Origin: Minisyncoccota bacterium
GTDB taxonomy: Bacteria > Patescibacteriota > Minisyncoccia > UBA6257 > GWB1-50-10
DNA length: 64,000 bases
Assembly: GCA_035573955.1 (NCBI GenBank)
Contig: DATLZO010000019.1
Location: 161-64,160, forward strand
Reading direction: 5' to 3'
This document shows, piece by piece, positions 1-64,000 of this stretch. Positions within the stretch are counted from its first letter, which is position 1. Every line of letters starts with the position of its first letter. The position numbers were made by a program, and so were the translations under genes. A model generated the notes under the pieces. The model made no database searches. It was not told the DNA's origin and saw only the letters and a program-made list of their open reading frames with translations.

Positions 1-199
1 GGCCTGTTTTTGGTTGGTGCAGTATTCTTAAATTAGTCCAAACGCATTTTAGCGAGAACCCCCCGCGAATTCAGAAACGGCTTAGGCCTTATTTTTAAAC
101 AAGAGATATAACTAGAAACACGGTCAAAAAGCGAGATTTTACGCTTGTTTTTAGCCATCCGTATGGTAAAATTAAAGAGCCCCAAGCCTGGGCTTTTTT

Positions 200-2131
200 A
201 TGTCTGACAATCGGGAAAAACCTAAAAACAACTCCTATACTGCCGAGGACATTTATGTTCTTGAAGGCCTAGAACCGGTCAGGAAACGGCCGGGGATGTA
301 TATCGGTTCCACAGGAACCGACGGTCTTCATCACCTTATTTGGGAGGTAGTTGATAACTCAATTGACGAGGTGATGGCCGGTTTTGCCAAGAGAGTGAAG
401 GTGGAGATTCTGAAAGGAAACCGGATAGCGGTTGAGGATGACGGCCGCGGCATCCCTGTTGATATTCACAAGCAAACTAAGAAATCGGCCCTCGAAACTG
501 TTTTGACCACTCTCCACGCCGGAGCGAAATTCGGCGGCGAGTCCTACAAAGTGGCTGGCGGCTTGCACGGCGTCGGAGTTTCCGTTGTTAATGCACTCTC
601 AAAATGGTTGCGTGTGGAGGTTTGCCGCGAAGGCTCGCTTTATTCCCAGGAGTACGAGTATGGCCGGCCGAAAACGAAGGTTAAGAAGGAAGGGAGTTGC
701 AAGCGGAACGGCACGAAGGTGATTTTCGACGCCGATCCGGAGATATTTCAAAAGACTGAATATGATTTCAAAAGAATAGTTGACCATCTCCGCCAGCAAG
801 CTTATCTCACCAAGGGGGTGCGAATTGAGATCGTCGACAACCGCGGTAATGAGCCAATTTATTACGGCTTTTGTTTCCAGGGAGGTTTGAACTCGTACGT
901 GAAATACCTAGCAGGCGACGCTAAACTTATTCAGAACAAGTTCTTTTATGTCCACAAGAACGCGGACGGTGTTGATGTCGAGGTCTCATTCGTCTATTCG
1001 GATGACACCGAGACAAAGGAGATGAGTTTCGCAAACAATATCTATACCGCTGACGGCGGAATGCACTTGACCGGTTTTCGTTCGGCGCTCACCAGATCAC
1101 TAAACGACTACGCTCGCAGCGGAGGTTATCTTAAGGAATCCGACGAGAATTTGACCGGCGACGACGTGCGAGAAGGTTTAATCGCCGCGATATCGGTGAA
1201 GATATTGAACAGCAAACTACAATTTGAGGGTCAGACCAAAGCCCGGCTTGGCAACCCCGAGGCGCGGACAGCGGTCGAGACGGTGGTCTCGGAAGCGCTG
1301 AAGGAATTCCTGGAACGAGAGGGGTCGGATGCCCGGCGGGTCATTGAGAAAAATCTCCTCGCCGCTAAGGCGAGGATAGCCGCGAAGGCTGCCAAGGAAA
1401 CTGTTCTCCGCAAAGGCGCTTTTGAGGGACTTACCTTGCCCGGCAAGCTCGCCGACTGCTCATCACGGCATCCGGAGGAATCTGAACTTTTTATAGTTGA
1501 AGGCGACTCGGCCGGTGGCTCGGCAAAATCTGGCCGCGATCGGCGGACACAGGCCATTCTACCGCTCCGAGGCAAGATTTTGAACGTGGAAAAGTCCCGT
1601 ATCGATAAGATGCTTTTGAATAAGGAGATCAAATCGCTCGTCATCGCTCTTGGCACTGCTATCTCCGACAATTTTAATATAAGCAAGCTCCGCTATCACA
1701 AGATAATACTAATGACCGATGCGGATGTGGACGGTGCCCATATCCGAACGCTGCTTCTCACGCTTTTCTACCGCTATTTCCCGCAGATTATCGAGTGTGG
1801 TCATCTCTATATTGCTCAGCCGCCGCTCTTTCGTCTCCAGAAGGGGAAGGACGTACGCTACGCCTATAGCGACCGGGAACGCGACGCGATAATGAAAATG
1901 ATGGGCGGCGATAACGTGGGTGTCCAACGCTATAAAGGTTTGGGCGAGATGAACCCGTCCCAACTTTGGGAGACAACGATGGACCCCTCCGTTCGTCTCC
2001 TAAAAAAAGTGGAGGTGGAAGATGCGGTTGAGGCTGATAGGCTCTTTGATATTCTGATGGGCAGCGAAGTCGAGCCGCGCAAGAACTTTATCCAAGCTCA
2101 CGCCACTTCGGTGAAGAACCTTGACGTTTGA
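200..2131 (+). CDS. gyrB: DNA gyrase subunit B
   Basis: N-terminus YTAEDIYVLEGLEPVRKRPGMYIGST, GHKL ATPase and TOPRIM motifs (ILMTDADVDGAHI); 643 aa. Confidence 0.93.
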   Translation: MSDNREKPKNNSYTAEDIYVLEGLEPVRKRPGMYIGSTGTDGLHHLIWEVVDNSIDEVMAGFAKRVKVEILKGNRIAVEDDGRGIPVDIHKQTKKSALETVLTTLHAGAKFGGESYKVAGGLHGVGVSVVNALSKWLRVEVCREGSLYSQEYEYGRPKTKVKKEGSCKRNGTKVIFDADPEIFQKTEYDFKRIVDHLRQQAYLTKGVRIEIVDNRGNEPIYYGFCFQGGLNSYVKYLAGDAKLIQNKFFYVHKNADGVDVEVSFVYSDDTETKEMSFANNIYTADGGMHLTGFRSALTRSLNDYARSGGYLKESDENLTGDDVREGLIAAISVKILNSKLQFEGQTKARLGNPEARTAVETVVSEALKEFLEREGSDARRVIEKNLLAAKARIAAKAAKETVLRKGAFEGLTLPGKLADCSSRHPEESELFIVEGDSAGGSAKSGRDRRTQAILPLRGKILNVEKSRIDKMLLNKEIKSLVIALGTAISDNFNISKLRYHKIILMTDADVDGAHIRTLLLTLFYRYFPQIIECGHLYIAQPPLFRLQKGKDVRYAYSDRERDAIMKMMGGDNVGVQRYKGLGEMNPSQLWETTMDPSVRLLKKVEVEDAVEADRLFDILMGSEVEPRKNFIQAHATSVKNLDV

Positions 2132-2158
2132 ACCGCAAATCAAGCAGAATAAGACAAT

Positions 2159-2344
2159 ATGGTTGGTAAAATAAAGAAATTCTTTGAGGAATCAAGGCGC
2201 GAGTTCAAGCGGGTCAATTGGCCGAGTAGAGCCGAGACTGTCCGTTACACGCTTTTTGTGATAGTCTTTTCACTTGTTCTTTCCGTTTTCCTCGGGTTTC
2301 TTGATTTCGCATTTCTGAAAGCGCTTGAAGACGCAATTATTTGA
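2159..2344 (+). CDS. secE: preprotein translocase subunit SecE
   Basis: 61 aa single-TM protein, KIKKFFEESRREFKRVNWPSR motif; sits immediately upstream of nusG. Confidence 0.8.
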   Translation: MVGKIKKFFEESRREFKRVNWPSRAETVRYTLFVIVFSLVLSVFLGFLDFAFLKALEDAII

Positions 2345-2347
2345 AAC

Positions 2348-2887
2348 ATGACTGAGGCTAAGAACAGGCATTGGTACGCTATCCACACTTACGCCGGCTA
2401 CGAGGATGCTGTTTCCCGCTACCTAAAGCAGCGGATAGAGTCACTTGCAATGACAGATAAGATATTCAACGTCATTGTGCCGAAAGAGGTAAAGATAAAA
2501 GTAAAGAGCGGCAAGCGGCACAAAGTGGAGGAGAAGATTTACCCCGGTTACGTCCTGGTGGATATGGTGCTCGACAATGATTCCTGGTACGTCGTCCGCA
2601 ACACGCCGCGCGTCACCGGTTTCGTTGGCGCATCAGCTGCTAAACCCGCTCCACTCTCCAAGGAAGAGGTGGACGAGCTTATGGCCCGGATGGGCGAGGC
2701 CGAGCCTCGTTTCAAGCTTGACTTGAAAGTCGGCGAGACTGTAAAAATCATTGACGGTCCCTTTAAGGATCATGACGGGAAAATCGCCGAATTGGACGAC
2801 GAGAGGGGAAAGGTGAAGGTTCTTGTGCCGGTCTTTGGTCGCGACACAATGGTGGAGCTCGATACGCTCCAAGTTCAGAAAATATGA
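2348..2887 (+). CDS. nusG: transcription termination/antitermination factor NusG
   Basis: NGN domain ([11 protein letters not shown]) plus C-terminal KOW ([18 protein letters not shown]); secE-nusG-rplK synteny. Confidence 0.9.
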
Positions 2888-2891
2888 AACA

Positions 2892-3314
2892 ATGGCTAAA
2901 CCTATAAAAACTGTTTTAAAGCTTCAACTGCCGGCTGGAGCGGCCAATCCTGCTCCACCCGTGGGTACCGCTTTAGGTCCCCACGGCGTGAATATCGGTC
3001 TTTTCTGCCAGCAGTTTAACGAGGCGACGAAAGCGATGGCCGGCGATATCATTCCGGCGGAGATTACGATCTATGAAGACCGGAGTTTTGATTTTAAACT
3101 GAAGACCCCTCCCGCTTCAGCTCTTTTAAAGAAAGCTGCTGGCATCGAGAAGGGATCGGCCGAACCGCACAAGACTAAAGTGGGTAAGGTGACGAAGGCA
3201 CAAATCCGCGAGATAGCTGAGAAGAAAATGGCGGACCTAAACGCAGCGACTATAGAAGCTGCCGAAAAGATAATCGAAGGAACTGCAAGGAACATGGGCA
3301 TCACCGTTGAGTGA
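2892..3314 (+). CDS. rplK: 50S ribosomal protein L11
   Basis: [34 protein letters not shown]; start trimmed from ORF-track 2823 to the ATG at 2892. Confidence 0.92.
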
Positions 3315-4173
3315 TGCCCATGTTAGTATTAAGGGGTTTATGAAGCAGTATCTTGACGTACTCAGAGAAATTCTTGAGCGCGGTGTAGATAGGCCGAACC
3401 GAACCGGCATTGATTCACGGGCGATTTTTCTGAAACCGATGCGTTTCGACATGCGGGAAGGATTCCCCGCAGTGACGACGAAAAAACTTGCGTTCAATGC
3501 GGTGAAATCAGAGCTTTTATGGTTTCTCGAAGGCAGTTCGGATGACAATCGCTTGAAGGAACTTGTCGGCAGCGACAAAACCATTTGGACTGCCAATGCT
3601 CAATCCGATTATTGGAAGCCGAAAGCGAAGTTTAATGGAGACCTAGGCAGAATTTATGGCGTGCAATGGCGTTCGTGGCGCGCTCCCGACGGTAGGGAAA
3701 TAGATCAGATTGCAGAAGTTATTGAAAAAATAAAAAAGAGTCCTTATGACCGCCGCCTCATTGTTACTGCTTGGAATCCCGGCGAGCTTGATCAGATGGC
3801 TCTTCCTCCCTGTCATATGTTTTACCAGTTTTTTGTGACGCCTCAAAAAGAGCTTGACCTTGCCATGTATCAGCGAAGCTGCGATATGTTCCTCGGCGTG
3901 CCTTTCAATATCGCATCTTATGCGCTTCTCCTCCACATGGTGGCGCATGTTACGAGTCTTACGCCGCGCGAGCTTATTCTTGTTCTTGCCGACGCTCATA
4001 TTTATCACAACCATTTCAAACAAGTTAAAGAACAGCTAGAGCGTGAGCCTTTTCCTCTTCCAAAACTTTGGCTTAACCCGGAGGTGAAAGATATAGACGA
4101 GTTTGAACTGGATGATATCAAACTTGTTGATTATAAATATCATCCGCCCATAAAAGCAGAAATGGCCGTTTGA
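3307..4173 (+). CDS. thyA: thymidylate synthase
   Basis: [38 protein letters not shown] active-site region; MKQYL alternative start at 3340. Confidence 0.92.
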
Positions 4174-4187
4174 AGACGGGAATAAAG

Positions 4188-4697
4188 ATGATCATTTCCA
4201 TCATCGTGGCAATGGATAAGAGAGGCGTTATCGGCAAGGATTCGAAAGGCCTGCCGTGGCATTTGCCTGCCGATCTCAAACATTTCAAGGAAGTTACCGC
4301 CGGCAAGCCGGTTATAATGGGGCGGGTGACATTCAATACTATTGGGAAACCGCTTCCCGGCAGGCGGAATATTGTTATGACGCGCGACACCGATTTTTCC
4401 GCCCAAGGCGTTGAAGTAGTGAATGGGGTAGACGAAGTGTTAGAAAAAGTGAGAGATGCGGAAGAAGTGATGGTTATCGGCGGCGGGAGCGTTTATAAAC
4501 AGTTTTTGCCGCTCGCAAACCGTGCCTACATTACCCGTGTTGAAGGGGAGTTTGAAGGAAATGTTTATTTTCCCGAAGTAAACTGGAACGAATGGACGGA
4601 GATTACTCGCGAGCACCACAAGCCGGACGAAGAGAATCCTTATCCTTATATTTTCCTCACTTATGAGAAAAAGAGCTTGAATAGTGCCTTTTCGTAA
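4188..4697 (+). CDS. folA: dihydrofolate reductase
   Basis: MIISIIVAMDKRGVIGKDSKGLPWHLPADLKHFKEVTAGKPVIMGRVTF; classic thyA-folA pairing. Confidence 0.9.
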   Translation: MIISIIVAMDKRGVIGKDSKGLPWHLPADLKHFKEVTAGKPVIMGRVTFNTIGKPLPGRRNIVMTRDTDFSAQGVEVVNGVDEVLEKVRDAEEVMVIGGGSVYKQFLPLANRAYITRVEGEFEGNVYFPEVNWNEWTEITREHHKPDEENPYPYIFLTYEKKSLNSAFS

Positions 4698-4713
4698 CCT
4701 ATAATTCACGCCA

Positions 4714-5262
4714 ATGCTTAAACCGGACCACCATATCAGAAAATTGGCGCGGGCGGGAATGATCGACCCTTTTGAAGAGAAACTCGTCCGCGAAGGAGTG
4801 GTTTCTTACGGGCTTTCTTCTTTCGGTTATGATATTCGTCTTGCCGATGAATTTAAGGTATTCACGAATGTTTATTCAACAATCGTTGACCCCAAAAACT
4901 TTGATCCAAAGAGTTTTATTGAAGCTAAAGGGGATTATTGTCTTATCCCGCCCAATTCTTTTATTCTCTCCCGAAGTTACGAATACATTAAGATGCCGAA
5001 GAACGTCTTTGCGATTTGTCTCGGCAAGTCCACCTACGCCCGCTGCGGGTTGATTGTGAATGTGACGCCGCTCGAGCCGGGTTGGGAAGGCCATATTACG
5101 ATTGAAATTTCCAATACCACCCCTTTACCGGCTAAGGTATATGCCAATGAAGGTATTGCACAGCTTATTTTTCTGGAAGGTGAGGAACAGCCGGAGGTCA
5201 CTTACGATTCCCGAAAAGGGAAGTATCAAGGGCAGCGTGGCATTCAGCCGCCAAAAATCTAA
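4714..5262 (+). CDS. dcd: dCTP deaminase
   Basis: [13 protein letters not shown] and [15 protein letters not shown] motifs of the Dcd/dUTPase fold. Confidence 0.88.
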
Positions 5263-5264
5263 TA

Positions 5265-5960
5265 GTGTCAAAAAAGGGAAAGCTTATCGTAATAGACGGC
5301 ATTGACGGATCAGGAAAGGCTACGCAGACGGCTCTTTTAGAAAAGCGATTGCGGAAAGAAGGCGTCAAAGTTAAGAAAATTGACTTTCCCAGATATTACG
5401 ATAATTTTTTTGGCAAACTCTTGGGGAAGTGTTTAGCCGGTGAATTCGGTGATTTTACAAAAGTGGATTCCCGGATTGCTTCCGTTTTATATGCCGCCGA
5501 TAGATTTGAATCAAGCGGCAGCATGCGAAAATGGCTTTCGGAGGGGTATGTAGTTTTGGCCGACAGATATGTAAGCGCGAATCAAATTCATCAGGGAGGG
5601 AAAATTCATTCTCCGGCCGAAAGGAAAAAGTTTTTAGATTGGCTTGATGTTATGGAGCATGGCGTGTTTGGAATTCCTCGCCCTGATTTAGTGATTTATT
5701 TGGATGTCCCCTATGAGGTAAGCCGGGAATGGCTCAAGAACAAAGTGGCTGGATGGAAAAGGAGGTATTTGAACGGTAGGAAGGATGTAGCAGAAGATAA
5801 CCTGGTTTACTTGCGTGATTCGCGAGCAAGCGCTTTGGATTTAGTGAAAAGGAACAAAAACTGGCATAAAATCACCTGCTGCAAAGGGATGATTTGCATG
5901 CTGCCGGAAGAGATTCACGAAAGAGTTTTCAAATTAGTGATGAGAAAATTGAAGGTTTAG
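5265..5960 (+). CDS. tmk: thymidylate kinase
   Basis: KLIVIDGIDGSGKATQTALL P-loop, DRYVSANQIH LID region. Confidence 0.88.
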   Translation: MSKKGKLIVIDGIDGSGKATQTALLEKRLRKEGVKVKKIDFPRYYDNFFGKLLGKCLAGEFGDFTKVDSRIASVLYAADRFESSGSMRKWLSEGYVVLADRYVSANQIHQGGKIHSPAERKKFLDWLDVMEHGVFGIPRPDLVIYLDVPYEVSREWLKNKVAGWKRRYLNGRKDVAEDNLVYLRDSRASALDLVKRNKNWHKITCCKGMICMLPEEIHERVFKLVMRKLKV

Positions 5961-6528
5961 ATTTTTTGAAAAACAGGACAGCATTTTGCTGTTCCGATCG
6001 ACCGGCGTCGGTTTGTTTGGTGTATCCCTTGAATATAAAGAGGCGGCGGCTTGAACCTCCGTACCTCAAATTCTCCCTTGAAGTGGAGATAAATTTGTGG
6101 AAGACCCAACCGACGGTTAGGTTAAAAATTTCAATGTCGCCGGGAATAAACACCTTGGTTCATCTTTTGTCTCGGCGAGGGTGATAGTTTTATCAATAGT
6201 TACGGCGGTGGGGCGTTCGGAAATACGGTAAAAATGATCTCCAAGAAAACACTATTGCCGTGCGTTTTTTAAACACACGGCGGCGACCGTTCCGGGAAGA
6301 TTCGCCTCCATTTTAAGTTTTGCGACCGACGATGACGACTTTATCCGGCTACGGGAATAAAGGGGGCAAGTCGATTGCCGTCTCGGGAGCACTGCTCGTT
6401 TGTCCGATGAAGCTGTTCACCGTCGCCGTCACGACTAGGGAAATATTGATCATAAATGATTCTTTGTGGAATGCCGTTTGGGTTATTATTCTTTTGGAGT
6501 AGGTATTCAAGTGTTGTAATATTAAATC

Positions 6529-7959
6529 ATGTATCTTCCGACGATAGGCTTGGAAATTCACGTAGAACTGAAGACGAAGACGAAAATGTTCTGCTCTTGT
6601 CCGAACGAACCGGATGAAAAACACCCCAACACGAATGTTTGTCCAATTTGCTTGGGACATCCTGGAACGCTCCCGGTTGCAAACAGAGAGGCGATAATTT
6701 CGGTCGTGAAATTCGGCCTCGCCGTCAATGGGCGCATTGCTGAACATTCGCATTTCGACAGAAAGAGTTATTTCTATCCGGATTTGCCGAAGGGATACCA
6801 AATATCTCAGTACGAACGGCCGCTTGTCGAAGGGGGAACACTCTGCGGCGTGCGTATCCGCCGGGTGCATCTTGAGGAGGATACCGGTCGTCTTCTCCAT
6901 TCTTCAACAGATTCAGGGCAAGCGAATTACTCACTTGTCGATTTTAACCGTGCAGGCGTCCCATTAATGGAACTTGTGACCGAGCCGGATATAAAGAACG
7001 CCGAGGAAGCAGTTGCATTTGCCCGCGAACTTCGCCTTATTCTACGTTATCTCGGTGTTTCGGACGCCGATATGGAAAAGGGGCATATGCGAATAGAGGC
7101 TAACGTGAGTTTGGGCAAGGGGGGAGAGCTCGGCACGAAGGTTGAAGTGAAGAATATTAATTCCTTCAAGGCGGTCCATGATGCTATTGCCTACGAAATA
7201 TCAAGGCAGGAAAAGGCACTGACGGATGGTAAGAAAATACGCCAGGAAACAAGGGGTTGGAACGAGACGGAAGGCGTGACTGAGAGTCAGCGAAGCAAGG
7301 AAGAAGCGCATGATTACCGCTATTTCCCCGAGCCGGATTTACCCCCCCTAGATTTGCGGGAATTTAACATCAAAGAACTGAAAGCAGAAATTCCAGAGTT
7401 GCCTGAGGCGAAACGACAGAGATTTATTGGTGAATACGGATTGAACAAAGAGCAGGTGGAAACACTTGTTGAAGACAAGCGTGCGGCTGATTTCTTTGAG
7501 GAGGCGATAAGCGAATTAAAAGCCAAATTACCAATTACTAATTACCAAACACTATTGAACTATTTCACAAGCGATCTCAAGGGTCTAATGAACGAACACG
7601 GCACGTCAATTGATGACTTACGCATCAAGCCGGAGCACTTGGCGCATTTGGTAGCAATGGTGGGGGGAGAAAAATTGTCCAGCCGTTTGGCTAAAGATTT
7701 GCTAGGGAAAATGTTTGAAACAGGTGAGGACCCGGAGAGTTTGATTGAGTCAGAGAAGATAACTTTCATTTCTGCAGAAGCTGAGCTCCGCGAGGTCGCG
7801 AAAGCGATAATAGATGAGAACCCGAGACCAGTTGAGGATTACCGAAAAGGGAAAACCGCGGCTCTCCAGGCCTTGGTCGGTAGGGCGATGGCTAAGACAA
7901 AGGGTCAGGCCGACCCGGAAGTGTTAGCTAAAGTTCTCAAAGAAATTCTGGAAAAGTAG
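6529..7959 (+). CDS. gatB: Asp-tRNA(Asn)/Glu-tRNA(Gln) amidotransferase subunit B
   Basis: YLPTIGLEIHVELKTKTKMFCSCPNE, FDRKSYFYPDLPKGYQISQ; 476 aa. Confidence 0.93.
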   Translation: MYLPTIGLEIHVELKTKTKMFCSCPNEPDEKHPNTNVCPICLGHPGTLPVANREAIISVVKFGLAVNGRIAEHSHFDRKSYFYPDLPKGYQISQYERPLVEGGTLCGVRIRRVHLEEDTGRLLHSSTDSGQANYSLVDFNRAGVPLMELVTEPDIKNAEEAVAFARELRLILRYLGVSDADMEKGHMRIEANVSLGKGGELGTKVEVKNINSFKAVHDAIAYEISRQEKALTDGKKIRQETRGWNETEGVTESQRSKEEAHDYRYFPEPDLPPLDLREFNIKELKAEIPELPEAKRQRFIGEYGLNKEQVETLVEDKRAADFFEEAISELKAKLPITNYQTLLNYFTSDLKGLMNEHGTSIDDLRIKPEHLAHLVAMVGGEKLSSRLAKDLLGKMFETGEDPESLIESEKITFISAEAELREVAKAIIDENPRPVEDYRKGKTAALQALVGRAMAKTKGQADPEVLAKVLKEILEK

Positions 7960-7991
7960 ATGAAGCATACTTACGTATGCCACCATCGTTT

Positions 7992-8879
7992 TTAATCGAG
8001 AAACATCCTTATTAATTTTTCTGCTTCTCTTTCGTTTTGAACCCAGTGGATGTTGGGTTGCATTTTGAACCAGGTGATTTGGCGGCGGGCGTAGTGACGG
8101 GAATTCTTTTTGATTTCCTCTATCGCTCTCTCTAAAGTGATTTCACCGCGGAGATATGTGAGCAATTCTTTGTAGCCGATGGTATTGCGGAGTGCGTAAG
8201 CATTCTCGCCGTATTTTTTAACCAAATTTTTTACTTCGTTTACCAGTCCCATTTTAATCTGCCCGTCAATTCTTTTCCCAATCCGTTTATAAAGTTCTTT
8301 GCGTGGGATTTTGATTCCGATTTGCAGCGCATCCCAGAGCGGACTGCCCTTCAGGCGTTGTGAAGAGAAGTTGTTCCCAGTTTTTAATATCACTTCAAGC
8401 GCTCTTATCACGCGGCGCTTGTTTTGACCTGTGATCCGCGCTGCTTCGGGATCAAATTCACTGAGCTTGCGCTGAAGCTCTTCGAGCGGTGTCTTTTCCA
8501 ATTTTTCGCGCAAACCTTTATCGATTTTCACCGCCGGTATCTTCAAATTTTCCAGGATGGCCTTGGTGTAAAGACCGGTTCCGCCGACTAGGATCGGTAG
8601 ACGACCCCTTTTCAGTATCTCTCGGATCCTAGCCTCGGCCGCTTTTTTGTGTTTCAGTGCACTCCAAACTGTTTTTGGCGAGACCGTGTCAATGAGAAAT
8701 TGGGGATAACTCGCGTCTTTAGCTGTGCCGATGTCCATTCCTTTATAAATCTGGCGGGAATCGGCGGAAATTAGCTCGCCGCGGAACCTTTTGGCGAGCC
8801 GAATGGCGAGCCCGGTTTTACCCGAGGCGGTGGGGCCCACTATAGCGACAATTTTTGGTTTTTTATCTCGTTTTGACAA
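7992..8879 (-). CDS. miaA: tRNA dimethylallyltransferase
   Basis: IVAIVGPTASGKTGLAIRLAKRF P-loop, ISADSRQIYKGMDIGTAK. Confidence 0.9.
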   Translation of the reverse strand: MSKRDKKPKIVAIVGPTASGKTGLAIRLAKRFRGELISADSRQIYKGMDIGTAKDASYPQFLIDTVSPKTVWSALKHKKAAEARIREILKRGRLPILVGGTGLYTKAILENLKIPAVKIDKGLREKLEKTPLEELQRKLSEFDPEAARITGQNKRRVIRALEVILKTGNNFSSQRLKGSPLWDALQIGIKIPRKELYKRIGKRIDGQIKMGLVNEVKNLVKKYGENAYALRNTIGYKELLTYLRGEITLERAIEEIKKNSRHYARRQITWFKMQPNIHWVQNEREAEKLIRMFLD

Positions 8880-8935
8880 GGGTTTGGTTAAACCATATCA
8901 TTTTAGCGTAGTTCATCACATAAGGAGGTGGGTTA

Positions 8936-9354
8936 TGACGACCCGCAGGATAAGGAAGAAGTGGCGGAAGGAGGATTGGCTCGCGATTGTCGAAGGGATG
9001 ATCGAAGCGGTGGAGCGTTTCACCGGAAAAAAGGTCTTGAACAGCCGGGCGGTCGGGAAAGTCGCCAGTAATTTCCTCCACGGCAAGGACAATCACTTCA
9101 TCATCATGCCCCTCAGTATGGAAGGTGTGCAGAACAGCAACCTTCACTTCTTTTTCGAGCGTTGGCCTTTGAAGGCGACGCTTCAAATGGATGAAGGTTC
9201 CCTGAATTCCAAGGCGCTCGCTGCGGAATTCAAGAATTGCCGTTGTTCCCATCCGGAAATCGAAGTCTGTTTTCGAGAGGCAGGTTACGAGATGATGAAA
9301 AGCGAGCTTGTGTCCAAATCGACGCGGATTCCGCCCATCGCACCAAACTCCTAG
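8936..9354 (+). CDS. hypothetical protein (139 aa) with canonical SD; antiparallel insert between miaA and thrS
   Basis: ATG at 8936 preceded by AAGGAGGTG at 5-nt spacing; moderately GC-rich; own terminator downstream; no family recognised. Confidence 0.5.
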
Positions 9355-9360
9355 CACGAG

Positions 9361-9400
9361 GCCGAGCACCTGGAGAATGCCCGGCCTCTTCATTTTTCTA
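9361..9400 (+). terminator. rho-independent terminator for the 8936-9354 gene
   Basis: GAGGCCG...CGGCCTC stem followed by TTCATTTTT; overlaps the convergent thrS stop. Confidence 0.4.
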
Positions 9401-11143
9401 TGACCGCGTGGCTGTTTCTTTTGCGATGCGGTTCAAAAAATTCTCGATACCTACCTTCATGTTTGTCTTGTTGTGCCTTTCGCGGACACTCAAAATCTTT
9501 TCTTTCATTTCTTTTTCGCCGACTACGACGATGTAGGGAATCTTTTCCAATTCCGCTTGCCTCACGTTTTTGCCGAGCGTTTCACTCTCCGGTGCGAGGT
9601 CTGCCCTGATGTTTTTTTCTTGGAAGAGTTTCAGAAGTTTCTTTGCGTAGTCGCCGGATTTTTCGGAAACCGGAACGACGCGAACCTGAATTGGTGCAAG
9701 CCAGACCGGAAATTCTCCGGCATAGTGCTCAATAAGGACAGAAAGAAACCGCTCGATAGAACCCATGATGGCGGCGTGGATCATTACGATGCGTTCCTTC
9801 GCGCCCTTTTCATTTATGCAGGTTAGGTCGAATCGCTCCGGCATGTTCATGTCGAGCTGGATCGTGGCAACCTGCCATTCGCGCCCTAGCGAGTCCTTCG
9901 CCATGAAGTCGAGCTTCGGGCCGTAGAAGGCGGCTTCACCCACAGCTTCCACGCATTTCACCCGGCGGAATTTCACAACCTTACGAAGGATATCCTCCGC
10001 CTCTTTCCATAGTTTCTTATCACCGAGGTATTTATCCGGCTGTTTTGGGTCGTGGAGCGATAATCGGAGGGTGAGCTTCAGGCCAAATGTCTCGTAGAAT
10101 TCTTTTACAATATCCCAAATCTTGAGAAATTCTTCCTTTGCCTGGGCCATGCGGCAGAAGACGTGAGCGTCGTCCTGGGTGAAGCTTCGTGCTCGGGAGA
10201 GACCTGCGAGTTCTCCAGTTTGTTCGTCGCGGTAGCACATGGTGGTGTTCGAATAGCGCTGAGGCAGTTCGCGGTAGCTCCATTGCCGGCGGGCGTAGAT
10301 CTGCGTATGGTGAGGACAGTTCATCGGTTTCATGGCGAAAAGATGTCCCTCGCGCGTCGTTATCTTGAAAAGTTCGTCTTTGAACTTGGCCCAATGTCCG
10401 CTTTTCTCATAAAGATCCTTCTTAGTTATATGAGGAATTTCTACGCGTTCATAGCCGCGCGCGCGTCTCAGCTGCCAGACGAAATCATCAAGCAGGTTCC
10501 GGAGGAGTGTGCCTTTTGGCGTCCAAAGAGGGAGCCCTGCGCCGACCAGGTCGGAGAAAGTGAAAAGGTCGAGTTCGGGGCCGAGTTTCTTATGGTCCCG
10601 TTTCCTCGTTTCCTCGAGCATCGTAAGATGTGCTTCAAGCTCCTTTTTCGTGCCAAAAGCAAGGCCGTAGATTCTCGTGAGTTGAGGGTTTTTTTCGTCG
10701 CCGCGCCAATAGGCGCCGGCGATGTGTGAGAGTTTGAATGCGTCAGTTTTTATTTCGCTGGTCGATTTCACATGTCCGCCGCGGCAGAGATCGGCAAAGA
10801 CGTCACCGGTTCTGTAAATCGTTAGTTTTTTCCCTTCTGCCGCGAAATCTCTGATGAGGTCCAGTTTGAACGGCTGATCGGCGAATAATTTTTTAACCTC
10901 GGCTGCCGTGACCTGCTCTCCCTTAAATGGCAGTTTTCTCTTTATAAGGTCCCGCATTATTTTTTCCAGATCTTTCAGATCTTCTGGCGATAGTGAGTGA
11001 GGGAGCAAGAAATCGTAATAGAAGCCGTTTTCGATGGTCGGACCGATGCCGAGTTTCGCATCAGGGAATTTTTTCAAAACTGCGGCAGCCAAGAGATGGG
11101 CGAGCGAATGGCGGACGTTCTCGATGTTTTGCATGATTTTCAT
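9398..11143 (-). CDS. thrS: threonyl-tRNA synthetase
   Basis: TGS/editing N-terminus, class II motifs, C-terminal anticodon-binding domain; start trimmed to MKIM at 11143 to avoid dnaE overlap. Confidence 0.92.
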   Translation of the reverse strand: MKIMQNIENVRHSLAHLLAAAVLKKFPDAKLGIGPTIENGFYYDFLLPHSLSPEDLKDLEKIMRDLIKRKLPFKGEQVTAAEVKKLFADQPFKLDLIRDFAAEGKKLTIYRTGDVFADLCRGGHVKSTSEIKTDAFKLSHIAGAYWRGDEKNPQLTRIYGLAFGTKKELEAHLTMLEETRKRDHKKLGPELDLFTFSDLVGAGLPLWTPKGTLLRNLLDDFVWQLRRARGYERVEIPHITKKDLYEKSGHWAKFKDELFKITTREGHLFAMKPMNCPHHTQIYARRQWSYRELPQRYSNTTMCYRDEQTGELAGLSRARSFTQDDAHVFCRMAQAKEEFLKIWDIVKEFYETFGLKLTLRLSLHDPKQPDKYLGDKKLWKEAEDILRKVVKFRRVKCVEAVGEAAFYGPKLDFMAKDSLGREWQVATIQLDMNMPERFDLTCINEKGAKERIVMIHAAIMGSIERFLSVLIEHYAGEFPVWLAPIQVRVVPVSEKSGDYAKKLLKLFQEKNIRADLAPESETLGKNVRQAELEKIPYIVVVGEKEMKEKILSVRERHNKTNMKVGIENFLNRIAKETATRS

Positions 11144-11157
11144 TATATCAAGCACTT

Positions 11158-14100
11158 TTAGAGCTCTTTCACGGCGTTCACAATGACTTTCGGCTCGCCG
11201 CCTTTGAACGAGAGACGGCCGTCGATCATCACCGCTTTGTTCTCTTGCCAAATGTCTGGATTCTTCGAGAGGACGTCGGAGAAGACCAACACTTCGGTTG
11301 AGCCGGAATTGTCTTCCATGTTCACAAAAAGCATTGGGTCGCCACGCTTGGTGAATATTTTATGGATGCCGGTGATAACGCCAGCAAGGATTAGGCGCGC
11401 GGAGCCGTTTGCAATGTTCTCCGGCTTCGCTCCTGCGATGCGCTTTAAAGGCACCGTCTGCTTCTTCAGTTTCGGTGCATAGATATTAAAAGGGTGGTCG
11501 GTGATGTAGAGACCCAGAAGTTCTTTTTCCCAAATGAGCATCATCTTCTTATCAGTTGGCTCGCCCCCGTTCGCGAACTTGGCGGTCATGAGCTCCAGAC
11601 CGGCGTTACCGAAAAGTGAATCCTGACTCGAGGCCGACATTTTCTTGGCGGCCTGGTTGAAACGGACTATTTCCTCAATGTTCCCGAGCGCTTTTGCCCT
11701 GTCGACGCCCAGAGAATCTAGAGCTCCGCATTTAATGAGTGCTTCGAGTGACTTCTTATTCAGGTCGCGGTGCTGGATGCGGGATAGAAATTCGCTGAAG
11801 TTACGGAAGGGACCGCCGCGGCTCCTTTCTTTTATTATCTCTTCTACGATGTTCCCGCCCAAGTTCTTAATGGCAAGAAGGCCGAAGCGGATGTTGCCGC
11901 CGTCAACGGTGAAGTCCTGTAGACTCTGATTCACATCCGGCGGTAGGACTTTGATCTTAAGGCGCTTGGCTTCGTTGATGAGGAAGTTTATTCGCTCAAC
12001 ATCGTTTTCGGAGACGTTCAATAAGCTTGTCATGAACTCCACCGGGAAGTGTGCTTTCAGATAGGCGGTGCGGTAGCTTATCAAGGCATAAGCCGCGCCG
12101 TGGCTCTTGTTGAAGCCGTATCTCGCGAAAGGCGGAAATAGTTCCCAGATCTGGTGGGCCGTTTTTATGTCGATGCCGTTATTGATGAGACCGTTTAGAA
12201 GTTTTTCTTTCTGCTCATCGAGAAGTTTTTTGATCTTTTTGCCGATCGCTTTTCGCAGAGTATCAGCTTCGGCGAGCGTGAAACCGGCTAAGTCCCTCGC
12301 GATGCGCATCATCTGTTCCTGGTAGACGCCAACGCCGTAGGTCTTCTCGAGGATTGGTTCGAGGCGGGGATGAATGTAACTCACCTTCTCGCGGCCGAAC
12401 TTCCGCTTGATATAGAGTGGAATCAATTCCATGGGCCCCGGCCGGTAGAGTGAGATCATCACGATGATATCCTCGAGTTCGGTGGGTTTTAATTCCTTAA
12501 GGTAGCGACGCATGCCGGACGATTCTAACTGAAAGACTCCTGTCATCTCGGCACTCTGGAAAAGTTCGAAGGTTTTTTCATCATTCAAGGGTAGGTTATT
12601 CACGTCTATATCGATGCCGTGCAACTCTTTCACAAGGCGTAGTGTTTTTTCGATAATGGTGAGATTGCGTAGTCCGAGCAGGTCCATTTTCAGAAGACCT
12701 AAGTCCTCGATGGAGTGCATCTCGAACTGGGTGATGATGGCATCATTTCCCTGAGGTGCTCGCTGAAGCGGGACAAATTCCACTAGCGGATAGCTCGAAA
12801 TAACGATGCCGCAGGCGTGGACCGAAGCGTGCCGCACCGTTCCCTCAAGCTTCAGTGCCGCTTCGATCATCTTCTTCGCGTCTTCGTTCTTCTCCATTAT
12901 TTCCTTCAGTTCCGGAACGGTCTCAATCGCTTGCTTTAGGGGCGCGTTGAAAGGGATAAGTTTTGCGATCTGGTCGCAAAAACCGTAGGGGAGTCCGAGC
13001 GCTCGGCCGGCGTCGCGAATCGCAGCGCGGGCCATCATTGTCCCGAAAGTAATGATCTGGGCGACCTTGTCATGGCCGTATTTATCCTTGATATAAGCGA
13101 TGACTTCGTCACGGCGGGTGTCGGTGAAATCGATGTCGATATCCGGTACCTGGATGCGGTCGGGGTTCAAGAATCTCTCGAAAAGTAGGTCGTACTTCAA
13201 TGGATCAACGTCAGTGATGCCGAGAATGTAGGATACGATGCTGCCTGCAGCCGAACCACGACCGGGTCCCACCACGATGCCGTGGGATTTAGCCCAGTTC
13301 ACGAAATCCTGGACGATGAGAAAATAATTCGCGAAGCCTGTTTTCTCGATGACGCTGAGTTCGTGGTTCACTCTTTCTTTAATCTCATCCGAGGCGTCCT
13401 TGTAGCGTTCGGGCAGCTTTTCGGCAACGAGTTTATTGAGGTAACTCATCGCGTTTTCTCCCTCGGGAAGAGGGAAGGTGGGGAGATGCGTTTGATTCAG
13501 GTCTATCTCGAGGTTGCACTTGTCGGCGATGCGGCCTGTGTTTTCGATCGCCTCGGGAATATGCTTGAAGATCTCCGCCATTTCCTCGGGCGAGCGGAGG
13601 GAAACATCGAAGTTCTTGAATGAAAAGCGGTCCCGATCCTCAAGTTTGGTGTTTGTTTGGACAGCGAGGAGAATTTCATGGGCGGTTTTATCGTCTGGCA
13701 AAACGTAGTGGACGTCCTGGGTGGCAACGATGGGGATTTTGAGCTTTTCCGAGAGCGTGAGGACGAGTTTGTGGATACCAGGTTCGTGTGGCTGGATTTC
13801 AAGGTAGAAATCCTCCCCGAAGACAGACTGGTACCATTTTGCAGCTTCCTCCGCTTCGCCGAGCTTGCCGGAAGAAAGAAGGCGAGCGATCTCGCCGGAG
13901 AAGCACGCTGAAAGACAGACCAGTCCTTCGGCATGTTTCAAGAGCAGTTCCTTGTCGATGCGCGGTTTATAATAAAAGCCGTCGGTTGCGGCGATGGTGG
14001 CAAGTTTCACCAGGTTTTTCCAACCTGCCTTGTTTTTGGCCAGTAGTATGAGATGATAGCGCAGTTCGTCTATGCCCGGTCTCTTATTGAGGTGGCCGTG

Positions 14101-14313
14101 GGGGGCGAGATATGCCTCCATGCCTAAAATCGGTTTCAATCCCTCTTTTTTCGCCTTTTTGTAGAACTCGATTGCGCCGTAGAGGTTGCCGTGGTCAGTT
14201 AGGGCAATAGAGTCCATTCCGAGCGCCTTGGTTCTCGCGATAATATCTTCTATTTTCCCGAGACCGTCGAGGAGGGAGTAGTGGGAGTGAACATGGAGGT
14301 GGGTAAATTTCAT
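11158..14313 (-). CDS. dnaE: DNA polymerase III alpha subunit
   Basis: PHP domain start MKFTHLHVHSHYSLLDG; polymerase core, fingers and OB regions; 1051 aa. Confidence 0.94.
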   Translation of the reverse strand: MKFTHLHVHSHYSLLDGLGKIEDIIARTKALGMDSIALTDHGNLYGAIEFYKKAKKEGLKPILGMEAYLAPHGHLNKRPGIDELRYHLILLAKNKAGWKNLVKLATIAATDGFYYKPRIDKELLLKHAEGLVCLSACFSGEIARLLSSGKLGEAEEAAKWYQSVFGEDFYLEIQPHEPGIHKLVLTLSEKLKIPIVATQDVHYVLPDDKTAHEILLAVQTNTKLEDRDRFSFKNFDVSLRSPEEMAEIFKHIPEAIENTGRIADKCNLEIDLNQTHLPTFPLPEGENAMSYLNKLVAEKLPERYKDASDEIKERVNHELSVIEKTGFANYFLIVQDFVNWAKSHGIVVGPGRGSAAGSIVSYILGITDVDPLKYDLLFERFLNPDRIQVPDIDIDFTDTRRDEVIAYIKDKYGHDKVAQIITFGTMMARAAIRDAGRALGLPYGFCDQIAKLIPFNAPLKQAIETVPELKEIMEKNEDAKKMIEAALKLEGTVRHASVHACGIVISSYPLVEFVPLQRAPQGNDAIITQFEMHSIEDLGLLKMDLLGLRNLTIIEKTLRLVKELHGIDIDVNNLPLNDEKTFELFQSAEMTGVFQLESSGMRRYLKELKPTELEDIIVMISLYRPGPMELIPLYIKRKFGREKVSYIHPRLEPILEKTYGVGVYQEQMMRIARDLAGFTLAEADTLRKAIGKKIKKLLDEQKEKLLNGLINNGIDIKTAHQIWELFPPFARYGFNKSHGAAYALISYRTAYLKAHFPVEFMTSLLNVSENDVERINFLINEAKRLKIKVLPPDVNQSLQDFTVDGGNIRFGLLAIKNLGGNIVEEIIKERSRGGPFRNFSEFLSRIQHRDLNKKSLEALIKCGALDSLGVDRAKALGNIEEIVRFNQAAKKMSASSQDSLFGNAGLELMTAKFANGGEPTDKKMMLIWEKELLGLYITDHPFNIYAPKLKKQTVPLKRIAGAKPENIANGSARLILAGVITGIHKIFTKRGDPMLFVNMEDNSGSTEVLVFSDVLSKNPDIWQENKAVMIDGRLSFKGGEPKVIVNAVKEL

Positions 14314-14408
14314 GGTAGATAATAGGATTAGAATTCAGAAATTTATAATATCAAAAATTATTATACCTTTTCTGTAGATTTTATAAAGATTAACGATACT
14401 CTTTTCCC

Positions 14409-14442
14409 CCTCAATTTTGCACCATATTGTGCAAAATTGAGG
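14409..14442. promoter_or_regulatory. perfect 14-bp inverted repeat CCTCAATTTTGCAC-n6-GTGCAAAATTGAGG in the dnaE/rnhB divergent region
   Basis: read directly; candidate operator or hairpin. Confidence 0.4.
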
Positions 14443-14496
14443 AGTTTATTAATAATTTGTTCGGTGTTTCGGCGTTTCTATTTAGTTAGATTGCAA

Positions 14497-14522
14497 AGTT
14501 ATTAAGCCATGGCTTAATAACT
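14497..14522. promoter_or_regulatory. perfect 26-bp palindrome AGTTATTAAGCCATGGCTTAATAACT
   Basis: the sequence equals its own reverse complement; 45 nt upstream of the rnhB start. Confidence 0.4.
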
Positions 14523-14566
14523 GAGTAAAAGTTTAAAAGTTAAAATAAATAGTACAATTTAAACAA

Positions 14567-15250
14567 ATGCCCAAGAAAAAAATTATTGTCGGGATTAATA
14601 AAGTGGTGCGTGATGCTTCAAAAAAGCGGGCCTTTCATAACAAGTATGTTATCGGAATAGATGAAGTTGGGCGAGGACCTCTGGCTGGTCCTATCGTTGT
14701 CGCTGCCGTCGCCACGCCTTCCGGTTTCCGGCCGCGGGTAGGAGATCTTCCACTACGCGATTCCAAGAAGCTCACAGCGCTCCAGAAGGAGGGGTGGTTT
14801 GAGTATGTCCGGCAAGAGCCGAGAATTTCCTTCGCGACCGCAAGAGTGTATCCGAAGAACATCGACAGATTGAACGTGAGCCGGGCCGCGAACCGCGCCG
14901 CGACCAGAGCTTTTTTGAAACTAGCCACTAGCCAATGGGGTTTAGGATCTGTTGCAAAAGTTTACTTGGACGGCGGGTTGTATCTCGATAAAAGACCATT
15001 ATTGGCTAACGGTTACTCCCCAAATTCTAAGACGCTCGTGCGAGGTGATGAAAAAATAAACGCCATCAAACTTGCTTCCATTGTTGCTAAAGTCCAGCGC
15101 GATCGTTACATGGTGAAACTTCACAATAAGTATCCGCAGTACGGTTTTGACGAACATAAGGGCTACGGAACAAAAAAGCACCGGCAAGCGATTAAAAAAT
15201 ACGGTATCGCCTATTGTCATAGGAAAAGTTTCTGCAAGTTTGTATTATAA
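14567..15250 (+). CDS. rnhB: ribonuclease HII
   Basis: GIDEVGRGPLAGPIVVAAV and DSKKL motifs. Confidence 0.9.
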   Translation: MPKKKIIVGINKVVRDASKKRAFHNKYVIGIDEVGRGPLAGPIVVAAVATPSGFRPRVGDLPLRDSKKLTALQKEGWFEYVRQEPRISFATARVYPKNIDRLNVSRAANRAATRAFLKLATSQWGLGSVAKVYLDGGLYLDKRPLLANGYSPNSKTLVRGDEKINAIKLASIVAKVQRDRYMVKLHNKYPQYGFDEHKGYGTKKHRQAIKKYGIAYCHRKSFCKFVL

Positions 15251-15888
15251 TGTCAACAATGAACAAAATAGTATTTATCGTAATCATAGTGATGGTAATT
15301 ATTGCGGCGGCAGTATATTCATCGAGGACCGGGACGCAAGAGGAACCGGCGAAGCAGCCAGTGCCGCAGAATAGTTCTTTAAACGAGTCCGATGCTCCGG
15401 TTATCACGCTTGAGACGAACTTTGGCGTCATCAAATTCAAGACATACCCCAAGGATGCCCCGAGGACAGTGGAAAACTTTATCACACTCGCCGAAAAAGG
15501 ATTTTACAATGGCCTCACGTTCCACCGCGTTATATCCGGATTCATGATCCAGGGCGGCGACCCTAACTGCAACTCTTCGACAACTTTAGGGCCGTGCGGC
15601 GCTGGTGGCCCCGGCTACAAATTCGACGATGAGCTCGATCCTAGAACTCCTTCCTACCAAGAAGGTTACAAAAAAGGTGTTGTGGCGATGGCGAACGCAG
15701 GGCCGAACACAAATGGCAGCCAGTTCTTCATAATGCTTGAAGATTATCCCTTGCCTAATCTCTACACCATTTTTGGCAAGGTGATCGAAGGCCAGGAAGT
15801 AGTTGATGCGATCGGCCGGGTTTCGACCGGCGCGAACGATCGGCCGCTTCAACAAATCACAATCGAGCGCGTGAAGGTGGAAATGTAG
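15250..15888 (+). CDS. peptidyl-prolyl cis-trans isomerase, cyclophilin type, membrane-anchored
   Basis: FHRVISGFMIQGGDP, GSQFFIML cyclophilin motifs; N-terminal TM helix. Confidence 0.85.
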   Translation: MSTMNKIVFIVIIVMVIIAAAVYSSRTGTQEEPAKQPVPQNSSLNESDAPVITLETNFGVIKFKTYPKDAPRTVENFITLAEKGFYNGLTFHRVISGFMIQGGDPNCNSSTTLGPCGAGGPGYKFDDELDPRTPSYQEGYKKGVVAMANAGPNTNGSQFFIMLEDYPLPNLYTIFGKVIEGQEVVDAIGRVSTGANDRPLQQITIERVKVEM

Positions 15889-15896
15889 AAAAATTG

Positions 15897-15925
15897 TTGA
15901 CTTACTGCAAAAATCGCGTTAGATT
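15897..15925 (+). promoter_or_regulatory. putative sigma70-type promoter for rpmF
   Basis: TTGACT-17 nt-TAGATT, 9 nt upstream of the ATG. Confidence 0.4.
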
Positions 15926-15934
15926 GGATTTATT

Positions 15935-16141
15935 ATGGGTGGCGTACCAGTAAAACATCATTCCAAATCCAAAGTCGGCCGGCGGCGGTCGCAGCTCGCT
16001 TTGAAAAAGCGGCGCCTTGTGGTTTGCTCGAATTGCAAGGGACCGACGTTGCCACATAGAGCGTGTCCGCAGTGTGGTGCTTACGCAAAGTCAGAAAGAT
16101 CAAACGTCAATGTTGAGAAAGTCCGACCTCCCAAAAATTGA
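15935..16141 (+). CDS. rpmF: 50S ribosomal protein L32
   Basis: HHSKSKVGRRRSQLALK plus CxxC...CxxC zinc ribbon. Confidence 0.85.
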   Translation: MGGVPVKHHSKSKVGRRRSQLALKKRRLVVCSNCKGPTLPHRACPQCGAYAKSERSNVNVEKVRPPKN

Positions 16142-16167
16142 CTTTAATATTTAGGAGGTCGGACTTT
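16118..16167 (+). promoter_or_regulatory. 14-bp-stem hairpin AAAGTCCGACCTCC...GGAGGTCGGACTTT spanning the rpmF stop; its loop contains ACCTCCCAAAAATTGAC
   Basis: read directly; the loop resembles the conserved ATTGACGT upstream element. Confidence 0.35.
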
Positions 16168-16207
16168 CCATAAATTGAACGTTAGTATTTTAGTATTTTA
16201 ACAACTC

Positions 16208-16666
16208 ATGGCCACGAGACATTTAGCGAGAACGATAGTCATCCAATCGCTTTACGAGTGGGATTTTTATAATCGTGAAACCGACCTCATTAAGATTGTG
16301 GATAGGAACATGTCGAATTTCGGCGCGGGAATAGACGAGCCAGATTTCGTTTGGCGCATGGTGAAAGGAGTGGTGGAACACTTGAAGGACATTGATGCGG
16401 TGATTGAGAAAGCAGCGCCGGAGTGGCCTATCCAGAAGATAGCCATCGTTGACCGCAACATCCTCCGTTTGGGTCTTTATGAACTACTCTACGCTGACAA
16501 GAACGAGGTGCCGCCCAAGGTCGCCATTAATGAAGCGATAGAGATTGCCAAAAACTACAGCGGCCCCAATTCGCCGAAGTTTGTGAATGGAGTTTTAGGC
16601 ACCATCTATCGGCAAATGACTACTGCCCAAGAGGATACTCCGGCTGAAGGAGAAAGGAAGAAATGA
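16208..16666 (+). CDS. nusB: transcription antitermination factor NusB
   Basis: RHLARTIVIQSLYEWDF and downstream NusB-fold helices. Confidence 0.82.
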   Translation: MATRHLARTIVIQSLYEWDFYNRETDLIKIVDRNMSNFGAGIDEPDFVWRMVKGVVEHLKDIDAVIEKAAPEWPIQKIAIVDRNILRLGLYELLYADKNEVPPKVAINEAIEIAKNYSGPNSPKFVNGVLGTIYRQMTTAQEDTPAEGERKK

Positions 16667-17367
16667 AGGAAATAATGTCGGAACTGAAGAAACTTGAGGA
16701 GAAGATCGGCGTCGATTTTAGGAACAAGGCGCTTTTGCTCGAGGCGGTCACGCACCGTTCATATCTCAACGAAAACCCAGGTGTGAGAACGGGTAACAAC
16801 GAGCGATTGGAATATCTCGGCGACGCGGTTCTCGAACTTGTTGTGACGGAGAGACTCTTCAATGAATTCCCGGAGAGTCAGGAAGGTGAACTCACTCTTA
16901 TCCGCGCCGCGCTTGTGAATTATGTTATGCTCGCGAGAGTAGCGAGAGAAATAGGTCTCGAGGGTTATATACTTCTCTCGCGCGGCGAGGCGAAGGATTT
17001 AGGTAAAGCAAGGGAGGTTATCCTTGCAAACGCTATCGAGGCGGTGATTGGTGCGATACACCTCGACAAGGGATACGAAGCTGCAAAGACCTTCATCGAG
17101 AGAAACATCATTCGTCACCTTAAGGAGGTGACGGAGAACGGCGCCTACCGTGACCCGAAGAGCAAGCTCCAGGAACTCATCCAGGAAAAAATGAAGTCCA
17201 CACCGACCTATAGTGTCTTGGAAGAAAAAGGGCCCGACCACGCCAGGGAATTTATCGTTGGTGTCTATTTCGGCGGTGAGCTCCAAGCGAAGGGTAGCGG
17301 TAGTTCCAAGCAGGAAGCGGAGAATAAGGCGGCGGAAGAGGCTCTGAAGGTGTTCGGACAGAAATGA
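16663..17367 (+). CDS. rnc: ribonuclease III
   Basis: NERLEYLGDAVLELVVTERLF signature; C-terminal dsRBD. Confidence 0.9.
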   Translation: MKEIMSELKKLEEKIGVDFRNKALLLEAVTHRSYLNENPGVRTGNNERLEYLGDAVLELVVTERLFNEFPESQEGELTLIRAALVNYVMLARVAREIGLEGYILLSRGEAKDLGKAREVILANAIEAVIGAIHLDKGYEAAKTFIERNIIRHLKEVTENGAYRDPKSKLQELIQEKMKSTPTYSVLEEKGPDHAREFIVGVYFGGELQAKGSGSSKQEAENKAAEEALKVFGQK

Positions 17368-19544
17368 CCAATTTCCTTAAAAGGCTCGAATTGCATGGTT
17401 TCAAATCTTTCGCCGGAAAGACGGTTCTGGAGTTCCCAGCGCGGATAGTAGGCGTTGTTGGTCCCAACGGTTCTGGCAAATCTAATGTTATTGACGCACT
17501 GCGGTGGGTTTTGGGCGAACGCGAAGCCAAGCATCTACGCGGTGAGACTCTCGACAACCTTATCTTCGCTGGCAGTCAGAAGAAAGCGGCTGTAGGGCTT
17601 GCCCGTGTCACCATCTATTTTGACAACAAAGACAGGGATTTTCCTGTCGAAGCCGAGGAGGTTGCCGTTTCCCGGAAAATAGATCGGTCGGGTGTGAGTG
17701 AGTTCTCGGTGAACGATGTGGAAGTGAAACTGAAGGAGCTAATCCCGATGCTTGCCCGGGCGCGTCTCGGGTCGCGGGGACTCACCATTGTCGGTCAGGG
17801 CGAGAGCGACATATTTGTCCGTTCCACGCCCGAAGAGCGACGAGAGATGATCGAAGAAATTCTGGGTTTGCGCGAATTTCGCCTGAAAAAGCACGGCTGC
17901 GAACGGCGGCTCGAGGCGAGCGAGGTGAACATGGAAAAGGTAAAAGCAATGATTGACGAGCTCACGCCCCATCTTCGTCTCCTTCGAAGGCAGAAATCTC
18001 GCTTCGAGAAAAGAAATGAAATCGCCGAAAATTTGAAGAAAACCGAAAACGAGTATTTCGGACACCACTACTCTGAAATGAAATCCGCCCTTGAGGAAAT
18101 TAACAGGCCAATCCGCGAGGCGGGCGAAAGCCAGAAGTTGAAGGAAGAAGAGATAAGAAAGATTAGTGAGGACTTGAAGAAGATAAATCTCCGAAGTAAA
18201 AGTTCCCGACGGACGAGGGAACTGCAGAGCGAGATCATCAATCTTATGAACCGCAAGTTCGAGATAGAGAAGGAGACCGGACGGCTCGAGGCGAAAATAG
18301 AGTTTCAGAAATCGGTGCCTGGCCGCAGCACATCTTTCGAGGAGATGGAGAACGCTGTCAAGGAGTTTACGGAGAGCGTCGAAGAGATGCTCGGTTTGGA
18401 TGATATCGAGCGCATCAAGGAGAAGCTGAGGAGTTGGCTTGTCCGTTTTCAGGAAATGTTCCGCAGGAAGACCGGCGAATCTTCGGCGGAACTCGTGTCA
18501 GATCTTGATGATCTCAGGAATAAGCTTGCGGAGATAGACGCCGCAATCAGGGAAAAACGGGCCGAGGAGGAGAAGTTTACAGAGGAACAGGATGCCTGGA
18601 ACGAGGAGTTTCGGCGTAAAGTGGAGGAATTGGAAACTCGGAAGAACGAATTACGCGATCTGGAGCACAGGATCCAAGGGTATCTTCTCGACCGCCAGCG
18701 TCTGGAGCTTCGGATGGGCGAGTTGGAAAGGGAATGGGTTTCGTACGGTCGGGAAGCAGCGGAACTCGGAAAATTACCGCACCCAGGAGCGCAAGTGGAT
18801 TCGGCTGCGTTGGAAAAGAAAATGGTTCGTCTACGGGGCGAACTTGCTGCTATCGGCGAGATAGACGAGAGCATGATGAAAGAGGCGCTCGAGAGCGAGG
18901 AGCGTTACGAATTCCTCACAAAGGAGTACAAGGATCTAGAGCACGCCATCCGCGACCTTAAAGGACTCATCAAGGATTTAGATAATAAAATTCACACAAG
19001 TTTTAAATCATCCTTCCGTCAGATAAACGACGAGTTCAACAATTATTTCCGCCTGATGTTCCACGGAGGCAAGGCAAAACTGAAGCTTGAAGTTTACAAA
19101 CCAAGGGTTCAGAAATCTGCGGAAAGTGTGGAAGATGCAGAAGCTGGGGGAGAGTTGGTCGAAACCGAACCGAAAGCAGCTGAGTCGAGTGAGGAAGAGC
19201 ACGAACTTAGGGCCGGGATAGAAATAGATCTTGCTGTGCCGCGGAAAGGTATTAAGGGCATCGATATGCTCTCCGGAGGCGAGCGGAGCCTCGTTTCCAT
19301 GGCAGCTCTATTCGCCTTGATTGCCGTCTCGCCACCGCCTTTCCTTGTTCTCGATGAAATCGACGCGGCCTTGGACGAGGAGAACGCTCGCCGCTTCGCC
19401 GAGCTCATCAAGGAATTCTCAAAGAAGACACAGTTCGTTCTCGTTACCCATAACCGCTCGACGATGGAGGCGGCGGACGTCCTTTACGGAGTCACCATGG
19501 GTGAAGACGGAATTTCCAAAGTTCTTTCGTTAAAACTGGAATAA
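17364..19544 (+). CDS. smc: SMC-family chromosome segregation ATPase, short hinge-less form
   Basis: SMC N-terminus LELHGFKSFAGKTVLEFPARIVGVVGPNGSGKSNVIDALRWVLGE, signature LSGGERSL, Walker B LVLDEIDAALD; only 726 aa with continuous coiled coil. Confidence 0.78.
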   Translation: MTNFLKRLELHGFKSFAGKTVLEFPARIVGVVGPNGSGKSNVIDALRWVLGEREAKHLRGETLDNLIFAGSQKKAAVGLARVTIYFDNKDRDFPVEAEEVAVSRKIDRSGVSEFSVNDVEVKLKELIPMLARARLGSRGLTIVGQGESDIFVRSTPEERREMIEEILGLREFRLKKHGCERRLEASEVNMEKVKAMIDELTPHLRLLRRQKSRFEKRNEIAENLKKTENEYFGHHYSEMKSALEEINRPIREAGESQKLKEEEIRKISEDLKKINLRSKSSRRTRELQSEIINLMNRKFEIEKETGRLEAKIEFQKSVPGRSTSFEEMENAVKEFTESVEEMLGLDDIERIKEKLRSWLVRFQEMFRRKTGESSAELVSDLDDLRNKLAEIDAAIREKRAEEEKFTEEQDAWNEEFRRKVEELETRKNELRDLEHRIQGYLLDRQRLELRMGELEREWVSYGREAAELGKLPHPGAQVDSAALEKKMVRLRGELAAIGEIDESMMKEALESEERYEFLTKEYKDLEHAIRDLKGLIKDLDNKIHTSFKSSFRQINDEFNNYFRLMFHGGKAKLKLEVYKPRVQKSAESVEDAEAGGELVETEPKAAESSEEEHELRAGIEIDLAVPRKGIKGIDMLSGGERSLVSMAALFALIAVSPPPFLVLDEIDAALDEENARRFAELIKEFSKKTQFVLVTHNRSTMEAADVLYGVTMGEDGISKVLSLKLE

Positions 19545-19550
19545 ATATAT

Positions 19551-19577
19551 GGTGATATACTTAAAAGTAATACCACC
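19551..19577. repeat. copy of dispersed palindromic element (GGTGATATACTTAAAAGTAATACCACC)
   Basis: matches the GGTGGTATA-n5-6-TATACCACC copies at 35420, 37514 and 44106. Confidence 0.4.
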
Positions 19578-19600
19578 TTACAACTTCCAATATTCTAAGT

Positions 19601-19645
19601 ATTGACGTTTGATTTTAGGATGTCGGAAGTCCTAATATTGAAAGT
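19601..19645 (+). promoter_or_regulatory. conserved upstream element of Cys-rich paralog 1 (ATTGACGT...GGATGTCGGAAGTCC...AATATTGAAAG-ATG)
   Basis: aligns motif by motif with the region upstream of paralog 2 (51438-51496, minus strand). Confidence 0.35.
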
Positions 19646-21397
19646 ATGAACTCGGAAACAAAAACCTGCCAGAATTGTAAGCAATCTTTTAAGATTGAGG
19701 CGGACGACTTTAATTTTTACGAAAAAATTAATGTTCCGCCGCCGACGTGGTGTCCCAACTGCCGGGCGCAGCGGAGATTGATTTTCCGCAACGAGCGAAC
19801 CCTATATAGAAGAAAATGCGACCTCTGCGGTAAAGATATCATTTCAATTTTCCATAAAGATAGCCCGCAGACCGTTTACTGCCAGCCATGTTGGTGGTCG
19901 GACAAGTGGGATCCGACTTCATACAGTCGCGATTACGATTTCTCTCGTCCGTTTTTCGAACAGTTCCTCGAGTTATACCGGAAAGTACCGTTGCCGGCAC
20001 TCTCCACTTTTTATACGACTTTAGTGAACAGTGAATATGTCAATCAAGCCGGATATATGAAGAATTGCTACCTCCTCTTTGATTCGGACTACGACGAGAA
20101 CTGCGCTTATGGAACGGAGGTTGAGCACAGTCATGATTGTTTTGATTGCCTGATGATAAACGGCTGTAGCCTTGCTTATGAGTGTGTTAACTGCCAGAAG
20201 TGTTACGAGATTTTTTACTCTATGGATTGCGATAACTCACATCACGTCTGGTTTTCCCGAGATCTTATCGGCTGCTCTTACTGTTTCGGTTGCACGAATT
20301 TGAGAAACAAGCAGTATCATATTTTCAACAAGCCTTACTCGAAGGAAGAGTATGAGAGAGAAATAAAGCGGCTAAGTCCCAATTCCAAAGAGAAAGTTCT
20401 GGAGATGAAAGAAAAAGTCGAAGAGTTCTTTCTTACTTTCCCACGTAAGTACATTCGCGGTCGGCAAAACACCAACGTTTCGGGCGATTATATCCATCAT
20501 TCCAAGGAAGTGTTCAATTCTTACATCGTTACCGAAGCACAGAATTGCAAGTATTGCATGTGGTTAATCGTGAAACCCATAAAAGACTGCTGGGATTACG
20601 CGGGGTTTGGCAACAACGCCCAGAATATGTATGAAAACATGAATTGCGGCCAAGATGTAAGCGATATTAGTTTTTCGTCGTTTGTATTTATATCTTCTTC
20701 TCGCATTAAATACTCGATATTTTGTTATTCTTCTCAAGACCTATTCGGCTGTGTCGGTCTGCGTCGAAAATCTTACTACATCTTCAATAAAGAATACTCT
20801 AAAGAAGACTATGAAAAGCTTGTTCCTCAAATAATTGAGCATATGAATAAAATGCCCTATACCGACGGTAAGGGGAGGGTTTACAAGTACGGAGAATTCT
20901 TCCCGCCTGATCTTTCACCTTTCGCTTATAACGAAACGACGGCGATAGAGTATTTTCCGCTGACCGAAACGGAGGTTCTAGAGAATGGTTACAGTTGGAA
21001 GGAAACTGAGAAACGCGACTACAAAGTAACAACTGTTGGACCAGAACTCGAGTGGGTCATAGGCTGCGAGCACGGCGGCAAGTGCAATCATAATTGTACG
21101 ACTGCCTTTAAATTGATACCCCAAGAACTGCAATTTTATAAGAGGATGAATATTCCTTTGCCTCAACTTTGTCATAACTGCCGGCATCACGAACGATTGG
21201 GGCAGAGAAATATTTTCAAACTCTCCCATCGGCGGTGTCAGTGCGCAGGTGCAAGTTCGGAGAATAAAGTCTACCAGAACAACCATTCCCACTTCCACGG
21301 TGCCGAACATTGCCCCAACGAATTTGAAACTTCTTATTCCCCTGACCGGAAAGAAATTGTCTACTGCGAACAGTGCTACAACACCGAAGTCGCATAG
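19646..21397 (+). CDS. large cysteine-rich protein, paralog 1 (583 aa), with duplicated terminal zinc-ribbon-like modules
   Basis: N- and C-terminal modules share C..C...F.I...FY.K.N.P.P..C.NCR..RRL.FRN...LY.R.C..C; centre is full of CxxC pairs with an internal repeat LRNKQYHIFNK / LRRKSYYIFNK. Confidence 0.7.
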   Translation: MNSETKTCQNCKQSFKIEADDFNFYEKINVPPPTWCPNCRAQRRLIFRNERTLYRRKCDLCGKDIISIFHKDSPQTVYCQPCWWSDKWDPTSYSRDYDFSRPFFEQFLELYRKVPLPALSTFYTTLVNSEYVNQAGYMKNCYLLFDSDYDENCAYGTEVEHSHDCFDCLMINGCSLAYECVNCQKCYEIFYSMDCDNSHHVWFSRDLIGCSYCFGCTNLRNKQYHIFNKPYSKEEYEREIKRLSPNSKEKVLEMKEKVEEFFLTFPRKYIRGRQNTNVSGDYIHHSKEVFNSYIVTEAQNCKYCMWLIVKPIKDCWDYAGFGNNAQNMYENMNCGQDVSDISFSSFVFISSSRIKYSIFCYSSQDLFGCVGLRRKSYYIFNKEYSKEDYEKLVPQIIEHMNKMPYTDGKGRVYKYGEFFPPDLSPFAYNETTAIEYFPLTETEVLENGYSWKETEKRDYKVTTVGPELEWVIGCEHGGKCNHNCTTAFKLIPQELQFYKRMNIPLPQLCHNCRHHERLGQRNIFKLSHRRCQCAGASSENKVYQNNHSHFHGAEHCPNEFETSYSPDRKEIVYCEQCYNTEVA

Positions 21398-21437
21398 TTT
21401 GACTAATTTCTGATTTCTAATTACCATTTACTAATCT

Positions 21438-21800
21438 ATGTTAGCCATTAAACTACAAAGACGGGGCAAAAAACATCAAGCCTCTTTCCGTTTGATTGTT
21501 ACTGAGAAGCGTTCTAAACTCGGCGGGCGTTTCATAGAAGATTTGGGATGGCTTGACCCCAAGGCAAAGAAATCGGAAGTGAAAAAGGATAAGATTGAAC
21601 ACTGGCTCAAGGTTGGTGCGAAACCGACGCCGAGCGTTCACAATCTTCTCGTGAGGGAAGGTGTCCTGAAGGCGCCTAAAATACCTGTTCACAAGAAGTC
21701 CAAGAAGACGGTTGACAAAGAAACATCGCCCACTCCAGTGGCCGCCTCTTCCACCACGGTAGAGACTGTTCCGGCCAGTCCACAAAGTGAAGCTAAGTAA
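21438..21800 (+). CDS. rpsP: 30S ribosomal protein S16
   Basis: MLAIKLQRRGKKHQASFRLIVTEKRSKLGGRFIEDLGWLDP; K/S-rich C-terminal tail. Confidence 0.9.
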   Translation: MLAIKLQRRGKKHQASFRLIVTEKRSKLGGRFIEDLGWLDPKAKKSEVKKDKIEHWLKVGAKPTPSVHNLLVREGVLKAPKIPVHKKSKKTVDKETSPTPVAASSTTVETVPASPQSEAK

Positions 21801-21853
21801 TTTAAAATCCCTAAAGGTCGAAGTGGTTTCGTGATGGCAAGTGAGGGAAGTTT

Positions 21854-22141
21854 ATGTCCAAAATGGCTGATCAGGAATTCCTGGAATATCTAGTGAAATC
21901 CATCGTCGACCACCCCGACGATGTCAAAGTTGAGCGGAAGGTTGACGAACGCGGCGTTCTCATTTCTCTTAAAGTCCATCCGCAGGATATGGGCCAGGTT
22001 GTCGGCCGGCAAGGCGCGACAGCCAAGGCGGTCCGAACGCTTCTGCGGATCGTCGGGATGAAGAATAACGCCCGAGTCAATCTGAAAATTGAGGAGCCGG
22101 AGGGCTCGACTAGAGGCCCGCAGCCGGAGAGGGAGAGATAG
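21854..22141 (+). CDS. KH-domain RNA-binding protein (YlqC/UPF0109 family)
   Basis: VGRQGATAKAVRTLLRIVG KH GxxG core; typical position after rpsP. Confidence 0.8.
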   Translation: MSKMADQEFLEYLVKSIVDHPDDVKVERKVDERGVLISLKVHPQDMGQVVGRQGATAKAVRTLLRIVGMKNNARVNLKIEEPEGSTRGPQPERER

Positions 22142-22156
22142 GGCGGCAACGCTGCA

Positions 22157-22190
22157 CCCGCCTCTCTTTTTAGAGAGGCGGGATTTTTCT
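22157..22190 (+). terminator. rho-independent terminator
   Basis: CCCGCCTCTC-loop-GAGAGGCGGG followed by ATTTTT. Confidence 0.6.
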
Positions 22191-22285
22191 TAAACTTAGT
22201 AAAGGGCCCCGCGAAAATTTATTTTCGCGATGGGCAAACTAACTAATTTCAAATGTTTTTGAGACAAAGTTTATAATTAACCTAA

Positions 22286-22975
22286 ATGATCACGTTTAGC
22301 GTTGTGACAATAATGCCGGAGATTTTCGATTCGTATCTTAAGATGTCTATCATCGGGCGGGCGGTGAAGAAAAAGCTGGTAAAGCTGAATTTTGTGAATC
22401 CAAGGCGCTTTACCAAAGACCGCCACAAAACAGTTGATGACCGGTCTTACGGCGGGGGAGCAGGTATGGTTCTTAAACCCGAACCTCTCTTAAAAGCGGT
22501 GGATTATCTGAAAAATAAGTCCAAAAACAGTAAGCAAAAAATAGTGTTGCTTTCCGCCAAAGGCAAACAGTTCAACCAGAAAATGGCTTACCATTGGGCC
22601 AAAAGTTACAAAAACATTATTTTTATCTCCGGTCGTTATGAGGGGATTGATGAGCGAGTGAGGATTGCACTGAAAGCCGAGGAAATATCCATAGGTCCCT
22701 ACATCCTGACCGACGGCGATGTGGCCGTGATGGCGATTATTTCAGCTGTCACCCGTCTCATTCCCGGCGCCATTAAACTGGAATCTCTCTATGAGGAGTC
22801 GCACTGGAACGTGAGATTGAAAAAAGATGAACGAGGCAAGTTGGAATACCCGCACTACACCCGACCGGAGACGCTCGTCTACCAGGGAAGGAAATATCGT
22901 GTCCCAAAAGTCCTTCTCTCCGGCGACCATCAGAAGATCGAGAAATGGCGTAAAGAACACCAGAAGACCGTTTAA
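22286..22975 (+). CDS. trmD: tRNA (guanine37-N1)-methyltransferase
   Basis: SPOUT fold motifs YGGGAGMVLKPEP, SGRYEGIDERV. Confidence 0.9.
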   Translation: MITFSVVTIMPEIFDSYLKMSIIGRAVKKKLVKLNFVNPRRFTKDRHKTVDDRSYGGGAGMVLKPEPLLKAVDYLKNKSKNSKQKIVLLSAKGKQFNQKMAYHWAKSYKNIIFISGRYEGIDERVRIALKAEEISIGPYILTDGDVAVMAIISAVTRLIPGAIKLESLYEESHWNVRLKKDERGKLEYPHYTRPETLVYQGRKYRVPKVLLSGDHQKIEKWRKEHQKTV

Positions 22976-23013
22976 TTGACACAAGAGACCGTTTTAAACT
23001 AACATAAAGTCCT

Positions 23014-23745
23014 ATGCCCGAAGCTATTTTAGATGAATCCAAGGTGACCGAACTTGCCATGAAGGGCGTGATTTTGGGCCACAAGAAATCCAAGACTCAT
23101 CCTTTAATGAGGCCTATTATCATCGACACCAAGAACGACATAGAGCTCTTAGATCCCCAGGCAGTGGTGTCGAGTCTCGAGCGGGCTGTTGCCTTTGTTA
23201 AAGAAAAGGCGAAACCCGGTTATCTCGCCTTTTTCGTTGCCACTATTCCTGGCATTAAGGACGACGTTAAGGCTTTTGCCGAGGAGTTTGCAATGCCTTA
23301 CGTCGTGAACCGCTGGCTCGGAGGTACGCTCACTAATTTTCCCGTCATTTCAAAGCAAGTCCGCCATTACGAGGATCTTATTGCCAAGCAAGAAAGAGGA
23401 GAGCTTGCTAAGTACACCAAGAAAGAACAGCAGGGTTTTGCGAAGGAGATAGAGAAAATGAGGGGCAATCTTCAGGGACTCATCCGTCTCACGCGTCTTC
23501 CAGATTGGATGTTCATCGTCGACATTAAGGAGCACGAGACGGCGGTTCGGGAAGCGAAGAAGATTGGCATCCCCGTTGTTGCGATAGTAGACAGCGATGA
23601 TGATCCAACGCTCGTCACGTATCCGATTTACGCTTCCGACCATGCCCGGGAAAGCGTGAAGTGGGTAATGGAGGGTATCGGTCAGGCGCTTCGGGACGCG
23701 GCGCAGGCCCCGGTTAATGCCGAAACGGTGATCGAAACCAAATGA
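23014..23745 (+). CDS. rpsB: 30S ribosomal protein S2
   Basis: S2 family motifs through VNRWLGGTLTNF, VVAIVDSDDDP. Confidence 0.92.
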   Translation: MPEAILDESKVTELAMKGVILGHKKSKTHPLMRPIIIDTKNDIELLDPQAVVSSLERAVAFVKEKAKPGYLAFFVATIPGIKDDVKAFAEEFAMPYVVNRWLGGTLTNFPVISKQVRHYEDLIAKQERGELAKYTKKEQQGFAKEIEKMRGNLQGLIRLTRLPDWMFIVDIKEHETAVREAKKIGIPVVAIVDSDDDPTLVTYPIYASDHARESVKWVMEGIGQALRDAAQAPVNAETVIETK

Positions 23746-24182
23746 CCGACGACGTCAAAAAACTGAGAGATATGACTGGCGCGGGAGTGATGGACTGCCA
23801 GCGCGCTTTAGAAGAAGCAAAGGGCAATTTTGAGACAGCGCTGAAGCTCATCAAGGAGCGTGGAGTGCTTATTGCCGAGAGGAAAGGGGAAAGAAAGACT
23901 GGCGTCGGCATCATCGAGTCTTATGTTCACAACGGTCGCATAGGAGTTCTTCTTGAGATGCGCACGGAGACGGATTTCGTTGCGCGATCGGAGCCTTTCC
24001 GCGAGCTTGCTCATGAACTCGCCATGCAAATTTCGGCGATGGCGCCGGCGGATGTCCAGACGCTTTTGAAACAACCCTACATCAAGGACGAAGCGACAAC
24101 GGTTGAGGATATTGTTAAACGAACAATTGCCAAAGTTGGCGAGAATATAAAAGTGGAGAGATTCACGCGTTACGAGATCTAA
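23742..24182 (+). CDS. tsf: elongation factor Ts (short 146-aa form)
   Basis: VKKLRDMTGAGVMDCQRALEEAKGNFETALKLI UBA-like N-terminus; rpsB-tsf synteny. Confidence 0.85.
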   Translation: MTDDVKKLRDMTGAGVMDCQRALEEAKGNFETALKLIKERGVLIAERKGERKTGVGIIESYVHNGRIGVLLEMRTETDFVARSEPFRELAHELAMQISAMAPADVQTLLKQPYIKDEATTVEDIVKRTIAKVGENIKVERFTRYEI

Positions 24183-24496
24183 TGTCCTTGCAATTCACTC
24201 TAGAAATCTTGATAATGCTGTCTTTGGGGGTTATTCTTTATCTTGCGGCGCGGACGCTGCCGCGTATAGACGATCGGGAAGAAGCTGGTCTCGGTTTCAA
24301 GACGCATTGGTTCGTAGCGCTGCTTGAGCGGGCCGATGAACGGCTTACGGCTGTCCGAGAGAAAATGCTCCGCAGGGCGGGGGTGATGGTTTTAAAGATC
24401 TCGAACGACATTAATTCCCGGCTCGCGAAAATTAAAAAGGTTAACGAAAAAGAAAGCGTTCTCCCTGATATGAGCGGTGAGAACAAGGGGGAATAG
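24182..24496 (+). CDS. hypothetical small membrane protein
   Basis: 104 aa with N-terminal TM helix; no family recognised. Confidence 0.4.
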   Translation: MSLQFTLEILIMLSLGVILYLAARTLPRIDDREEAGLGFKTHWFVALLERADERLTAVREKMLRRAGVMVLKISNDINSRLAKIKKVNEKESVLPDMSGENKGE

Positions 24497-24499
24497 ATC

Positions 24500-24586
24500 G
24501 CGTCGGTGGCAGAGTGGTCAATTGCACTTGACTGTAAATCAAGCGCCCTTCGGGCTACGTAGGTTCGAATCCTACCCGGCGCACCA
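24500..24586 (+). tRNA. tRNA-Tyr (anticodon GTA)
   Basis: manual cloverleaf: acceptor GCGTCGG/CCGGCGC, anticodon loop CTGTAAA, long variable arm, encoded CCA. Confidence 0.85.
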
Positions 24587-24762
24587 GACATGAAAAGTCA
24601 AAGAGTTTTGGTTTGTCTCGCTTCGCTCGACGGCCATTTTGTATTTGGATTTTCGGGGCAAAAACGAATTGGCGATTTTGAAGGAAGAAAAGAAAATTTC
24701 TTAATTATTGATTTTCTGGGATTTTGACTAAAAAACAGAAGAAATGTTGATTTTTGTTGGGA

Positions 24763-24791
24763 TTGACATAAGGCTTTAAATATGCTAGATT
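24763..24791 (+). promoter_or_regulatory. putative promoter TTGACA-17-TAGATT for the GC-rich gene pair
   Basis: read directly. Confidence 0.45.
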
Positions 24792-24863
24792 TTCATTAGT
24801 AAACAATCGAGCTATTGTGGCTTGATTGCAGCACATTTCAACAAGCGAGGAGGTTGCAAAACC

Positions 24864-25148
24864 ATGATGACGATGGCGGTCCGCTATCCGTTCCTGTTTC
24901 TGTTCAGGATCACCGGTCAACTCACTCCGCTCTTCGAGCGCGCGAACTACACGGCGATCGGTTTCTCCGGTCATGTTTCGATGCTCGACGAGGACATTGC
25001 AAAGGAGCGCAAGCTCAAGCCGCTCAACCGCTTCGAGCGATGGCTCTTGAAGCCCATCATCGAGGACGAACAGACGCGGCGTCGCGAGTGCTTCTGGCAA
25101 GCCATCATCGAGGTCACAGGAAAAGGCCCGGACACCGACTGGTCGTGA
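24864..25148 (+). CDS. hypothetical protein (94 aa), GC-rich, SD-bearing
   Basis: GAGGAGG upstream of ATGATGACGATG; local GC clearly above the flanks; long antisense ORFs reflect that GC. Confidence 0.5.
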   Translation: MMTMAVRYPFLFLFRITGQLTPLFERANYTAIGFSGHVSMLDEDIAKERKLKPLNRFERWLLKPIIEDEQTRRRECFWQAIIEVTGKGPDTDWS

Positions 25149-25181
25149 ACGAAATCCAACCAACCACGAAGGAGGCGCTGC

Positions 25182-25430
25182 ATGGCACAGACTGCAACGA
25201 CAGCGACGAAGAACAAGTTCGGGAGCAATCAGTTCCCGATCCACTACGAGGGTGGCTACCTGCGGGTTTACACGAACCCGTCAGGTGAGCTCTTCGTAGA
25301 GGACACCCGTTCAGGTGTCTCGATGCGGATCAATCCGTCTCATCCTGGTGGTCTCCAGTTCACCACCGATGGCCGGGTCGAGCCCATCCGAGTCACCAAC
25401 ACGATCGGGTGGTGTGTCGAACGTCGCTAG
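25182..25430 (+). CDS. hypothetical protein (82 aa), GC-rich, SD-bearing
   Basis: AAGGAGG-7 nt-ATG; followed by a terminator. Confidence 0.55.
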   Translation: MAQTATTATKNKFGSNQFPIHYEGGYLRVYTNPSGELFVEDTRSGVSMRINPSHPGGLQFTTDGRVEPIRVTNTIGWCVERR

Positions 25431-25454
25431 ACTAACGAGCTTCGCGCTCGGTCA

Positions 25455-25497
25455 GAACCCACCATGTCACAAGACCTCTGGTGGGTTTCTTATTTTT
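25455..25497 (+). terminator. rho-independent terminator
   Basis: AACCCACCA...TGGTGGGTT stem followed by TCTTATTTTT. Confidence 0.55.
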
Positions 25498-25756
25498 GAT
25501 TTATTCCATTATTTTTATATAATGCATTTGTATTCGCTTCGCGAATTCTGAATTAGTTGCCGCCAAAGAAAAATTGGAGATTGTTAGATCTCGCGGCGAA
25601 GCCGCACCAAAATTCGCAGGTGGTTCCTCGCCGCCGCAGGCGGCGAAAACGGTTCACGCTATTTCAAGAATAGAGCACATCGCCACCAGCACGCTCTGCG
25701 TGAGGTGGCACCACTCGGAATAAATGATATCCTACGGTATAATTTATTCCTCGCTT

Positions 25757-25831
25757 GCCACCTTAGCTCAGCGGTAGAGCAACTGTTTTGTAAACAGTAG
25801 GTCCTCGGTTCAAATCCGAGAGGTGGCTCCA
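25757..25831 (+). tRNA. tRNA-Thr (anticodon TGT)
   Basis: manual fold: acceptor GCCACCT/AGGTGGC, anticodon loop TTTGTAA, T-arm CTCGG-TTCAAAT-CCGAG, CCA encoded; TGgTATAAT-like -10 about 15 nt upstream. Confidence 0.85.
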
Positions 25832-25839
25832 AAAGCGAC

Positions 25840-25912
25840 GCCAGAGTAGCTCAGTCGGCAGAGCACATCCATGGTAAGGATGGGGTCGGGAGTTCGATTC
25901 TCCCCTCTGGCT
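25840..25912 (+). tRNA. tRNA-Thr (anticodon GGT)
   Basis: acceptor GCCAGAG/CTCTGGC, anticodon loop ATGGTAA, T-arm GGGAG-TTCGATT-CTCCC; CCA not encoded. Confidence 0.85.
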
Positions 25913-25952
25913 CAAAATTGATTTTTAGTCGCGGATTATCTATCCTATTATC

Positions 25953-26123
25953 GTGGCTCAATCAAAACTCAAGGAAAATCTAGTTAGGCTGAAGTGCACG
26001 GTTTGCAACCGGGTGAATTATTTCACGCGCAAGAACAAGAAACAGGTGGAGAGGAAATTGGAATACCGTAAATTCTGTACGTGGTGTAGGAAACATCAGT
26101 TGCATAAGGAAGCGAAAAAATAA
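25953..26123 (+). CDS. rpmG: 50S ribosomal protein L33 (GTG start; absent from the ORF track)
   Basis: translation VAQSKLKENLVRLKCTVCNRVNYFTRKNKKQVERKLEYRKFCTWCRKHQLHKEAKK; L33 zinc ribbon CxxC...CxxC. Confidence 0.75.
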   Translation: MAQSKLKENLVRLKCTVCNRVNYFTRKNKKQVERKLEYRKFCTWCRKHQLHKEAKK

Positions 26124-26197
26124 GGGGTCATAGTTCAATGGCAGAACGTCGGTCTCCAAAACCGATAATGGGGGTTCAACTCCCTCTGACCCCGCCA
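26124..26197 (+). tRNA. tRNA-Trp (anticodon CCA)
   Basis: acceptor GGGGTCA/TGACCCC, anticodon loop CTCCAAA, CCA encoded; classic rpmG/tRNA-Trp neighbourhood. Confidence 0.85.
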
Positions 26198-26247
26198 GTT
26201 AAATTTATTAGGGTTTTTATTGACTAATTCGCACGAATTAGCCGGTG

Positions 26248-26276
26248 TTGACGTTTATAATTTAATCTGATATAAT
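26248..26276 (+). promoter_or_regulatory. near-consensus promoter TTGACG-17-TATAAT
   Basis: read directly; drives the downstream GC-rich gene region. Confidence 0.5.
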
Positions 26277-26489
26277 TTAGAAAGCACAATTAAGGTTTTC
26301 TTAGTCAAGCTGTTCATCGGTTTCGTTTTTATTTATCTGGGTGTTCTCTTGCTGCTGGTAGCTATCGTGGGTGTTCTTCTACTGACACGGCGGTATCTCC
26401 AGTGGCGTGGAGAGCAGAAGATAATGAAAATGGCCAGTCTCCTGTTGTTTTCTCCAGCTAAGGAAGCCATAACGTACAAGGAGGATGCA

Positions 26490-27059
26490 ATGCAGCTCAA
26501 GAAGCGGATTAAGGCGCTCTTCAGTAGCAGTAGCGCCGAGAAGTTGCTCGCGGCACTCATGCCCGCGCTGCGGGAACTCCGAGCTAACCTGCGCTCGGTG
26601 GAATTCTCCAGGGACCCGCTCGCGGACATCATCCGATTTTTCAACTTCGTGTCTCCGTGGCAGGATCGCGGGCTCCGCGATGTGATCGCGGCCTTCAGAG
26701 ACGTGAACTACGGCCAGTACGACGATGTGCTCGAGAAGCTCAAGACGCTCCAACTGCACTTCGAGCGCGCGGGTCGGAGCAAGTACGGTTGGAATAGAAC
26801 CAAGCCCGGCGAGACCGTGACCGAGGACAACGTCTATCTCGGGAACATCTTCGGTCTCTGGACCAAGACCGTGCGGTTCTGGAAGGAGAGGAAGAACGAG
26901 CCGAAGGGCGGTTGGGGATTCTCTGGTATGGAGCACCTCAACCCCTACGACGTCGTCTCGGAGCAGGCCCGGAAGTATATGGAGACCCACATCGGTCCGA
27001 TGTGGGAGCTCATCACGGGACTCGACCAGCACGTGAGGCAGCGAGTCAGGGCCGCGTAG
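26490..27059 (+). CDS. hypothetical protein (189 aa), GC-rich, SD-bearing; possible N-terminal extension to 26349
   Basis: AAGGAGG-5 nt-ATG at 26490; protein-like composition on + strand, whereas the overlapping 230-aa minus ORF looks like GC-driven antisense. Confidence 0.5.
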   Translation: MQLKKRIKALFSSSSAEKLLAALMPALRELRANLRSVEFSRDPLADIIRFFNFVSPWQDRGLRDVIAAFRDVNYGQYDDVLEKLKTLQLHFERAGRSKYGWNRTKPGETVTEDNVYLGNIFGLWTKTVRFWKERKNEPKGGWGFSGMEHLNPYDVVSEQARKYMETHIGPMWELITGLDQHVRQRVRAA

Positions 27060-27084
27060 TTGTATCACCACCTTTCAAGCGAAC

Positions 27085-27127
27085 AAGGGGCTATCCGAAA
27101 GCATTCGGACGGCCCCTTTCGTTTTTT
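27085..27127 (+). terminator. rho-independent terminator
   Basis: AAGGGGC-TATCCGAAAGCATTCGGACG-GCCCCTT then TCGTTTTTT. Confidence 0.6.
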
Positions 27128-27156
27128 GGCCGACGTGTTAAATTAAAGGTGACAAT

Positions 27157-28140
27157 ATGCCTCAAACTCCTAAAAAACTTCGGGTGGCGGTTTTGATGGG
27201 CGGGCCTTCGGCCGAGCATGAGGTTTCCTTAAAAAGCGGCAAAATGGTTTTGGATGCCCTGCCGCGCGATAAATACGAAGTAAAAAAAGTTTTTATAGAC
27301 AAAGATGGCGTCTGGGAAATTCCTCCATCCGAGTTGAAGAAGAACGTAGATGCCGTGTTTATTGCCCTTCACGGGACCTACGGTGAGGACGGTGTCGTCC
27401 AAGACATTTTGGATGCGGAAGGGATTCCATATACTGGTTCCGGCGCGAAAGAGAGCGCGCTTTCCATGAACAAATATCTCCTGACACGGCTTCTGAAAGA
27501 GGAAGGGTTCAGTGTCCCGCGGACGGAACTCGTCACCGTCGCCGACTGGCGCATGAAGCCTTCTGAAATTATCCATAAGATAAGGCACTATTTCGGTTAT
27601 CCGATAGTCGTGAAACCGAACCAGAACGGCTCTTCAGTCGGCGTTTCCATTGTGAGGGGAGAGGAAGGTTTAACTGGTGCTTTTAACGAGGCGTTCCGGG
27701 TTGGCCGCGAGGCGCTTGTCCAGGAATTCATCGTTGGCCGAGAAATGACCTGCGGTGTTATCGATTCCGGTTTCGTAGGGAGCGAGTTCGCTCTTTTACC
27801 TACAGAAATAGTGCCGAGAGTGAGCGACTTCTTTGATTATCGTGCAAAATACGAACCCGGCGCCTCCGATGAGATAACGCCGCCGGATTGCCCTGGCCAT
27901 ATTCAAAAAAAGATCCAGAACACAGCAAAATCGGTTCATAAGCTCGCCGGTTGCCGCGGTTTTTCCCGCGTTGATATGATCCTCGCGAAGAACAGCGAGA
28001 TATTTGTTCTGGAGATAAACACTATTCCGGGGCTCACGGAGCAAAGCTTACTGCCCAAAGCGGCTCTCGCTTCCGGCATCGCCTTTCCGGAACTTCTCAG
28101 CAGAATTGTTTCCGCCGCTTTCATTACTGTGAAAATCTGA
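27157..28140 (+). CDS. ddl: D-alanine--D-alanine ligase
   Basis: LRVAVLMGGPSAEHEVSLKSG, IALHGTYGEDGVVQDILDAEGIPYTGSG, ATP-grasp C-terminus. Confidence 0.9.
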   Translation: MPQTPKKLRVAVLMGGPSAEHEVSLKSGKMVLDALPRDKYEVKKVFIDKDGVWEIPPSELKKNVDAVFIALHGTYGEDGVVQDILDAEGIPYTGSGAKESALSMNKYLLTRLLKEEGFSVPRTELVTVADWRMKPSEIIHKIRHYFGYPIVVKPNQNGSSVGVSIVRGEEGLTGAFNEAFRVGREALVQEFIVGREMTCGVIDSGFVGSEFALLPTEIVPRVSDFFDYRAKYEPGASDEITPPDCPGHIQKKIQNTAKSVHKLAGCRGFSRVDMILAKNSEIFVLEINTIPGLTEQSLLPKAALASGIAFPELLSRIVSAAFITVKI

Positions 28141-28141
28141 C

Positions 28142-28783
28142 GTGACTCTTGAACGTCTCATAAAGGAACTTATCCGCGACGGCTATCTCAAATCGCCGGC
28201 CGTGATAGAAGCATTTGAAAAAGTGAAGCGCGCCGATTTCATTCCCGAAAAAGCAAAGGAGATGGCTTACGAGAACATTCCGCTTCCTATCGGCCACGGT
28301 CAGACTATTTCTCAACCATTAACCGTTGCCTTTATGCTGGAACTTTTGGAACCTAAGAAGGGGGAGAAAGTTTTGGACATTGGTGCCGGAAGCGGCTGGC
28401 AGACGGCGCTCATATCCCACCTCGTGGGTGATAGCGGGAAAGTAGTTGCCATCGAACGGATACCTGAACTGCGGGCGATGGCGGAGGAAAACGTGACTAA
28501 ATATGGTTTTACGAAGGATATCGCGAAAATAGTTCTTGCCGACGGTTCGAAAGGCTATCCGGACGAGGCGCCCTACGACAAGATTGTGGCCGCCGCTTAC
28601 GTGAAGCGGATTCCGGAGGCCTGGAAGGAACAACTGAAGATAGGCGGACGGATAGTCGCCCCGGTTGGAGAGGAAATAACTGTTCTCGACAAAACGGGGC
28701 CTAATACTTTCGAAAAGAAGCAATTTTTTGCCTTTCTTTTCGTCCCTTTAGTCGAGGGAACGGTTGGGGATAGCACTTCTTGA
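28142..28783 (+). CDS. pcm: protein-L-isoaspartate O-methyltransferase
   Basis: IGHGQTISQPLTVAFMLELL, VLDIGAGSGWQTA SAM motif; GTG start. Confidence 0.87.
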   Translation: MTLERLIKELIRDGYLKSPAVIEAFEKVKRADFIPEKAKEMAYENIPLPIGHGQTISQPLTVAFMLELLEPKKGEKVLDIGAGSGWQTALISHLVGDSGKVVAIERIPELRAMAEENVTKYGFTKDIAKIVLADGSKGYPDEAPYDKIVAAAYVKRIPEAWKEQLKIGGRIVAPVGEEITVLDKTGPNTFEKKQFFAFLFVPLVEGTVGDSTS

Positions 28784-28885
28784 CATATCGGGTTTTTTGC
28801 CCTATATTTTCGATTACTCAGGATGAATATCAAAAGCAAATACCACGGCGGGACGCCATTGCTACTCTAGCCATTTTGTCATGGT

Positions 28886-28912
28886 CATCCGCCGCGGACG
28901 GCGGATTTTTAA
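28886..28912 (+). terminator. rho-independent terminator
   Basis: TCCGCCG-CGGA-CGGCGGA followed by TTTTT. Confidence 0.5.
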
Positions 28913-29570
28913 TTAAAGTCCGACGGATTTCATCCTCGAGCGCCACTTGATAATTTCAAATTGGGCAAGAAGATGAACTTTTTTACAAGTTCAGGGTCTT
29001 CTAGTTAAAGTAATCGAGCAGAGATAAATTACTCAACAGAGTAAGTTACTCAAATTAAGGGTGGATGGTGGATGCCTAGACACCGAACGGCGAAGAAGGA
29101 CGTGGCGTAGCTGCGATAAGTCTCGGGGAGGTGCGTAGCAACCTTTGATCCGGGAATGTCCGAATGGGGAAACCTGGTAGAGCAAACCTCTATCACTTCA
29201 ACGCAAGTTGAAGAGCGTACCCAGGGAACTGAAACATCTAAGTACCTGGAGGAGCAAAGAACAATAGTTTATTCCGCAAGTAGCGGCGAGCGAAAACGGA
29301 AGAGCCTAAACTGAGCTTTCGACGCAAGTCGGACGCTCAGGGTTGAAAGAGTGAGAACGTCTTTCGAGCTTGAAAGCTTTGAGCTTGAAAGGAGAAGTTA
29401 CAAATCCATTGGTTAGTTGAATCCGCTGGAAAGCGGAGCCATAGTGCGTGATAGCCGCGTAAACGAAAACCAGTGGACTTCTCAGTTTTTATTTCTTAAG
29501 TACCGCGAGGCCAACTAACCTTGTGGGAATCCGGGAGTACTGTCTCCTAAGGCTAAATACGTTCGGCGAT

Positions 29571-29607
<37 letters not shown>

Positions 29608-29672
29608 CAGCCCGGTTAGGGCGGTGAAATAGTACCTGAAACCATCCACTTACAAGGAACAGGAGCTTTATC

Positions 29673-29836
29673 GCTATCGCTCAAAGTTCCTAAATTCTAA
29701 GCACGAAATCCAAAATTCTAAATAAATTCTAAACTCCAATGTTCAAGATTCAAAACGTTTTGAACATTTGGATTTTAGTGATTGGAGTTTGTTTAGGATT
29801 TAGAAATTAGAAATTAGGATTTGGAAACTTCGAGCG
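29673..29836 (+). other. AT-rich hairpin insertion (IVS-like) at the 23S helix-25 site
   Basis: ~160 nt imperfect palindrome of TTCTAAA/TTTAGAA-type repeats between GGAGC and the conserved GAGTGACTGTGTGCC. Confidence 0.6.
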
Positions 29837-30526
29837 GTAGCGAGGAGTGACTGTGTGCCTATTGAAGAATGAGCCAACGAGTTTACGTACGCTGCAAAGT
29901 CTAAGCCCCCTCGGGGGTGGAGGCGCAGCGAAAGCGAGTCTTAATAGGGCGAATTTAATCAGTAACACAAGCCTTTTAAGAGGATTGTGTTACCGGTTAA
30001 TAAGCAACGTGCGTAAGACCCGAAACCAGACGAGCTTGCCCTGGCCAGGATGAACTCCCGCGAAAGCGGGAGGGAGGTCCGCACCGGTGAGTCGTGCAAC
30101 GCTCTCGGATGAGCTGGGGTAAGGAGTGAAAAGCTAATCGAGTTTGGTAATAGCTGGTTCTCTCCGAAATAGTTTTCGGACTAGCCTCATATGTTTCCTT
30201 TTGGAGGTAGAGCACTGGAAGATGCGAACAGGGCGCAAGCTCGTCGCATCTATCAAACTCCGAATGCCAAAGGGTAAAAGTATGGGAGTCAGACTGTGGG
30301 GGCTAAGCTCCATGGTCGCGAGGGGAAGAGCCCAGATCGCCGTCTAAGGTCCCAAAGTTCGTACTAAGTGTCAAAGGTAGTTCGTGTCCACAAACAGATA
30401 GGAGGTTGGCTTAGAGGTAGCCATCCTTTAAAGAGTGTGTAACAACTCACTATTCGAGGACGCGGGCGCCAAAAATTTACCGGGGCTCAAGTACGACACC
30501 GAAGACGCGGGCCGTTGCGGAGCAAC

Positions 30527-30645
30527 GGAAATCCTAAATCCAAAATCCTAATTTCTAAACAAATCCCAAATCTCAAAATCCAAAACTTTTTTGAGTTTGG
30601 AATATTTGAATTTGTTTAGGATTTAGAGATTAGAATTTAGAGTTT
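30527..30645 (+). other. AT-rich hairpin insertion (IVS-like) at the 23S helix-45 site, homologous to the helix-25 insertion
   Basis: flanked by GGAAA/TTTCC; shares TTTGTTTAGGATTTAGA(A/G)ATTAGAA with the 29673-29836 insertion. Confidence 0.6.
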
Positions 30646-32048
30646 CCGTCGCTTCGCGACGGCGGTAGGAGAGCATTCCTTGTGCTGCGAAGTCCGATCC
30701 GTGAGGGCGGATGGAGCGCAAGGAAGAGAGAATGTTGGCATGAGTAATCAGCAAAGCGCGTGAAAAACGCGCTCCCCGCAAATCCAAGGTTTCCTCCGCA
30801 ACGCAAATCGACGGAGGGTTAGGCGGCCCTAAGGCGATGGCGAAAGCCGCAGCCGAAGGAGTGCCGGTTAATATTCCGGCCCACCATGCATTTTCGATGG
30901 GGTGACGGAACGCAGTAAGTTCGGTGCCTTAATGGTTTGGCATCCTTGACCGAGAGTGAATTCCAGGGAAATCCGGAATTCTGTCTTCAATGACGAACTT
31001 CAGGGTAGAGGCGAGGCGAGGTTTTTACCTTGCCAAGCGGACCGAGCGCGTTTCCTAGAAAAACCTCTAAGGTTAAAGTGCATAGTTCCGTACCGTAAAC
31101 CGCCACTGGTGGATGAGGCGAGTAGCCTAAGGGGAACGAGTGATTTCTCGCTAAGGAACTCGGCAAAAAAGCTAGGCGTAACTTCGGGATAAGCCTTGCC
31201 TGCCGCAAGGCAGGCCGCAGCTAAAGTTTCTCTGGCGACTGTTTACCAAAAACACAGCTCCCTGCGAACTCGCAAGAGGATGTATAGGGGGTGACACCTG
31301 ACCGATGCGAGAAGGTTAACGGCGGGGACGTTGCGCAGCAATGTGCAAGGTTCACTGCCCGAAGCCCTCGTCAATGTCAGCGGTAACTATAACCGTTCTA
31401 AGGTAGCGCAATTCCTTTCCGGGTAAGTTCCGGAGCGCACGAAAGGTGTAACGACTGGAGAACTGTCTCAGCGAGAAGCTCGATGAAAATGCGATACCCG
31501 TGAAGACGCGGGTTACCGGCAGCAAGACGAAAAGACCCCGGAAGCTTTACTGCAGTTTGGTATTGTTATTAACGTTTGGATGCGTAGCGTAGTGGTGAGC
31601 CTTCGAAGCCGGGATTTCGGTTCCGGTGGAGGCGACAATGAAACAGCCATCTTTCAAGTGTTAATATCTAACCTCTAGGGCCAAAAACCTAGAGGGACAG
31701 TGCCTGACGGGCAGTTTAAATGGGGCATTTTCCTCCTAAAAAGTAACGGAGGAGTCTATTAAGGTCAGCTTGGCGCGGATGGAAATCGCGCCGGACGTGC
31801 AAAGGCATAAGCTGGCTTGACTGCAAGGCTGACAAGCCGCGCAGGCGCGAAAGCGGAGCTTAGCGACCCGACCATTCTTTATAGAAAGATGGGAGACAAC
31901 GGCTAAAAGTTACTCCGGGGATAACAGGCTAGTCTGGTCCGAGAGTCCCTATCGACGACCAGGTTCGGCACCTCGATGTCGGCTCATCACATCCCGGGGC
32001 TGGAGAAGGTCCCAAGGGTTTGGCTGTTCGCCAATTAAAGTGATACGT

Positions 32049-32089
<41 letters not shown>

Positions 32090-32127
32090 TGTTGTCGGCG
32101 TTAATGCTTGAGGGAAGTCGTCCCTAG

Positions 32128-32892
32128 TAAACGACAAATTGCTACTTCACGAAGTAATTCGTGATGACAAAGCGGCTAATAACGGTGGAATCTTAATATT
32201 TGATTATCACCATCGGTCTTGGTGATAATTTACTTGAGGACCAAGAGATGTTAAGATAATACCGTGGGAAGTCGGTCTAACATTCACTATGCGTACATTG
32301 CGGGTTTCCTCGATGGTGACGGAAGCCTCATGTTGCAGGTGAAGAAACGCAAAGAAGGGAAATTGAAACGGCGTTTCATGTTCACGATTTGTTTTTATTA
32401 AGACAGTCGTCATGAACGTCCGCTTTTCTGGATTCGTAGAGTGCTCGGCATTGGTTATATTTCCCGTCGGAATGACGGTATAACCGAGCTGCGCATCAAC
32501 GGTTACAAACAAGCTGCGAGAATATTAAGGGAACTACTGCCGTTTCTAAAATTCAAGAAGCGGCAGGCGGAGGCAATATACAGCGCGGCAAAGCTTTTAG
32601 CGCAAAAGGCGCGAAAAAGATTAACGCGGCAGGAATTGCAGCGGCTTGTGAACTGGATCCTTGTAGTTCAAAAAGAAAACTACGTTACCAGAAAAAAGAA
32701 AACGAAAGCTGATTTCTTGAAGATGTTAGATTTGACCCCGTAACGACTTGTTCCGGATGGCAAGTCCGGACGGAGTTGGAAAATGCGAAGCTATCATTTT
32801 TCAGCTAATACGCCGCCTCCAAGCCCCGGTTTTGAGAAAACTGGAGCTGGATGAAGATATAGTCTACGCACGTAGTGATACGTGGTTACGTG
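32128..32892 (+). mobile_element. group I intron in 23S domain VI, splitting CCUAGU^ACGAGAGGACC at the sarcin-ricin loop
   Basis: exon sequences rejoin to the conserved SRL; intron ends in G; GATATAGTC P7-like core; contains the LAGLIDADG ORF. Confidence 0.7.
32264..32743 (+). pseudogene. intron-encoded single-motif LAGLIDADG homing endonuclease (I-CreI-like) with an in-frame TAA at 32399-32401
   Basis: YIAGFLDGDGS motif; GIGYI...LPFLKFKKRQAEA aligns to I-CreI; the stop falls where I-CreI has Gln (CAA to TAA). Confidence 0.65.
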
Positions 32893-32971
32893 ACGAGAGG
32901 ACCGGGATGAACGAACCTCTGGTCTACGAGCTCTACCACCAGGTGGAATGCTCGGTAGCTATGTTCGGACG

Positions 32972-33005
<34 letters not shown>

Positions 33006-33049
33006 CTCCCAAGATTAGGCGGAGCGTCCTCTGTACAAATTCCGCGATT

Positions 33050-33290
33050 ATTGGCCAGAAAGATTTTTTATATCTGGCTAGGCGCGAGGAGTGATGTGTA
33101 GTCGAAGACTACATGAGCGACGAGCAACAACGCCAGAAGAAAAAAGATTCTGGCCCGTAGGGAAGCTCAAAATTAAGCGATCTCTGCGTTGCTCCTCCTC
33201 AATGTGGTTTTCGACCACACTTTCGTCGTCGCATCTTGAGCTCATCATAATTTTGAGCTTCCAATACATCGTGGCATTTGTGCAGAGGGC
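33050..33290 (+). other. ~230-nt expansion insertion near the 23S 3' end (helix ~98 region)
   Basis: between CATCTAAGCGCGAAGCCTCTCCCAAGATTAGG and GTGGAAGACTACCACGTTGATAGGCC, where E. coli has ~50 nt; several local hairpins. Confidence 0.45.
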
Positions 33291-33459
33291 GCCGGATTCG
33301 TGGAAGACTACCACGTTGATAGGCCATAGGTGTAAGCGCGGCAACGCGTTTAGCCGAGTGGTACTAATAAATCCGAATTCTCGATATCTTTAGCTTGAGG
33401 ACCCCGGACTTGTCAAAAAGCTCATCTTTAGTCCACTGATCGAGCACCAAGGTTTTTGT

Positions 33460-33574
33460 TTGCTGGTGTTTCACTCGCACGTGCTCCACCTCTTCCCATT
33501 CCGAACAGAGAAGTGAAAGCGTGCGAGCCTGATGATACTGCGCTTCGCGCGTGGGACAGTAGGGTATGCCAGCA
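33460..33574 (+). rRNA. 5S rRNA
   Basis: CCATTCCGAACAGAGAAGTGAAAGCGTGC...GGGACAGTAGGGTATGCCAGCA; ~80 nt after the 23S. Confidence 0.85.
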
Positions 33575-33611
33575 TACAAAAGCCCTGGTGCTTTTTGTTT
33601 GGAGCGGTTCC

Positions 33612-34889
33612 TTATCCCAGCCGGTCGTTTTGGATGAAAACCCGCAAGCCGTGGAGCCATATTTTAATTGCTTTCCACGGATTCATAATGGAAAGTAAAT
33701 AATTTAACTCCACAATGCCTTTGAAAAACCACGCGAGAAGTCCCGAGATCACCATCGGGCCGATTTTAGCGATCACGTATTTGCCGCCGACAGGAATGAT
33801 GTAGGGGTAATTCATAGGTTTGTAAACATATTGTTTTACCTTTTTCGTGAGGTAATTTTGCTTTTTGATATCTTCAATAATGTTTTTAGCAGCGATTTTA
33901 CCTTGGGTAATAGCGGCCCGGGCGATTTGGGGTACGGGCAGGTTTGTTTCAGGATTCAAAATGCAGGCAATGTCACCTATAGCGTAAATTTTGCTATGGA
34001 TTTTTAAATTAGCGTTCTCCGGCAGACATTCCAATCCACTCAAGATCTCTATACGTCCCCGTTTTTCTTTCTTCACGGGCATTTTCTCAGTAAGTGGTAT
34101 CGCTTTCACGCCGCCAGCCCAGACTAAAATGTCGTAGGCAATGCGCTCGCCGCTCGCAAGTATTATTTCTTTTTGAGTCACTTTGTCTACCCGCTCGTTC
34201 CGGATGAGAACGACGCCGATTTTTTTAAGGCGACGCTCCACTTTTTTCACCACCCGTTCGTCAAAACCCGGGAGGATATTCTCTGAACCCTCAATAATCA
34301 TTACGTCAAAATTACAAGATTTGTTTACTTCTTCCTTAAGTTCGCAAACCCATTCTTTAATTTCGCTTGCGAGTTCCACGCCGGTTGGGCCGCCCCCGCC
34401 GATTACCACTCGCAACCTCTCTTCGCCAGCCTCAACTTTGGACCAAATGGCGTCCCGCAGGCGGATGGCGTCCATGAAAGTTTTAAGAGGGAAAGCGTGG
34501 TCTTCCAGGCCAAACATGTTAAAATAGTTCGTTTCTGCTCCTAAGGCGACTATCAAATATTCAAACCTTATTTTTGACTGCTTTAAATGTACCAGTCCTT
34601 CCTGAACGTCAATATGGATAACATTATCGTTTGCGACTCTTATATTTTTGTTTTTGAAAAGCTCGGCAAAAGGAAAGCTCACCAGCGATTTCAGCTCAAT
34701 GTAATCAGCTAGATTTTTGGAAGTGGTCGCGACTTCATAAAGAAGGGGAGTAAAGGTATGGTAAGGTTCTTTATCCACCAGGATTATTTCGTAATCGTTC
34801 CATACTTGCAGGCGCTTCAATTTTTTCTCCAAGGTGAGCGCTGCTTGCACGCCGCCAAAACCGCCGCCTAAAATTACGATATTTTTCAT
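33612..34889 (-). CDS. ndh: type II NADH dehydrogenase (NDH-2)
   Basis: NIVILGGGFGGVQAA FAD motif, second GGGPTGVELA NAD(P) motif. Confidence 0.85.
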   Translation of the reverse strand: MKNIVILGGGFGGVQAALTLEKKLKRLQVWNDYEIILVDKEPYHTFTPLLYEVATTSKNLADYIELKSLVSFPFAELFKNKNIRVANDNVIHIDVQEGLVHLKQSKIRFEYLIVALGAETNYFNMFGLEDHAFPLKTFMDAIRLRDAIWSKVEAGEERLRVVIGGGGPTGVELASEIKEWVCELKEEVNKSCNFDVMIIEGSENILPGFDERVVKKVERRLKKIGVVLIRNERVDKVTQKEIILASGERIAYDILVWAGGVKAIPLTEKMPVKKEKRGRIEILSGLECLPENANLKIHSKIYAIGDIACILNPETNLPVPQIARAAITQGKIAAKNIIEDIKKQNYLTKKVKQYVYKPMNYPYIIPVGGKYVIAKIGPMVISGLLAWFFKGIVELNYLLSIMNPWKAIKIWLHGLRVFIQNDRLG

Positions 34890-34912
34890 AAATCAGGTTA
34901 TAATACCAACTA

Positions 34913-36022
34913 ATGCCTATTCATTATATCAGTCGGGGAAATTCTGAGAAATTCCGTGGCAGATCGGTCCTCTTACGGGTCGATTTAAACGTTGAGCCGG
35001 CGCCCGGGAGAATTACTTTCCGGCTCGCGTCGGTAATGCCCACCATACGTTTTTTACTTGCGCATGGTGCGCGTGTTGTGATTTTAAGTCATCGCGGCCG
35101 TCCTCGCGGCTACTCGAGGAAATTATCCATGCGCCCGTTTGTACCTATTCTGCAGAAAGAATTGCGGCAAAATATTGGATTTATAACGACTTTCAATCTT
35201 CCAAATAAAGGAAGAGTTTTCTTAGTGGAAAACCTGCGGTTTTGGCACGGTGAGGAAAAAAACGATGCGAATTTCGCCAAAAAACTGGCGCGTTTGGGAG
35301 ATTTTTATGTTAATGATGCTTTTGCCGTCTCGCACCGAAAAAACGCTTCGGTCGTTGCAATAACAAAATACTTGCCGTCCTACGCCGGCCTTTTGTTTGA
35401 AAGAGAAGTAAAAAATTTAGGTGGTATACTTAAATATACCACTAATCCCTTTGTCATAATTTTGGGCGGCAGCAAAGCCTCGGATAAGATTGGGATGATG
35501 AAGTATTTCTGGAATAAAGCCGACTATTTCCTGCTCGGCGGCGGGCCCGCGAACACTTTTTTTGCCGCAAAAGGCCTGCCGATAGGTGATTCGCTTATTG
35601 ACCGAGGTTCGATTTCACAAGTATTGAGACTAATTCGTAAGGAAATCGAGCCTCGCAAAATTGTTCTTCCCGTCGACGTGAAGATAAAAGACAGAAAGAT
35701 TCTGGATATCGGCGACGGTACTACCCGTAAATATAGTATCCTTATTAGAAAGGCACGGACGATTATCTGGAACGGGCCGATGGGTCAGTTTGAAAAGCGG
35801 GGTTTCGGCGAGGGAACAGCAGCTATCTGGAAGGCGATTCTACGCAATAGTAAAGCCAAAATAATTGTCGGCGGCGGCGAAACCACTGCTTCATCTGACC
35901 TCATTTCTAATTTCTCATCTCTAATTTCTAGAAAGAAAAATCTTTTCCTTTCCACGGGCGGCGGCGCGATGTTGGAATTTTTATCCGGTAAAAAATTACC
36001 TGGAATTGAGGTGTTAAAATAA
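34913..36022 (+). CDS. pgk: phosphoglycerate kinase
   Basis: LLRVDLNVEP, VENLRFWHGEE, VNDAFAVSHRKNAS, IILGGSKASDKIG; carries an in-frame copy of the palindromic element at 35420. Confidence 0.9.
   Translation: MPIHYISRGNSEKFRGRSVLLRVDLNVEPAPGRITFRLASVMPTIRFLLAHGARVVILSHRGRPRGYSRKLSMRPFVPILQKELRQNIGFITTFNLPNKGRVFLVENLRFWHGEEKNDANFAKKLARLGDFYVNDAFAVSHRKNASVVAITKYLPSYAGLLFEREVKNLGGILKYTTNPFVIILGGSKASDKIGMMKYFWNKADYFLLGGGPANTFFAAKGLPIGDSLIDRGSISQVLRLIRKEIEPRKIVLPVDVKIKDRKILDIGDGTTRKYSILIRKARTIIWNGPMGQFEKRGFGEGTAAIWKAILRNSKAKIIVGGGETTASSDLISNFSSLISRKKNLFLSTGGGAMLEFLSGKKLPGIEVLK
35420..35443. repeat. copy of dispersed palindromic element GGTGGTATACTTAAATATACCAC, in-frame inside pgk (encodes GGILKYTT)
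   Basis: read directly; 23/24 identical to the murC copy. Confidence 0.4.
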
Positions 36023-36025
36023 ACT

Positions 36026-36517
36026 ATGTATCCTGAACAACCAAAATTTGAGCGTGAAATTACCACCGGTGAGCAACTAGAATTCATAGGGTCTGTTTTT
36101 GAAAAAGAAGCGCCAGTGTGGCTGATTGGTGGGTATGCAGAAGACGCCCTCTTATACGAGGGGGTTAGTTCAGGACATGGAGACGTGGATTTAGTGGCTC
36201 TACGGGACGATGAGAAACGACTAGAGGATTATTTTAGACAGAAAGGGTTTTCGGTTACGCCAATCGTAGAAGCTGGCTCAGAAAAGCCGCTTAAATTTTC
36301 CTTAGAGAGGGGTGGCGTGAAAGTCGATGTAGGATTTATAGATTATGATGAGACGAAAAAACAGCCATATGTAGATGTAGAAGGTCGAGAAAAAAGAAAA
36401 TTTAGAGTGTTTTTAGACAAAGACATGTTTAAGTATAATCCAACAAAGTTAGGTGACATTGAAGTAAAAACAGTTTCTCCACTTAGTATCATTCAGGTAC
36501 GAGAGGCTTTTTATTAA
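36026..36517 (+). CDS. minimal nucleotidyltransferase-fold protein (ANT(2'')/Lnu-like)
   Basis: WLIGGYAEDALL...GHGDVDLV resembles the ANT(2'') GG...D.D motif; 163 aa. Confidence 0.55.
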   Translation: MYPEQPKFEREITTGEQLEFIGSVFEKEAPVWLIGGYAEDALLYEGVSSGHGDVDLVALRDDEKRLEDYFRQKGFSVTPIVEAGSEKPLKFSLERGGVKVDVGFIDYDETKKQPYVDVEGREKRKFRVFLDKDMFKYNPTKLGDIEVKTVSPLSIIQVREAFY

Positions 36518-36645
36518 TCGGCCGTCAAGGTCGTGAGACAAGAGAAATTGATGTTCAAAAACAAGAGGCGTTGAAGGAAAAGTTTTTTTCTGATAAGAGT
36601 CCGGAAGCAGTTCAACCAGAAATTATTGAACTTAAATAAGTATTC

Positions 36646-37500
36646 ATGAAGTCCATAGTTGTTATATACCACGCGAACTGCCCCGACGGTTTCGGCGCAG
36701 CTTATGCCGCCTGGAAAAAATTCGGCAACAGAGCCGATTATTTCGCCGTAAAACCGCACCAACTTCCACCCAATTCTCTTCGAAACAAAGAAGTTTACAT
36801 TTTGGACGGCTCTTACCCTGCCCAGCTTATTAAAGAACTTAAAAGAACCAGTAAAAGGGTTGTGATAATTGACCACCACATCAGCAATAAAAAGGAGATT
36901 AAATATGCCTCGGATTATTTATTTGATTTAAACCATTCCGGCGCTTACCTCGCTTGGCAATATTTCCATCCTAAGAAAAAAGTTCCCAAACTGCTCCGAT
37001 ATATAGAGGAGGGTGATTTATGGAAGTTTAAATCTCCTCAAATCCACACGTTATTGGCTTACATTTATTCACTTCCTTATGACTTTAAAGTTTGGGACAA
37101 TATTTGCCGCAGAATGGAGAAACTAAGCGAGAAGAAAAAGTATATTGCGCTCGGCAAAGTAATTTCCGATTACGACGCCCGTATTGTAAAAGCGATTGCT
37201 GAAAAAGCGGAGCTTGTGAAATTCGGTAAATATAAGATTCTGGCGGTTAATTTTCCGCTTAGAAAATATACCTCGGAAGTGGCGCATAAACTTTACCGTC
37301 GCCGGCCACCGATCGGCATTGTCTGGCATGTCTCGCCGGACGGCATCAAAGTTTCGTTGCGTTCCAACGGAAAAGTGAACGTGGCAAAGATCGCCGAAAA
37401 GTATGGGGGCGGTGGTCATAGGGCGGCGTCAAGTTTTATTCTGCCGCGAAATGCGAAATTACCCTGGAAAGTCATAAACGTCAAAAAGATTAAAAAATAA
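36646..37500 (+). CDS. nrnA: DHH-DHHA1 phosphoesterase (NrnA-like nanoRNase / pAp phosphatase)
   Basis: YHANCPDGFGAAYA, IIDHH (DHH motif), GGGH (DHHA1 motif). Confidence 0.78.
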   Translation: MKSIVVIYHANCPDGFGAAYAAWKKFGNRADYFAVKPHQLPPNSLRNKEVYILDGSYPAQLIKELKRTSKRVVIIDHHISNKKEIKYASDYLFDLNHSGAYLAWQYFHPKKKVPKLLRYIEEGDLWKFKSPQIHTLLAYIYSLPYDFKVWDNICRRMEKLSEKKKYIALGKVISDYDARIVKAIAEKAELVKFGKYKILAVNFPLRKYTSEVAHKLYRRRPPIGIVWHVSPDGIKVSLRSNGKVNVAKIAEKYGGGGHRAASSFILPRNAKLPWKVINVKKIKK

Positions 37501-37501
37501 A

Positions 37502-37981
37502 GTGAAACACACAGGTGGTATGTTCAAATATACCACCCCAATCATTAAAAAAGTGGGAAAATTAACTATTTATACAGACGGAGGAGCGAGAGGTAATCCC
37601 GGACCGGCAGCGATCGGCGTTTTGGTAGAAGACCCTTCGGCAAGCTCAGGACGGGTAAAAAGCTACAGCGAGGCGATAGGGAATACGACAAACAATGTTG
37701 CCGAATACCGGGCCGTCATTTTTGCGCTCACGAAGGCCAAAGCGTTGCTCGGCGCCGACAAAGCCAAGGAAACAGAATTAGAAATCCGCTCCGACAGTGA
37801 ACTCGTGGTAAGTCAATTGAAAGGCGAATACAAAATAAAAGACAAAGATCTCCAGCCACTCTTCGTTGAGGTTTGGAACAAGATGCAGAATTTCAAAAAA
37901 GTGGAATTCGTTCTCATCCCGCGCGAGAAGAATAAAGAAGCCGATGCGCTCGTGAATCGCGCTCTGGATACGTTATTTTAA
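37502..37981 (+). CDS. rnhA: ribonuclease HI (probable true GTG start at 37553)
   Basis: TIYTDGGARGNPGPAAIGV and downstream RNase H motifs; the first 17 codons of the ORF-track model coincide with a palindromic element copy. Confidence 0.85.
   Translation: MKHTGGMFKYTTPIIKKVGKLTIYTDGGARGNPGPAAIGVLVEDPSASSGRVKSYSEAIGNTTNNVAEYRAVIFALTKAKALLGADKAKETELEIRSDSELVVSQLKGEYKIKDKDLQPLFVEVWNKMQNFKKVEFVLIPREKNKEADALVNRALDTLF
37514..37537. repeat. copy of dispersed palindromic element GGTGGTATGTTCAAATATACCACC
   Basis: read directly; probably intergenic if rnhA starts at 37553. Confidence 0.4.
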
Positions 37982-38138
37982 ATTTCAATCGTTTCGGGTT
38001 GTGATGATTTACTGGTCTCAAAAACCCATATGGGTTTTTGAACCCGTTTTAATTTGACAAAAAGTTAATTTTTATATTAATGTTTTAAGCAGCATCTTAT
38101 TGTTAATCCAAACACAAACATCGGAGAAAGGAACCTAA

Positions 38139-38789
38139 ATGATGTTTGAAGCGATTTTACTCGCTTGGGCTGTAGCGGCAAGCTTTGCTTCCGTGGTTTT
38201 CTTCGCACAATGGCGGCGGAGCAAACGGAGATTTAAGCACGTCACCATGAATGATGAACTCACTGGTCTTTTGAACCGCCACGGTTTTTGGGATCAGGTG
38301 GAGCGCTTCATTAAAGTGACGGTTTCCGCCAAGGTCGGCGCGCAGCGAGCGTCTTTCGTCGTGAAAGATTTCTCGCTTATTGTGTTTGACATTGACCGTT
38401 TCAAAGAGCTTAACGACATGTTCGGTCATAGGTGTGGGGACGCTGTTCTTCGGAGAGTCGCCGAGACGGTGACATCCGCCATCAGGGAAGTGGATTTGGC
38501 TTGCCGCTGGGGCGGTGAGGAGATAGTAGTCGGTCTCGTCGGCGCTGGGCAGCAGAAAGCACTGGAGATAGCCGAGCGTGTGAGGGAGACAGTTGAAAAG
38601 TCTCCAATCATGTGGGATAGCGGCGATATTGTTCGGTTCACTGTCTCCGGCGGTGTCTCGAGCGTGAACGGCGCCAAAAACTTCGATGAGCTTCTGGAAA
38701 TGGCCGATAAAGCCCTCTATCTCGCGAAGGCCGGTGGCCGCAACCGCATTGTCGCTTACGAATCGTCGAGCACTAAGCCCGGAAGATGA
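38139..38789 (+). CDS. GGDEF-domain protein (diguanylate cyclase-like; GGEEI variant) with N-terminal TM helix
   Basis: LTGLLNRHGF, FDIDRFKELND, RWGGEEIVV. Confidence 0.75.
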   Translation: MMFEAILLAWAVAASFASVVFFAQWRRSKRRFKHVTMNDELTGLLNRHGFWDQVERFIKVTVSAKVGAQRASFVVKDFSLIVFDIDRFKELNDMFGHRCGDAVLRRVAETVTSAIREVDLACRWGGEEIVVGLVGAGQQKALEIAERVRETVEKSPIMWDSGDIVRFTVSGGVSSVNGAKNFDELLEMADKALYLAKAGGRNRIVAYESSSTKPGR

Positions 38790-38833
38790 TTTCCGGGCTT
38801 GCTTTTTACCAAAAAATGCGCTTATATTGTTTT

Positions 38834-39193
38834 CGGTAAGTCAAGCGATAGCTCCGATTCCGCAAGGTTTTGGAGAGGAAAGTCCGGACACCCTCCCGGC
38901 CGTGCGCCGGGATAAAAATGTAGCGGATAACGTCCGTCGTCCGCAAGGATAGAGGTGCGAGCAGTGACGTCCCGAGCCGAAAGGCGAGGGAGGACCTAAT
39001 CTCAAGCTAATCGGTCCAATCCCGCGATAGAGATAGAAAAGCGGGAGTGAAACGGCTAAATCCTTACAGGGTGCAAGGCTGTGCCCCGGGAGACCGGGGA
39101 ATGCCGCTCGAGTCCGGGAGTAATCCCGGTCCTAGATGAATTATCGCTAAGGTGTATAATCACCCGAAACAGAATCCGGCTTACGACTTACCG
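38834..39193 (+). ncRNA. rnpB: RNase P RNA (bacterial type)
   Basis: GAGGAAAGTCCGGAC (P4 5' strand) and ACAGAATCCGGCTTAC (P4 3' strand); P1 pairing CGGTAAGTC/GACTTACCG; terminator follows. Confidence 0.85.
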
Positions 39194-39195
39194 CA

Positions 39196-39227
39196 GAAAC
39201 CCGCCGCAAGGCGGGTTTCTGTTATTT
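39196..39227 (+). terminator. rho-independent terminator of rnpB
   Basis: GAAACCCGCC-GCAA-GGCGGGTTTC then TGTTATTT. Confidence 0.6.
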
Positions 39228-39269
39228 ATAATAGAAGTATCAAAGGCCGGTTCAATAAAATTTTCCAAT

Positions 39270-39581
39270 ATGGCTAAGTGGGTCATAAAAAGAGGAGGTA
39301 AAAAAGAACCGTTTCGTCTTTCCAAGGTTTCCGGTGCGGTGAGAGCCGCCTGTAGCGATGTGCGCCTCCCTGCGAAGCGGACGAAGACTGTGGTGAACAA
39401 AGTGACTCGAGATGTCATAAAGTTCGCCGCAAAGCGGAAAATAACTGTAAGAACATCCGATCTGCGCAAGATTTCTCTGAAGGCGCTCGGCGAGATAGAA
39501 CCAAAAGCGGCGAGAGCTTGGAGAAAATACGATGCCGCAAGGCGCGCAAAACGCGCGAAAGCGAAAAGAAGGAGAACTTAA
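39270..39581 (+). CDS. stand-alone ATP-cone domain protein with a basic C-terminal tail
   Basis: KWVIKRGGKKEPFRLSKVSGAVRAA resembles the NrdR/RNR ATP-cone start (VIKRDG..EPF); ORF-track model trimmed from 39081 because it overlaps rnpB. Confidence 0.55.
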   Translation: MAKWVIKRGGKKEPFRLSKVSGAVRAACSDVRLPAKRTKTVVNKVTRDVIKFAAKRKITVRTSDLRKISLKALGEIEPKAARAWRKYDAARRAKRAKAKRRRT

Positions 39582-39714
39582 TCCCTCGCCGCACCCGCTC
39601 CGCCGGATTTGCGGGGCGGGATTTTGCTTGCAAATTAGGCGAGGTTAGTACAATATGAAATCTCGCTATTTGAAAACAGAATAAACAGAACACTGTACAC
39701 GAAAGGATGGAAAC

Positions 39715-40191
39715 ATGATGATTATCACGCCGCCCGATTTTGTCACAGATCGCAACGCCGCCGTTCTTTTCCTTGGCGGTCCGATACGGGAGACGCCCGA
39801 TTGGCGTGCGGAAGCGATCCGCATCATCTCAAAGAATAACGGCAGGGTTTATGTCGCTTCGCCTCAGCGGCCGGGCGGCATTTACCCAGATTTTGAGGGG
39901 AGTGAATGCGACGTTCAGACGAGGTGGGAAGTGCATCATCTTTTCCGCGCCTTGCGAAAAGGCGCTGTGCTCTTCTGGTTCCCGAAGAAGCAGCCGTATC
40001 TCCGCAATTCCGGACTCGAGCTTGGAGCATCGCTTGTCTCGGCCGGGAATGTGGTGGTCGGCATCGAAACGGGTTTCCCGGAAGAGTATCTTCGCGCTTT
40101 CATCCGTGAGAAGTCTCCGGATGTAAAGATCTGCAATGATTTCGAGGAAACGTGCCTTACGGCACTCGCACTAGCGGAAGCGGCTCTCTGA
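39715..40191 (+). CDS. hypothetical protein, GC-rich (possible nucleoside 2-deoxyribosyltransferase-like Rossmann fold)
   Basis: AVLFLGGPIRETPDW weakly resembles NDT-like YLAGPI motifs; GC ~56% with ORFs open on both strands. Confidence 0.45.
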   Translation: MMIITPPDFVTDRNAAVLFLGGPIRETPDWRAEAIRIISKNNGRVYVASPQRPGGIYPDFEGSECDVQTRWEVHHLFRALRKGAVLFWFPKKQPYLRNSGLELGASLVSAGNVVVGIETGFPEEYLRAFIREKSPDVKICNDFEETCLTALALAEAAL

Positions 40192-40219
40192 GCCGCTTCT
40201 TCATTTTTCAGTTATAATT

Positions 40220-40840
40220 TTGAAGATGCTAAAAAAGCCGAAAATCTTTAACATCCCGGAATTCGAGGTATTTAAAAAGTTGAACACGCCGGCAAAAGTC
40301 CAGGATTTTATTGATAAGATTCCCGTAAATTTTTCCATAACCTGCCGGTCGCCGCTCTCGGTTTTACGGAAGAACCGGGCTTATTGTATCGAAGCGGCCT
40401 TTCTCGCGGCTGCCATTTTCTGGTACCACGGCCGGAGACCGCTCGTTTTTGTTCTTCAGACCGCAAAAAGAGATTTTGATCACGTCCTTGCGCTTTTTCG
40501 GGAAAACGGCCGCTGGGGGGCAATTTCCAAAACCAATCATCCGGTTTTACGTTATCGCGAGCCGGTTTATAAAAGCATTAGGGAACTCGCGATGTCATAT
40601 TTTCACGAGTATTTCATGGACGACGGAAAGAAGACGATGCGCGGTTATTCCGAACCGATTGATTTGCGGAAATTCGGCACGGATTGGATAGTCTCAAAAG
40701 AGGATATCTGGCGTCTGGACAGCGCGCTGGCAAAGGCCAAGTACCACAAAATTTTAGGGAGAAAACAAATTCCGCTCTTGCGGAATGCGGACAAAATTGA
40801 GATTAAGGCCACCAAGCTGGTCCAATGGAAGCGGACTTGA
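40220..40840 (+). CDS. hypothetical protein (206 aa), possible Cys/His papain-like fold
   Basis: AYCIEAAFLAAAIFWYHG...DFDHV; no confident family. Confidence 0.5.
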   Translation: MKMLKKPKIFNIPEFEVFKKLNTPAKVQDFIDKIPVNFSITCRSPLSVLRKNRAYCIEAAFLAAAIFWYHGRRPLVFVLQTAKRDFDHVLALFRENGRWGAISKTNHPVLRYREPVYKSIRELAMSYFHEYFMDDGKKTMRGYSEPIDLRKFGTDWIVSKEDIWRLDSALAKAKYHKILGRKQIPLLRNADKIEIKATKLVQWKRT

Positions 40841-40904
40841 CCGCGTCTGGAATGAAGTTCTAGAATTAAATCCGAGGCTGATTTCTTGCCTCGTGCATAA
40901 TGCA

Positions 40905-41160
40905 CACACAATGGGTGGGAGGGGAGCCACGCGACAACGCAAGACCCACCAGTTCTGTGCGAGTGACTGGCGGCCAAGTGGGCCGGAATAATCCATAAGC
41001 CGGCCGGCAAAAATCTCGCACCACGTCTAGCTAGCGTACTGCCGAGTTTTTTCGAGCCGAAACGCGGATAGCGGAGCTTTCCGATTAGCTCCAAGTCGCG
41101 GCTATCCCGCCCTTCCCACCCCTAGCACCAAAGCCGCACCACACCAAGTGCGGCTTTGTC
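40905..41160 (+). ncRNA. candidate structured GC-rich ncRNA (class unknown) ending in a terminator
   Basis: long-range helix GGGTGGGAGGGG (40913-40924) pairs with CCCTTCCCACCCC (41109-41122); internal GGCCGG...CCGGCC hairpins; terminator AAAGCCGCAC...GTGCGGCTTT + T-rich at 41130-41167. Confidence 0.25.
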
Positions 41161-41173
41161 ATTTGTTATCTTA

Positions 41174-41201
41174 TTGACAAAAAATACCCAAATGTTACAT
41201 T
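41174..41201 (+). promoter_or_regulatory. putative promoter TTGACA-16-TACATT for csp
   Basis: read directly. Confidence 0.45.
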
Positions 41202-41245
41202 TAAGTGGAGAAATGTGGTCGTATTTCTTTAAAGCAATCTAAGCC

Positions 41246-41446
41246 ATGACAGGGACAATCAAAACCCTTACGGATAGAGGATATGGATTCATCGCTCGCG
41301 AAGGCGAAACGAAGGATCTTTTCTTCCACTCCAAAGAGCTTGTTGGCGCGACTTTTGAGGAATTGAAGGTCGGCGACACCGTTACTTTCGAGGTTGTGGA
41401 TACCGACAAGGGTCCCGCCGCCACGAAGGTTTCGCTCGCGAAGTAA
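41246..41446 (+). CDS. cspA: cold-shock protein (CspA family)
   Basis: GTIKTLTDRGYGFIAREGETKDLFFHSKEL cold-shock domain RNP motifs. Confidence 0.9.
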   Translation: MTGTIKTLTDRGYGFIAREGETKDLFFHSKELVGATFEELKVGDTVTFEVVDTDKGPAATKVSLAK

Positions 41447-41463
41447 CATCGTCAACGAACCAA

Positions 41464-41490
41464 AAACCCGCCGGAAAAGGCGGGTTTTTG
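41464..41490 (+). terminator. rho-independent terminator
   Basis: AAACCCGCC-GGAAAA-GGCGGGTTT followed by TTG. Confidence 0.6.
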
Positions 41491-41612
41491 TGGTTTTCCA
41501 TATTCACAACCATTGTCATCCAAATGGATGCGGTGAGAGCGACGACGATAAATGGAACGATATTTTCGTCAAATATAAATTTCGTAATGGCTATTTGTTA
41601 TAATTAAAATTA

Positions 41613-42545
41613 ATGAATAACAAGATAACTGCCAAGGATTTTTTCTTCCATATTGCCGTTATCGTTCTTTTGTACGTCGGCACAGTTGCGCTTCTCAATA
41701 TTTTGTTCCGCGTTATCAACGTCGCTTTCCCGCAGGTTACGGATAGCGGTTATTACGACTCGAATTCCATCAGTCTTCCGGTCGCGACGCTCATCGTGGT
41801 TTTTCCGCTTTTTCTTTTTATCACCAATCTGCTCCGCAAGGGATATTCGGAGGAACCAAGTCGCAAGGAATATCCGGTGAGAAAGTGGCTAATCTATATC
41901 ACGCTTTTCATAGCCGGGGCGGTTCTTGCCGGCGACCTCGTTACGCTTATTTATTTCTTCCTCGACGGTCGGGAGCTCACAACTGGTTTTATTTTGAAGA
42001 TACTTTCAGTGTTTGTCGTCGCCGGTTCGATTTTTGGTTATTATGTAGATGATTTGAAAGATCGTCTTTCGGGGTCGCGTCGGAACTTCTGGCGAGTGTG
42101 GGCTACGGTTCTGGTTCTCGGTTCGATAATCGCGGGTTTTGGTGTGCTTGGGTCGCCCCGAAGTCAGCGCATGTTCCGCTACGATTCGCAGAAGATCTCG
42201 GATCTCCAAAATATCCAATGGCAGGTTGTAAACTACTATCAGCAAAAAGGAGTTTTACCCGATTCTCTTTTGGATTTGCAAGATCCGATTTCCGGCTTCA
42301 CGTTGCCGAAAGACCCCCAAACAAGAGGGGATTACGGCTATAGGAAAACCGGTACACTTTCTTTCGAACTCTGCGCCAATTTCAACAAGCCTGCGCAGGC
42401 AAATAACAACCCTTCCCGGATAGTTTATCCTGACGAAGTGGGCAAATTTGTTGGAGACAGCTGGCAGCACGAAGCCGGGCGTGAGTGCTTCTCACGCACC
42501 ATTGATCCAGATCTTTATCCAATAAGACCAAAGACGCAGTTTTAA
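41613..42545 (+). CDS. hypothetical integral membrane protein (4-5 N-terminal TM helices plus soluble C-terminal domain)
   Basis: hydrophobic segments over the first ~180 aa; no family recognised. Confidence 0.6.
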   Translation: MNNKITAKDFFFHIAVIVLLYVGTVALLNILFRVINVAFPQVTDSGYYDSNSISLPVATLIVVFPLFLFITNLLRKGYSEEPSRKEYPVRKWLIYITLFIAGAVLAGDLVTLIYFFLDGRELTTGFILKILSVFVVAGSIFGYYVDDLKDRLSGSRRNFWRVWATVLVLGSIIAGFGVLGSPRSQRMFRYDSQKISDLQNIQWQVVNYYQQKGVLPDSLLDLQDPISGFTLPKDPQTRGDYGYRKTGTLSFELCANFNKPAQANNNPSRIVYPDEVGKFVGDSWQHEAGRECFSRTIDPDLYPIRPKTQF

Positions 42546-42621
42546 TCTGTTTTGTAAAGGAAATTTTTTCTGTCATTGAAAGTGCATGCCCCCGCGTGCT
42601 AAACCGGCACCGTTGTTTCCT

Positions 42622-42669
42622 TAATAAGTATCATTAATAAGAATAAGTATCATTAATAAGTATCATTAA
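42622..42669. repeat. tandem repeat TAATAAGTATCAT x3 (middle copy carries an AAGAAT insertion)
   Basis: read directly. Confidence 0.6.
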
Positions 42670-42681
42670 ATGCAAATAAAT

Positions 42682-42717
42682 ATCCCAATTCATAAGCTAT
42701 AGCTTATGAATTGGGAT
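42682..42717. terminator. perfect 36-bp palindrome ATCCCAATTCATAAGCTA/TAGCTTATGAATTGGGAT between convergent genes; likely bidirectional terminator
   Basis: the sequence equals its reverse complement; flanked by A/T runs. Confidence 0.5.
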
Positions 42718-42719
42718 AA

Positions 42720-43481
42720 TTAGAGATAACCGATTTTTTTAAGCCATTCTATATTTTCCCATTCCCAAAGTTTCTTCGCGCCGAGGAATGCATCGAAGTC
42801 TTCTTGCCAGTAGGGGAATTCTTTGAGTTCTATCCTGCCCTCGAGCGGACCCCATTCGTGTTGGCAGACTTGCATGAAAGCGTTGCCCCACTGTGTTTTT
42901 ATCTTATCCCGACCGCCCTTAGAGCGGAGTATGGCGCTGCAATGGACGCAGAAACGGCTCTGGTCGATGCGCAAAATCCACCTCGTCTCCAGATTTTTCA
43001 CTTGTTCCTTCATTGCCGCGAGATAGGCCGAGGTCTGGAGATTATAGTCGCGGTAAATTTCCTGCGATGTTTTAATGTCCAAAATGCCGAGTTTGCCGTC
43101 GATGAGTGCGATTGCGTCCAATGTCCCGGCATAGCGGTGCTCGTAGTTTACGAGACGGTGCTCAACGTAGTTCGGGTCTACCTGGATGTTGCGGTCGACT
43201 AAAAATTCCAAGAATGCCTTAATAGAAGGGCGGATGCGCTCGGGTATTTCCGGTTTCTCACCAAGGAGGATTTTTTCTGCCGCTTCGTGGATCTGCGTAC
43301 CTTCGGTAGCAGAGTTCATTTTAATGCGTTCGCCGGCCGCAAAGTTTTCGACATTTGCGTAGAAGCGGTAGAGGGCCGGTTTGGACTTGATTTCCACGAT
43401 TTTCGTCACCCGCGGGTACCAAAATCCGTCTACTTCGTAGCCGCAGAGTGATTTGAAATGGTTTTCGTCGGAGTAGTACAT
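42720..43481 (-). CDS. PD-(D/E)XK nuclease, Cas4/RecB-like family (one N-terminal plus three C-terminal Cys)
   Basis: GTLDAIALIDGKLGILDIKTS (D...D.K), Cys13 plus CVHC...C arrangement typical of Cas4/AddB Fe-S nucleases; no CRISPR array in the window. Confidence 0.65.
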   Translation of the reverse strand: MYYSDENHFKSLCGYEVDGFWYPRVTKIVEIKSKPALYRFYANVENFAAGERIKMNSATEGTQIHEAAEKILLGEKPEIPERIRPSIKAFLEFLVDRNIQVDPNYVEHRLVNYEHRYAGTLDAIALIDGKLGILDIKTSQEIYRDYNLQTSAYLAAMKEQVKNLETRWILRIDQSRFCVHCSAILRSKGGRDKIKTQWGNAFMQVCQHEWGPLEGRIELKEFPYWQEDFDAFLGAKKLWEWENIEWLKKIGYL

Positions 43482-43490
43482 TACGATGGC

Positions 43491-44876
43491 TTATTTTATC
43501 AAGGAAGCCGTGTAGTTAACAATGTTTCCGGCACCCATCATTACAATAACAGGGGATAGGGTGTAGGATGTAGGATTTAGGGTTTTTTTAATAAATTTAC
43601 AAAGATTATTTGGGTTAGGTAGATAATAAATATTTTCTTTACCGCGATTCTTTATTTTTTTCGCTAAATCGGCGGAAGTATAGCCACGGTGGGTTTTGTC
43701 ACGGCCGGCGACTTGGTAAATAGGCAGCAAAATTAAATAGTCGGCTAAATCAAAAGCAGAGGTAAATTCCTTGAAAAGATTTTTCAGGCGGTGAGCTTGA
43801 TGCGGCTGGAAAACGCAAACTATATCCGACTCCGGGAATTTTTCGTGAAAGGCTTGAAGGGTCGCCTTGATCTCTGTCGGATGATGTGCATAGTCGTCAT
43901 ACACGGGGATTTTGAATTTTGAATTTTGAATTTTGAATTGCCCACGGTATTCCATCCGGCGCCAGGCGCCGCGATAGCCGCTTAATGCTTTTAATATTGT
44001 TTTTTCTTTGATACCGAGCGCGCGAGCGAGCGTATAAACAGCCAGGGCGTTCGAAACATTGTGCTGCCCCGTAATTTTTAAAACTTTTTTTATCCTCCGG
44101 AGAGGGGTGGTATATTTAAGTATGCCACCTCTATACCAAATCAGTCGGATGCTCTGTTTCTTGCAAATTTTTTGGATTCGGGATTTTAGACCAAAAAGAT
44201 TTTTATCGTCGCGGTTCGCTACTAAAATCCCGCCCGCTTTTATGTTTCCGATAAATTTCAAGAAAGATTTTTTTACATTTGCGAGATTCTTATAAACGTC
44301 CAAATGTTCCTTATCAATATTCGTGATTACAGCATAGGTGGGGGAGTAGTTATGGAAGGACATTTTAAATTCGTCAGCCTCGATTAAAAGCCAGTCACTT
44401 TTACCGTTCCGGAAGTTTGAGTCGCCGAATTCCTTGAGTAGTGTGCCGACGATGACCGTTGGGTCAAAACCGGCTCCGATCATAACAAGCGATGTGAGAG
44501 CGGTCGTGGTACTTTTGCCGTGGGCGCCAGCGATGGCGACGGTCTTGTAGTTTCGGGTGAGCGCTCCCAAAATCTGCGGATAGGTGAGTGTCGGGATGTT
44601 CCGCCGCCTTGCCTCCCTTAATTCTGGATTCGAGGCCGGAATAGCCTGGTTGTATACAACTAGAGCCGTTTTAGTCCCAATATTGGTTTTTTTGTGCCCA
44701 ATTTTGAACTTTAAGCCCTTTTTTTGCAGATTTCGTACTAAATCACTATCCTGCATATCTGACCCCGAAATAGCCCATTTTTGGGCCAAAAACCACTGTG
44801 CCAGTGCACTAATACCTATTCCACCCACTCCAATGAAGTGGACCAAGGGCTTATTTAAAGGGGAGAGGTCTTTCAT
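43491..44876 (-). CDS. murC: UDP-N-acetylmuramate--L-alanine ligase
   Basis: VHFIGVGGIGISALAQ, VAIAGAHGKSTTTAL, DDYAHHPTEI. Confidence 0.9.
   Translation of the reverse strand: MKDLSPLNKPLVHFIGVGGIGISALAQWFLAQKWAISGSDMQDSDLVRNLQKKGLKFKIGHKKTNIGTKTALVVYNQAIPASNPELREARRRNIPTLTYPQILGALTRNYKTVAIAGAHGKSTTTALTSLVMIGAGFDPTVIVGTLLKEFGDSNFRNGKSDWLLIEADEFKMSFHNYSPTYAVITNIDKEHLDVYKNLANVKKSFLKFIGNIKAGGILVANRDDKNLFGLKSRIQKICKKQSIRLIWYRGGILKYTTPLRRIKKVLKITGQHNVSNALAVYTLARALGIKEKTILKALSGYRGAWRRMEYRGQFKIQNSKFKIPVYDDYAHHPTEIKATLQAFHEKFPESDIVCVFQPHQAHRLKNLFKEFTSAFDLADYLILLPIYQVAGRDKTHRGYTSADLAKKIKNRGKENIYYLPNPNNLCKFIKKTLNPTSYTLSPVIVMMGAGNIVNYTASLIK
43909..43940. repeat. heptanucleotide tandem repeat (ATTTTGA)x4.5 inside murC
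   Basis: read directly; encodes QFKIQNSKFKI. Confidence 0.7.
44106..44129. repeat. copy of dispersed palindromic element (minus-strand GGTGGCATACTTAAATATACCACC), in-frame inside murC (GGILKYTT)
   Basis: read directly. Confidence 0.4.
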
Positions 44877-44931
44877 GGGGATTTAGCAAAATCTCTCGTG
44901 TCGTATAATATACCTTTTCTGTCATGATAAT

Positions 44932-45429
44932 TTATAAAAGCCATTTCCACGGTTTCCTCCTACTTTTATATTTTTCCATTTCCGACTTTATTTTCTGTAA
45001 TTTCTTTAAGTCAGTATCATTCCAGTTCACCTTAGAGAATTTTTTCTCTCCTGGAATTCTTGTTTGTCTGTTTCTTTGTAGGATGTTTAGAGCCTCTTTC
45101 CATAATACATAGTCGTATTTCTTTTTAGCTCTTAAAACGTGGTTATCAAAAAATGGTACTACTTTCTCTACGAGATCGTTCAAGTTATTTATCTGGAGCC
45201 TCGCTTGACCGTTTCTATTGAAAATGATGCCGCAGCTTAAGGTTTGTTTGATATTTTCTAGTATTTCTTTGTCATCATCACGCAACACTATAGCAAATCC
45301 TATTTTCCAATAAAAATAGACCGGCTTATTTTTCCTGTCGTGTCTAACATCGCGTCTGAAATTTATATAAAAACAACCCTCGCCGTCTACAAAGCCGGCA
45401 ATGTAATCACCAGGTAATTTTTCTCCCAC
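44932..45429 (-). CDS. free-standing LAGLIDADG homing endonuclease (single-motif, 165 aa)
   Basis: YIAGFVDGEGCFYI motif; strongly AT-rich compared with the flanking genes. Confidence 0.78.
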   Translation of the reverse strand: MGEKLPGDYIAGFVDGEGCFYINFRRDVRHDRKNKPVYFYWKIGFAIVLRDDDKEILENIKQTLSCGIIFNRNGQARLQINNLNDLVEKVVPFFDNHVLRAKKKYDYVLWKEALNILQRNRQTRIPGEKKFSKVNWNDTDLKKLQKIKSEMEKYKSRRKPWKWLL

Positions 45430-45484
45430 CCCTTTAATTATAATTTGTGTCGCACAATAAGAACAGCCAACTTATACACAGGGG

Positions 45485-45757
45485 CTATTTCTGCACCAAT
45501 TCTATAATCCATTTAATTATTCCGACGAAGAAATTTAGCAATGAAAGCAAGACGTTACCCAACCAGGATACAATGACCCTTAAATTCACTCCAAAGCGGT
45601 CGTAGACCCAGTTATTTATCGTATTCCAGGCTTCGCTGAAGCCGCTTAAGACGTCTTGCGGAAAGAGAAAGTTCAGGACTTTTCCAATATCAATCCCCTG
45701 TCCGTAAGCTAAAATCGGCAAGGAGAAGATTATTGAGGTTATTACTAAGATTTTCAT
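45485..45757 (-). CDS. hypothetical small secreted/membrane protein
   Basis: signal-peptide-like N-terminus MKILVITSIIFSLPILAYG; 90 aa. Confidence 0.4.
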   Translation of the reverse strand: MKILVITSIIFSLPILAYGQGIDIGKVLNFLFPQDVLSGFSEAWNTINNWVYDRFGVNLRVIVSWLGNVLLSLLNFFVGIIKWIIELVQK

Positions 45758-45770
45758 AAATAATAATTAA

Positions 45771-47102
45771 TTATCTGGCGGTTGCGCTTATAGCTCCCGG
45801 CGGGAAATTCGGCAAATAATCCCTTGGGTTAATTGTAACACCGACCGGAACAAGGCCCGCTGCCGGCGCAATGGATTTTAAGCTCACCGAAGGCGTCCAC
45901 AGAAGCGTGAGATGTAAATGAGCACCGTAAGAATAGCCGGTGTCGCCGGAGTAGCCAATAACGTCGCCTTTTGTAATCTGCTGGCCTTTTTGGACTACTT
46001 GGCGTGAGAGATGTGCGTACAAACTTGTTAAGCCGTTATCGTGCTGAATTAAGACATATTTGCCATATTGGTATTTAAACCAACGTGAAGTGCCGCGGTC
46101 GTTGTTGTCCACCGCTATGACCGTGCCGTTCTCAACCGCCATAATCGGTGTGCCGACAGGCGCCCGGAAATCAACGCCATTGTGGGTTTTGCTCCGATAA
46201 GCTCTTTCAGCGAATTTTGTCGGTCCATAATCCTGCGTCATGTGAGGGTTTTCAACCGGAAAGCCGATGACGCCAGGGCGTTTCACGGGTAATAAACTTG
46301 GGTCAAAGGACTTGCGGAGTTGATCCTCGTATTCCTCGATGATTTTGCTTATTTCCTCTTGCTTCTTATCGAGCTCGGCGAGCTGCTCCTGATACAATTT
46401 TTCCTGGTTCTTCGTTTGGGCAAGAATGGTGTTCTTAGTTGCTTTTTGTGCTTGGACGATCTGTTGACGGTTCACCAAACTTGCCTGCTCTCGTTCTTTC
46501 TGCCTTTGTTTAAGTTGTTCCTCACTCAGTTTTTCGACGAGGTCCACTTGGTACTTGCGGAGCTCCTCAGCGCTTGCAACAAGGTCGCTGTTTAAAGTAG
46601 CAATGGATTGAGCCTCGGAGACGCTTTCGGCCAAACTCTGGTTTTTCAGGAGTATCATCAGAAAGTTTTCCCGGTCTTTTTGTTGGAGTTTGACCATAAG
46701 CTTGCCGATTGTCGTCTTTTTATTATCGATGCTCTTTTCAATACTTCGGATGTTCCCGTTCAGGGATTTTATTTCCAAGTCGAGTTTTTCTAATGCTACT
46801 CTGTTCGCTTTGATGGAGAGATTCAATTGGCTGATGTTGTAGTCAATGATCTTCAGCTCTTTTTGGAGAGAACTTTTCAGAGAGCCTGTTTGCTCCAGTT
46901 GTTCCTCGATCTTGGCCCTCTCTTCCAAGAGTTGTTTGAGTTCAGCGCTTTTCGCATCTATCTGGGAACGAAGACTTTCTGCTTCCGACGCTTCGTTTGT
47001 AGCACTCCCCTCTTCTACTGTTGTCTGCGAAAGAACCGGCGCCATTGAAATAATGCCGAGGACAATAAACGTTACAAGCAATATATCGCGGAAAAACCTC
47101 AT
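45771..47102 (-). CDS. M23 family metallopeptidase with N-terminal coiled coil (EnvC/NlpD-like)
   Basis: HNGVDFRAPVGTPI, YAHLS, GDTGYSYGAHLHL zinc-site motifs. Confidence 0.85.
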   Translation of the reverse strand: MRFFRDILLVTFIVLGIISMAPVLSQTTVEEGSATNEASEAESLRSQIDAKSAELKQLLEERAKIEEQLEQTGSLKSSLQKELKIIDYNISQLNLSIKANRVALEKLDLEIKSLNGNIRSIEKSIDNKKTTIGKLMVKLQQKDRENFLMILLKNQSLAESVSEAQSIATLNSDLVASAEELRKYQVDLVEKLSEEQLKQRQKEREQASLVNRQQIVQAQKATKNTILAQTKNQEKLYQEQLAELDKKQEEISKIIEEYEDQLRKSFDPSLLPVKRPGVIGFPVENPHMTQDYGPTKFAERAYRSKTHNGVDFRAPVGTPIMAVENGTVIAVDNNDRGTSRWFKYQYGKYVLIQHDNGLTSLYAHLSRQVVQKGQQITKGDVIGYSGDTGYSYGAHLHLTLLWTPSVSLKSIAPAAGLVPVGVTINPRDYLPNFPPGAISATAR

Positions 47103-48511
47103 TTTTCGAGTTTTTTGATGGCTTTGTCGAGTCTTTTAACGGTTTCGGTCCGGCCGAGGATTTTCAATATTTCCAATGGTCCTGGACTTGCCTCTCTTCC
47201 GGAAAGAGCGACCCGGAGCGGCCACAGAACCTCGCCTCTACCTTCTCTTTCGGCAAGCGCCATTATTTCTGACGCGGGATATGAATTATCATTAACGAGT
47301 TCGCGAACGGTTTTCAAGTTGGCCAGAATCCTTTCTGGAGGTGTTTCTTTCCAAATAAGGAATTTTGCGTCGTATTCCGGAAGTTCGAAGAAAAAATCAG
47401 CCAGATTTTTGAAATCTTTCAAATTTTTCGCTCTTTCCTTTTCAGTTTCGAGCACCGCCAGAAGGAGTTTTTCATTTTTGAACCATGTTTTGGGTATAAA
47501 GGGTTTTGCGCGCTCGAGCAATTCTTCAGTTTTCATTGCTTTGATGTAATGAGCATTCAGCCAGTTCAGTTTTTCTTCGTTGAAGACGGCGCCGCCTTTC
47601 TGCACCCGTTCCAAGGTGAATTCTTCGACCATTTCTTCGCGGCTTACCACTTCCCTGTCTTCCTGCGGGTGCCAGCCGAGAAGAACGAGAAAATTCAGCA
47701 TTGCTTCGGAGAGGTATCCTTCCTTCCTGTAATCGTTTAAGGACGTTTCCAGTTTCCGTTTGGAAAGTTTTTTCCGGCCGGTGTCTAAAATTAACGGCAA
47801 GTGCGCGAAGTGAGGTCCTTCGAAACCTAGTGCTTCTTGGATGACGATCTGCTTAGGAGTGTTCGCGATATGGTCCTCGCCCCGGATCACGTGGCTTATG
47901 TTTGTAAGGACGTCGTCCACTGCCGCCGCAAAATTATAGAGGGGTTCTCTTAATCCCTTCGCTATTACCACATCGCCCACTAGGGTCATATCAAACTCTA
48001 TTCTGCCTTTCACGACATCAGTGAATGAGATTTTTTTCTCTGGCATGCGGATGCGAATGACGGCTTTTTCACCGTTTTCTACTCTCAAAGCCGCTTTCTC
48101 CGGCGGTAGATGACGGCATCGGCCTCCATATTTCGGAGCAATGCCCTGAGAAAGCTGCATCTGTCTTTCTGCTTCGAGTTCTTCGTGCGAGCAGAAACAC
48201 CAATACGCCTTCTTTTCGTCGAGTAGCTTTTGCAGGTTTTCGGCGTAAATTTCCAAACGTTCACTCTGGCGGATCGGTTTTTCGTCGGGTTTGAGCTCAA
48301 GCCATTCAAGACCTTCTAAAATGTCCTTTTCAAACTCCTTCTTGGAGCGTTCTTTGTCGGTGTCCTCTATCCGCAGGAGGAATTTTCCGCCTTCATGTTT
48401 CGCAAAAAGCCAGTTGAAAAGTGCCGCTCGGGCGTTGCCCAGATGAAGCGGACCTGTTGGTGACGGCGCAAAACGCACTCTTATTGGCTTTTTCTTGGGA
48501 TCCGGTGTCAT
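47099..48511 (-). CDS. gltX: glutamyl-tRNA synthetase
   Basis: RFAPSPTGPLHLGNARAALFNW (HIGH) and KLSKR (KMSKS) motifs; start trimmed to MTPDPKKKP because the ORF-track model begins at a TTG. Confidence 0.9.
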   Translation of the reverse strand: MTPDPKKKPIRVRFAPSPTGPLHLGNARAALFNWLFAKHEGGKFLLRIEDTDKERSKKEFEKDILEGLEWLELKPDEKPIRQSERLEIYAENLQKLLDEKKAYWCFCSHEELEAERQMQLSQGIAPKYGGRCRHLPPEKAALRVENGEKAVIRIRMPEKKISFTDVVKGRIEFDMTLVGDVVIAKGLREPLYNFAAAVDDVLTNISHVIRGEDHIANTPKQIVIQEALGFEGPHFAHLPLILDTGRKKLSKRKLETSLNDYRKEGYLSEAMLNFLVLLGWHPQEDREVVSREEMVEEFTLERVQKGGAVFNEEKLNWLNAHYIKAMKTEELLERAKPFIPKTWFKNEKLLLAVLETEKERAKNLKDFKNLADFFFELPEYDAKFLIWKETPPERILANLKTVRELVNDNSYPASEIMALAEREGRGEVLWPLRVALSGREASPGPLEILKILGRTETVKRLDKAIKKLEK

Positions 48512-48554
48512 TATTTCAATTATGACACAAAACACCAATAAGGGGAGGTTTAAA

Positions 48555-48600
48555 TTCCCAAATGTTGACGGCAATATTAGGAGGTCAAACCTCCAAAGTT
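48555..48600. promoter_or_regulatory. motif TTGACGGCAAT-n3-GGAGGTCAAACCTCC upstream of gltX, related to the element upstream of Cys-rich paralog 2
   Basis: read directly; partly overlaps the last codons of murG. Confidence 0.3.
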
Positions 48601-49665
48601 TAGGAGTTTTTTAGCGATTTTCTCTGCCGCTTCATGTTTTGAGAAACTTTTAGCGGCTTTTGCCATTGCTTTTGCGATTTTCCCGTTTTTGAGGATTTTT
48701 TCAATTTCGGTTTTCATAGTTTGCCAGTTTAGGTCGCTTTCTTCCACCACCACGGCCGCTCCGGTGGCAGCGTATTCATAGGCATTGGCTTTTTGATGAT
48801 TGCTTGCCGCACCTTCGAGCGGAATTAATATGGAAGGTTTCCCAAAAGCGGCGATTTCAAAAATGGCGCTTGCGCCGGCGCGGGAAATAACGAGGTTGGT
48901 TTTTGACAGCGCTCGCTTTAATTCTGCGGCGTCTAAAAATTTCACTGGGTGGTAGTTTTTGGAAGCACTATAATTAATTATAGCGCCGACATTATTTTCA
49001 CCCGTTTGATGAAGAATGCTCCCCAATTTTAATAATTCTTTAAGGTGCGCGGAGATAAAAGAGTTAATGCAGGCTGCTCCTTGGGAGCCGCCAAGCACCA
49101 AAATAGACACTCTAACATTCTGCAAAATACTGGAATGTTGTGGTTTTGTTGAATCTTTCAGAAGATCGGCGCGAATGGGGTTGCCTATGAGTTCGGTTTT
49201 GTTTTTCGGGAAGTATTTTTCGGCGTTTTTCCAAGCGATGAAGATTTTCTTTGCAAAAATCGCCGAGAGACGGTTCGTGAGTCCCGGTACGGCGTCGGAA
49301 TCATGAATCACAACCGGCACGAAAAAACACCGGGCGGCCAAGACTACCGGGAGCGCCCCCGGTCCGCCTTTGGAAAAGACTAAATCTGGCTGGATGTAGA
49401 AAATATGAGCCAGTGATTGAAAAATACTCCAGAGAAACTTAAAAATGTCGGTAAAGTTCCGCCAGTCAAAATAGCGGCGGAGCTTGCTTGAGACAATCGA
49501 CAGTGTTTCGATGTTTCTTTTTGTAAACTCGACGTTCAAAGGGTGATTCGGGCCAATGTAGTGAAGTTGAACTTCACTAGATTGTTTTTGGATTTCTTCG
49601 GCTACCGCCACAAGCGGAAAAATATGTCCGCCCGTTCCCCCGCCTGTTAGTACAATCTTTTTCAT
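48577..49665 (-). CDS. murG: undecaprenyldiphospho-muramoylpentapeptide beta-N-acetylglucosaminyltransferase
   Basis: KIVLTGGGTGGHIFPLVAVAEE GT28 N-terminus. Confidence 0.9.
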   Translation of the reverse strand: MKKIVLTGGGTGGHIFPLVAVAEEIQKQSSEVQLHYIGPNHPLNVEFTKRNIETLSIVSSKLRRYFDWRNFTDIFKFLWSIFQSLAHIFYIQPDLVFSKGGPGALPVVLAARCFFVPVVIHDSDAVPGLTNRLSAIFAKKIFIAWKNAEKYFPKNKTELIGNPIRADLLKDSTKPQHSSILQNVRVSILVLGGSQGAACINSFISAHLKELLKLGSILHQTGENNVGAIINYSASKNYHPVKFLDAAELKRALSKTNLVISRAGASAIFEIAAFGKPSILIPLEGAASNHQKANAYEYAATGAAVVVEESDLNWQTMKTEIEKILKNGKIAKAMAKAAKSFSKHEAAEKIAKKLLNFGGLTS

Positions 49666-51437
49666 ACTACTTCGGCGTTATAACATAGCTCGCAGTACAC
49701 AATCTCCGGTCTGTCGGGGGCGTAGGAGGTTTCAAATTCGTTGGGGCACCTCTCTTCTGGGTGATGGCTGTGTTTTGAGGAATTTTGATAGACTTTATAG
49801 TCACACATACACTCACGGTGCCAGAGTTTTATAGGGGTACGTAACGCCTGCCTTTCTTCATTTCTACAAGCAGGACAAAGTATTGGAATAGGTATATTCA
49901 TTTGCCGGTAGAGTTGAAGTTCTTGGGGGACTATTTTAAATGCGATGGTACAATTATGCCCGCACTTTCCTTTATGTTTACACTCAATAACTTCGCGTAA
50001 AATATCATCACTCACTTCTTTAATGGATTGTGGAATTTCGTCAGGATGTTTTGTCGGTTGATACTCTCTTTTTTTCTCTCCTGCCCACTGGCACCCTGAG
50101 AGTGTAAACTCACCTTCCTTTGAAGGAAAATAAAACTGAGTCATAGCTTCGTTATACGCAAATGGTGAAAACTCTGGCGGGAAAAATTCGCCATATTTAT
50201 AAAAGTTACCCGCAGAGTCAAAATAGGGGTTTTCACTCATTTCTTTGCTTATTTTATTCTTAAGCTGTAAGTAGGTTTCTTTGTCATACTGCTTATTCAA
50301 AATACAGTACTGTTTTTTTCTTAGACCTATACATCCGAAAAGGTCTTGGCTACCGCGGCAGTAATCGCAGTATTGCACACGAGCGCAGTTCTCAAAAGAG
50401 TTAGTGGAAAAGTAAATGTTTGAATCAAGGTATCCCACATTAACCCCCTCATAGAGTAAAGCTGCTTCTTTATCCCCCACTCCAAAAACATCATGAGAGT
50501 CTTTGGCGCGAGCCATTTGAACGCCGTATTTCACATCTTCACAGCTTTCGGCGTTAAAACAGCGGACTGCGTTTTTGCATTGAAACAAATTGTTGCCGGA
50601 GGAATTGAGGCATTTTACAATGTTGGCGTGCTTGTGTAGCACGCTTTTCCGCATGTGCAAGTATTCTGATAAGAGCCGAGCTAAATTTTCTCGGTCATAG
50701 GTTATTTTACTAAGCTCTCGACGATATTCATCTTCGTTAAGCTGTTTGTTGCGGAAAATGAATTTTTTATTGCGTAAATTGCTACTCATAAAACAATCTG
50801 AAGAATTGCGGCAATCGTACAAAAAAGCACTATCTAAACAATCTTTGCAGTCAGATATGAACTTGCAATTAACGCAGTGCTCCGAGTCAATGGCGTGATA
50901 AACTTTCTCACAGTTCATGACTGTTGTGGAGTCAAACACGTCCCGACCGCCGTAAACTGTTTTGGAATAAGCAACGTTATCAGAGCTTATGGTTGTTGGC
51001 GACAGATAAATATTTTTTGAAAACCAAGTATAATCTGAGTAAGATGAATTCTTATTTTGATATGCCTCTAAATTTGGTCTGGGTACGGCATCGGAAAGTT
51101 CTTTCCACTGAACAAAGAATCCTTTGCGAGAATCATAGTCCAAACCGTACTGGAGCGGATCCCATTTATCAGACCACCAACAATCGTTGCAATATATCGG
51201 AAAACTAACCTTATCTGAATAGTGAGAGATACCTTCCTTATTGCATAGTCCGCATTTATATCGGTACATATTGAATTCATTGCGAAATAACATTCTCCTT
51301 TTCATACGGCACTCCGGGCACCACGTCGGCGCCGGAACATCTATCTTCCTGTAAAAATCAAAATCCTCCGGTTCGATTGTGAACTGGTTCTTGCAATTCT
51401 GGCAAATTTTAGTTTCGGATTGCATGTTTCTTTTCAA
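49662..51437 (-). CDS. large cysteine-rich protein, paralog 2 (591 aa), located between ftsW and murG
   Basis: same architecture as 19646-21397; termini conserved (CQNCK..F.IE..DF.FY.KI.VP.PTWCP.CR and CPNEFETSY.PDR.EIVYCE.CYN.EV). Confidence 0.7.
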   Translation of the reverse strand: MKRNMQSETKICQNCKNQFTIEPEDFDFYRKIDVPAPTWCPECRMKRRMLFRNEFNMYRYKCGLCNKEGISHYSDKVSFPIYCNDCWWSDKWDPLQYGLDYDSRKGFFVQWKELSDAVPRPNLEAYQNKNSSYSDYTWFSKNIYLSPTTISSDNVAYSKTVYGGRDVFDSTTVMNCEKVYHAIDSEHCVNCKFISDCKDCLDSAFLYDCRNSSDCFMSSNLRNKKFIFRNKQLNEDEYRRELSKITYDRENLARLLSEYLHMRKSVLHKHANIVKCLNSSGNNLFQCKNAVRCFNAESCEDVKYGVQMARAKDSHDVFGVGDKEAALLYEGVNVGYLDSNIYFSTNSFENCARVQYCDYCRGSQDLFGCIGLRKKQYCILNKQYDKETYLQLKNKISKEMSENPYFDSAGNFYKYGEFFPPEFSPFAYNEAMTQFYFPSKEGEFTLSGCQWAGEKKREYQPTKHPDEIPQSIKEVSDDILREVIECKHKGKCGHNCTIAFKIVPQELQLYRQMNIPIPILCPACRNEERQALRTPIKLWHRECMCDYKVYQNSSKHSHHPEERCPNEFETSYAPDRPEIVYCELCYNAEVV

Positions 51438-51496
51438 TTTTGCGAGGCTCGACCTCCATGCGAATTGACGTCAATGTTTGGGAGGTTAAACCTCAA
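51438..51496 (-). promoter_or_regulatory. conserved upstream element of paralog 2 containing the perfect palindrome ATTGACGTCAAT and GGAGGTCGAGCCTC
   Basis: aligns with the region upstream of paralog 1 (ATTGACGT...GGATGTCGGAAGTCC...ATTGAAAG). Confidence 0.4.
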
Positions 51497-51500
51497 ACGT

Positions 51501-52619
51501 TTAACGTCTATATCTTGATACATTTACTATAATCCCGCTCATTGTGAGAAATACAGCAAGCGCGGTTCCGCCGAAACTGATGAAGGGCAGGGGCACGCCC
51601 GTGAAAGGAATAAGACCGGAGACGGCTCCTATATTTACAAAAGCCTGGAAACCGATTAGAGAAGCGAATCCTATCACAAGGAAGCGTCCGAATGCGTCCG
51701 GCACCTTCCTTGTCATGTTGATGCATCGGAGTACTAGAAACCCAAACGCGAATATGAGAAGGCCGCTGCCAACAAAACCGAATTCCTCCGCGATGACGGC
51801 GAAGATGGAATCCCCTATCTGCTCCGGAAGCTGTTTTAGTTTGGAAACGGAGTTCCCGTAGCCAACGCCCCAGATCCCACCGGAGCCGATGGCAAGTGTC
51901 GTTTTTTCAACCTGGTAACCGGTTGAAAGAACGTCGGCCGTCTCTGGCTCGAGGAATGTTCGTATTCTCATAATGCGGTAATTATCCTCAGGAAGCGTGT
52001 AGGCTGCGACTAAGAGAGCTATAACGGTGACGAGAATAGCTCCGACAAAAAATCTTATCTTGGCGCCAGCGGCAAAGTACATACAAAATGCCGAGGCCGC
52101 AATGAGAAACGCGGTGGTTGTGGATGGTTGTTTTAAAATGAGGAACGTGACGATACCGACCAGGATTATAAACGGCAGAAATCCCTCGCTCAAACTTTTA
52201 CCCCTCTTCTCGTTTTTGGCGAGCCAGGCGGCGATGTAGAGCACGAAAGCGAGCTTCAAAATTTCCGCTGGTTGGAAGCTAATAAAGCCCAGATCGAGCC
52301 ATCGCGTCGCGCCCTTGGTTAGGAGCCCGAGCGGCGAGAAAAGGAGGAGGAGCATGACCAGCGCGAGGAGAAAGAATGGCAATGCAAGTTTTTCCCACCT
52401 CCGGTAATACGTGAAAGCGGTAACGAGAAACCCAGCAAGACCGAAGGTTAAACCGTGAAGTAGCTGGTTTTTGAGGTAATAATAACTGTCACCAAACTTA
52501 GATAGACCAAGGTCGGACGAAGCGCTCGTGAGCATTGTGAGCCCGAAGATGGTTAATACAACCACTATTCCGACGATAACGAAGTCCGCGGACGAAGTTG
52601 GCCTTGGTGATCCCGCCAT
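51501..52619 (-). CDS. ftsW: SEDS-family peptidoglycan glycosyltransferase FtsW/RodA
   Basis: 10-TM profile; GVGYGNSVSKLKQLPE, DSIFAVIAEEFGFVG. Confidence 0.87.
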   Translation of the reverse strand: MAGSPRPTSSADFVIVGIVVVLTIFGLTMLTSASSDLGLSKFGDSYYYLKNQLLHGLTFGLAGFLVTAFTYYRRWEKLALPFFLLALVMLLLLFSPLGLLTKGATRWLDLGFISFQPAEILKLAFVLYIAAWLAKNEKRGKSLSEGFLPFIILVGIVTFLILKQPSTTTAFLIAASAFCMYFAAGAKIRFFVGAILVTVIALLVAAYTLPEDNYRIMRIRTFLEPETADVLSTGYQVEKTTLAIGSGGIWGVGYGNSVSKLKQLPEQIGDSIFAVIAEEFGFVGSGLLIFAFGFLVLRCINMTRKVPDAFGRFLVIGFASLIGFQAFVNIGAVSGLIPFTGVPLPFISFGGTALAVFLTMSGIIVNVSRYRR

Positions 52620-52620
52620 T

Positions 52621-54084
52621 TTACCCGGCGCGCAGAACGCTTCCGCTTGCGACTGGTTTGAAATTGCCGTCCATCAGTGCGACTTTACCGTTTATGACAA
52701 CGTCGCGAGGTTTGAAGTCGCGTAGAACGACAAGATCGGCAAAGTAGTTTTCTTTAATCAGGCCGCGGTTCTTTATCCCGAATTTTTCAGCCGGACCGCC
52801 CGTTGCTTTTTGGACTGCTTTCTCAAGCGGTATACCAATACCACTCGCAGCCCGGAGAAAGTTCGTGAAAGCTTCATACTTTCCCGTTGCTCCAGAAGAG
52901 ACAAATGATGACGGAGAAGCAGCGAATTCGGCGGCCATTTTATCATCGACGTTCCGCAAGAGAACCACGGCGCGCAGGTGAGAAAGACGCATCAGACGGA
53001 GAATAGCTTCTTCTTTTCTTAGCTCGTGGCTTATTGCGAAATCGTCCAAGGTCCGACCGTTTAAAAAACCGAGCGGCGGTGGAGCGGAAAAGATGATTAT
53101 TTCGTCCACGGACACTTTTTTCAAGTGATCAAGAATCCCCTTCTCTAGGCGCGACTCTCTCAAGGAATCGTTCATTGTATCGAGATTTCCGCGTTTCACG
53201 GTAGGCGGCAGAAGCTGGTAGATGGGTATTTTAATGACGCCCTCAATATTGCAGTCGAAATGGACATGGGTTCCTGCAGTTTCTGCTTCTATCGTTTCTT
53301 TGGCTCGGACGTAATTATTCCGGAACCCTAGGACCGGCTCGAGATGGCTTATTTCCACCTTTGCTTCCGTTTCCTTGCCGAGTTTTATTGTTTCTTCCAC
53401 AGCCGGTATTAGTCCTTCGGTGTAATCGCGCAAATGGATGGAAACTACGCGATTTTTTGCAGCGGCGAGCCGGCAGAGTTCCGAGATCTCCTTAAACGGC
53501 GTCATTTTGGCGTGAGCGTAATCGAGACCGAAAGAAATACCGAAAGCTCCTTGAACCAGCGATTCCTCGACAATCTTTATCATTGCCGCTGTTTCCCGGT
53601 CTGTAAGATCACGCGCATCCTCGCCGAGTAAGCCCCGCCTGACGGTGCCGTGGCCGACAAGTGTTCCGAAATTAACACCCAAACTGCGCCTTTCAATGGT
53701 TTTCAGAAAATCGGAGATTCCACGCCAGCCTACGTTTATTTTCGATATGTCGCCCCACTTCCGGAGTGAGAGCATGGAAATTCCGAAGACGGGGAAAAGT
53801 GAGGAGCCACAGTTACCGCCGAGAACCGTAGTAATTCCTGCCATGACCAATTTTTCGCCGGTGGGGTCGTTTAGTATTTCCAGGCGGTGGTCGAAATCGG
53901 AATTAATATCGATGAAACCAGGCACAACAATGCCTCCGGCGGCGTCAAGGAGCACATCAGCTTCTTTTTTAGGGAACGAGCCGAGCCTGACGATTCGGCC
54001 GCGTCTCACAAGAATATCAGCTTTCTTCGGCGGTTCGCCGGAGCCGTCGTAGACAAGCCCGTTTTTGACGAGAACGGTCGGCAT
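52621..54084 (-). CDS. amidohydrolase family protein (N-acyl-D-amino-acid deacylase-like)
   Basis: VKNGLVYDGSG...ADILV..GRI...DAAGGIVVPGFIDINSDFDH metal-dependent amidohydrolase N-terminus. Confidence 0.72.
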   Translation of the reverse strand: MPTVLVKNGLVYDGSGEPPKKADILVRRGRIVRLGSFPKKEADVLLDAAGGIVVPGFIDINSDFDHRLEILNDPTGEKLVMAGITTVLGGNCGSSLFPVFGISMLSLRKWGDISKINVGWRGISDFLKTIERRSLGVNFGTLVGHGTVRRGLLGEDARDLTDRETAAMIKIVEESLVQGAFGISFGLDYAHAKMTPFKEISELCRLAAAKNRVVSIHLRDYTEGLIPAVEETIKLGKETEAKVEISHLEPVLGFRNNYVRAKETIEAETAGTHVHFDCNIEGVIKIPIYQLLPPTVKRGNLDTMNDSLRESRLEKGILDHLKKVSVDEIIIFSAPPPLGFLNGRTLDDFAISHELRKEEAILRLMRLSHLRAVVLLRNVDDKMAAEFAASPSSFVSSGATGKYEAFTNFLRAASGIGIPLEKAVQKATGGPAEKFGIKNRGLIKENYFADLVVLRDFKPRDVVINGKVALMDGNFKPVASGSVLRAG

Positions 54085-54106
54085 TTCCTAATTATAGCAG
54101 GGAATT

Positions 54107-55153
54107 TTAGGCGAAACGGGCGAGGAAGAATAGAACCAAACCGAAGGTTGTGGCCACCGCCGAGATTATCCAAAAACGCATTGTTATCTGGCTTTCTATC
54201 CAGCCAATTCCTTGGAAATGGTGGTGAATGGGAGCTGAAAGGAAAACTTTTTTACCGCGAAATCTTTTAGAAATAACCTGGATTATAACCGAAAGCGACT
54301 CGCCGACAAGAACTATACCGAAGAATGGGAGGTAGAGCGCCGTGTTGGTTAACATTGCCATAACGCCCAGTGTAATACCAAGAGACATCGAGCCAGTGTC
54401 GCCCATGAAAAAGCGGGCTGGATGAATATTGAACCAAAGGAAAGCGAGGAGCGCACCCAGGATCGCGGCGTTCATGGCAGCCAGGTCGAAGCGTTGGAGG
54501 ATAAAAGCGACGACTGCCATTGCGGCGAAGGAGAAGAAAAGCGTTCCGGCTGCAAGGCCGTCAAGGCCGTCTGTCTCGTTCGCAGAAAATGCCGTGGCAA
54601 CTATGACGAATACGAAGAATGGGATATACCACGGGCCGATATAGATATTCCCTAAGAAAGGAACGTAGAGAACGTCCCAACCGAGTTTAAAGAAAAACCA
54701 CCAAGCGCCTACCAGTGCCACGCCGGTGTAGAGCAGGAGTTTTTGCTTGATGGAAAGCCCTCCGCCGTGCGGTCCTTTGCCCAGAATACCGAACATATCG
54801 TCGATCAGGCCAACCACCGCCGTGAAGAAAAGTGTCGCTAGCGGCAAGTAGGTTTCGGCCCGGTTCACGAAGTCGAAATAATTGGCGAAGCCGTCGAGGA
54901 AGGTCCGAAGAACGAGGAAAACGGCGGCCATTCCAAGAACGGTTGCCCAAATGATGATGCCGCCCATGGTGGGTGTTTGAGATTTGTCTTTGTGAAACCG
55001 ATAAAAAATCGGCGCTGTCTTTTCGTCGCGGATGTTTTTCTTCTTTAAGCCGTACTTCTCTAGAAAGTGCGCTACGAATGGTGTGATGAAGAGTGCGACG
55101 ACGAAAGCGAACGCAAAGATGATGAGAACTCTTACCGCTTCAAATACAAGCAT
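54107..55153 (-). CDS. mraY: phospho-N-acetylmuramoyl-pentapeptide transferase
   Basis: FFMGDTGSMSLG and other MraY motifs; 10 TM helices. Confidence 0.92.
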   Translation of the reverse strand: MLVFEAVRVLIIFAFAFVVALFITPFVAHFLEKYGLKKKNIRDEKTAPIFYRFHKDKSQTPTMGGIIIWATVLGMAAVFLVLRTFLDGFANYFDFVNRAETYLPLATLFFTAVVGLIDDMFGILGKGPHGGGLSIKQKLLLYTGVALVGAWWFFFKLGWDVLYVPFLGNIYIGPWYIPFFVFVIVATAFSANETDGLDGLAAGTLFFSFAAMAVVAFILQRFDLAAMNAAILGALLAFLWFNIHPARFFMGDTGSMSLGITLGVMAMLTNTALYLPFFGIVLVGESLSVIIQVISKRFRGKKVFLSAPIHHHFQGIGWIESQITMRFWIISAVATTFGLVLFFLARFA

Positions 55154-56113
55154 TTAAGGAAATACATAAGCGACTTTTGCCCACTCAAGGAGTTGTGCTA
55201 TTTCCCGGTCGCGATCGCGGCTGCCGAGGATCACAACGACAGTTTTCAATCTGTCGGAGGAAAAGATCGCCACGGCATTCTGTCTGGCTTTTTCGGAAGT
55301 GCCTGTTTTTCCGCCTAAAAATCCGGGATCGTTCACCAAACTGTTAATGTTAATGATTGTCCGGCTAGAAACATCGTTCAAAGGTTGTACGAGCTGGCTC
55401 ACGACCCTGGTCCAGTTGAATATCTGTGGTTCATTTTCGAGGATGTATTTTGTGAGGCGAAGGATATCGCTTGCTGTTGAAACATTGCGGTCATCGAGGC
55501 CGGAGGCATCATAAACTACGGTTTGGTTCATATTGAGTTCCCTGAGCTTTTCATTCATAAGTTGCACGAATTTTTCCTTGCCCAGATGATTTTCGAACGC
55601 GGCGGCGGCATCGTTCGATGACGTAAGGAGCATTATTTTCAGGAGATCGCGGGAAGTATAGACTTCTCCGCTTTTTAAATTACCGGCTTCACCTTCTGTC
55701 GCGACGGCGGCTTCGTCAATGGCTATTTTTTTGTTCTCGCCGATGGATTCTATGACGACGACGGCTGTGACAAGTTTGGTAAGTGAGGCAAGCGGCCATG
55801 ATTTATATGTGTTTAGGTAGAAGAGCGGCCAGTTTTCGTCCAAAGCTTGGACGATGACAGCCTCGGCCGAAACCTTGGGGTCCAGGACCGACCAGTTTCT
55901 TTCTGGCGCTTTTCTTACTTCGGCGACGATTTGCGGTGCAACGCGGGCGGTGAAAAATGAATCCCTCTCAAAAGAGAGATTTGGGGTCGCACTAATCTCT
56001 GCGCCTGCTCTCTTCTCTATTTTTTCTTCTGCCGGCGCGGAATCAATATTGGTTATGGCGGCGGAGACGATTACCACCGCCGCGAGCATGAGAGCTTGGA
56101 ATTTTAAGTTCAT
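55154..56113 (-). CDS. D-alanyl-D-alanine carboxypeptidase (serine type, S11-like)
   Basis: signal peptide; SLTK (SxxK), SSN (SxN), KTG motifs. Confidence 0.85.
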   Translation of the reverse strand: MNLKFQALMLAAVVIVSAAITNIDSAPAEEKIEKRAGAEISATPNLSFERDSFFTARVAPQIVAEVRKAPERNWSVLDPKVSAEAVIVQALDENWPLFYLNTYKSWPLASLTKLVTAVVVIESIGENKKIAIDEAAVATEGEAGNLKSGEVYTSRDLLKIMLLTSSNDAAAAFENHLGKEKFVQLMNEKLRELNMNQTVVYDASGLDDRNVSTASDILRLTKYILENEPQIFNWTRVVSQLVQPLNDVSSRTIININSLVNDPGFLGGKTGTSEKARQNAVAIFSSDRLKTVVVILGSRDRDREIAQLLEWAKVAYVFP

Positions 56114-56655
56114 GGCGTTTCGAAACTCGTTAGAATATTGCGATATTTTTCGAATTCCGGCAACTCTTCCTTCCTGGTCAGGCCGAGGTGTTTTAGGAAA
56201 TCCAAACTCACGCGGTATTTGTAAGCGTGCCTACCTTCCTCGCTTGTTTCCCTTTCCACGAGGCCTCGCATCAGAAGGTTCCGTAGAATGAAACTTGAGT
56301 TTACGCCCCGGACATAGTCGATAGTCGAACGCGGCACGGGACCCAAATAAGCCACAATGGAAAGCGTCTCCAGTGCGGCAGGTGTTAGTTCCTCGCGAAA
56401 TTCTTCTTTCATTAACGTTTCGTTCACTGTCCGGAATTCCGGCTTAGTTGCGATTTGGATGCGTTCGCCGTCCCTCATAAGCGCGAGTCCGCGGTCCTCG
56501 CTCGCAAGGCGTGATTCGAAGGTTGCGACGATGTCGCTTGCTTCTGTTTCTTTCACTTTGAGGAGCTTGGCGATTTTTTTTATCTCCAGAGGTTCACCAT
56601 AGACGAAGAGCAACGCCTCAAGCTCCCCTATTTTCCTGTTATTTTCCATAGTCAT
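56110..56655 (-). CDS. scpB: segregation and condensation protein B
   Basis: ELEALLFVYGEPLEIKKIAKLL winged-helix repeats. Confidence 0.85.
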   Translation of the reverse strand: MTMENNRKIGELEALLFVYGEPLEIKKIAKLLKVKETEASDIVATFESRLASEDRGLALMRDGERIQIATKPEFRTVNETLMKEEFREELTPAALETLSIVAYLGPVPRSTIDYVRGVNSSFILRNLLMRGLVERETSEEGRHAYKYRVSLDFLKHLGLTRKEELPEFEKYRNILTSFETP

Positions 56656-57353
56656 TTCCTCGCAATCTGGATCTCGGCAAAATGCGTTTCCTGTTCGACG
56701 TGGATCAATTCCTCCTTTATCATGTGAAGGATGGCAAGGAAGAGAACAACGAGTTCGCTCCTTGAATTTTCGTTTCGCAGACCGCGTAGGCCCATCGGTT
56801 TTCCCTCAAGCTTCTTTAGAATATCCTCTATCTTCGCTTTCAAATTGATCACCTCTATCTTAATGGTCTCAACGGGCTTCAGGAACCGTTGAAGTTCCTC
56901 AAGGATTCTCTCTAGCGCCGGCGCCAAGTCTTCTTTTGAGATTCCTTCCGGTGGGTAAAAAACCGCTTCCATACCCGAGAGGAATTCACGCGTTGCCATC
57001 ACCTGTTGCTCGTTCCAGAGGGATTTGATATTCTTCTGCGCTCCCTTTAGTTCGGCGTAGATCTTCAATCTTGCTTCTAGGTTCTTTATGTCGGATTCCT
57101 CCTCGGCTGATAGTTCTAAAGCCGGCAGCAGAGTTTTGGATTTTATAAGTATAAGGCGCGAGGCGACGGCAAGGAAATCGGCGATTAGACCGTGGTTTGT
57201 TTTTTCTGCCTCCATCTTTTTCAGGTAGTCCAAAAAATCGGCCGTTACCTCGGAAAGGCTCACGCGTGTTATCTCCAGTTTTTTCTCTTCCACGAGCTCA
57301 AGGAGCTTATCCAGCGGTCCCTTGTATTCGTTCAGAGCGAGCTCATAAGTCAT
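56652..57353 (-). CDS. scpA: segregation and condensation protein A (kleisin)
   Basis: YKGPLDKLLELVEEKKLEITRVSLSEVTADFLDYL. Confidence 0.8.
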   Translation of the reverse strand: MTYELALNEYKGPLDKLLELVEEKKLEITRVSLSEVTADFLDYLKKMEAEKTNHGLIADFLAVASRLILIKSKTLLPALELSAEEESDIKNLEARLKIYAELKGAQKNIKSLWNEQQVMATREFLSGMEAVFYPPEGISKEDLAPALERILEELQRFLKPVETIKIEVINLKAKIEDILKKLEGKPMGLRGLRNENSRSELVVLFLAILHMIKEELIHVEQETHFAEIQIARK

Positions 57354-57374
57354 TTGCTTTGATATAATTTTATC

Positions 57375-57734
57375 ATGTTCAGGATCGGAAAATCAGCATT
57401 GAATCCTATTCTCATCCTTCGTTTGGGTCTCGGTCTTACCTTTGTGTATGCCGGCGCGAGCTCTCTTTCCAATCCATCGAGCTGGATTGGCTACGTTCCG
57501 GAATGGACCGGTTTTATTGCTCCGGCAGGAACGCTTCTCGCTCTCCACGGCGTTTTCGAGCTCTTGATCGGGCTTGCCCTCGCCGCCGGCTTTTATTTGC
57601 CGGCCGCATCGCTCGTCGCCTTTCTCGATATTGGTTTGATTCTCGTTCTCTACGGCGTGGACGATGTCACGTTCCGGGATTTCGGTCTTCTAATGTCCTC
57701 TCTTGCGCTTTTTATCCTTTCTAAAAATAGATAA
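57375..57734 (+). CDS. DoxX-family membrane protein
   Basis: four TM helices, LRLGLGLTFVYAG pattern. Confidence 0.55.
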   Translation: MFRIGKSALNPILILRLGLGLTFVYAGASSLSNPSSWIGYVPEWTGFIAPAGTLLALHGVFELLIGLALAAGFYLPAASLVAFLDIGLILVLYGVDDVTFRDFGLLMSSLALFILSKNR

Positions 57735-57803
57735 ACCGCTATATCTGTGGCAGCAACCCCAGGGAGGCAAAAACGCTTGTCCTCGCCTTAAATGTGGTGA
57801 ATA

Positions 57804-58814
57804 TTAGCCGTGCCGTACAACCATCACGTCACCATCTTCAACCACATAGTCTTTACCTTCTACTTTTAGCCAACCTTTCTGTTTTGCTCCGTTCCAACCA
57901 CCCGCTTCCACTAGGCGCTCGTATTTGACCACTTCGGCCCGGATGAATTTCTTCTCGAAATCGGTGTGAATGACTCCCGCCGCCTGGGGCGCGCGAGTTC
58001 CTCTTTCTATAGTCCAGGCCCGCGTTTCGTCCTCGCCGGTCGTGAAAAAGCTTATCAAGTTTAGAACATCATAGGCCTTTTTTATGAGTTCCGGTACTTC
58101 GGAAACCGTTGCGAGGTCAACCGCGAGATAATCGGCGCCTATCTCCCTTATTGCTGTTACGAGCTCGGCTGGCACGTCTTTCATTGTGCCGTTTAGGAGA
58201 TAAAGCTGTGGTTTGGCGGTCAAAAGGTTCATTTCCCGGAAAAGTTTCCAATACTGTTCGTTGTCCTTCGGGACAAGTCCCAGGAATTTTCCTTTCTCGA
58301 GCATCGCTTTTATCTCGCCGAGCGAATCTTTCAGGTCGACATATTCCTTCTTACCGCTTCGTGCGTCAGATTCGGCTTTCGCGAGCCGTTTTTCCACAGT
58401 TTCGATGTCTTTCAGAGCAAGTTCGGTTTTTATAATCTCCACGTCACGCAAAGGGTTCACGCCGCCTTCCACGTGGATTATGTCGTTGCCTTTGAAACAG
58501 CGCACTACTTGGAGCACGGCGTTTACTTCACGAATATTCGTGAGGAACTGGTTGCCCAAACCTTCGCCTTTGTTTGCTCCTTTCACAAGGCCGGCGATGT
58601 CGTAGAATTCTACTACGGCTGGGACGATTTTCCTGGATTTTGATATTTTTGCGAGAACTTGGAGACGCTCGTCTGGTACCGGCACTACGCCGATATTCGG
58701 ATCAATAGTAGCGAAAGGGTAATTGGCAATATTTACCTCCGCCTTGGTGATCAGTTTGAAAAGCGTCGATTTACCGACGTTTGGAAGACCCACTATGCCT
58801 ATCGAAAGTTTCAT
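57804..58814 (-). CDS. ychF: ribosome-binding ATPase YchF
   Basis: MKLSIGIVGLPNVGKSTLF G1 motif, TGS C-terminal domain; start trimmed to MKLSIG at 58814. Confidence 0.9.
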   Translation of the reverse strand: MKLSIGIVGLPNVGKSTLFKLITKAEVNIANYPFATIDPNIGVVPVPDERLQVLAKISKSRKIVPAVVEFYDIAGLVKGANKGEGLGNQFLTNIREVNAVLQVVRCFKGNDIIHVEGGVNPLRDVEIIKTELALKDIETVEKRLAKAESDARSGKKEYVDLKDSLGEIKAMLEKGKFLGLVPKDNEQYWKLFREMNLLTAKPQLYLLNGTMKDVPAELVTAIREIGADYLAVDLATVSEVPELIKKAYDVLNLISFFTTGEDETRAWTIERGTRAPQAAGVIHTDFEKKFIRAEVVKYERLVEAGGWNGAKQKGWLKVEGKDYVVEDGDVMVVRHG

Positions 58815-59329
58815 TTCACGTAAAAGCGATAATGCTTGTTTGACCATACGGGTCCAGCGTAATCAACGCCGACACGTTTGGACCTTCCGATTTTGGATTT
58901 GGGGATTTTCACGCCCTTATCCTCTATCCAAAGGCCGGTTTTGCGGTTGGCCATAAGGCCGTTGAATTTCAAATCGATTCCGAAGGATTTTGTGACCCTG
59001 CCAGGCCCGCTAACGCCTTTCACTCCCCTTATAAGGACCGCGGCCGGGAAACCTTTCTTACCGGTTACGACGTTTAGCATCCAGTGCATACCGTAGGTAA
59101 AATAAACATACCAGTAGCCGGCCGGGCCAAACATAACAATATTCCTCGGGGTTATGCCCTTGTGGGCATGCGAGGCTGCATCTTTCGGTCCGTCATAAGC
59201 CTCCGTCTCGGTTATCATCGCGCGGATAGTTTTGCCGCGGATTCTGCGGCAGAGATATTTACCCAAGAGTAATTTAGCCACCGCAACAGTTTGGTGTTCA
59301 AAAAACTTCGCGTTTAAAACTTTGGACAT
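58811..59329 (-). CDS. mpg: DNA-3-methyladenine glycosylase (Mpg/AAG family)
   Basis: ITETEAYDGPKDAASHAHKGITPRN, MFGPAGYWYVYFTYGMHWMLNVV. Confidence 0.88.
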   Translation of the reverse strand: MSKVLNAKFFEHQTVAVAKLLLGKYLCRRIRGKTIRAMITETEAYDGPKDAASHAHKGITPRNIVMFGPAGYWYVYFTYGMHWMLNVVTGKKGFPAAVLIRGVKGVSGPGRVTKSFGIDLKFNGLMANRKTGLWIEDKGVKIPKSKIGRSKRVGVDYAGPVWSNKHYRFYVK

Positions 59330-59371
59330 GATTAAAATTTAATTGACGGACAATAACATAAAAAGTTTCAG

Positions 59372-59393
59372 GCGCTATAATTGATTATAGCGC
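59372..59393. promoter_or_regulatory. 10-bp-arm palindrome GCGCTATAAT-TG-ATTATAGCGC between the 59396 gene and mpg
   Basis: read directly; contains TATAAT on both strands. Confidence 0.35.
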
Positions 59394-59395
59394 TA

Positions 59396-59752
59396 TCATA
59401 ATAGAGCTCGCACCTCCTCGATTATTTCTTTCGGGACTGGATTGCGTTCTGGGCTTTTACCCGGGTAGCGCCAGGCCGTTATCACTTTAATTGTTTTTTG
59501 TTTGGGATTTGGAACTTGTGGTTTGGAATTTGCTCGCTTGGCGAGCTTGTACATCACCCAGATTTCCTGATATCTTTTCGTGCCGGCCGGTTGCATCACT
59601 GCGACGGTATCCGGCACTATCCCCTCCTCTGTCCTTTTGGGAAACCTTATTATTCTCTTCACTCGTCCTTCCGAGATGCCGTAATACTGCATCTTCATGA
59701 ACGAGTGCGCCGTCCAGGAATACCGCGCGTCGTTCTTGAGCTTTTTCAGCAT
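59396..59752 (-). CDS. hypothetical protein (118 aa)
   Basis: no confident family; basic protein. Confidence 0.45.
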   Translation of the reverse strand: MLKKLKNDARYSWTAHSFMKMQYYGISEGRVKRIIRFPKRTEEGIVPDTVAVMQPAGTKRYQEIWVMYKLAKRANSKPQVPNPKQKTIKVITAWRYPGKSPERNPVPKEIIEEVRALL

Positions 59753-59755
59753 CGT

Positions 59756-60364
59756 CTATTGTCTTTCGTAGAGTCCGATGAGCAGACCCTCAGCGAGGAC
59801 ATGGCCTTCCATTGCTTTTAAGAGCGCGGACTTAGGTTCGCCTTCCGCGAGATTAAGGACGGTGTCCAAGGCATATACCCTGAACATGTAGCGGTGGGGT
59901 TTTGAGCCCCGCGGCGGACAGGGGCCTCCGTAGCGGGCACTGCCAAAACTTGTCCTTCCCTGAACGGCGCCGGAAGGAACGTTATCTTCCTCGATGTAGT
60001 TTGTCTGAGGGTCAATATTCCAGAGAAGCCAGTGGTCCCATGTGACGCCGCCCGTCGCGTCCGGATCTTCCATGACGAGCGCGAGGCTTTTCGCTTCTTT
60101 CGGGACATTCAGAATTTCTATCAGAGGATTGACGTTATCGCCGTCGCAGGTGTACTTCGGCGGAATGCTGTCATTATTCTTAAAAGCCGAGCTTTTTATA
60201 GTGAGTTTTTCCATTTCTTTTTGGAGGGTGATCCCATTTTCTTGCTTTGTTTGATCTGGTGTTTCCGTCATCGCCGGTTCTTTGTCCTGAAAAATAAATA
60301 GGAAGAAACCGATTATGACGAAGAGAACGACAAATGTTACTATGAGCGGCTTTAGTTCCTCCAT
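59756..60364 (-). CDS. YbhB/YbcL-family PEBP protein, membrane-anchored
   Basis: YTCDGDNVNPLIE, DPDATGGVTWDHW, GGPCPPRGSKPHRYMFRVYALD; start trimmed to MEELKPLIV to avoid overlap. Confidence 0.8.
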   Translation of the reverse strand: MEELKPLIVTFVVLFVIIGFFLFIFQDKEPAMTETPDQTKQENGITLQKEMEKLTIKSSAFKNNDSIPPKYTCDGDNVNPLIEILNVPKEAKSLALVMEDPDATGGVTWDHWLLWNIDPQTNYIEEDNVPSGAVQGRTSFGSARYGGPCPPRGSKPHRYMFRVYALDTVLNLAEGEPKSALLKAMEGHVLAEGLLIGLYERQ

Positions 60365-60377
60365 TTTAGCGCAAAAA

Positions 60378-61616
60378 TCATCTTTCGGGAAGCAGGGCTC
60401 GCCGGTCGTACATGTTCGACGCGTCCCACAACATGAAACCGTCGAGGAGTTCCGGCGAGGATTTTGCTGCATCGTAGACCGCGCTGATCTGCTTACGAAC
60501 CATCTCCGGCGTGTAGTCCGCGCCGAGATCAAAAGCCTGAAGCCATGGACGAAGCTTAACCGATAAGCGATGGCCGGCGACCGATGACGTGCTGGTTGTC
60601 ATAAGTTTCTGGTTATAGTTTATTAGCCGCGCCAAAGCGCTATCCATTGAATATTTTACCACTTCGTAAGGGTGAGTGGCGGGATTTCCAAGACCGAGAA
60701 AGTTCGGAATGTAATGCGATGGATAGACCATTGGCGCGACGTAGTCAAAGCTTTCGTAGGCGTCTTCTATCACTTGGCCAATGCCGTTATCACCGTAGTC
60801 AATCGTGGCTTGGCCGAAAATGTCGGCCGAAAGTTTCGTGTTGGGGAGTTCCCGGCGTAGATAGTGAAAGAATGCGGCAATAATTTCATGTTTTGGTGTG
60901 GTGCCGTTCCAGAAGGGATACGTCACCACTTCTAGATTGCCGTCCGACGGGAAGCGAATGTAATCTAAGTTTATTTCGTCGAAGCCGTGAGTAAGAACGT
61001 CGCGGATTATAGAAAGATTATAATCCCAGACAATTTTAGAAGCAGGGTCCATCCAATATAGGCCTTTATGGTCTTTCCAAACCTCGCCGGTGCGGGAATC
61101 TTTCACTGCGAGGTCGGGACGGGCTAGCGCCAAACGCGGATCTTGGAAGACGGCGAGGCGGGCAATAGCATAGATTCCCTTGTCGTGAAGCCGGCGGACA
61201 AGCGAATTCACGTCCTCTATCCTCACTTCTTCGGCATCGTATTTTTTCACGTCCTCAACGCCGGTTTTGTAGCCGACGTAACCGGAATAGTCCTTGATGT
61301 CAACGACAAGGGCGTTCAGTTCGGTATTGTCAATGATGTTAATGAGATAATCCAGTTTGGAAGGCGTTCCAGCCGACCAATTAGTGGCGTAGATTGCCTT
61401 AACTGTTTCTGGCGGATTTTTGAGGGGTTGGGGCGGCGGTTCGGGGTTATTGATTCCGATTTCTGCGGCAAGTTTGCCGACCCTTGCGCCCGAGGAGATC
61501 GGGTTTATTTCCAAGTCTTTCCTTGAGGCGAAAAATAAGAAACCAGCCGCCGCGACTGTAGCGGCCATCAATACGGTCGTAACGAACTTGGACATGTCGC
61601 TCTCATAATATATCAT
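60378..61616 (-). CDS. putative TIM-barrel glycoside hydrolase-like protein (DUF4015-like), membrane-anchored
   Basis: N-terminal TM helix; NALVVDIKD...GYVGY; start may be MSKFVTTVL at 61595. Confidence 0.55.
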   Translation of the reverse strand: MIYYESDMSKFVTTVLMAATVAAAGFLFFASRKDLEINPISSGARVGKLAAEIGINNPEPPPQPLKNPPETVKAIYATNWSAGTPSKLDYLINIIDNTELNALVVDIKDYSGYVGYKTGVEDVKKYDAEEVRIEDVNSLVRRLHDKGIYAIARLAVFQDPRLALARPDLAVKDSRTGEVWKDHKGLYWMDPASKIVWDYNLSIIRDVLTHGFDEINLDYIRFPSDGNLEVVTYPFWNGTTPKHEIIAAFFHYLRRELPNTKLSADIFGQATIDYGDNGIGQVIEDAYESFDYVAPMVYPSHYIPNFLGLGNPATHPYEVVKYSMDSALARLINYNQKLMTTSTSSVAGHRLSVKLRPWLQAFDLGADYTPEMVRKQISAVYDAAKSSPELLDGFMLWDASNMYDRRALLPER

Positions 61617-61624
61617 TCTAAGAT

Positions 61625-62728
61625 ATGTTGGCCATTTATCGGAAATACAGGCCGACCACGTTCGACGACGTTATCGGCCAGGAACTCACGGTTTCCACTT
61701 TAAAAGAAGCGGCCCGGCGGGATCGCATTGCTCATGCTTATCTCCTTTCGGGCCCCCGCGGTACAGGCAAGACTACAACCGCGCGTCTCATTGCAAAAAT
61801 CGCGAACTGCGAGAAACGCGAGAAGGATTCATCTTTCAGATCCAAGGGCGAGCCCTGCAACGAATGCACCAGTTGCCGGGATATCAATTCCGGCCGGGCA
61901 ATGGACGTGGTGGAAATAGACGCGGCTTCAAACCGCGGTATAGACGATGTAAGGGGCTTGAAAGAAATAATCGCCACCGTTCCCGGATTTCTCAAGCATA
62001 AAGTCTTCATCATTGACGAGGCGCACATGCTGACTAAAGAAGCCTTCAACGCACTTCTCAAAACTCTCGAAGAACCGCCTCCTTACGTCATTCTCATTCT
62101 CGCGACGACGGAAGCAGAGAAGATTCCGGCAACCATCTCTTCGAGAACGCAGCAGTTCTATTTCAAGCGCGTTCCACTCGACAAGATAGCCGGAAAACTC
62201 GAGAGTATTGCCAAGGAGGAGAATATAAAGATATCGAACGAGGCTATAGAACTTATTGCATCGTCGGCGGAAGGAAGTTTCCGTGACGCCGAGTCGCTCC
62301 TTGATCAATTGAGCTCATTTGGCGACGCGGAAATAAGTTTGGATGATGTTGAAAAGGCACTCGGCAAAATCGGTTTCGACAAACTCTCGGAAATCGCCGA
62401 TTATCTTCTCCGCGGGAAGATTGACGAGTCGCTCGGGGCTATTTCGGCCATCGAAGACGGTGGATTCAATCTTTCCCAGCTCGTTAAGGATCTTATTCAG
62501 TACCTCCGCCGCGCCGCGGTTTTGAAGTACAGCCCAGAAATGAAAGCAGATTTCGAGCGCGAGCTAATGAGCGAACACCTGGAGAAACTTGTGGGCCACG
62601 CCAGAATATTTGGTGACAATCACATTGAGCTCATTAAGGCGCTCATTCGTGCCTACAACGAGATGCGCTACAGTGAATTTCCGATTATTCCTCTCGAAGT
62701 TGCCGTTGTTGAATCTCTGAAGAAATAA
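61625..62728 (+). CDS. dnaX: DNA polymerase III subunit gamma/tau (short form)
   Basis: HAYLLSGPRGTGKTTTARLIAK, CNECTSCRDINSG zinc module, DEAHML, SRTQ sensor. Confidence 0.9.
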   Translation: MLAIYRKYRPTTFDDVIGQELTVSTLKEAARRDRIAHAYLLSGPRGTGKTTTARLIAKIANCEKREKDSSFRSKGEPCNECTSCRDINSGRAMDVVEIDAASNRGIDDVRGLKEIIATVPGFLKHKVFIIDEAHMLTKEAFNALLKTLEEPPPYVILILATTEAEKIPATISSRTQQFYFKRVPLDKIAGKLESIAKEENIKISNEAIELIASSAEGSFRDAESLLDQLSSFGDAEISLDDVEKALGKIGFDKLSEIADYLLRGKIDESLGAISAIEDGGFNLSQLVKDLIQYLRRAAVLKYSPEMKADFERELMSEHLEKLVGHARIFGDNHIELIKALIRAYNEMRYSEFPIIPLEVAVVESLKK

Positions 62729-62757
62729 AAAAAGAACCCCGTAAGGGGTTCTTTTTT
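62726..62757. terminator. bidirectional rho-independent terminator
   Basis: AAAAAA-GAACCCC-GTAA-GGGGTTC-TTTTTT. Confidence 0.6.
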
Positions 62758-62765
62758 AAGCGCGG

Positions 62766-63233
62766 CTATCGGGAAACTGAGATAGACTCGGAAAGTTCCG
62801 CCGATGGCGCCGTTACCGTTATCCTTCCGGTCGTCGCGTCGCGGGAGACGTTGTAACCCGTGTCGTAGTTCGTGTTGTCGGTATAGTAGGCGGCGGCGTC
62901 TGACGGATCGAAGGGCATTATCGAGATATAGGTCGGCACCAAGCAAGGACCGATATTGTACGTGCTCGATGCGATCCTTGTCGTTGAGGTTGGGATCGCG
63001 CCAGCAGCGCAGCCTGTCTCAAACAATCCCTTGTTGTCGGCCATTCTCTGGCCAATGGCATTTAGTATCGTGTTCACGTTCGACCAGCGCTGGGTGTTCC
63101 TCGCTTGGGCGAACTGGCGCGCAGGATTCAGCGCGATGATGACGACGGCCGCCAATATCGCGATGATGCCAATGACAACGAGAAGTTCGATTAGCGTGAA
63201 GCCTTTTCTGTCCATTTTTTTCCGTTTTTCCAA
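62766..63233 (-). CDS. type IV pilin (prepilin-type N-terminal cleavage/methylation domain)
   Basis: KGFTLIELLVVIGIIAILAA class III signal peptide. Confidence 0.8.
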   Translation of the reverse strand: MEKRKKMDRKGFTLIELLVVIGIIAILAAVVIIALNPARQFAQARNTQRWSNVNTILNAIGQRMADNKGLFETGCAAGAIPTSTTRIASSTYNIGPCLVPTYISIMPFDPSDAAAYYTDNTNYDTGYNVSRDATTGRITVTAPSAELSESISVSR

Positions 63234-63266
63234 CGTTCGACCTTGAATGAATTTATTATAGCAAAA

Positions 63267-63704
63267 TCAAAAACCGCTAACTTCCTCCAACGAGAGGTTT
63301 TCTAGAGTGGAACCGTCAACTGTCAATTTCAGATTAGTAGAACGCCCGCCAATGGTCGAGGATGCCTTAATTACTTTGTTTTTACCCTCGGTTTCGATGG
63401 GCAATATCGAACAATCATAGCCGCCTATATTGATGTTCTCGCCTCCGGAGTAGGCGCCGGTTTTCATCCGGAGCTTGGCGTGCTCGAGGCAACCCAAAGC
63501 AACCTCGCGCCCGGCACCTTTCTCCTCGAAACCGGCCGTATCAAACCGCCCGAGATAGTTGGAGCTCGAAAAGACTAAGGCGATCACTATAACGATGGCC
63601 GTGATGATGACAGCCGAAATGACTGCAATATAGCCTTGTATCCCTCGCGACGGCGATTGTTTAACGCGGCAGGACATAGAAAAAGGTTGTTGTCGCGACC
63701 ACAT
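63267..63704 (-). CDS. hypothetical membrane-anchored protein, possible minor pilin/pseudopilin
   Basis: G-YIAVISAVIITAIVIVIALV hydrophobic N-terminus lacking Glu5; adjacent to the pilin gene. Confidence 0.35.
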   Translation of the reverse strand: MWSRQQPFSMSCRVKQSPSRGIQGYIAVISAVIITAIVIVIALVFSSSNYLGRFDTAGFEEKGAGREVALGCLEHAKLRMKTGAYSGGENINIGGYDCSILPIETEGKNKVIKASSTIGGRSTNLKLTVDGSTLENLSLEEVSGF

Positions 63705-64000
63705 TACTGTAAACGGCGCTTCTAAGTGAAAGGTAAACCTTTATTTGGGCTGGCGATGAGGATGCGGAAAAGTGCTCAATTTCGAAAGCCGTAGTTTCCA
63801 CTCGTCCATTTGTGAGCGGAACGGCAGGACCGCCGGCGAGCGAGAGTTTAATTGCGGTTCCATCGAGGGAAACAATTGCCGGACTCATAGTTTGATTCCC
63901 GAGTGTCATTCCGAGCACAGTGCTGGAAGCGTTCTGGGCTGGTGCCGTGACGCCAGTTGAGAGCGACGTAAGCCAGCCAAGCTTCCCTTCCAGAAATTCG
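63661..64000 (-). CDS. partial ORF running off the window end (hypothetical, pilus-locus neighbour)
   Basis: open frame continues to position 64000; no family assigned. Confidence 0.2.
   Translation of the reverse strand, partial: EFLEGKLGWLTSLSTGVTAPAQNASSTVLGMTLGNQTMSPAIVSLDGTAIKLSLAGGPAVPLTNGRVETTAFEIEHFSASSSPAQIKVYLSLRSAVYSNVVATTTFFYVLPR

Follow-up and report, generated by a model that had tools for sequence, protein, structure and literature searches.

A family of two-solenoid proteins with duplicated terminal zinc modules, essentially specific to Paceibacteria, and its possible link to VirD4/TraD-like ATPases

Two genes, c1 and c2, were examined in a stretch of 64,000 nucleotides of Minisyncoccota DNA, here called the window. 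They encode intact, full-length and anciently diverged paralogs of one very large protein family, which is essentially specific to Paceibacteria (Patescibacteria/CPR). The family has the order zinc module, solenoid A, cap and helix, solenoid B, cap and helix, aromatic-rich segment and second zinc module. Its members are soluble proteins of about 580-600 aa without recognisable catalytic domain. As a tentative model, which we prefer to the alternatives discussed below, they may be non-enzymatic adaptors or cargo for a VirD4/TraD-like ATPase system; "non-enzymatic" is suggested by the lack of a profile match and of an obvious catalytic motif. New here are the definition of the family architecture, a corrected role of the cysteines and a concrete partner hypothesis.

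The c1 gene (19646..21397, + strand) is an ORF with ATG start for 583 aa. It matches exactly the NCBI entry HXF44284.1 (VNK70_02350), annotated as "hypothetical protein", and is flanked by a short smc gene on one side and rpsP on the other (neighbours named by Pfam). The c2 gene (49662..51437, - strand) was read as an ORF of 591 aa from a TTG start, and homologs span 99% of it. Considering the alignment with c1 and the independent gene call P0387 of 587 aa, the true start is likely the ATG at 51425 (587 aa). In the corresponding NCBI entry, HXF44314.1 (VNK70_02535), the N-terminus is truncated and 493 aa remain. The neighbours of c2 are ftsW and murG, and the c2 stop codon shares nucleotides with the start of murG (GTATGA). 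Both copies would be dispersed in housekeeping operons of this genome, smc-c1-rpsP and ftsW-c2-murG, with c2 probably translationally coupled to murG. A conservation of the ftsW-X-murG context was not borne out, as ftsW was found near a family member in 4/84 loci only. The closest ortholog of c2 is located in a tandem array adjoining a VirD4-like ATPase gene. A conserved rpsP/trmD context was rejected as well, trmD being nearby in 2/84 loci.

The preliminary description of this DNA had reported two homologous ORFs with one architecture, and this was confirmed by BLASTP of c1 against c2 (42% identity over the full length, E 2e-156). Each protein is closer to its nearest relatives in other genomes, with 64% identity for c1 and 69% for c2, than to its sister copy with only 42%, in agreement with the earlier view of two maintained and diversified copies. 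Neither a transmembrane segment nor a hydrophobic N-terminus was found (maximum Kyte-Doolittle 19-residue mean 0.99). The proteins are probably cytoplasmic, as had been proposed from the missing signal peptide.

The N-terminal zinc module of c1 (19646..19945, + strand, residues 1-100) contains two fingers with cysteines conserved to 90-100%. A finger of treble-clef type, CxxC-x24-CxxC (nt 19667-19762, + strand; C8,C11/C36,C39), is followed by a finger with exact CxxC-x17-CxxC spacing (nt 19817-19891, + strand; C58,C61/C79,C82). The secondary structure of this module in the AF2 model of c1 comprises E4-7, E14-17 and H37-45. C8/C11 lie between the two strands and C36/C39 start the helix, which is the layout of PF13451 and is seen in both AF2 models. 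These four cysteines are conserved to 99-100% across the family, and after C39 the helix is rich in Arg. The N-terminal module of c2 (51126..51425, - strand) also consists of two fingers with 8/8 cysteines present; its second finger shows the exact spacing with C62,C65,C83,C86 (591-aa numbering). Each terminal module is a treble-clef finger similar to PF13451, followed by a CxxC-x17-CxxC finger similar to PF23477/TIGR04272.

Both query proteins stay below the thresholds of these families. For PF13451 (gathering cut-off 24 bits) c2 reached 15.2 bits (E 0.021) and c1 gave no match; for TIGR04272 and PF23477 (cut-offs 36 and 27 bits) neither c1 nor c2 matched. Homologs do exceed them: P0029 scored 27.3 bits with PF13451 and P0044 34.3 bits with PF23477. 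At E<=0.01, 30/80 family members matched PF13451 and 22/80 PF23477/TIGR04272, and the profiles hit the same finger positions in homologs. Novelty of the terminal module as a domain type can therefore not be maintained, since it corresponds to the Pfam "probable treble clef" family PF13451 and to PF23477/TIGR04272, above threshold in homologs. For small CxxC-x17-CxxC proteins of M. mazei, zinc binding was demonstrated by ICP-MS (PMC12704099).

The C-terminal zinc module of c1 (21053..21394, + strand, residues 470-583) is homologous to the N-terminal one. Its conserved ligand candidates form a first group of C474,H476,C480,C484,C509,C512,H514 and a second group of C531,C533,H549,H551,C556,C574,C577. 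Only C-x17-CxxC (C556...C574,C577) is retained of the second finger motif; in homologs PF23477 matches the last ~35 residues. The module of c2 (49665..50000, - strand) was located by alignment to c1 and by BLASTP of N- against C-module. The likeness of both ends, formerly noticed by eye within each protein, was significant in formal alignments. BLASTP gave E values of 1e-13 for c1 and 4e-12 for c2, and the profile-profile comparison with hhalign yielded Prob 99.2% and E 9e-20, with controls at Prob <1%. Judged by sequence, zinc sites are likely in the terminal modules alone.

The region between them is assigned to two beta-solenoids; the AF2 models of both proteins are confident (pLDDT 87.7 and pTM 0.89 for the c1 model; 86.6 and 0.87 for c2). 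Solenoid A of c1 (20024..20323, + strand, residues ~127-226) has about 8 coils of 12 residues, in which every third position is an inward Cys, Ser or small residue. It combines a conserved stripe of aromatic residues with a polar face that varies, and terminates in the cap 'CTNLRNKQYHIFNKPYSKEEYE' and a helix. Solenoid B (20441..20785, + strand, residues ~266-380) is a duplicate of A with looser periodicity and the closing cap 'CVGLRRKSYYIFNKEYSKEDYE'. For c2, solenoid A (50754..51053, - strand) was assigned by alignment to c1 and by model strands every 3 residues, solenoid B (50298..50639, - strand) by alignment to c1 and the AF2 model. The duplication covers ~110 residues, in c1 ~125-240 versus ~275-395 (BLASTP E 4e-11; hhalign Prob 99.8%, E 2e-29). 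An internal tandem repeat had been reported before. This repeat is real and represents the end of the duplication, but it is not tandem, because its copies lie about 150 residues apart and hence are not adjacent units.

The same region had been described as a block of about eight CxxC pairs. Such pairs exist, but there are six in c1 and three in c2. In c1, which contains 6% Cys, they include two overlapping CxxCxxC runs (CVNCQKC and CSYCFGC), a motif that c2 lacks. If all pairs were metal ligands, the family would be a cytoplasmic multi-zinc protein with about eight further zinc (or Fe-S) sites, and this composition would fit. The distribution of the cysteines makes such a series very improbable. 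Most central pairs are not conserved in the family, and apart from C210, C213, C369 and C360 the central cysteines are only 15-70% conserved. Within the runs, conservation was 66% for C216, 60% for C186, 44% for C183 and 17% for C180; only C210 and C213 exceed 90%. Homologs carry Ser, Val, Ile or Ala in place of these cysteines, and the number of central cysteines per protein varies from 8 to 27. The Cys/Ser positions follow a strict period of 3/12 with a Fourier peak at 3.00, as expected of inward solenoid positions. Four-Cys windows (i, i+3, i+6, i+9) of solenoid A occur in <=6% of members each, with exception of the last coil (207/210/213/216), where 93% of members have at least three Cys. 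One intra-coil metal site is thus possible there. No Fer4 or radical-SAM profile of Pfam or NCBIfam matched, and 4Fe-4S-type motifs (CxxCxxCxxxC(P) or CxxxCxxC) with HMM support were not found. The sequence pattern indicates that the central cysteines, every third position of a 12-residue repeat and replaceable, build the solenoid core and do not form a row of zinc sites. As a feature of the family, central sites for zinc or Fe-S were rejected, save the possible single site at the end of solenoid A.

Conservation is highest at both ends and in residues 361-440, while the solenoid stretches vary most. The aromatic/Pro-rich segment of c1 (20786..21010, + strand, residues ~381-455) has the lowest column entropy outside the fingers, with the family consensus ...YxYGEFFPxELSPFxYNETxAQEYFPL... 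and G416, P420 and W451 invariant. Within the coils, the conserved columns are the aromatic ones (H 1.0-2.1), and variation peaks in columns 4, 5, 7 and 8 (H 2.6-2.9), which are presumably solvent-exposed. This pattern is consistent with a rigid scaffold or adaptor, which zinc at its ends would hold together. The constant parts, i.e. both zinc modules, the stripe of aromatic residues and segment 381-455, could dock to a partner common to all paralogs, and the variable polar face of the solenoids might give each paralog its own specificity.

The termini also allow another interpretation, namely a nucleic-acid-binding bridging or regulatory protein, in which the two basic treble-clef modules would each bind to DNA or RNA, with the double solenoid as a rigid spacer. 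An Arg-rich helix follows each second zinc knuckle (CRxxRRxxFRNER and CRHYxRLxxRN), and the terminal modules have a pI of ~8.1-8.4, except the C-terminal module of c2 with pI 6.3, which does not fit. One source calls a homolog "Zn ribbon nucleic-acid-binding protein", and c1 and c2 are surrounded in the window by nusB, rnc, smc, rpsP, KH-protein and trmD genes. However, no DNA- or RNA-binding family was matched, and two beta-solenoids in nearly 600 aa are atypical of bacterial regulators. We regard this interpretation as possible but doubtful, and grade equally the proposal that the paralogs are CPR-specific transcription factors, nucleoid proteins or RNA-handling factors acting independently of the ATPase. 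Since ATPases of the VirD4/TraD type couple or translocate DNA, nucleic acid binding would be compatible with the adaptor or cargo model.

Profile and sequence searches in Pfam, NCBIfam, PADLOC, PHROGs and PDB gave no significant whole-protein match; the former statement that no characterised family can be assigned holds for these databases. In a Pfam scan of 80 family members only the two finger families were matched. The anti-phage defence profiles of PADLOC had 0 matches, and PHROGs gave only matches with E>=0.001 to families of unknown function. On viral contigs (IMG/VR, INPHARED) no family member was found, and a phage or mobile origin was rejected for these collections. Databases name the proteins only "hypothetical" or "zinc-binding domain" protein, and in the literature on zf_Tbcl/zf-trcl, DUF8128 and cysteine-rich or zinc-finger families of CPR no account of this family was found. 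It comprises >8000 clusters when grouped at 90% identity and 3889 when grouped at 50%.

The pair in the window does not stand alone: its family counts thousands of clusters and is multi-copy in many Paceibacteria. Despite their tiny genomes, many of these bacteria have two to >6 old full-length paralogs of the ~590-aa protein. Two to six (2-6) co-oriented copies were detected in 46/82 loci. The best identity within a locus was 44.6% in the median and reached 54.5% at most, and for 96% of the copies a closer relative exists in another genome. By these identities the paralogs of one array are old. Recent tandem duplication or arms-race diversification was rejected, as no pair of the same locus exceeds 54.5%. 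An orthogroup count by identity clustering is not robust, the sample being biased to top hits. The retention of several old paralogs in tiny CPR genomes suggests that they serve an important function particular to this lineage, for which the databases have no description.

As common partner, an orphan ATPase system of the VirD4/TraD type (FtsK/HerA superfamily) appears most probable. It is proposed on account of the genomic coupling in other Paceibacteria and of the CxxC-x17-CxxC finger on the long ATPase form. Genes for such ATPases or a Walker-less TM paralog occur in 24/84 family-anchored loci, with 40 genes in total; about 70% of these loci have no such ATPase inside ~5 kb. The 64-kb window itself contains none according to tblastn and profile search. 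In the opposite direction, family genes were nearby in 42/54 loci anchored on close ATPase relatives vs 2/17 for distant ones (Fisher p 1.6e-6), reciprocal counts which carry an ascertainment bias, the ATPase queries having been drawn from family-adjacent genes. Part of the link may be synteny inherited among related Paceibacteria. We infer the coupling from gene neighbourhood alone.

The ATPases match TrwB_AAD_bind, T4SS-DNA_transf and TraG-D_C, and weakly TraD/VirD4-like/CedD; their genes are preceded by those of membrane proteins. The long form carries the finger on its C-terminal tail (PF23477 E 8.5e-11; TIGR04272 44.8 bits vs a cut-off of 36), and the finger-2 HMM of the family matches five long-form ATPases. 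Two gene orders recur: secF - sigma70r4/HARE-HTH - DUF8128 - TM - ATPase - FAM, and dnaK - ATPase(long) - FAM x0-3 - ATPase(short) - dnaJ, with FAM for the family gene. The long form often sits between dnaK and dnaJ, and a family gene is missing from some dnaK-ATPase-ATPase-dnaJ loci (L119). CPR genomes are reported to encode 5,713 VirD4-like T4CPs, almost all of them distant from virB4 and perhaps exapted (PMC12102498).

If the paralogs are passed by the ATPase, they could be effectors that reach a host through the Patescibacteria T4SS. The adjacency to T4CP-like ATPases in both search directions agrees with this, as does the multi-copy array typical of effector repertoires, and T4SS genes matter to epibiotic growth of a cultured CPR bacterium (PMC12102498). 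We nevertheless judge host delivery unlikely, for fast-evolving effectors differ from these ancient paralogs under purifying selection, which show no recent duplicates, a fixed length and conserved ends. In the AF2 models the protein ends straight after a zinc finger, leaving no disordered C-terminal signal, and unfolding a solenoid stabilised by zinc would be difficult. The remoteness of the T4CP genes from virB4, a T4CP not essential in Southlakia (PMC12102498) and the lack of family members on the viral contigs point in the same direction. The insertion of the ATPase-FAM block between dnaK and dnaJ would suit a role of these chaperones in maintaining the translocation competence of the paralogs, a supposition just as unlikely.

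The chaperone genes could also be explained by a redox- or metal-buffering holdase working with DnaK/DnaJ, by analogy with Hsp33 or the zinc centre of DnaJ. Oxidation or metal stress would then be detected by the Cys-lined solenoids and zinc fingers. Neither Hsp33 nor the CxxCxGxG domain of DnaJ is homologous to the family, and the dnaK/dnaJ flanks persist without family genes in the locus mentioned above, although the recurrent position of the family gene between them and the high cysteine content had suggested such a function. The gene of CutA1 (divalent-ion tolerance) recurs in 8/84 family-anchored loci and 11/56 ATPase-anchored loci whose genes were clustered, which would suit metal stress. 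Many old specialised paralogs and a finger shared with the ATPase are left unexplained. Both the holdase and its sensing role seem most improbable to us.

In the adaptor or cargo model, the paralogs would be specialised adaptors for a VirD4/TraD-like translocase, or its cargo. A more specific version, in which the family is the client set of an exapted Paceibacteria-specific translocase, recognised through the shared zinc-finger type and built into dnaK-dnaJ and secF neighbourhoods, is rather unlikely as a whole. If true, it would mean an undescribed intracellular or host-directed delivery system, making up roughly 1% of the genes in these genomes. The orphan VirD4-like coupling ATPases of CPR gain a candidate client family, and both gene sets are experimentally approachable. 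Should the ATPase link fail, the family remains as a new combination of domains, large and modelled with confidence, that deserves a Pfam entry.

Compared with known systems, the coil period of 12 separates the solenoids from left-handed beta-helix acyltransferases and gamma-carbonic anhydrases with 18. The [LIV]-G-x2-[STAV]-x signature of hexapeptide-repeat proteins and a Hexapep Pfam match are absent, and Foldseek probabilities were <=0.15. In the Tenebrio molitor antifreeze protein (TmAFP, PDB 1EZG), too, the coil has 12 residues, and Cys/Ser/Ala point inward at each third position. Its TCTxSxxCxxAx motif, its disulfide in each coil and its secretion are not found in the family. Disulfide pairs of TmAFP are i/i+6, whereas the solenoid cysteines of the family are mainly i/i+3; there is no TCT ice-binding motif, the location is predicted to be cytoplasmic, and two solenoids are combined with zinc modules. 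With 6-15% identity to 1EZG, the ryegrass ice-binding protein 3ULT and the spruce budworm AFP 1M8N, the likeness is a structural analogy only. The substrates or adaptors of type IV coupling proteins (VirD4/TraD/TrwB) and CedD, the ATPase of archaeal Ced DNA import, are comparable through the recurrent TrwB/TraD-type ATPase neighbour. This ATPase scores far under every curated family cut-off, and in contrast to T4SS its gene is away from virB4 (PMC12102498) and no relaxase or other T4SS part was seen in the loci. Among known T4SS substrates and accessory proteins, none is similar to the family protein. The closest likeness concerns the fingers. Finger 1 corresponds to zf_Tbcl (PF13451) with CxxC...CxxC and a second pair opening a helix, finger 2 with its exact CxxC-x17-CxxC to PF23477 (zf_Tbcl_2)/TIGR04272, and homologs exceed the Pfam cut-offs. 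The x17-type domain also occurs in stand-alone copies in phage proteins (BFVD matches, prob 1.0, 38-66 columns). PF13451, PF23477 and TIGR04272 describe short domains without assigned function, whereas the family joins two different fingers in one module of ~100 residues. Unlike PF13451/PF23477, this module occurs twice and flanks a body of ~370 residues without Pfam model, and its C-terminal copy has His as well as CxC/CxxxC variants.

Both cysteine-rich genes were found as in the preliminary description, c1 at 19646..21397 (+, 583 aa; NCBI HXF44284.1) and c2 at 49662..51437 (-, 591 aa counted from TTG; NCBI HXF44314.1). Their proposed homology and common architecture were confirmed by an end-to-end alignment with 42% identity (BLASTP, E 2e-156). 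The alignment begins at the fifth codon of c2, an ATG at 51425, where a separate gene call (P0387, 587 aa) likewise starts. The public c2 record HXF44314.1 (493 aa) is truncated, since it begins about 95 codons late and is without the conserved N-terminal zinc module; the long c2 ORF is covered to 99% by homologs. Both NCBI records are from a 66.9 kb 'Candidatus Paceibacterota bacterium' contig. A hydrophobic segment is absent from the proteins, in agreement with the described lack of a signal peptide. AF2 models were confident for c1 (pLDDT 87.7, pTM 0.89; input alignment of 112 sequences) and c2 (pLDDT 86.6, pTM 0.87; 91 sequences).

Homology of the N- and C-terminal approximately 100 residues was detected within each protein (BLASTP E 1e-13 and 4e-12). 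It held in a formal comparison of family sub-alignments (hhalign Prob 99.2%, E 9e-20; controls Prob <1%). Each protein end carries two fingers. In c1, finger 1 (C8,C11/C36,C39) is modelled as a hairpin knuckle and a helix begun by the second Cys pair. This is a treble-clef layout, and PF13451 of Pfam matches the same position in homologs. Finger 2 (C58,C61/C79,C82) has exact CxxC-x17-CxxC spacing and is matched by TIGR04272/PF23477 in homologs. In the Pfam and NCBIfam searches c1 and c2 themselves were below the curated cut-offs of these finger families. Terminal Cys/His positions are conserved to 90-100% among 231 homologs. For small CxxC-x17-CxxC proteins of M. mazei, zinc binding was determined by ICP-MS (PMC12704099). 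With such fingers at both ends, the family proteins might bridge nucleic acids or act as regulators, which we consider rather unlikely. The distant family member P0370 (731 aa) has an N-terminal extension resembling a GNAT acetyltransferase by eye. Few Cys remain in its two treble-clef fingers, and the motif around them, F.I...D..FY.K...P.P..CP..R..RR, is retained; P0370 is a variant without zinc or else the product of a fused gene call.

The 22-residue internal repeat noticed before is real, but it is the tail of a longer central duplication (c1 ~125-240 vs ~275-395; BLASTP E 4e-11; hhalign Prob 99.8%, E 2e-29). Instead of about eight central CxxC pairs, six were counted in c1 and three in c2, the sole inaccurate observational detail. 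The only conserved central Cys are C210, C213 and C369, and C360 to a lesser degree; for the others conservation is 15-70%. Within residues 129-225 every Cys-bearing column is a multiple of 3, and 12-residue rows give the columns aromatic - x - small - x - x - C/S - x - x - C/S - x - N/D - C. In a Fourier analysis, Cys/Ser occupancy peaks at 3.00 residues (power 244; control segment 3.6). In homologs, central Cys give way to Ser, Val, Ile or Ala, and the number of central Cys per protein ranges from 8 to 27. A central string of zinc knuckles is contradicted by this mostly variable, period-3 placement. Thus, from periodicity, replaceability and variable count, the centre consists of two tight beta-solenoids (A and B) of 12-residue coils, with Cys at many of the inward positions. 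At least three Cys in most members (93%; c1 three, c2 two) are seen only in the final coil of solenoid A (207/210/213/216). Multi-zinc or Fe-S centres in this region are very improbable. Within the coils, conservation is seen in the aromatic columns, and variability and polarity are greatest in columns 4, 5, 7 and 8. Over the whole protein, conservation is highest at the ends and in residues 361-440, and the solenoid stretches vary most.

In an exhaustive HMMER scan 3889 clusters at 50% identity were found (E<=1e-3); at 90% identity, more than 8000 clusters were matched by c1 and more than 6000 by c2. Named matches belong to Paceibacteria/Parcubacteria (Jorgensen-, Nomura-, Staskawicz-, Giovannoni-, Lipton-, Sungii- and Portnoybacteria). 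In their source records the homologs are called nothing more specific than 'hypothetical protein' or 'zinc-binding domain-containing protein'. The protein body is not covered by any Pfam, NCBIfam, PADLOC, PHROG or PDB profile, and no members were detected on IMG/VR contigs or in the phage records searched.

In the window, c1 lies in the order nusB - rnc - smc(short) - c1 - rpsP - KH - trmD. The SMC-family gene upstream (17364-19544, +) encodes 726 aa, with an SMC_N match spanning residues 4-718. Bacterial SMC proteins typically have about 1,200 aa; hence, a shortened coiled coil is implied. The order at c2 is ftsW - c2 - murG. In this division/cell-wall cluster, an amidohydrolase-family gene (487 aa; 52621-54084, -) lies immediately upstream of ftsW. 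The c2 stop overlaps the murG start (GTATGA, 49660-49668), which suggests co-translation with dcw genes and translational coupling within an ftsW-c2-murG operon. Just upstream of both family-gene ATGs a similar A/T-rich stretch with 'ATTGAAA(G/A)' was seen (19620-19648, 51425-51450). It is preceded, at a distance of ~15-30 nt, by a short inverted repeat rich in GC; the resemblance may be chance. The window further contains a tRNA gene group (Tyr-GTA, Thr-TGT, Thr-GGT, Trp-CCA; 24500-26197, +), 23S rRNA (29048-32115, +), 5S rRNA (33461-33575, +) and bacterial class A RNase P RNA (38833-39198, +; 112.9 bits). The 23S-5S gap of about 1.3 kb holds only small ORFs (32441-32743, 33091-33393), and no 16S rRNA gene was found within the window.

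General conservation of the ftsW-X-murG context was not observed, as ftsW was close by in only 4/84 loci; one of these, L038, has the order ftsW-FAM-FAM-murG (FAM, family gene). P0123, the nearest ortholog of c2 (68% identity), is not found between ftsW and murG. It takes the second place in an array that comprises five or more co-oriented paralogs of ~590 aa, and a sixth gene call extends beyond the end of the locus. Two to six family copies occur in 46/82 loci of ~12 kb. The best identity between copies of one locus is 44.6% in the median (maximum 54.5%), that to a copy elsewhere 57.2%, and for 96% of copies a closer relative exists in a different genome. In 33/39 multi-copy loci, each member belongs to a cluster of its own. 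The copies within one array are old, and because of their closer kin in other genomes c1 and c2 represent two ancient subtypes. The suggested functional diversification is supported by these subtypes, but local duplication is not. Co-oriented tandem arrays of 5-6 paralogs (40-46% identity) were observed in the loci L001 (4113-13767), L018, L026, L028 and L053; that of L001 is broken only by a CutA1 gene and preceded by a VirD4-like ATPase.

The sole strongly recurrent neighbour is an ATPase matching TrwB_AAD_bind, DUF87/HerA, T4SS-DNA_transf and TraG-D_C, often accompanied by DUF8128, a membrane paralog that lacks Walker motifs, and by a small membrane protein (together 40 genes in 24/84 loci). 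Such an ATPase is absent from the window. Matches to curated TraD, VirD4-like CD1115 and CedD were all far under the cut-off, and the only PDB relatives detected were TrwB and, weakly, HerA. Long forms (600-730 aa) bear a C-terminal CxxC-x17-CxxC finger (PF23477 E 8.5e-11; TIGR04272 44.8 bits, cut-off 36), also picked up by the finger-2 HMM of the family. Reciprocally, among 80 ATPase-anchored metagenome loci, with the query drawn from family-adjacent genes, family genes lay <=6 kb away in 42/54 loci with an ATPase >=69% identical to the reference, and equally close in only 2/17 loci whose ATPase is more distantly related (Fisher p 1.6e-6). Inherited synteny may account for part of this linkage. 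The genes are ordered recurrently as secF - sigma70_r4/HARE-HTH - DUF8128 - TM - ATPase - FAM(n) or dnaK - ATPase(long) - FAM(0-3) - ATPase(short) - dnaJ. In L096, L097, L103, L108, L119 and L122 (also L024, L051, L071), dnaK/dnaJ flank a long ATPase gene with and a short one without the zinc finger, with 0-3 family genes between them; there are none in L119, and in L122 two short ORFs that may be remnants. A redox or metal holdase linked to DnaK/DnaJ is the least probable reading of the family. Delivery of its members as effectors by a T4SS is improbable: the paralogs are old with a purifying-selection pattern, and the proteins are without a C-terminal tail.

Architecture, family, paralogy and gene linkage were demonstrated. 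The family protein would be a rigid scaffold, non-enzymatic and capped by zinc. A common partner could be contacted by its constant parts, namely both zinc modules, the aromatic stripe and the segment 381-455, and the variable solenoid face may confer the specificity of each paralog. The most likely partner would be the VirD4/TraD-like ATPase system with the same finger type; with a finger type common to both, the paralogs would therefore be its adaptors or cargo. As a whole, this scaffold and adaptor/cargo model is plausible but tentative; its structural part is near-certain, its ATPase partner doubtful.

A survey of T4SS in Patescibacteria reported 5,713 VirD4-like T4CPs in 2,918 genomes, only 148 of them close to virB4, and its authors raised a possible exaptation; a zinc-containing protein is not mentioned there ('zinc' 0 occurrences) (PMC12102498). 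No characterised counterpart of the whole-protein family, its architecture or its coupling to an orphan coupling-protein-like ATPase was found in the databases or literature searched. We regard the family or system as categorically new, with a putative function suggested by gene neighbourhood; its finger domains, like the principle of the beta-solenoid, belong to kinds already known.

Follow-up and report, generated by a model that had tools for sequence, protein, structure and literature searches.

The window analysed here, a stretch of 64,000 nucleotides from a Minisyncoccota bacterium, contains two small islets of roughly 0.9-1.1 kb that lie behind tRNA genes and differ sharply from their surroundings. 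These islets are probably integrase-less leftovers, or satellite-like derivatives, of small Paceibacteria (CPR) elements that a large serine recombinase (LSR) inserts at tRNA CCA ends. The observations behind this reading are the anatomy of the islets, a stump of an LSR gene at one junction, near-identical copies in other genomes, an association with tRNAs, and contrasts in both base composition and Shine-Dalgarno (SD) sequences.

Islet 1 begins at 24587, one base past tRNA-Tyr, and consists in order of an antisense LSR stump (element Y), a promoter-leader-A-B-terminator cassette and element X, after which the host tRNA-Thr is reached. Islet 2 is a single-gene C cassette after tRNA-Trp that has lost recognisable end sequences. 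The gene upstream of this region is tsf, and ddl follows downstream from 27157. The features are as follows.

24500-24586, plus strand: tRNA-Tyr (GTA), by ARAGORN and Rfam; islet 1 has its left junction (attL side) at the CCA end of this gene
24587-24705, minus strand: element Y, the decayed 3' end of an LSR gene with the conserved junction motif GAARGAAGAAAAGAAAA
24763-24791, plus strand: promoter of the A-B cassette, TTGACA-17-TAGATT with extended TG (promoter scan)
24798-24863, plus strand: conserved 5' leader of A-B, with a hairpin at 24806-24826 (fold) and the SD box GAGGAGGT at 24847-24854
24864-25148, plus strand: gene A, 94 aa, GC3 0.80; the N-terminus is hydrophobic and is followed by helices
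25169-25175, plus strand: SD box of gene B, AAGGAGG, kept in L010, L012 and L040
25182-25430, plus strand: gene B, 82 aa, GC3 0.71, an all-beta meander
25455-25499, plus strand: intrinsic terminator of A-B, hairpin and U-run (z=-3.1), kept in L010 and L012
25531-25697, plus strand: element X, the right end of islet 1 (nhmmer E=1.5e-42)
25757-26197, plus strand: host backbone that separates the two islets, made up of the next four genes
25757-25831: tRNA-Thr (ARAGORN and Rfam)
25840-25913: second tRNA-Thr (ARAGORN and Rfam)
25953-26123: rpmG, ribosomal protein L33 (Pfam E=8e-17)
26124-26197: tRNA-Trp (ARAGORN and Rfam)
26248-26276, plus strand: promoter of the C cassette, TTGACG-17-TATAAT with extended TG (promoter scan)
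26284-26489, plus strand: long 5' leader of C; its SD box, AAGGAGG, lies at 26478-26484
26490-27059, plus strand: gene C, 189 aa, GC3 0.84
27086-27127, plus strand: intrinsic terminator of C, inverted repeat I8 (fold z=-4.4)

L numbers denote the related loci found elsewhere. The order of the tRNA genes and rpmG, the two promoters and the two terminators had already been proposed in a first-pass annotation made from the letters alone, and all were borne out by ARAGORN, Rfam, Pfam, the promoter scan and folding. A simple terminator scan overlooked both terminators, the stems of which are long or bulged, while folding gives strong hairpins followed by U-runs. An exact-sequence look-up of rpmG matched no record.

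The same annotation described genes A, B and C as compositionally distinct, and their GC3 indeed exceeds the 0.32-0.69 found in the 54 other genes of the window, while their GC1 and GC2 are unremarkable. Composition shifts sharply within a few hundred bases at the islets. The three genes each have a 7-nt match to AAGGAGGTGA located 5-9 nt upstream of the ATG, whereas matches of at least 7 nt precede none of the 54 background genes and matches of at least 5 nt precede 13% (0.24% and 5%, respectively, at random positions). The claim that canonical SD boxes mark all three genes and are nearly absent from the rest thus stands. A near-consensus TATAAT ends 3-12 nt upstream of the start codon in 24% of the background genes, compared with 2.3% at random, which suggests leaderless mRNAs. 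Long antisense open reading frames opposite A, B and C, also noted earlier, are genuinely present, and are probably the expected by-product of avoiding TTA, CTA and TCA codons at high GC3. The idea that a gene overlapping in antisense causes the high GC3 was considered and dropped, given this probable by-product of codon choice and the host-level GC3 of some C homologues.

The junction of islet 1 carries the trace of an integrase. Positions 24581-24705 hold an antisense C-terminal LSR stump of about 28 codons that abuts the CCA end of tRNA-Tyr, with the alignment extending into the last 6 nt of the tRNA; the terminus VWC is encoded by TGGTGC, the antisense of the tRNA GCACCA. The peptide FLPRKSKYKMAVERSETNQNSLTFHVWC shares 46% identity with LSR residues 461-487, and the 35 nt at 24645-24679 match nt 1364-1398 of the intact LSR gene in L010 with 100% identity. 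An extension of the stump to 24884 (tblastn, 29% identity, frameshifted, with a stop) was set aside as weak. The L010 LSR is intact, with Resolvase, Recombinase and Zn_ribbon_recom domains (Pfam E=1e-21, 5e-12 and 1e-6), and matches the A118 integrase in PDB. A second LSR, in L017, has the same Resolvase, Recombinase and zinc-ribbon architecture and terminates inside tRNA-Phe. Both intact genes are placed equivalently to the window stump, their reading frames running into the tRNA in antisense. The earlier view of integrase-less remnants at tRNA loci therefore agrees with what was found: the window retains only the stump by tRNA-Tyr, and the intact genes lie in L010 and L017.

Copies of element Y were detected by nhmmer in L010 and also behind tRNA-Lys (L014) and tRNA-Leu (L016). 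Element X likewise contains recombinase sequence, its 5' part being derived from LSR nt 93-120 (96% identity over 28 nt at window 25558-25585), while its 3' part ends ...TTCAAGAATACTGCACCA in other copies; L014 and L016 cease to be similar exactly at ...ACCA. This end of X is likely the element-side att arm, and a candidate attP (...AATACTGCACCA/GACAGGAAATTGCAAG...) can be proposed from the sequence of L010 at 1640-1690. The X fragment, from the 5' region of the LSR, is oppositely oriented to the Y fragment, which is not accounted for by simple internal deletion. A direct-repeat search found no duplication of a tRNA end around either islet, only the short GCACCA-like end of X. Long flanking repeats may be lacking because serine integrases need only a short identity core, and this lack fits the short att sites of these enzymes as outlined in one account (PMC1470463). 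In islet 2 of the window no Y, X or LSR remnant was detected, and its tie to LSR elements would rest on its homologues elsewhere. Neither an excised circle nor an empty site or a polymorphism between sister strains was seen for either islet.

Element X was also considered as a tRNA-like or otherwise structured non-coding RNA. It has no Rfam match, and within 24400-27300 only the tRNAs were found at both gathering and permissive thresholds. The consensus fold of five copies (RNAalifold) reaches -8.6 kcal/mol with 2 covarying pairs. Because of this weak fold and the recombinase-gene fragments inside X, the candidate was rejected.

Copies of the A-B cassette occur in other lineages, each in an unrelated neighbourhood. 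Window 24686-25590, which spans the promoter, leader, A, B, terminator and start of X, is about 86-88% identical in nucleotides to L010 from Ryanbacteria, where the genes flanking A-B are different and the cassette adjoins the intact LSR. L009 from Vogelbacteria has the promoter, leader and A in common with the window and an unrelated gene thereafter. L012, from a bin labelled 'Saccharibacteria' (metagenome-bin lineage labels such as this one may be wrong), carries A-B and a third gene between tRNA-Ala and tRNA-Ser. The promoter motif ATATGCTAKAYTT is kept in L009, L010, L012 and L014, and when the window, L009 and L010 are compared, the leader varies less than the coding sequence. Third-position changes predominate among the A-B copies, which differ at no more than 0.23-0.36 of their four-fold degenerate sites. 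Gene A homologues form 29 clusters at 54-87% identity, again with substitutions mostly at third codon positions. A reading of A-B as a type II toxin-antitoxin pair was rejected, since A occurs alone (L007) or with other partners (L008, L009); no known toxin or antitoxin family was found in Pfam or PADLOC.

As noted in the first-pass annotation, the three proteins resemble no known family: searches of Pfam, PHROG and PADLOC with the three sequences returned nothing beyond noise below threshold, PDB sequences held no match, and an IMG/VR scan for B and C gave no match. Gene C is confidently predicted to fold as a four-helix bundle with a conserved GWNRT...GGWGFSGM loop, and belongs to a family that comprises over 500 clusters at the 50% identity level, all without annotation. 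A profile of the family retrieved only noise from PDB sequences, and the GenBank phage and PLSDB plasmid collections contained no tblastn match to C.

Homologues of C are found in highly varied neighbourhoods, with a clear tendency to follow tRNAs. A co-oriented tRNA ends within 1 kb upstream in 10 of 18 C contexts compared with 10 of 189 for other ORFs (Fisher p=1.7e-7); these 10 tRNAs represent nine anticodon types, and the remaining 8 of 18 contexts have no nearby tRNA. In 17 of 20 loci no other gene is as rich in GC3 as C, the mean excess being +0.20. Gene C is flanked by Y and/or X in L014, L016 and L023, and the final ~45 nt of its leader in the window are similar to a leader in L014/P0007. 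Only 0.17 of the four-fold sites distinguish the C copies of L014 and L016, while the adjacent tRNAs are different and the host GC3 values are 0.45 and 0.26. Together with the A-B copies in other lineages and the LSR remnant, the diversity of C contexts supports the horizontal acquisition suggested earlier.

The SD box is more than a mark left by a foreign donor. Of 18 C homologues, 15 retain it, compared with 21% of background ORFs (p=2e-7), and these include copies with a composition already at the level of the host; host-level GC3 is seen in L027 and L025, for example. Since it is retained in such copies, the box would appear to be functional. In L010 the LSR has a host-like GC3 of 0.45 and no SD, in contrast to the cargo, which is SD-bearing with a GC3 of 0.82; for this reason, to call the entire element 'foreign DNA from a GC-rich donor' would be an oversimplification. 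Given this contrast, the LSR and the cargo of L010 may be separate, adjacent elements, and the locus looks like nested or tandem insertions. A larger case is L044, where 16 small SD-bearing genes (GC3 0.5-0.8) form an 8-kb island beside dnaJ (GC3 0.26, without SD).

Several other histories could be imagined for these islets. It is possible, though rather unlikely, that the cassettes spread through DNA uptake and homology-facilitated recombination, with tRNA genes or the X and Y repeats serving as anchors and the LSR fragments being unrelated hot-spot remnants. Genes for competence and pili are known from CPR bacteria, and both the window and L010 contain pilin-like genes. The lack of flanking repeats and of clear att duplications, the mosaicism of the cassettes (A with varied partners, C under an A-type promoter), the inverted X copies around cargo in L010 and L023, which are like recombination substrates, and the different compositions of integrase and cargo would all suit such a route. 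However, the tRNA junction is precise, the same LSR-derived sequence follows four different tRNA-like ends, and LSR reading frames that enter the tRNA in antisense, as in L010 and L017, are the classic arrangement of an integrase at its att site. Nine anticodon types would, moreover, need many independent anchors. Native, vertically inherited genes that are highly expressed or specially regulated, with GC3 and SD under selection and tRNA adjacency reflecting co-expression, are a very improbable and largely refuted explanation. The strong promoter and terminator, the retention of SD boxes even at host-equal composition, and the conservation of all three protein families under purifying selection would fit it, yet the neighbourhoods differ in essentially every genome, DNA identity reaches 84-88% across hosts of very different composition, and an integrase stump sits at the junction. 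Ribosomal and other highly expressed genes of the window lack high GC3, and the host-level copies L027 and L025 indicate that high GC3 is not required.

Mobility through RNA is still harder to credit. Here the stretch from the tRNA to X would be released by tRNA processing and reverse-transcribed from its CCA-like end, with a template switch to a tRNA 3' end, as in variants of the Neurospora Mauriceville retroplasmid. The unit does start directly past a tRNA CCA and end ...TTCAAGAATACTGCACCA in four loci, the insertions are co-oriented with many different tRNAs, and target duplications were not seen. However, a reverse transcriptase is associated with none of the loci, X has no convincing conserved fold or Rfam match, a terminator lies between cargo and X, and the recombinase-gene fragments in X and Y favour a DNA-level history. 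An assembly or binning artefact, in which foreign GC-rich fragments were stitched into a CPR contig, could produce equally abrupt changes of composition, but is the least credible of these accounts: host tRNAs and rpmG alternate with the islets along one strand, the same proteins appear in independent assemblies (NCBI, Logan), and the architecture is repeated in more than 20 independent contigs.

Each element supplies a portable cassette in which a sigma-70 promoter, a conserved leader and a strong SD precede between one and three small genes, with an intrinsic terminator at the end. If the islets do derive from LSR elements, the LSR would recombine the element site (X 3' arm ...GCACCA/GACAGG... 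Y) with tRNA ends, deletion of the integrase would leave the cargo stranded, and cargo genes would be shuffled as cassettes between elements. Residence in a GC-richer, SD-using gene pool with rapid turnover could account for the high GC3 of the cargo, older copies drifting toward host composition yet retaining the SD. As a guess, the cargo may encode accessory proteins that benefit the element, for example in exclusion, anti-defence or host interaction. We hold it doubtful, if conceivable, that the LSRs recognise the generic T-arm/acceptor-CCA end of tRNAs and that SD boxes, long leaders and GC-rich codons are maintained cargo traits, not fading marks of a donor.

The closest comparison is with the tycheposons of Prochlorococcus (bioRxiv 10.1101/2020.12.28.424599), which like the islets carry cargo and target several tRNA-gene ends in a streamlined genome. 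Both also include degenerate remnants with fragmented integrases and cargo stranded by the tRNA that seeds the island. However, tycheposons have tyrosine recombinases in 474 of 501 cases, partial-tRNA repeats and replication modules (bioRxiv 10.1101/2020.12.28.424599), whereas the islet family has an LSR, units of about 1 kb and a CPR host; the tyrosine recombinase, primase/helicase and partial-tRNA att repeats were absent from the window and the inspected loci. Other tRNA-associated elements share with the islets the position at a tRNA 3' end, the deviating composition and the varied contexts, but flanking att repeats were not found, and a junction integrase remnant was found for islet 1 and not for islet 2.

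The recombinases of L010 and L017 share the architecture of phage-type large serine integrases (A118, Bxb1, phiC31 class), the full domain set being present in these related loci and only the stump in the window. The usual targets of known serine integrases are protein-coding genes or unique sites, whereas the LSR gene here abuts or reads into tRNA 3' ends, with relatives at several tRNAs, and is unaccompanied by phage structural genes. Phage morons, in the concept of Hendrix, are promoter-gene-terminator units of deviating composition between prophage genes. The cassettes are similarly self-contained and deviant, with promoter and terminator present, but unlike morons they are chromosomal after tRNAs, with no surrounding prophage and no phage match in IMG/VR or the GenBank phage collection. 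The host genes are largely without SD, as in other SD-poor systems (Bacteroidota, some Parcubacteria), and the anti-SD motif occurs in only 48% of Parcubacteria 16S rRNAs (PMC9297842); the window itself contains no 16S rRNA gene. Here, however, the few genes with an SD are mobile cargo, which retains the SD across hosts.

CPR bacteria have tiny genomes and are mostly uncultured, and very little is known of their mobile elements and gene gain. The locus and its relatives point to a vehicle of gene transfer, namely serine-integrase elements aimed at tRNA ends, and to a traffic of ~1-kb promoter-to-terminator cassettes for small proteins of no known family, common to Ryanbacteria, Vogelbacteria, other Paceibacterota and possibly Saccharibacteria. 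The C family is sizeable and unannotated, and deserves a name. The LSRs and their putative att sites could seed genetic tools for CPR bacteria, and the contrast of an SD-less integrase with SD-bearing cargo, along with SD retention, offers a handle on SD-dependent initiation and its use by mobile genes. If the more doubtful reading of maintained cargo traits is true, mobile-element genes would reach the ribosome by a route of their own, perhaps a privileged or conditional one, in cells whose mRNAs are largely leaderless and SD-free, and Paceibacteria would host a lineage-spanning pool of portable cassettes on serine-integrase elements, landing after many tRNAs.

The window derives from a metagenome-assembled genome of Candidatus Paceibacterota (CPR/Parcubacteria; CPR, candidate phyla radiation). 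Genes A and B, whose products are 100% identical to NCBI entries VNK70_02390 and VNK70_02395, form islet 1, and gene C forms islet 2, in the following arrangement:

24500-24586: tRNA-Tyr, preceded in the left flank by tsf and then a 104-aa ORF
24763-24791: promoter of islet 1, TTGACA-17-TAGATT
24864-25148: gene A
25182-25430: gene B
25455-25499: terminator hairpin of islet 1 (fold z=-3.1)
ending at 26197: tRNA-Thr, tRNA-Thr, rpmG and tRNA-Trp, between the islets
26248-26276: promoter of islet 2, TTGACG-17-TATAAT
26490-27059: gene C
27086-27127: terminator hairpin of islet 2 (fold z=-4.4)
from 27157: ddl, in the right flank after islet 2

Every particular of the islets in the first-pass annotation (promoters, terminators, GC-rich third positions, Shine-Dalgarno (SD) boxes and tRNA order) was confirmed. 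A further promoter-like site, TTGATT-16-TATAAT, lies at 25496-25523 (+) between the A-B terminator and the right-end element of the islet (X), and is kept in L010, a Ryanbacteria locus holding A and B homologues. It might promote transcription of X and of the tRNA-Thr genes beyond or, alternatively, be a relic of the promoter of the lost recombinase.

Third-codon-position GC (GC3) is 0.80 in A, 0.71 in B and 0.84 in C, against 0.32-0.69 in all other window ORFs. A 7-nt SD box precedes all three genes and none of the 54 other genes in the window, in agreement with the earlier remark that housekeeping genes here scarcely carry SD motifs. A TATAAT-like hexamer whose last base falls 3-12 nt ahead of the start codon occurs in 24% of those other genes against 2.3% at random, a tenfold enrichment (near-consensus examples are at 4714, 6529, 14567, 34913, 41613 and, on the minus strand, 52621-54084), which suggests that leaderless mRNAs are widespread in this genome.

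The window holds a fourth gene of the same style, absent from the first-pass list, at 8935-9354 (+). It encodes 139 aa without a Pfam match, has a GC3 of 0.69, a 9-nt SD (AAGGAGGTG) and a TTGACA-17-TATCAT promoter, and sits between miaA and thrS with no adjoining tRNA. Elsewhere in the window, an AT-rich ORF at 44932-45429 (-), located between cell-wall genes and with a GC3 of 0.38, carries a LAGLIDADG-like motif (GFVDGEGCF) and could encode a homing endonuclease of the free-standing type. Two paralogues of about 585 aa each, at 19646-21397 (+) and 49662-51437 (-), separated by 30 kb and oppositely oriented, have near-identical N-termini (…ETKxCQNCKxxFxIExxDFxFYxKIxVPxPTWCPxC…).

In a collection of 5.8 billion proteins, homologous clusters numbered 29 for A, 33 for B and 35 for C, and a profile search with C reached 534 clusters at the 50% identity level. 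Changes among the copies fall mostly at third codon positions, so A, B and C are real protein-coding genes under purifying selection. The earlier statement that they belong to no known family held, as no relatives were found in Pfam, PHROG, PADLOC or PDB sequences. A toxin-antitoxin pairing of A and B was considered and is argued against by the occurrence of A alone or with differing partners. A C-family homologue with 35% identity was also seen at L033 5947-6507, on an alphaproteobacterium-like contig (bc1 complex genes and hemF, 62% GC) to which its composition is native; the C family thus extends beyond CPR bacteria.

Across loci from hosts of 29% to 54% GC, the C homologue has the highest GC3 among ORFs within 6 kb either side in 17 of 20, with a mean excess of +0.20 (in L016, for example, 0.81 versus 0.26). 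The GC3 anomaly is therefore a property of the C gene family rather than of this genome. Copies in L027 and L025 have GC3 at host level, as would be expected of amelioration after long residence. The association with tRNA genes is likewise systematic. A co-oriented tRNA ends no more than 1 kb upstream in 10 of 18 non-redundant C contexts, compared with 10 of 189 other ORFs from the same loci (Fisher p=1.7e-7). The tRNAs preceding C are Trp, Arg-CCG, Lys-UUU, Leu-UAG, Gly-CCC (twice), Leu-UAA, Ile-UAU (twice) and Glu-CUC. For A homologues the preceding tRNA is Tyr in the window, Lys in L008 and Ala in L012.

Window positions from roughly 24686 to 25590 can be aligned with L010 (contig MHOA01000005) through the promoter, leader hairpin, SD, A, intergenic SD, B, terminator and start of X. 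Identity in the coding parts is 86-88%, the fraction of differing four-fold sites is just 0.29-0.34, and the genes flanking A-B in the two are unrelated. Other copies are mosaic, their taxonomic names being metagenome-bin labels. L009 (Vogelbacteria) has the promoter, leader and A in common with the window, followed by an unrelated 65-aa gene, and L012 ('Saccharibacteria') places a window-type promoter, leader and terminator around three genes (a 59-aa gene, A and B). At DNA level the C copies of L014 and L016 share 84% identity and differ at 0.17 of four-fold sites; the shared stretch begins at the SD, takes in C and the terminator, and stops exactly at ...AATACTGSACCA. The host GC3 of these two loci is 0.45 and 0.26, respectively, their upstream tRNAs are not alike, and in L014 C is driven by an A-type promoter. 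The A, B and C units are exchangeable cassettes that move between lineages as DNA.

Beside A-B on the minus strand of L010 lies an intact gene whose product, at least about 480 aa long, is identified as a large serine recombinase (LSR) by its Resolvase, Recombinase and zinc-ribbon domains. A PDB search matched this LSR to the A118 integrase, and with integrases of Bacillus and Streptococcus phages it shares about 26% identity. The conserved sequence after tRNA-Tyr in the window (Y, 24587-24705) is what remains, in antisense, of the 3' part of this gene: 35 nt are identical to L010, and its translation, FLPRKSKYKMAVERSETNQNSLTFHVWC, is 46% identical to LSR residues 461-487. The remnant ends in VWC, encoded by TGGTGC, the complement of the GCACCA of the tRNA. 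Y is also found 3' of tRNA-Lys in L014 and of tRNA-Leu in L016. The C-bearing locus L017 encodes a second LSR, 36% identical over 488 aa, whose gene terminates inside tRNA-Phe; integrated elements classically have their integrase gene running into the tRNA used as attachment site. In L017 we also observed a small GIY-YIG-like ORF (5400-5669) directly 5' of the tRNA-Gly lying ahead of the C homologue, and several small SD-bearing genes after C, as far as the LSR at tRNA-Phe; this stretch may be a larger composite island.

X (25531-25697) opens with a 28-nt piece of the 5' coding part of the LSR gene. Other copies of X end in ...TTCAAGAATACTGCACCA, and one X end in L010 joins Y directly (...CTGCACCA/GACAGG..., the stroke marking the junction), which is likely the attP of a circular form. 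Such a form would join the 3' end of X to Y as ...AATACTGCACCA/GACAGGAAATTG...; the att sites are putative. X copies stand in inverted orientation around cargo in L010 and L023, and the L010 locus is complex, with nested or tandem copies, partly resolved. X as a non-coding RNA is argued against by the lack of an Rfam match, a weak consensus fold and the recombinase fragments inside it. A partial X (...TTTAAGAATACTGCACCA) at 7-83 (-), just 5' of gyrB at the window edge, may mark another old insertion with its body outside the window.

On balance, both islets are probably stranded cargo of LSR elements that target tRNA ends. Islet 1 still has its integrase stump and end element, neither of which survives in islet 2; the latter is assigned to such elements through homologues elsewhere that retain them. 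The closest described analogue is the tycheposons of Prochlorococcus, which differ in using another recombinase class and in featuring att repeats and replication modules. The islets are unlikely to have arisen by homology-facilitated recombination anchored at tRNAs or repeats, and it is very improbable that A, B and C are native genes under selection. RNA-mediated mobility we consider highly implausible, and the chance of an assembly artefact is negligible.

The proposal that the islets are foreign DNA stands as regards cassette mobility, but a simple GC-rich donor sits poorly with the host-like L010 integrase and with SD retention. That integrase lacks an SD and has a GC3 of 0.45, equal to host genes (0.45-0.47), while the cargo beside it has a GC3 of 0.82-0.83 and strong SDs. 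L044, from hydrocarbon metagenome contig k127_179054, is a larger instance of this cargo-host contrast: its island (2133-10249, at least 8 kb) comprises 16 small co-oriented genes, all with strong SDs and GC3 of 0.5-0.8, adjoining dnaJ genes that lack SDs and have a GC3 of 0.26. One of the 16 is a B homologue, none has a Pfam match, and neither tRNA nor integrase is present within the 10.5 kb of contig. In a published survey, only 48% of Parcubacteria 16S rRNAs contained the anti-SD motif (PMC9297842). Of 18 CPR homologues of C, 15 retain an upstream SD, compared with only 21% of background ORFs, even with the latter scored generously (p=2e-7), and the copies keeping it include L037, in a 29% GC genome, and L027, where composition equals that of the host. 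As such, the SD seems to be kept as a working component of the cassette.

Follow-up and report, generated by a model that had tools for sequence, protein, structure and literature searches.

The 23S rRNA gene of the window (the whole stretch of 64,000 nt analysed here, from a Minisyncoccota contig) is interrupted by two AT-rich hairpins, which raises the question of what these inserts are and where they came from. Bacterial rRNA intervening sequences (IVSs) were found in 1990. Reviews describe them as 100- to 200-nt stretches that RNase III cuts out and that usually occupy helices 9, 25, and 45; their origin is described as unclear, and the idea that they are transposition remnants has so far been without a source element. 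Tsurumaki et al. (2024, PMC11270868) regard short non-intron insertions at the helix-25 (H25) and helix-45 (H45) sites of CPR 23S genes as probable IVSs. Taking all the evidence below together, we conclude that both AT-rich hairpins of the window are real IVSs at the classic H25 and H45 sites, with excision as a predicted step.

The original prediction had placed the two inserts at classic IVS sites, and Rfam and E. coli alignments put them at H25 and H45 (Table 1). The H25 insert lies in the hairpin that follows Rfam model position 583, corresponding to helix 25, and the H45 insert replaces the loop of about 5 nt of the helix at model positions 1206-1226, corresponding to helix 45. When aligned with E. 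coli rrlH using MAFFT, the inserts fall after E. coli positions 541-552 (H25) and 1163-1186 (H45). Both sites are short and empty in the syntenic relatives L143 and L144: L143 has about 15 nt where the window has 180 nt at H25 and about 27 nt where the window has about 150 nt at H45, and the H45 insert takes the place of a hairpin of about 23-27 nt found in both relatives. Since the comparison with L143 gives wider replaced stretches, the positions initially proposed (29673-29836 and 30527-30645) hold as the cores of slightly larger inserts but not as their full extent. The base of the H25 insert is formed by the stem AUCGCUAUCGCUC / GAGCGGUAGCGAG. At H45, the core is bounded by two GC-rich feet, and the same foot-core-foot architecture was observed in rRNA copies of other organisms.

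Table 1. Coordinates of the 23S rRNA gene, its inserts and their parts, and the RNase III gene in the window
Feature	Position	Strand	Evidence
23S rRNA gene, true extent	29048..33388 (end approximate)	+	Rfam LSU_rRNA_bacteria and E. coli matches
Helix-25 IVS of 180 nt, flanked by GGAGC and GUGAC	29667..29846	+	Rfam, E. coli alignment, filled versus empty site
H25 insert core, full-length family member	29692..29822	+	nhmmer 88.2 bits, E 2.4e-26, model 1-128
Helix-45 intervening sequence, ~150 nt	30511..30663 (approximate)	+	Rfam, filled versus empty site, fold
H45 left GC-rich foot, CCGUUGC-GGA-GCAACGG, perfect 7-bp self-hairpin	30512..30528	+	Sequence, self-pairing counts
H45 insert core, symmetric subtype, full-length family member	30529..30645	+	nhmmer 79.8 bits, E 9.7e-24, model 1-128
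H45 right GC-rich foot, CCGUCGC-UUC-GCGACGG, perfect 7-bp self-hairpin	30646..30662	+	Sequence, self-pairing counts
rnc, ribonuclease III, presumed processing enzyme	16663..17367	+	TIGR02191 242.6 bits, cut-off 166.25

Both inserts had been described as long imperfect palindromes, and a folding check agreed with this description: each folds into a long imperfect hairpin, at -72.4 kcal/mol (z -8.5) for H25 and -68.9 kcal/mol (z -9.3) for H45, and 0 of 200 shuffles folded as well in either case. The hairpins consist of 7-nt WTTAGRA/TYCTAAW units, in line with the TTCTAAA/TTTAGAA-like units noticed earlier, and eight of the nine matches of the heptad motif in the window lie inside the two inserts, versus 0.54 expected. 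Near-identical segments shared by the inserts were likewise recovered, with the 25-mer TTTGTTTAGGATTTAGARATTAGAA occurring exactly twice in the 64 kb, once per insert, against a chance expectation of 0.00. The GC content is 31% in the H25 insert and 26% in the H45 insert, versus 52% in the remainder of the 23S gene. No Rfam match to a group I or group II intron was found over either insert, and relaxed Rfam searches over the inserts returned only sub-threshold plant miRNA-precursor models, i.e., generic long AT-rich hairpins.

The extent of the 23S gene itself had to be drawn anew. The whole-window Rfam call (LSU_rRNA_bacteria, 2159 bits) covers 29048-32115 only and ended the gene 1.3 kb early because of these repeats. 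When the stretch 32050-33388 was searched alone, Rfam model positions 2603-2925 aligned to it, and E. coli 23S positions 2657-2782 and 2815-2887 match window positions 32893-33018 and 33299-33371, respectively. The gene contains two further insertions besides those at H25 and H45, and a 5S gene lies 3' of it. In CPR genomes, assemblies of rRNA genes are broken by these repeats, which also inflate the lengths of the genes.

Occupancy of the two sites differs among relatives. Besides the empty sites of L143 and L144, we observed that the L135 lineage, which is closer to the window (23S 87-95% identical), has different 132-nt inserts at both H25 and H45, and that these two inserts are 97% identical to each other. 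Comparison of filled with empty rRNA sites showed that the hairpin is replaced without duplication. Presence is thus sporadic among related organisms, as expected for IVSs, and the comparison with the 23S genes of relatives that had been suggested as a check fits this assignment.

Judged by sequence, both inserts belong to a family of dispersed palindromes. The family has a core of about 125 nt with arms of 7-nt TYCTAAW/WTTAGRA units, the whole element being an imperfect palindrome; in rRNA copies, the core usually lies between GC-rich basal modules. A family profile made from 45 intergenic copies, all from other genomes and with the window inserts left out, was matched over its full length by both inserts (88.2 and 79.8 bits). 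A profile search found no third copy in the 64-kb window, and the element is confined to the 23S gene both there and in the 20 kb covered in the closest relatives. Elsewhere, the 21-mer TTTAGGATTTAGARATTAGAA has matches in at least 119 stretches of GTDB genomes, against a chance expectation that we estimate at about 0.5 under equal base frequencies. The insert parts are the only portions of the window 23S gene that match these loci, none of which carries a 23S gene. The lineages with intergenic copies comprise CPR and at least 12 others. An intergenic copy from a different Patescibacteria MAG (L028:1286-1409) shares 87% identity with the H45 insert, and copies from MAGs that carry Nitrospirota and Chloroflexi labels share 81% identity with the H25 insert. 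Two loci bear archaeal labels; the contigs concerned measure 1.8 and 3.7 kb, and MAG contigs may carry a wrong taxon label. At gathering score, Rfam left the element uncovered by any family in 18 loci.

Intergenic copies often lie within 15 nt of both flanking genes. These are housekeeping genes, encoding SecY, S13, S11, S4, DnaX, MreB, ScpA, FtsK, and RNase J; copies were also found between divergent and convergent genes. The polarity of copies agrees with that of the flanking genes in 37/51 cases (p 0.002). One full-length copy is on a phage contig bearing portal and capsid genes, and family copies were observed inside a 16S gene. In other 23S genes, copies are located at E. coli positions ~145 and ~272 and at H25, H45, H52, and H63, in nine metagenome loci that represent about seven distinct 23S sequences. 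Other genomes have several copies per 8-kb locus, and copies occur on several contigs of one MAG. One family can be traced across intergenic DNA, a phage contig, a 16S gene, and six 23S helix tips; together with three signs of recent movement (empty sites, an occupant replaced in a sister lineage, and a near-identical copy at a second helix), this makes the origin of IVSs a testable question.

The near-identical copy comes from locus L122, where one 178-nt unit occupies H25 and another occupies H52; the two agree at 177/178 positions and have unrelated flanks. No direct repeat that could represent a target duplication was found at these two copies. Since neither a target-site duplication nor a terminal signature or an associated transposase was found among the copies and flanking genes examined, the term "mobile" would here describe the distribution of the family rather than a mechanism. 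Moreover, because the element is found only in the 23S gene within the window and 20 kb of relatives, the window genome may have gained it by recombination of rRNA segments and not by transposition.

We compared the family with known classes of mobile elements. It resembles miniature inverted-repeat transposable elements (MITEs) in being short (core of about 125 nt) and non-coding and in having terminal inverted repeats. As to copy number, the window has two rRNA copies only, and loci of 8 kb elsewhere have several. The target-site duplication of MITEs was seen neither in the L122 unit, nor in filled versus empty sites, nor in intergenic flanks; specifically, a TA duplication of the type found in mariner-type MITEs is inconsistent among the intergenic copies and absent at the rRNA sites. 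A search for a parent element, in the form of half-elements around a gene in the 8-kb loci, yielded only an ordinary secreted-protein gene. Some likeness to REP/REPIN sequences was observed, the feet CCTTGTGC-NNN-GCACAAGG and CCTCGCGC-GGA-GCGCGAGG resembling an inverted REP pair with a long spacer. REP/REPIN sequences are GC-rich palindromes of 20-40 nt that occur in inverted pairs and are tied to a RAYT transposase and to one lineage; the present family occurs across lineages, and the GC-rich feet are absent from many intergenic copies. Integron attC sites, which follow cassette ORFs in an array and have R''/R' core sites (RYYYAAC ... GTTRRRY) at the ends of the palindrome, were rejected, as the AAAC/GTTT in the middle of the arm does not fit GTTRRRY and what looks like an attC "array" in L088 is a ribosomal operon (SecY-S13-S11-S4).

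We then compared the folding of sense and antisense strands. The sense strand folded better in all 19 of 19 rRNA copies, by a mean of 10.5 kcal/mol (p 4e-6), in contrast to 17/41 intergenic copies (17 versus 24), which showed no bias; on the strand that is transcribed, the stems of rRNA copies are thus better preserved. In the H25 insert, 11 G.U pairs in the sense strand (-72.4 kcal/mol) compare with 1 G.U pair in the antisense strand (-55.0 kcal/mol), and with nhmmer the + strand of its core beats the - strand by 20 bits. Arm-to-arm covariation was not detected: 82.6% of the cells were paired in a hand-specified hairpin, versus 83.3% in column shuffles, and RNAalifold returned no consensus structure for 53 copies. 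The alignment is biased, as most copies were found via an exact 21-mer in the right arm. With pairing no better than in column shuffles, covariation neither supports nor excludes a role of the RNA.

How the two inserts reached this gene, and whether they are genuine, can be judged from the same comparisons. Assembly artefacts, or a 23S pseudogene, might be suspected since the window is a metagenome-assembled contig, since repeats break assemblies, and since two contigs of a relative (L137 and L141) break off at its H25 insert or 34 nt inside it. We consider this explanation very improbable in view of the clean junctions at helix tips with conserved 23S sequence on either side, of independent assemblies from several projects in which these and further helix tips carry family members, of a relative's inserts at the same two sites in five independent contigs, and of the high score of the 23S gene, which is followed by 5S. 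It had also been argued that the similarity of the inserts implies a common origin or gene conversion. One insert would then have been copied from the other within the gene, by duplication or gene conversion. A shared segment with 24/25 identical positions is consistent with such copying, which does occur in 23S genes of this kind, as indicated by the near-identical pairs in the sister lineage L135 and in L122. For the window, the argument as put forward was not supported. Identity between its two inserts is only 72.5%, other genomes contain 43 and 51 copies that lie closer to them than the sister insert does, and the sister insert takes places 44 and 52 of 107 in the ranking of their relatives. 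They also fall into different subtypes, H25 having CTAAGCACGAAATCC in its left arm and a GAGCGGTAGCGAGG-type base and H45 having symmetric arms and CCGYYGC feet, a subfamily separation that refutes intragenic copying; in the family as a whole, no block is better conserved than the shared TTTGTTTAGGATTTAGARATTAGAA segment. Copying within this gene is therefore improbable, and the window inserts are most simply explained, from their sequences, as two members of the dispersed family that arrived separately.

Regarding the fate of the inserts in RNA, the reading that we favour and hold to be reasonably probable is that they are IVSs, each a member of the dispersed palindrome family that replaced a helix tip, with excision as its predicted part. 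In this scheme, a family member that replaces the tip of helix 25 or helix 45 in a 23S gene would become an IVS. In pre-23S RNA, each insert would form a stem of about 55-70 bp that stands out from the surface of the ribosome; the stems would be cut by RNase III, leaving the mature 23S rRNA as fragments of about 0.6, 0.7, and 2 kb that the ribosome keeps together, and the GC-rich feet at H45 would persist as small capping hairpins on the new ends. The presence of rnc in the window, pointed out in the original prediction, was confirmed by a TIGR02191 match; the NCBI name of its product (HXF44282.1) agrees with ribonuclease III, and the gene order nusB-rnc-smc is conserved in relatives (L135 and L139). 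By analogy with Salmonella, Coxiella, and other bacteria, RNase III is predicted to excise the inserts and the 23S rRNA to be fragmented as a result. Alternatively, the inserts could be retained expansion segments, present as uncut surface hairpins in an intact mature 23S rRNA. A passage in a review, citing Gregory et al. 1996, states that ribosomes tolerate unprocessed IVSs, the strand-specific maintenance of the stems is equally expected of a retained helix, and the perfect GC feet could serve as structural clamps. Nevertheless, a near-perfect duplex of more than 50 bp is a good RNase III substrate in a genome with rnc, and according to reviews every experimentally studied H25 or H45 insert of such size is excised. 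In addition, a statement in PMC11270868, citing Brown et al. 2015, reports the removal of CPR rRNA insertions from transcripts. The core sequence also changes fast between close relatives, contrary to what would be expected if it had a structural role in the ribosome. We thus regard retention as unlikely, while giving it more credit than the other alternatives. The family might instead be a host-useful RNA module, serving, for example, as an RNase III processing or insulating hairpin between cistrons and between rRNA segments. Its heptads, with TAA/TAG every 7 nt, would provide stops in all three frames in each arm; copies lie within highly expressed operons, their polarity tends to agree with that of the flanking genes, and the sequence is conserved across phyla. 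Yet intergenic copies show neither a sense-strand folding gain nor arm-to-arm covariation, occupancy is sporadic and the occupant is replaced among close relatives, and copies also lie between divergent and convergent genes; the phage copy and the copy-paste within one gene fit a selfish element better. A host module of this kind appears rather improbable.

In their location at helix-25 and helix-45 tips, the window inserts resemble the classical IVSs of Salmonella, Yersinia, Proteus/Providencia, Helicobacter, Campylobacter, Leptospira, and Coxiella. As in these, the native tip is replaced with an extended stem-loop of 100-200 nt that is AT-richer than the gene and sporadic in occurrence, and rnc is present. 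Unlike the IVSs of Coxiella and Leptospira, the inserts contain no ORF; unlike classical IVSs, for which excision was shown, they are known from sequence and have arms of 7-nt repeats. Dispersal outside rRNA genes or across phyla was not found reported for classical IVSs in the literature examined. The insertions at sites 23IS2 and 23IS4 in PMC11270868 are from the same CPR group, at the same sites, and of the same class (<200 bp, no ORF, not intron-like). The words palindrome and hairpin are absent from the main text of that study, in which we found nothing about the insertions belonging to one sequence family, occurring outside rRNA, or moving from helix to helix. Literature searches by sequence string gave only unrelated papers in eukaryotic cell and developmental biology, and a keyword search gave nothing specific on a repeat family in CPR or on a link between IVSs and MITEs. 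We tentatively propose that these palindromes may form an undescribed, phylum-crossing composite family that is probably carried by phages, multiplies in intergenic spacers, and repeatedly takes over 16S/23S helix tips without target duplication, its heptad arms having stop codons in every frame and its GC-rich hairpin feet being optional. If so, the family would give bacterial rRNA IVSs their first source population that can be traced, and its elements may mark gene exchange between CPR bacteria and other community members.

MITE-like repeats whose transcripts are RNase III substrates include the Correia elements of Neisseria; RUP, ERIC/IRU, and REP/REPIN are further repeats of this kind. PMC3184786 and PMC2759123 deal with repeats of this class. 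Like Correia-type repeats, the present family is 100-180 nt long, has no ORF, folds into a long hairpin through inverted-repeat arms, and has many intergenic copies in operon spacers, where they are co-transcribed. In contrast, each of those families is confined to one genus or family and, where it is a MITE, has target-site duplications, whereas the family studied here crosses phyla, shows no such duplication, and colonises rRNA helices; this distinction is drawn from descriptions of those repeats. Palindromic repeats of organelles, such as those of Volvox and the GC clusters of yeast mitochondria, also enter rRNA-coding regions. The selfish palindromes of Volvox mitochondrial and plastid DNA (PMC2670323) are likewise short hairpin repeats that spread intergenically, an analogy only, as their genomes and sequences differ from those described here.

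Both long insertions in the 23S rRNA gene of the window were placed by alignment to the Rfam LSU model. The first, a long unaligned block, lies in helix 25, the hairpin just after model position 583 (H25 insert). The second is in helix 45 (model positions 1206-1226), where it takes the place of the 5-nt loop (H45 insert). Alignment to E. coli rrlH located the blocks after positions 541-552 and 1163-1186, respectively, in agreement with the original prediction of insertions at the two classic intervening sequence (IVS) sites. The AT richness that had been predicted was also observed (GC contents of 31% for the H25 insert and 26% for the H45 insert versus 52% for the remaining 23S gene). Moreover, the folding check proposed at the time showed both inserts to be long imperfect hairpins, and no shuffled sequence was equally stable. 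Each arm is a series of 7-nt units (TYCTAAW in the 5' arm and WTTAGRA in the 3' arm), and this heptad motif was absent from the window outside the two inserts.

Features of the window discussed in the text
Feature	Position	Site or description	Fold
rnc	16663-17367	nusB-rnc-smc gene arrangement	
23S rRNA gene	29048 to about 33388	bacterial LSU rRNA	
Small extra hairpin	29359-29396	E. coli ~272	
H25 insert	29667-29846 (core 29692-29822)	helix 25	-72.4 kcal/mol, z -8.5
Small extra hairpin	29955-30003	E. coli ~651	
H45 insert	about 30511-30663 (core 30529-30645)	helix 45	-68.9 kcal/mol, z -9.3
Intron-like insertion, 764 nt	32130-32893	splits sarcin-ricin loop (…CCCUAGUA / CGAGAGGACC…)	
ORF in 764-nt insertion	32264-32401	YIAGFLDGDGS	
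ORF in 764-nt insertion	32441-32743	adjacent to the former	
Group I intron match	32705-32885	sub-threshold, 24.4 bits	
Structured insert, ~270 nt	33019-33298	helix 98	-142 kcal/mol, z -10.7
5S rRNA gene	33461-33575		

The Rfam search also detected four tRNAs and RNase P RNA, and no 16S gene was found within the 64-kb window. The whole-window LSU call, ending at 32115, was about 1.3 kb short of the 23S 3' end; the stretch 32050-33388 aligns to LSU model positions 2603-2925 and precedes the 5S gene. The MAG (proteins HXF44264 to HXF44288) belongs to Candidatus Paceibacterota within the candidate phyla radiation (CPR), and the nearest homologues of its Pcm protein are from Candidatus Jorgensenbacteria (78% identity).

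Near-identical segments shared by the inserts had been reported, with a common origin or gene conversion as the implied cause. The segment was confirmed: the 25-mer TTTGTTTAGGATTTAGARATTAGAA occurs in both inserts and nowhere else in the window (chance expectation, 0.00). We then searched GTDB species-representative genomes with a 21-mer from the common segment and obtained matches in at least 119 stretches, compared to about 0.5 expected by chance by our estimate assuming equal base frequencies. Among the matches listed, resemblance to the window 23S was limited to the insert parts, none of the loci held a 23S gene, and about 70 copies were full length (100-140 nt, 70-87% identical to the window inserts), each folding as a hairpin. 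A profile HMM built from 45 such copies of other genomes, with the window left out, matched the H25 insert with 88.2 bits (E 2.4e-26) and the H45 insert with 79.8 bits (E 9.7e-24), in both cases over the whole model, and detected no further copy in the 64-kb window. The two inserts are 72.5% identical to each other; the H25 insert has at least 43 copies in other genomes that resemble it more than the H45 insert does, and for the H45 insert at least 51 such copies surpass the H25 insert. Among the copies listed, the best match of the H25 insert reached 81% (MAGs labelled Nitrospirota and Chloroflexi) and that of the H45 insert 87% (an intergenic copy in another Patescibacteria MAG). The shared 25-mer is the most conserved block of the whole family. 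Since so many copies elsewhere are closer to each insert, gene conversion is not the best account of their similarity, and their mutual homology is better explained by common membership of a dispersed element family.

The family palindrome is imperfect, many copies having CTAAGCACGAAATCC in one arm facing AGAAATTAGAATTTAG in the other. In all family copies, for example in the core of the H25 insert, a TAA (5' arm) or TAG (3' arm) appears at 7-nt intervals, so that each arm contains stop codons in every frame of both strands.

Outside rRNA, the copies are intergenic: among the matches listed, 147 of 161 overlapped any ORF of at least 100 amino acids by 30 nt or less. They often fill the spacer, leaving at most 15 nt to both flanking genes, and their neighbors are housekeeping genes (SecY, S13, S11, S4, RRF, DnaX, MreB, ScpA, FtsK, and RNase J). 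Arm polarity matched the direction of codirectional flanking genes in 37 of 51 cases (p 0.002). Some copies (L033, L093, and L005) overlap the stop codon of the upstream gene by 8-12 nt. The S13-S11 ribosomal-operon spacer is occupied in two different CPR MAGs (L067:592-695 and L088:6366-6468) by copies that by eye are not especially alike. CPR MAGs hold 40 of the 77 full-length copies in named genomes among the matches listed; the others come from MAGs labelled Chloroflexota, Nitrospirota, Omnitrophota, Planctomycetota, Calditrichia, WOR-3, Syntrophia, Fibrobacteria, Bacteroidota, and Proteobacteria, some on contigs of 260-710 kb. Two archaeal labels belong to very short contigs and are not to be trusted. 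A phage contig with portal, capsid, and adaptor genes (L130, IMG/VR 3300032020_000997) has a full-length copy (11399-11534, 84.5 bits) immediately upstream of the portal gene, as well as partial copies at 11906-12227. Phages are a possible vehicle for the element between hosts.

Metagenomes were scanned for a right arm followed, after 20-50 nt, by GGTAGGRGAGC, the conserved sequence downstream of helix 45. This yielded nine loci, all of them 23S genes 65-75% identical to that of the window and representing about seven distinct sequences (L122 and L125 share the same insert set, and L123 and L128 the same matches). Besides H45, family members were observed in these genes at E. coli ~145-171, ~272, H25, H52 (~1354), and H63 (~1723). 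A 16S gene is colonized as well: L070:1-713 (MAG "bacterium AUK056," GTDB) covers the 5' portion of a 16S gene, and Rfam SSU model positions 1-477 are spread over its 713 nt. A full copy with GC-rich feet occupies 518-626, corresponding to the E. coli 64-243 region (probably helix 6), and the contig runs off within a second copy (15-80) in the V3 region. In L122, the H25 and H52 units of 178 nt are identical at 177 of 178 positions, with sharp boundaries, unrelated flanks, and no direct repeat around them; the pair represents a recent copying to a second helix tip. L123 carries a private subfamily in three helices (83-87% identical among themselves).

The rRNA copies usually have GC-rich basal modules, the commonest pair being CCTTGTGC-NNN-GCACAAGG on the left and CCTCGCGC-GGA-GCGCGAGG on the right. 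The feet of the window H45 insert are CCGUUGC-GGA-GCAACGG and CCGUCGC-UUC-GCGACGG, a design also found in the L135 lineage of relatives. Folded on themselves, the feet form almost perfect hairpins (241 Watson-Crick pairs, 5 G.U, and 3 mismatches); paired left versus right, they give 214 Watson-Crick pairs, 45 G.U, and 37 mismatches, about ten of which are a register artefact of one copy. Either arrangement is possible. At E. coli ~272, the near-identical 23S genes of L122 and L125 differ in that L122 has a nested GC-rich mini-palindrome, CGCCTGCCTGCGCAGGCAGGG, in place of AGAA within the right arm. These small GC hairpins may themselves be mobile modules. Hairpins designed like the heptad element and built from other 7-nt units occur in L121 (CTTAGTA/TACTAAG, H25 region), L123 (CTAATNN, three helices), and L135 (CACGAAT, H25 and H45). 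This suggests that the heptad palindromes form a broader superfamily, several members of which have TTAG/CTAA as their core.

Because relatives share the gene order ddl-pcm-23S-5S-oxidoreductase-pgk, we could reach their 23S genes through Pcm homologues and make the comparison proposed with the original prediction. Both sites are empty in L143 (729-kb scaffold; 23S 79-86% identical to the window) and L144 (805-kb contig; 78-86%). L143 has an uninterrupted 23S gene of 2977 nt with short hairpins of about 9-15 nt (H25) and about 27 nt (H45) where the window has 180 nt and about 150 nt; the corresponding lengths in L144 are about 20 and 23 nt. In five independent contigs of the L135 lineage (L135, L136, L139, L140, and L142; 87-95%), alignment to the window breaks exactly at H25 and H45. 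Each site there holds a different element of 132 nt with a core of CACGAAT/ATTCGTG units; the two inserts are 97% identical mutually and unalignable with those of the window. Thus, occupancy of H25 and H45 is sporadic, and the occupant was exchanged since the lineages split. Reviews of IVSs describe a similarly sporadic distribution among relatives. Two further contigs of this lineage, L137 and L141, are short assemblies that stop at, or 34 nt into, the H25 insert; these near-identical repeats within a single rRNA gene break metagenome assemblies.

The sense strand folded better than the antisense strand in 19 of 19 rRNA copies, some of them not independent (mean difference, 10.5 kcal/mol; Wilcoxon p 4e-6). 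The same test on 41 intergenic copies gave a split of 17 to 24. In an alignment biased by the 21-mer through which most copies were detected, covariation between the arms did not exceed that of column shuffles. G.U pairs are tolerated in RNA, and the opposite strand then has A.C mismatches. Thus, the stems are maintained as RNA in rRNA and not detectably in intergenic copies. This bias fits an insert that folds cleanly out of pre-rRNA, whether cut out or kept.

The inserts share with IVSs every defining feature checkable from sequence, excision being presumed, and the IVS reading is supported to that extent. The rnc gene is present in the window, as predicted. A statement in PMC11270868, citing Brown et al. 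2015, holds that CPR rRNA insertions are removed from transcripts, and the same paper records short nonintron insertions at these CPR 23S sites as probable IVSs; the bare finding of the inserts therefore belongs to a known kind. By analogy with established IVSs and these CPR insertions, RNase III would cut both stems, leaving a mature 23S in pieces of about 0.6 kb, 0.7 kb, and 2 kb. Self-folded feet would stay as capping hairpins once the central stem is cut.

The heptad family works like MITE or REPIN-type palindromic repeats and like the Correia elements of Neisseria, whose transcripts are cut by RNase III. Unlike MITEs, it is not lineage-restricted and lacks target duplication: none was found at the L122 pair, the filled and empty rRNA sites, or the retrieved loci, nor was a nearby transposase or a parent element. 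The whole native hairpin is replaced at both H45 and H25, so that the element could pass between species by recombination within conserved flanking rRNA sequence; this route is not available for copying from one helix to a different one. No description of the family was found in Rfam or the searchable literature, which does not by itself prove novelty.

The 23S gene of the window contains other inserts. The two ORFs of the 764-nt insertion look like one frameshifted LAGLIDADG endonuclease, and L143 provides a precise empty site for this insertion. Neither L135 nor L143 has the helix-98 insert. Over 270 nt, it shares 77% identity with L144:10869-11138, an insert at a different 23S position (E. 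coli ~1582-1598); it seems to be a second kind of insert that moves between rRNA helices. The two smaller extra hairpins, in 23S domains I/II, are not members of the heptad family. The E. coli ~272 site carries a heptad element in four other 23S genes.
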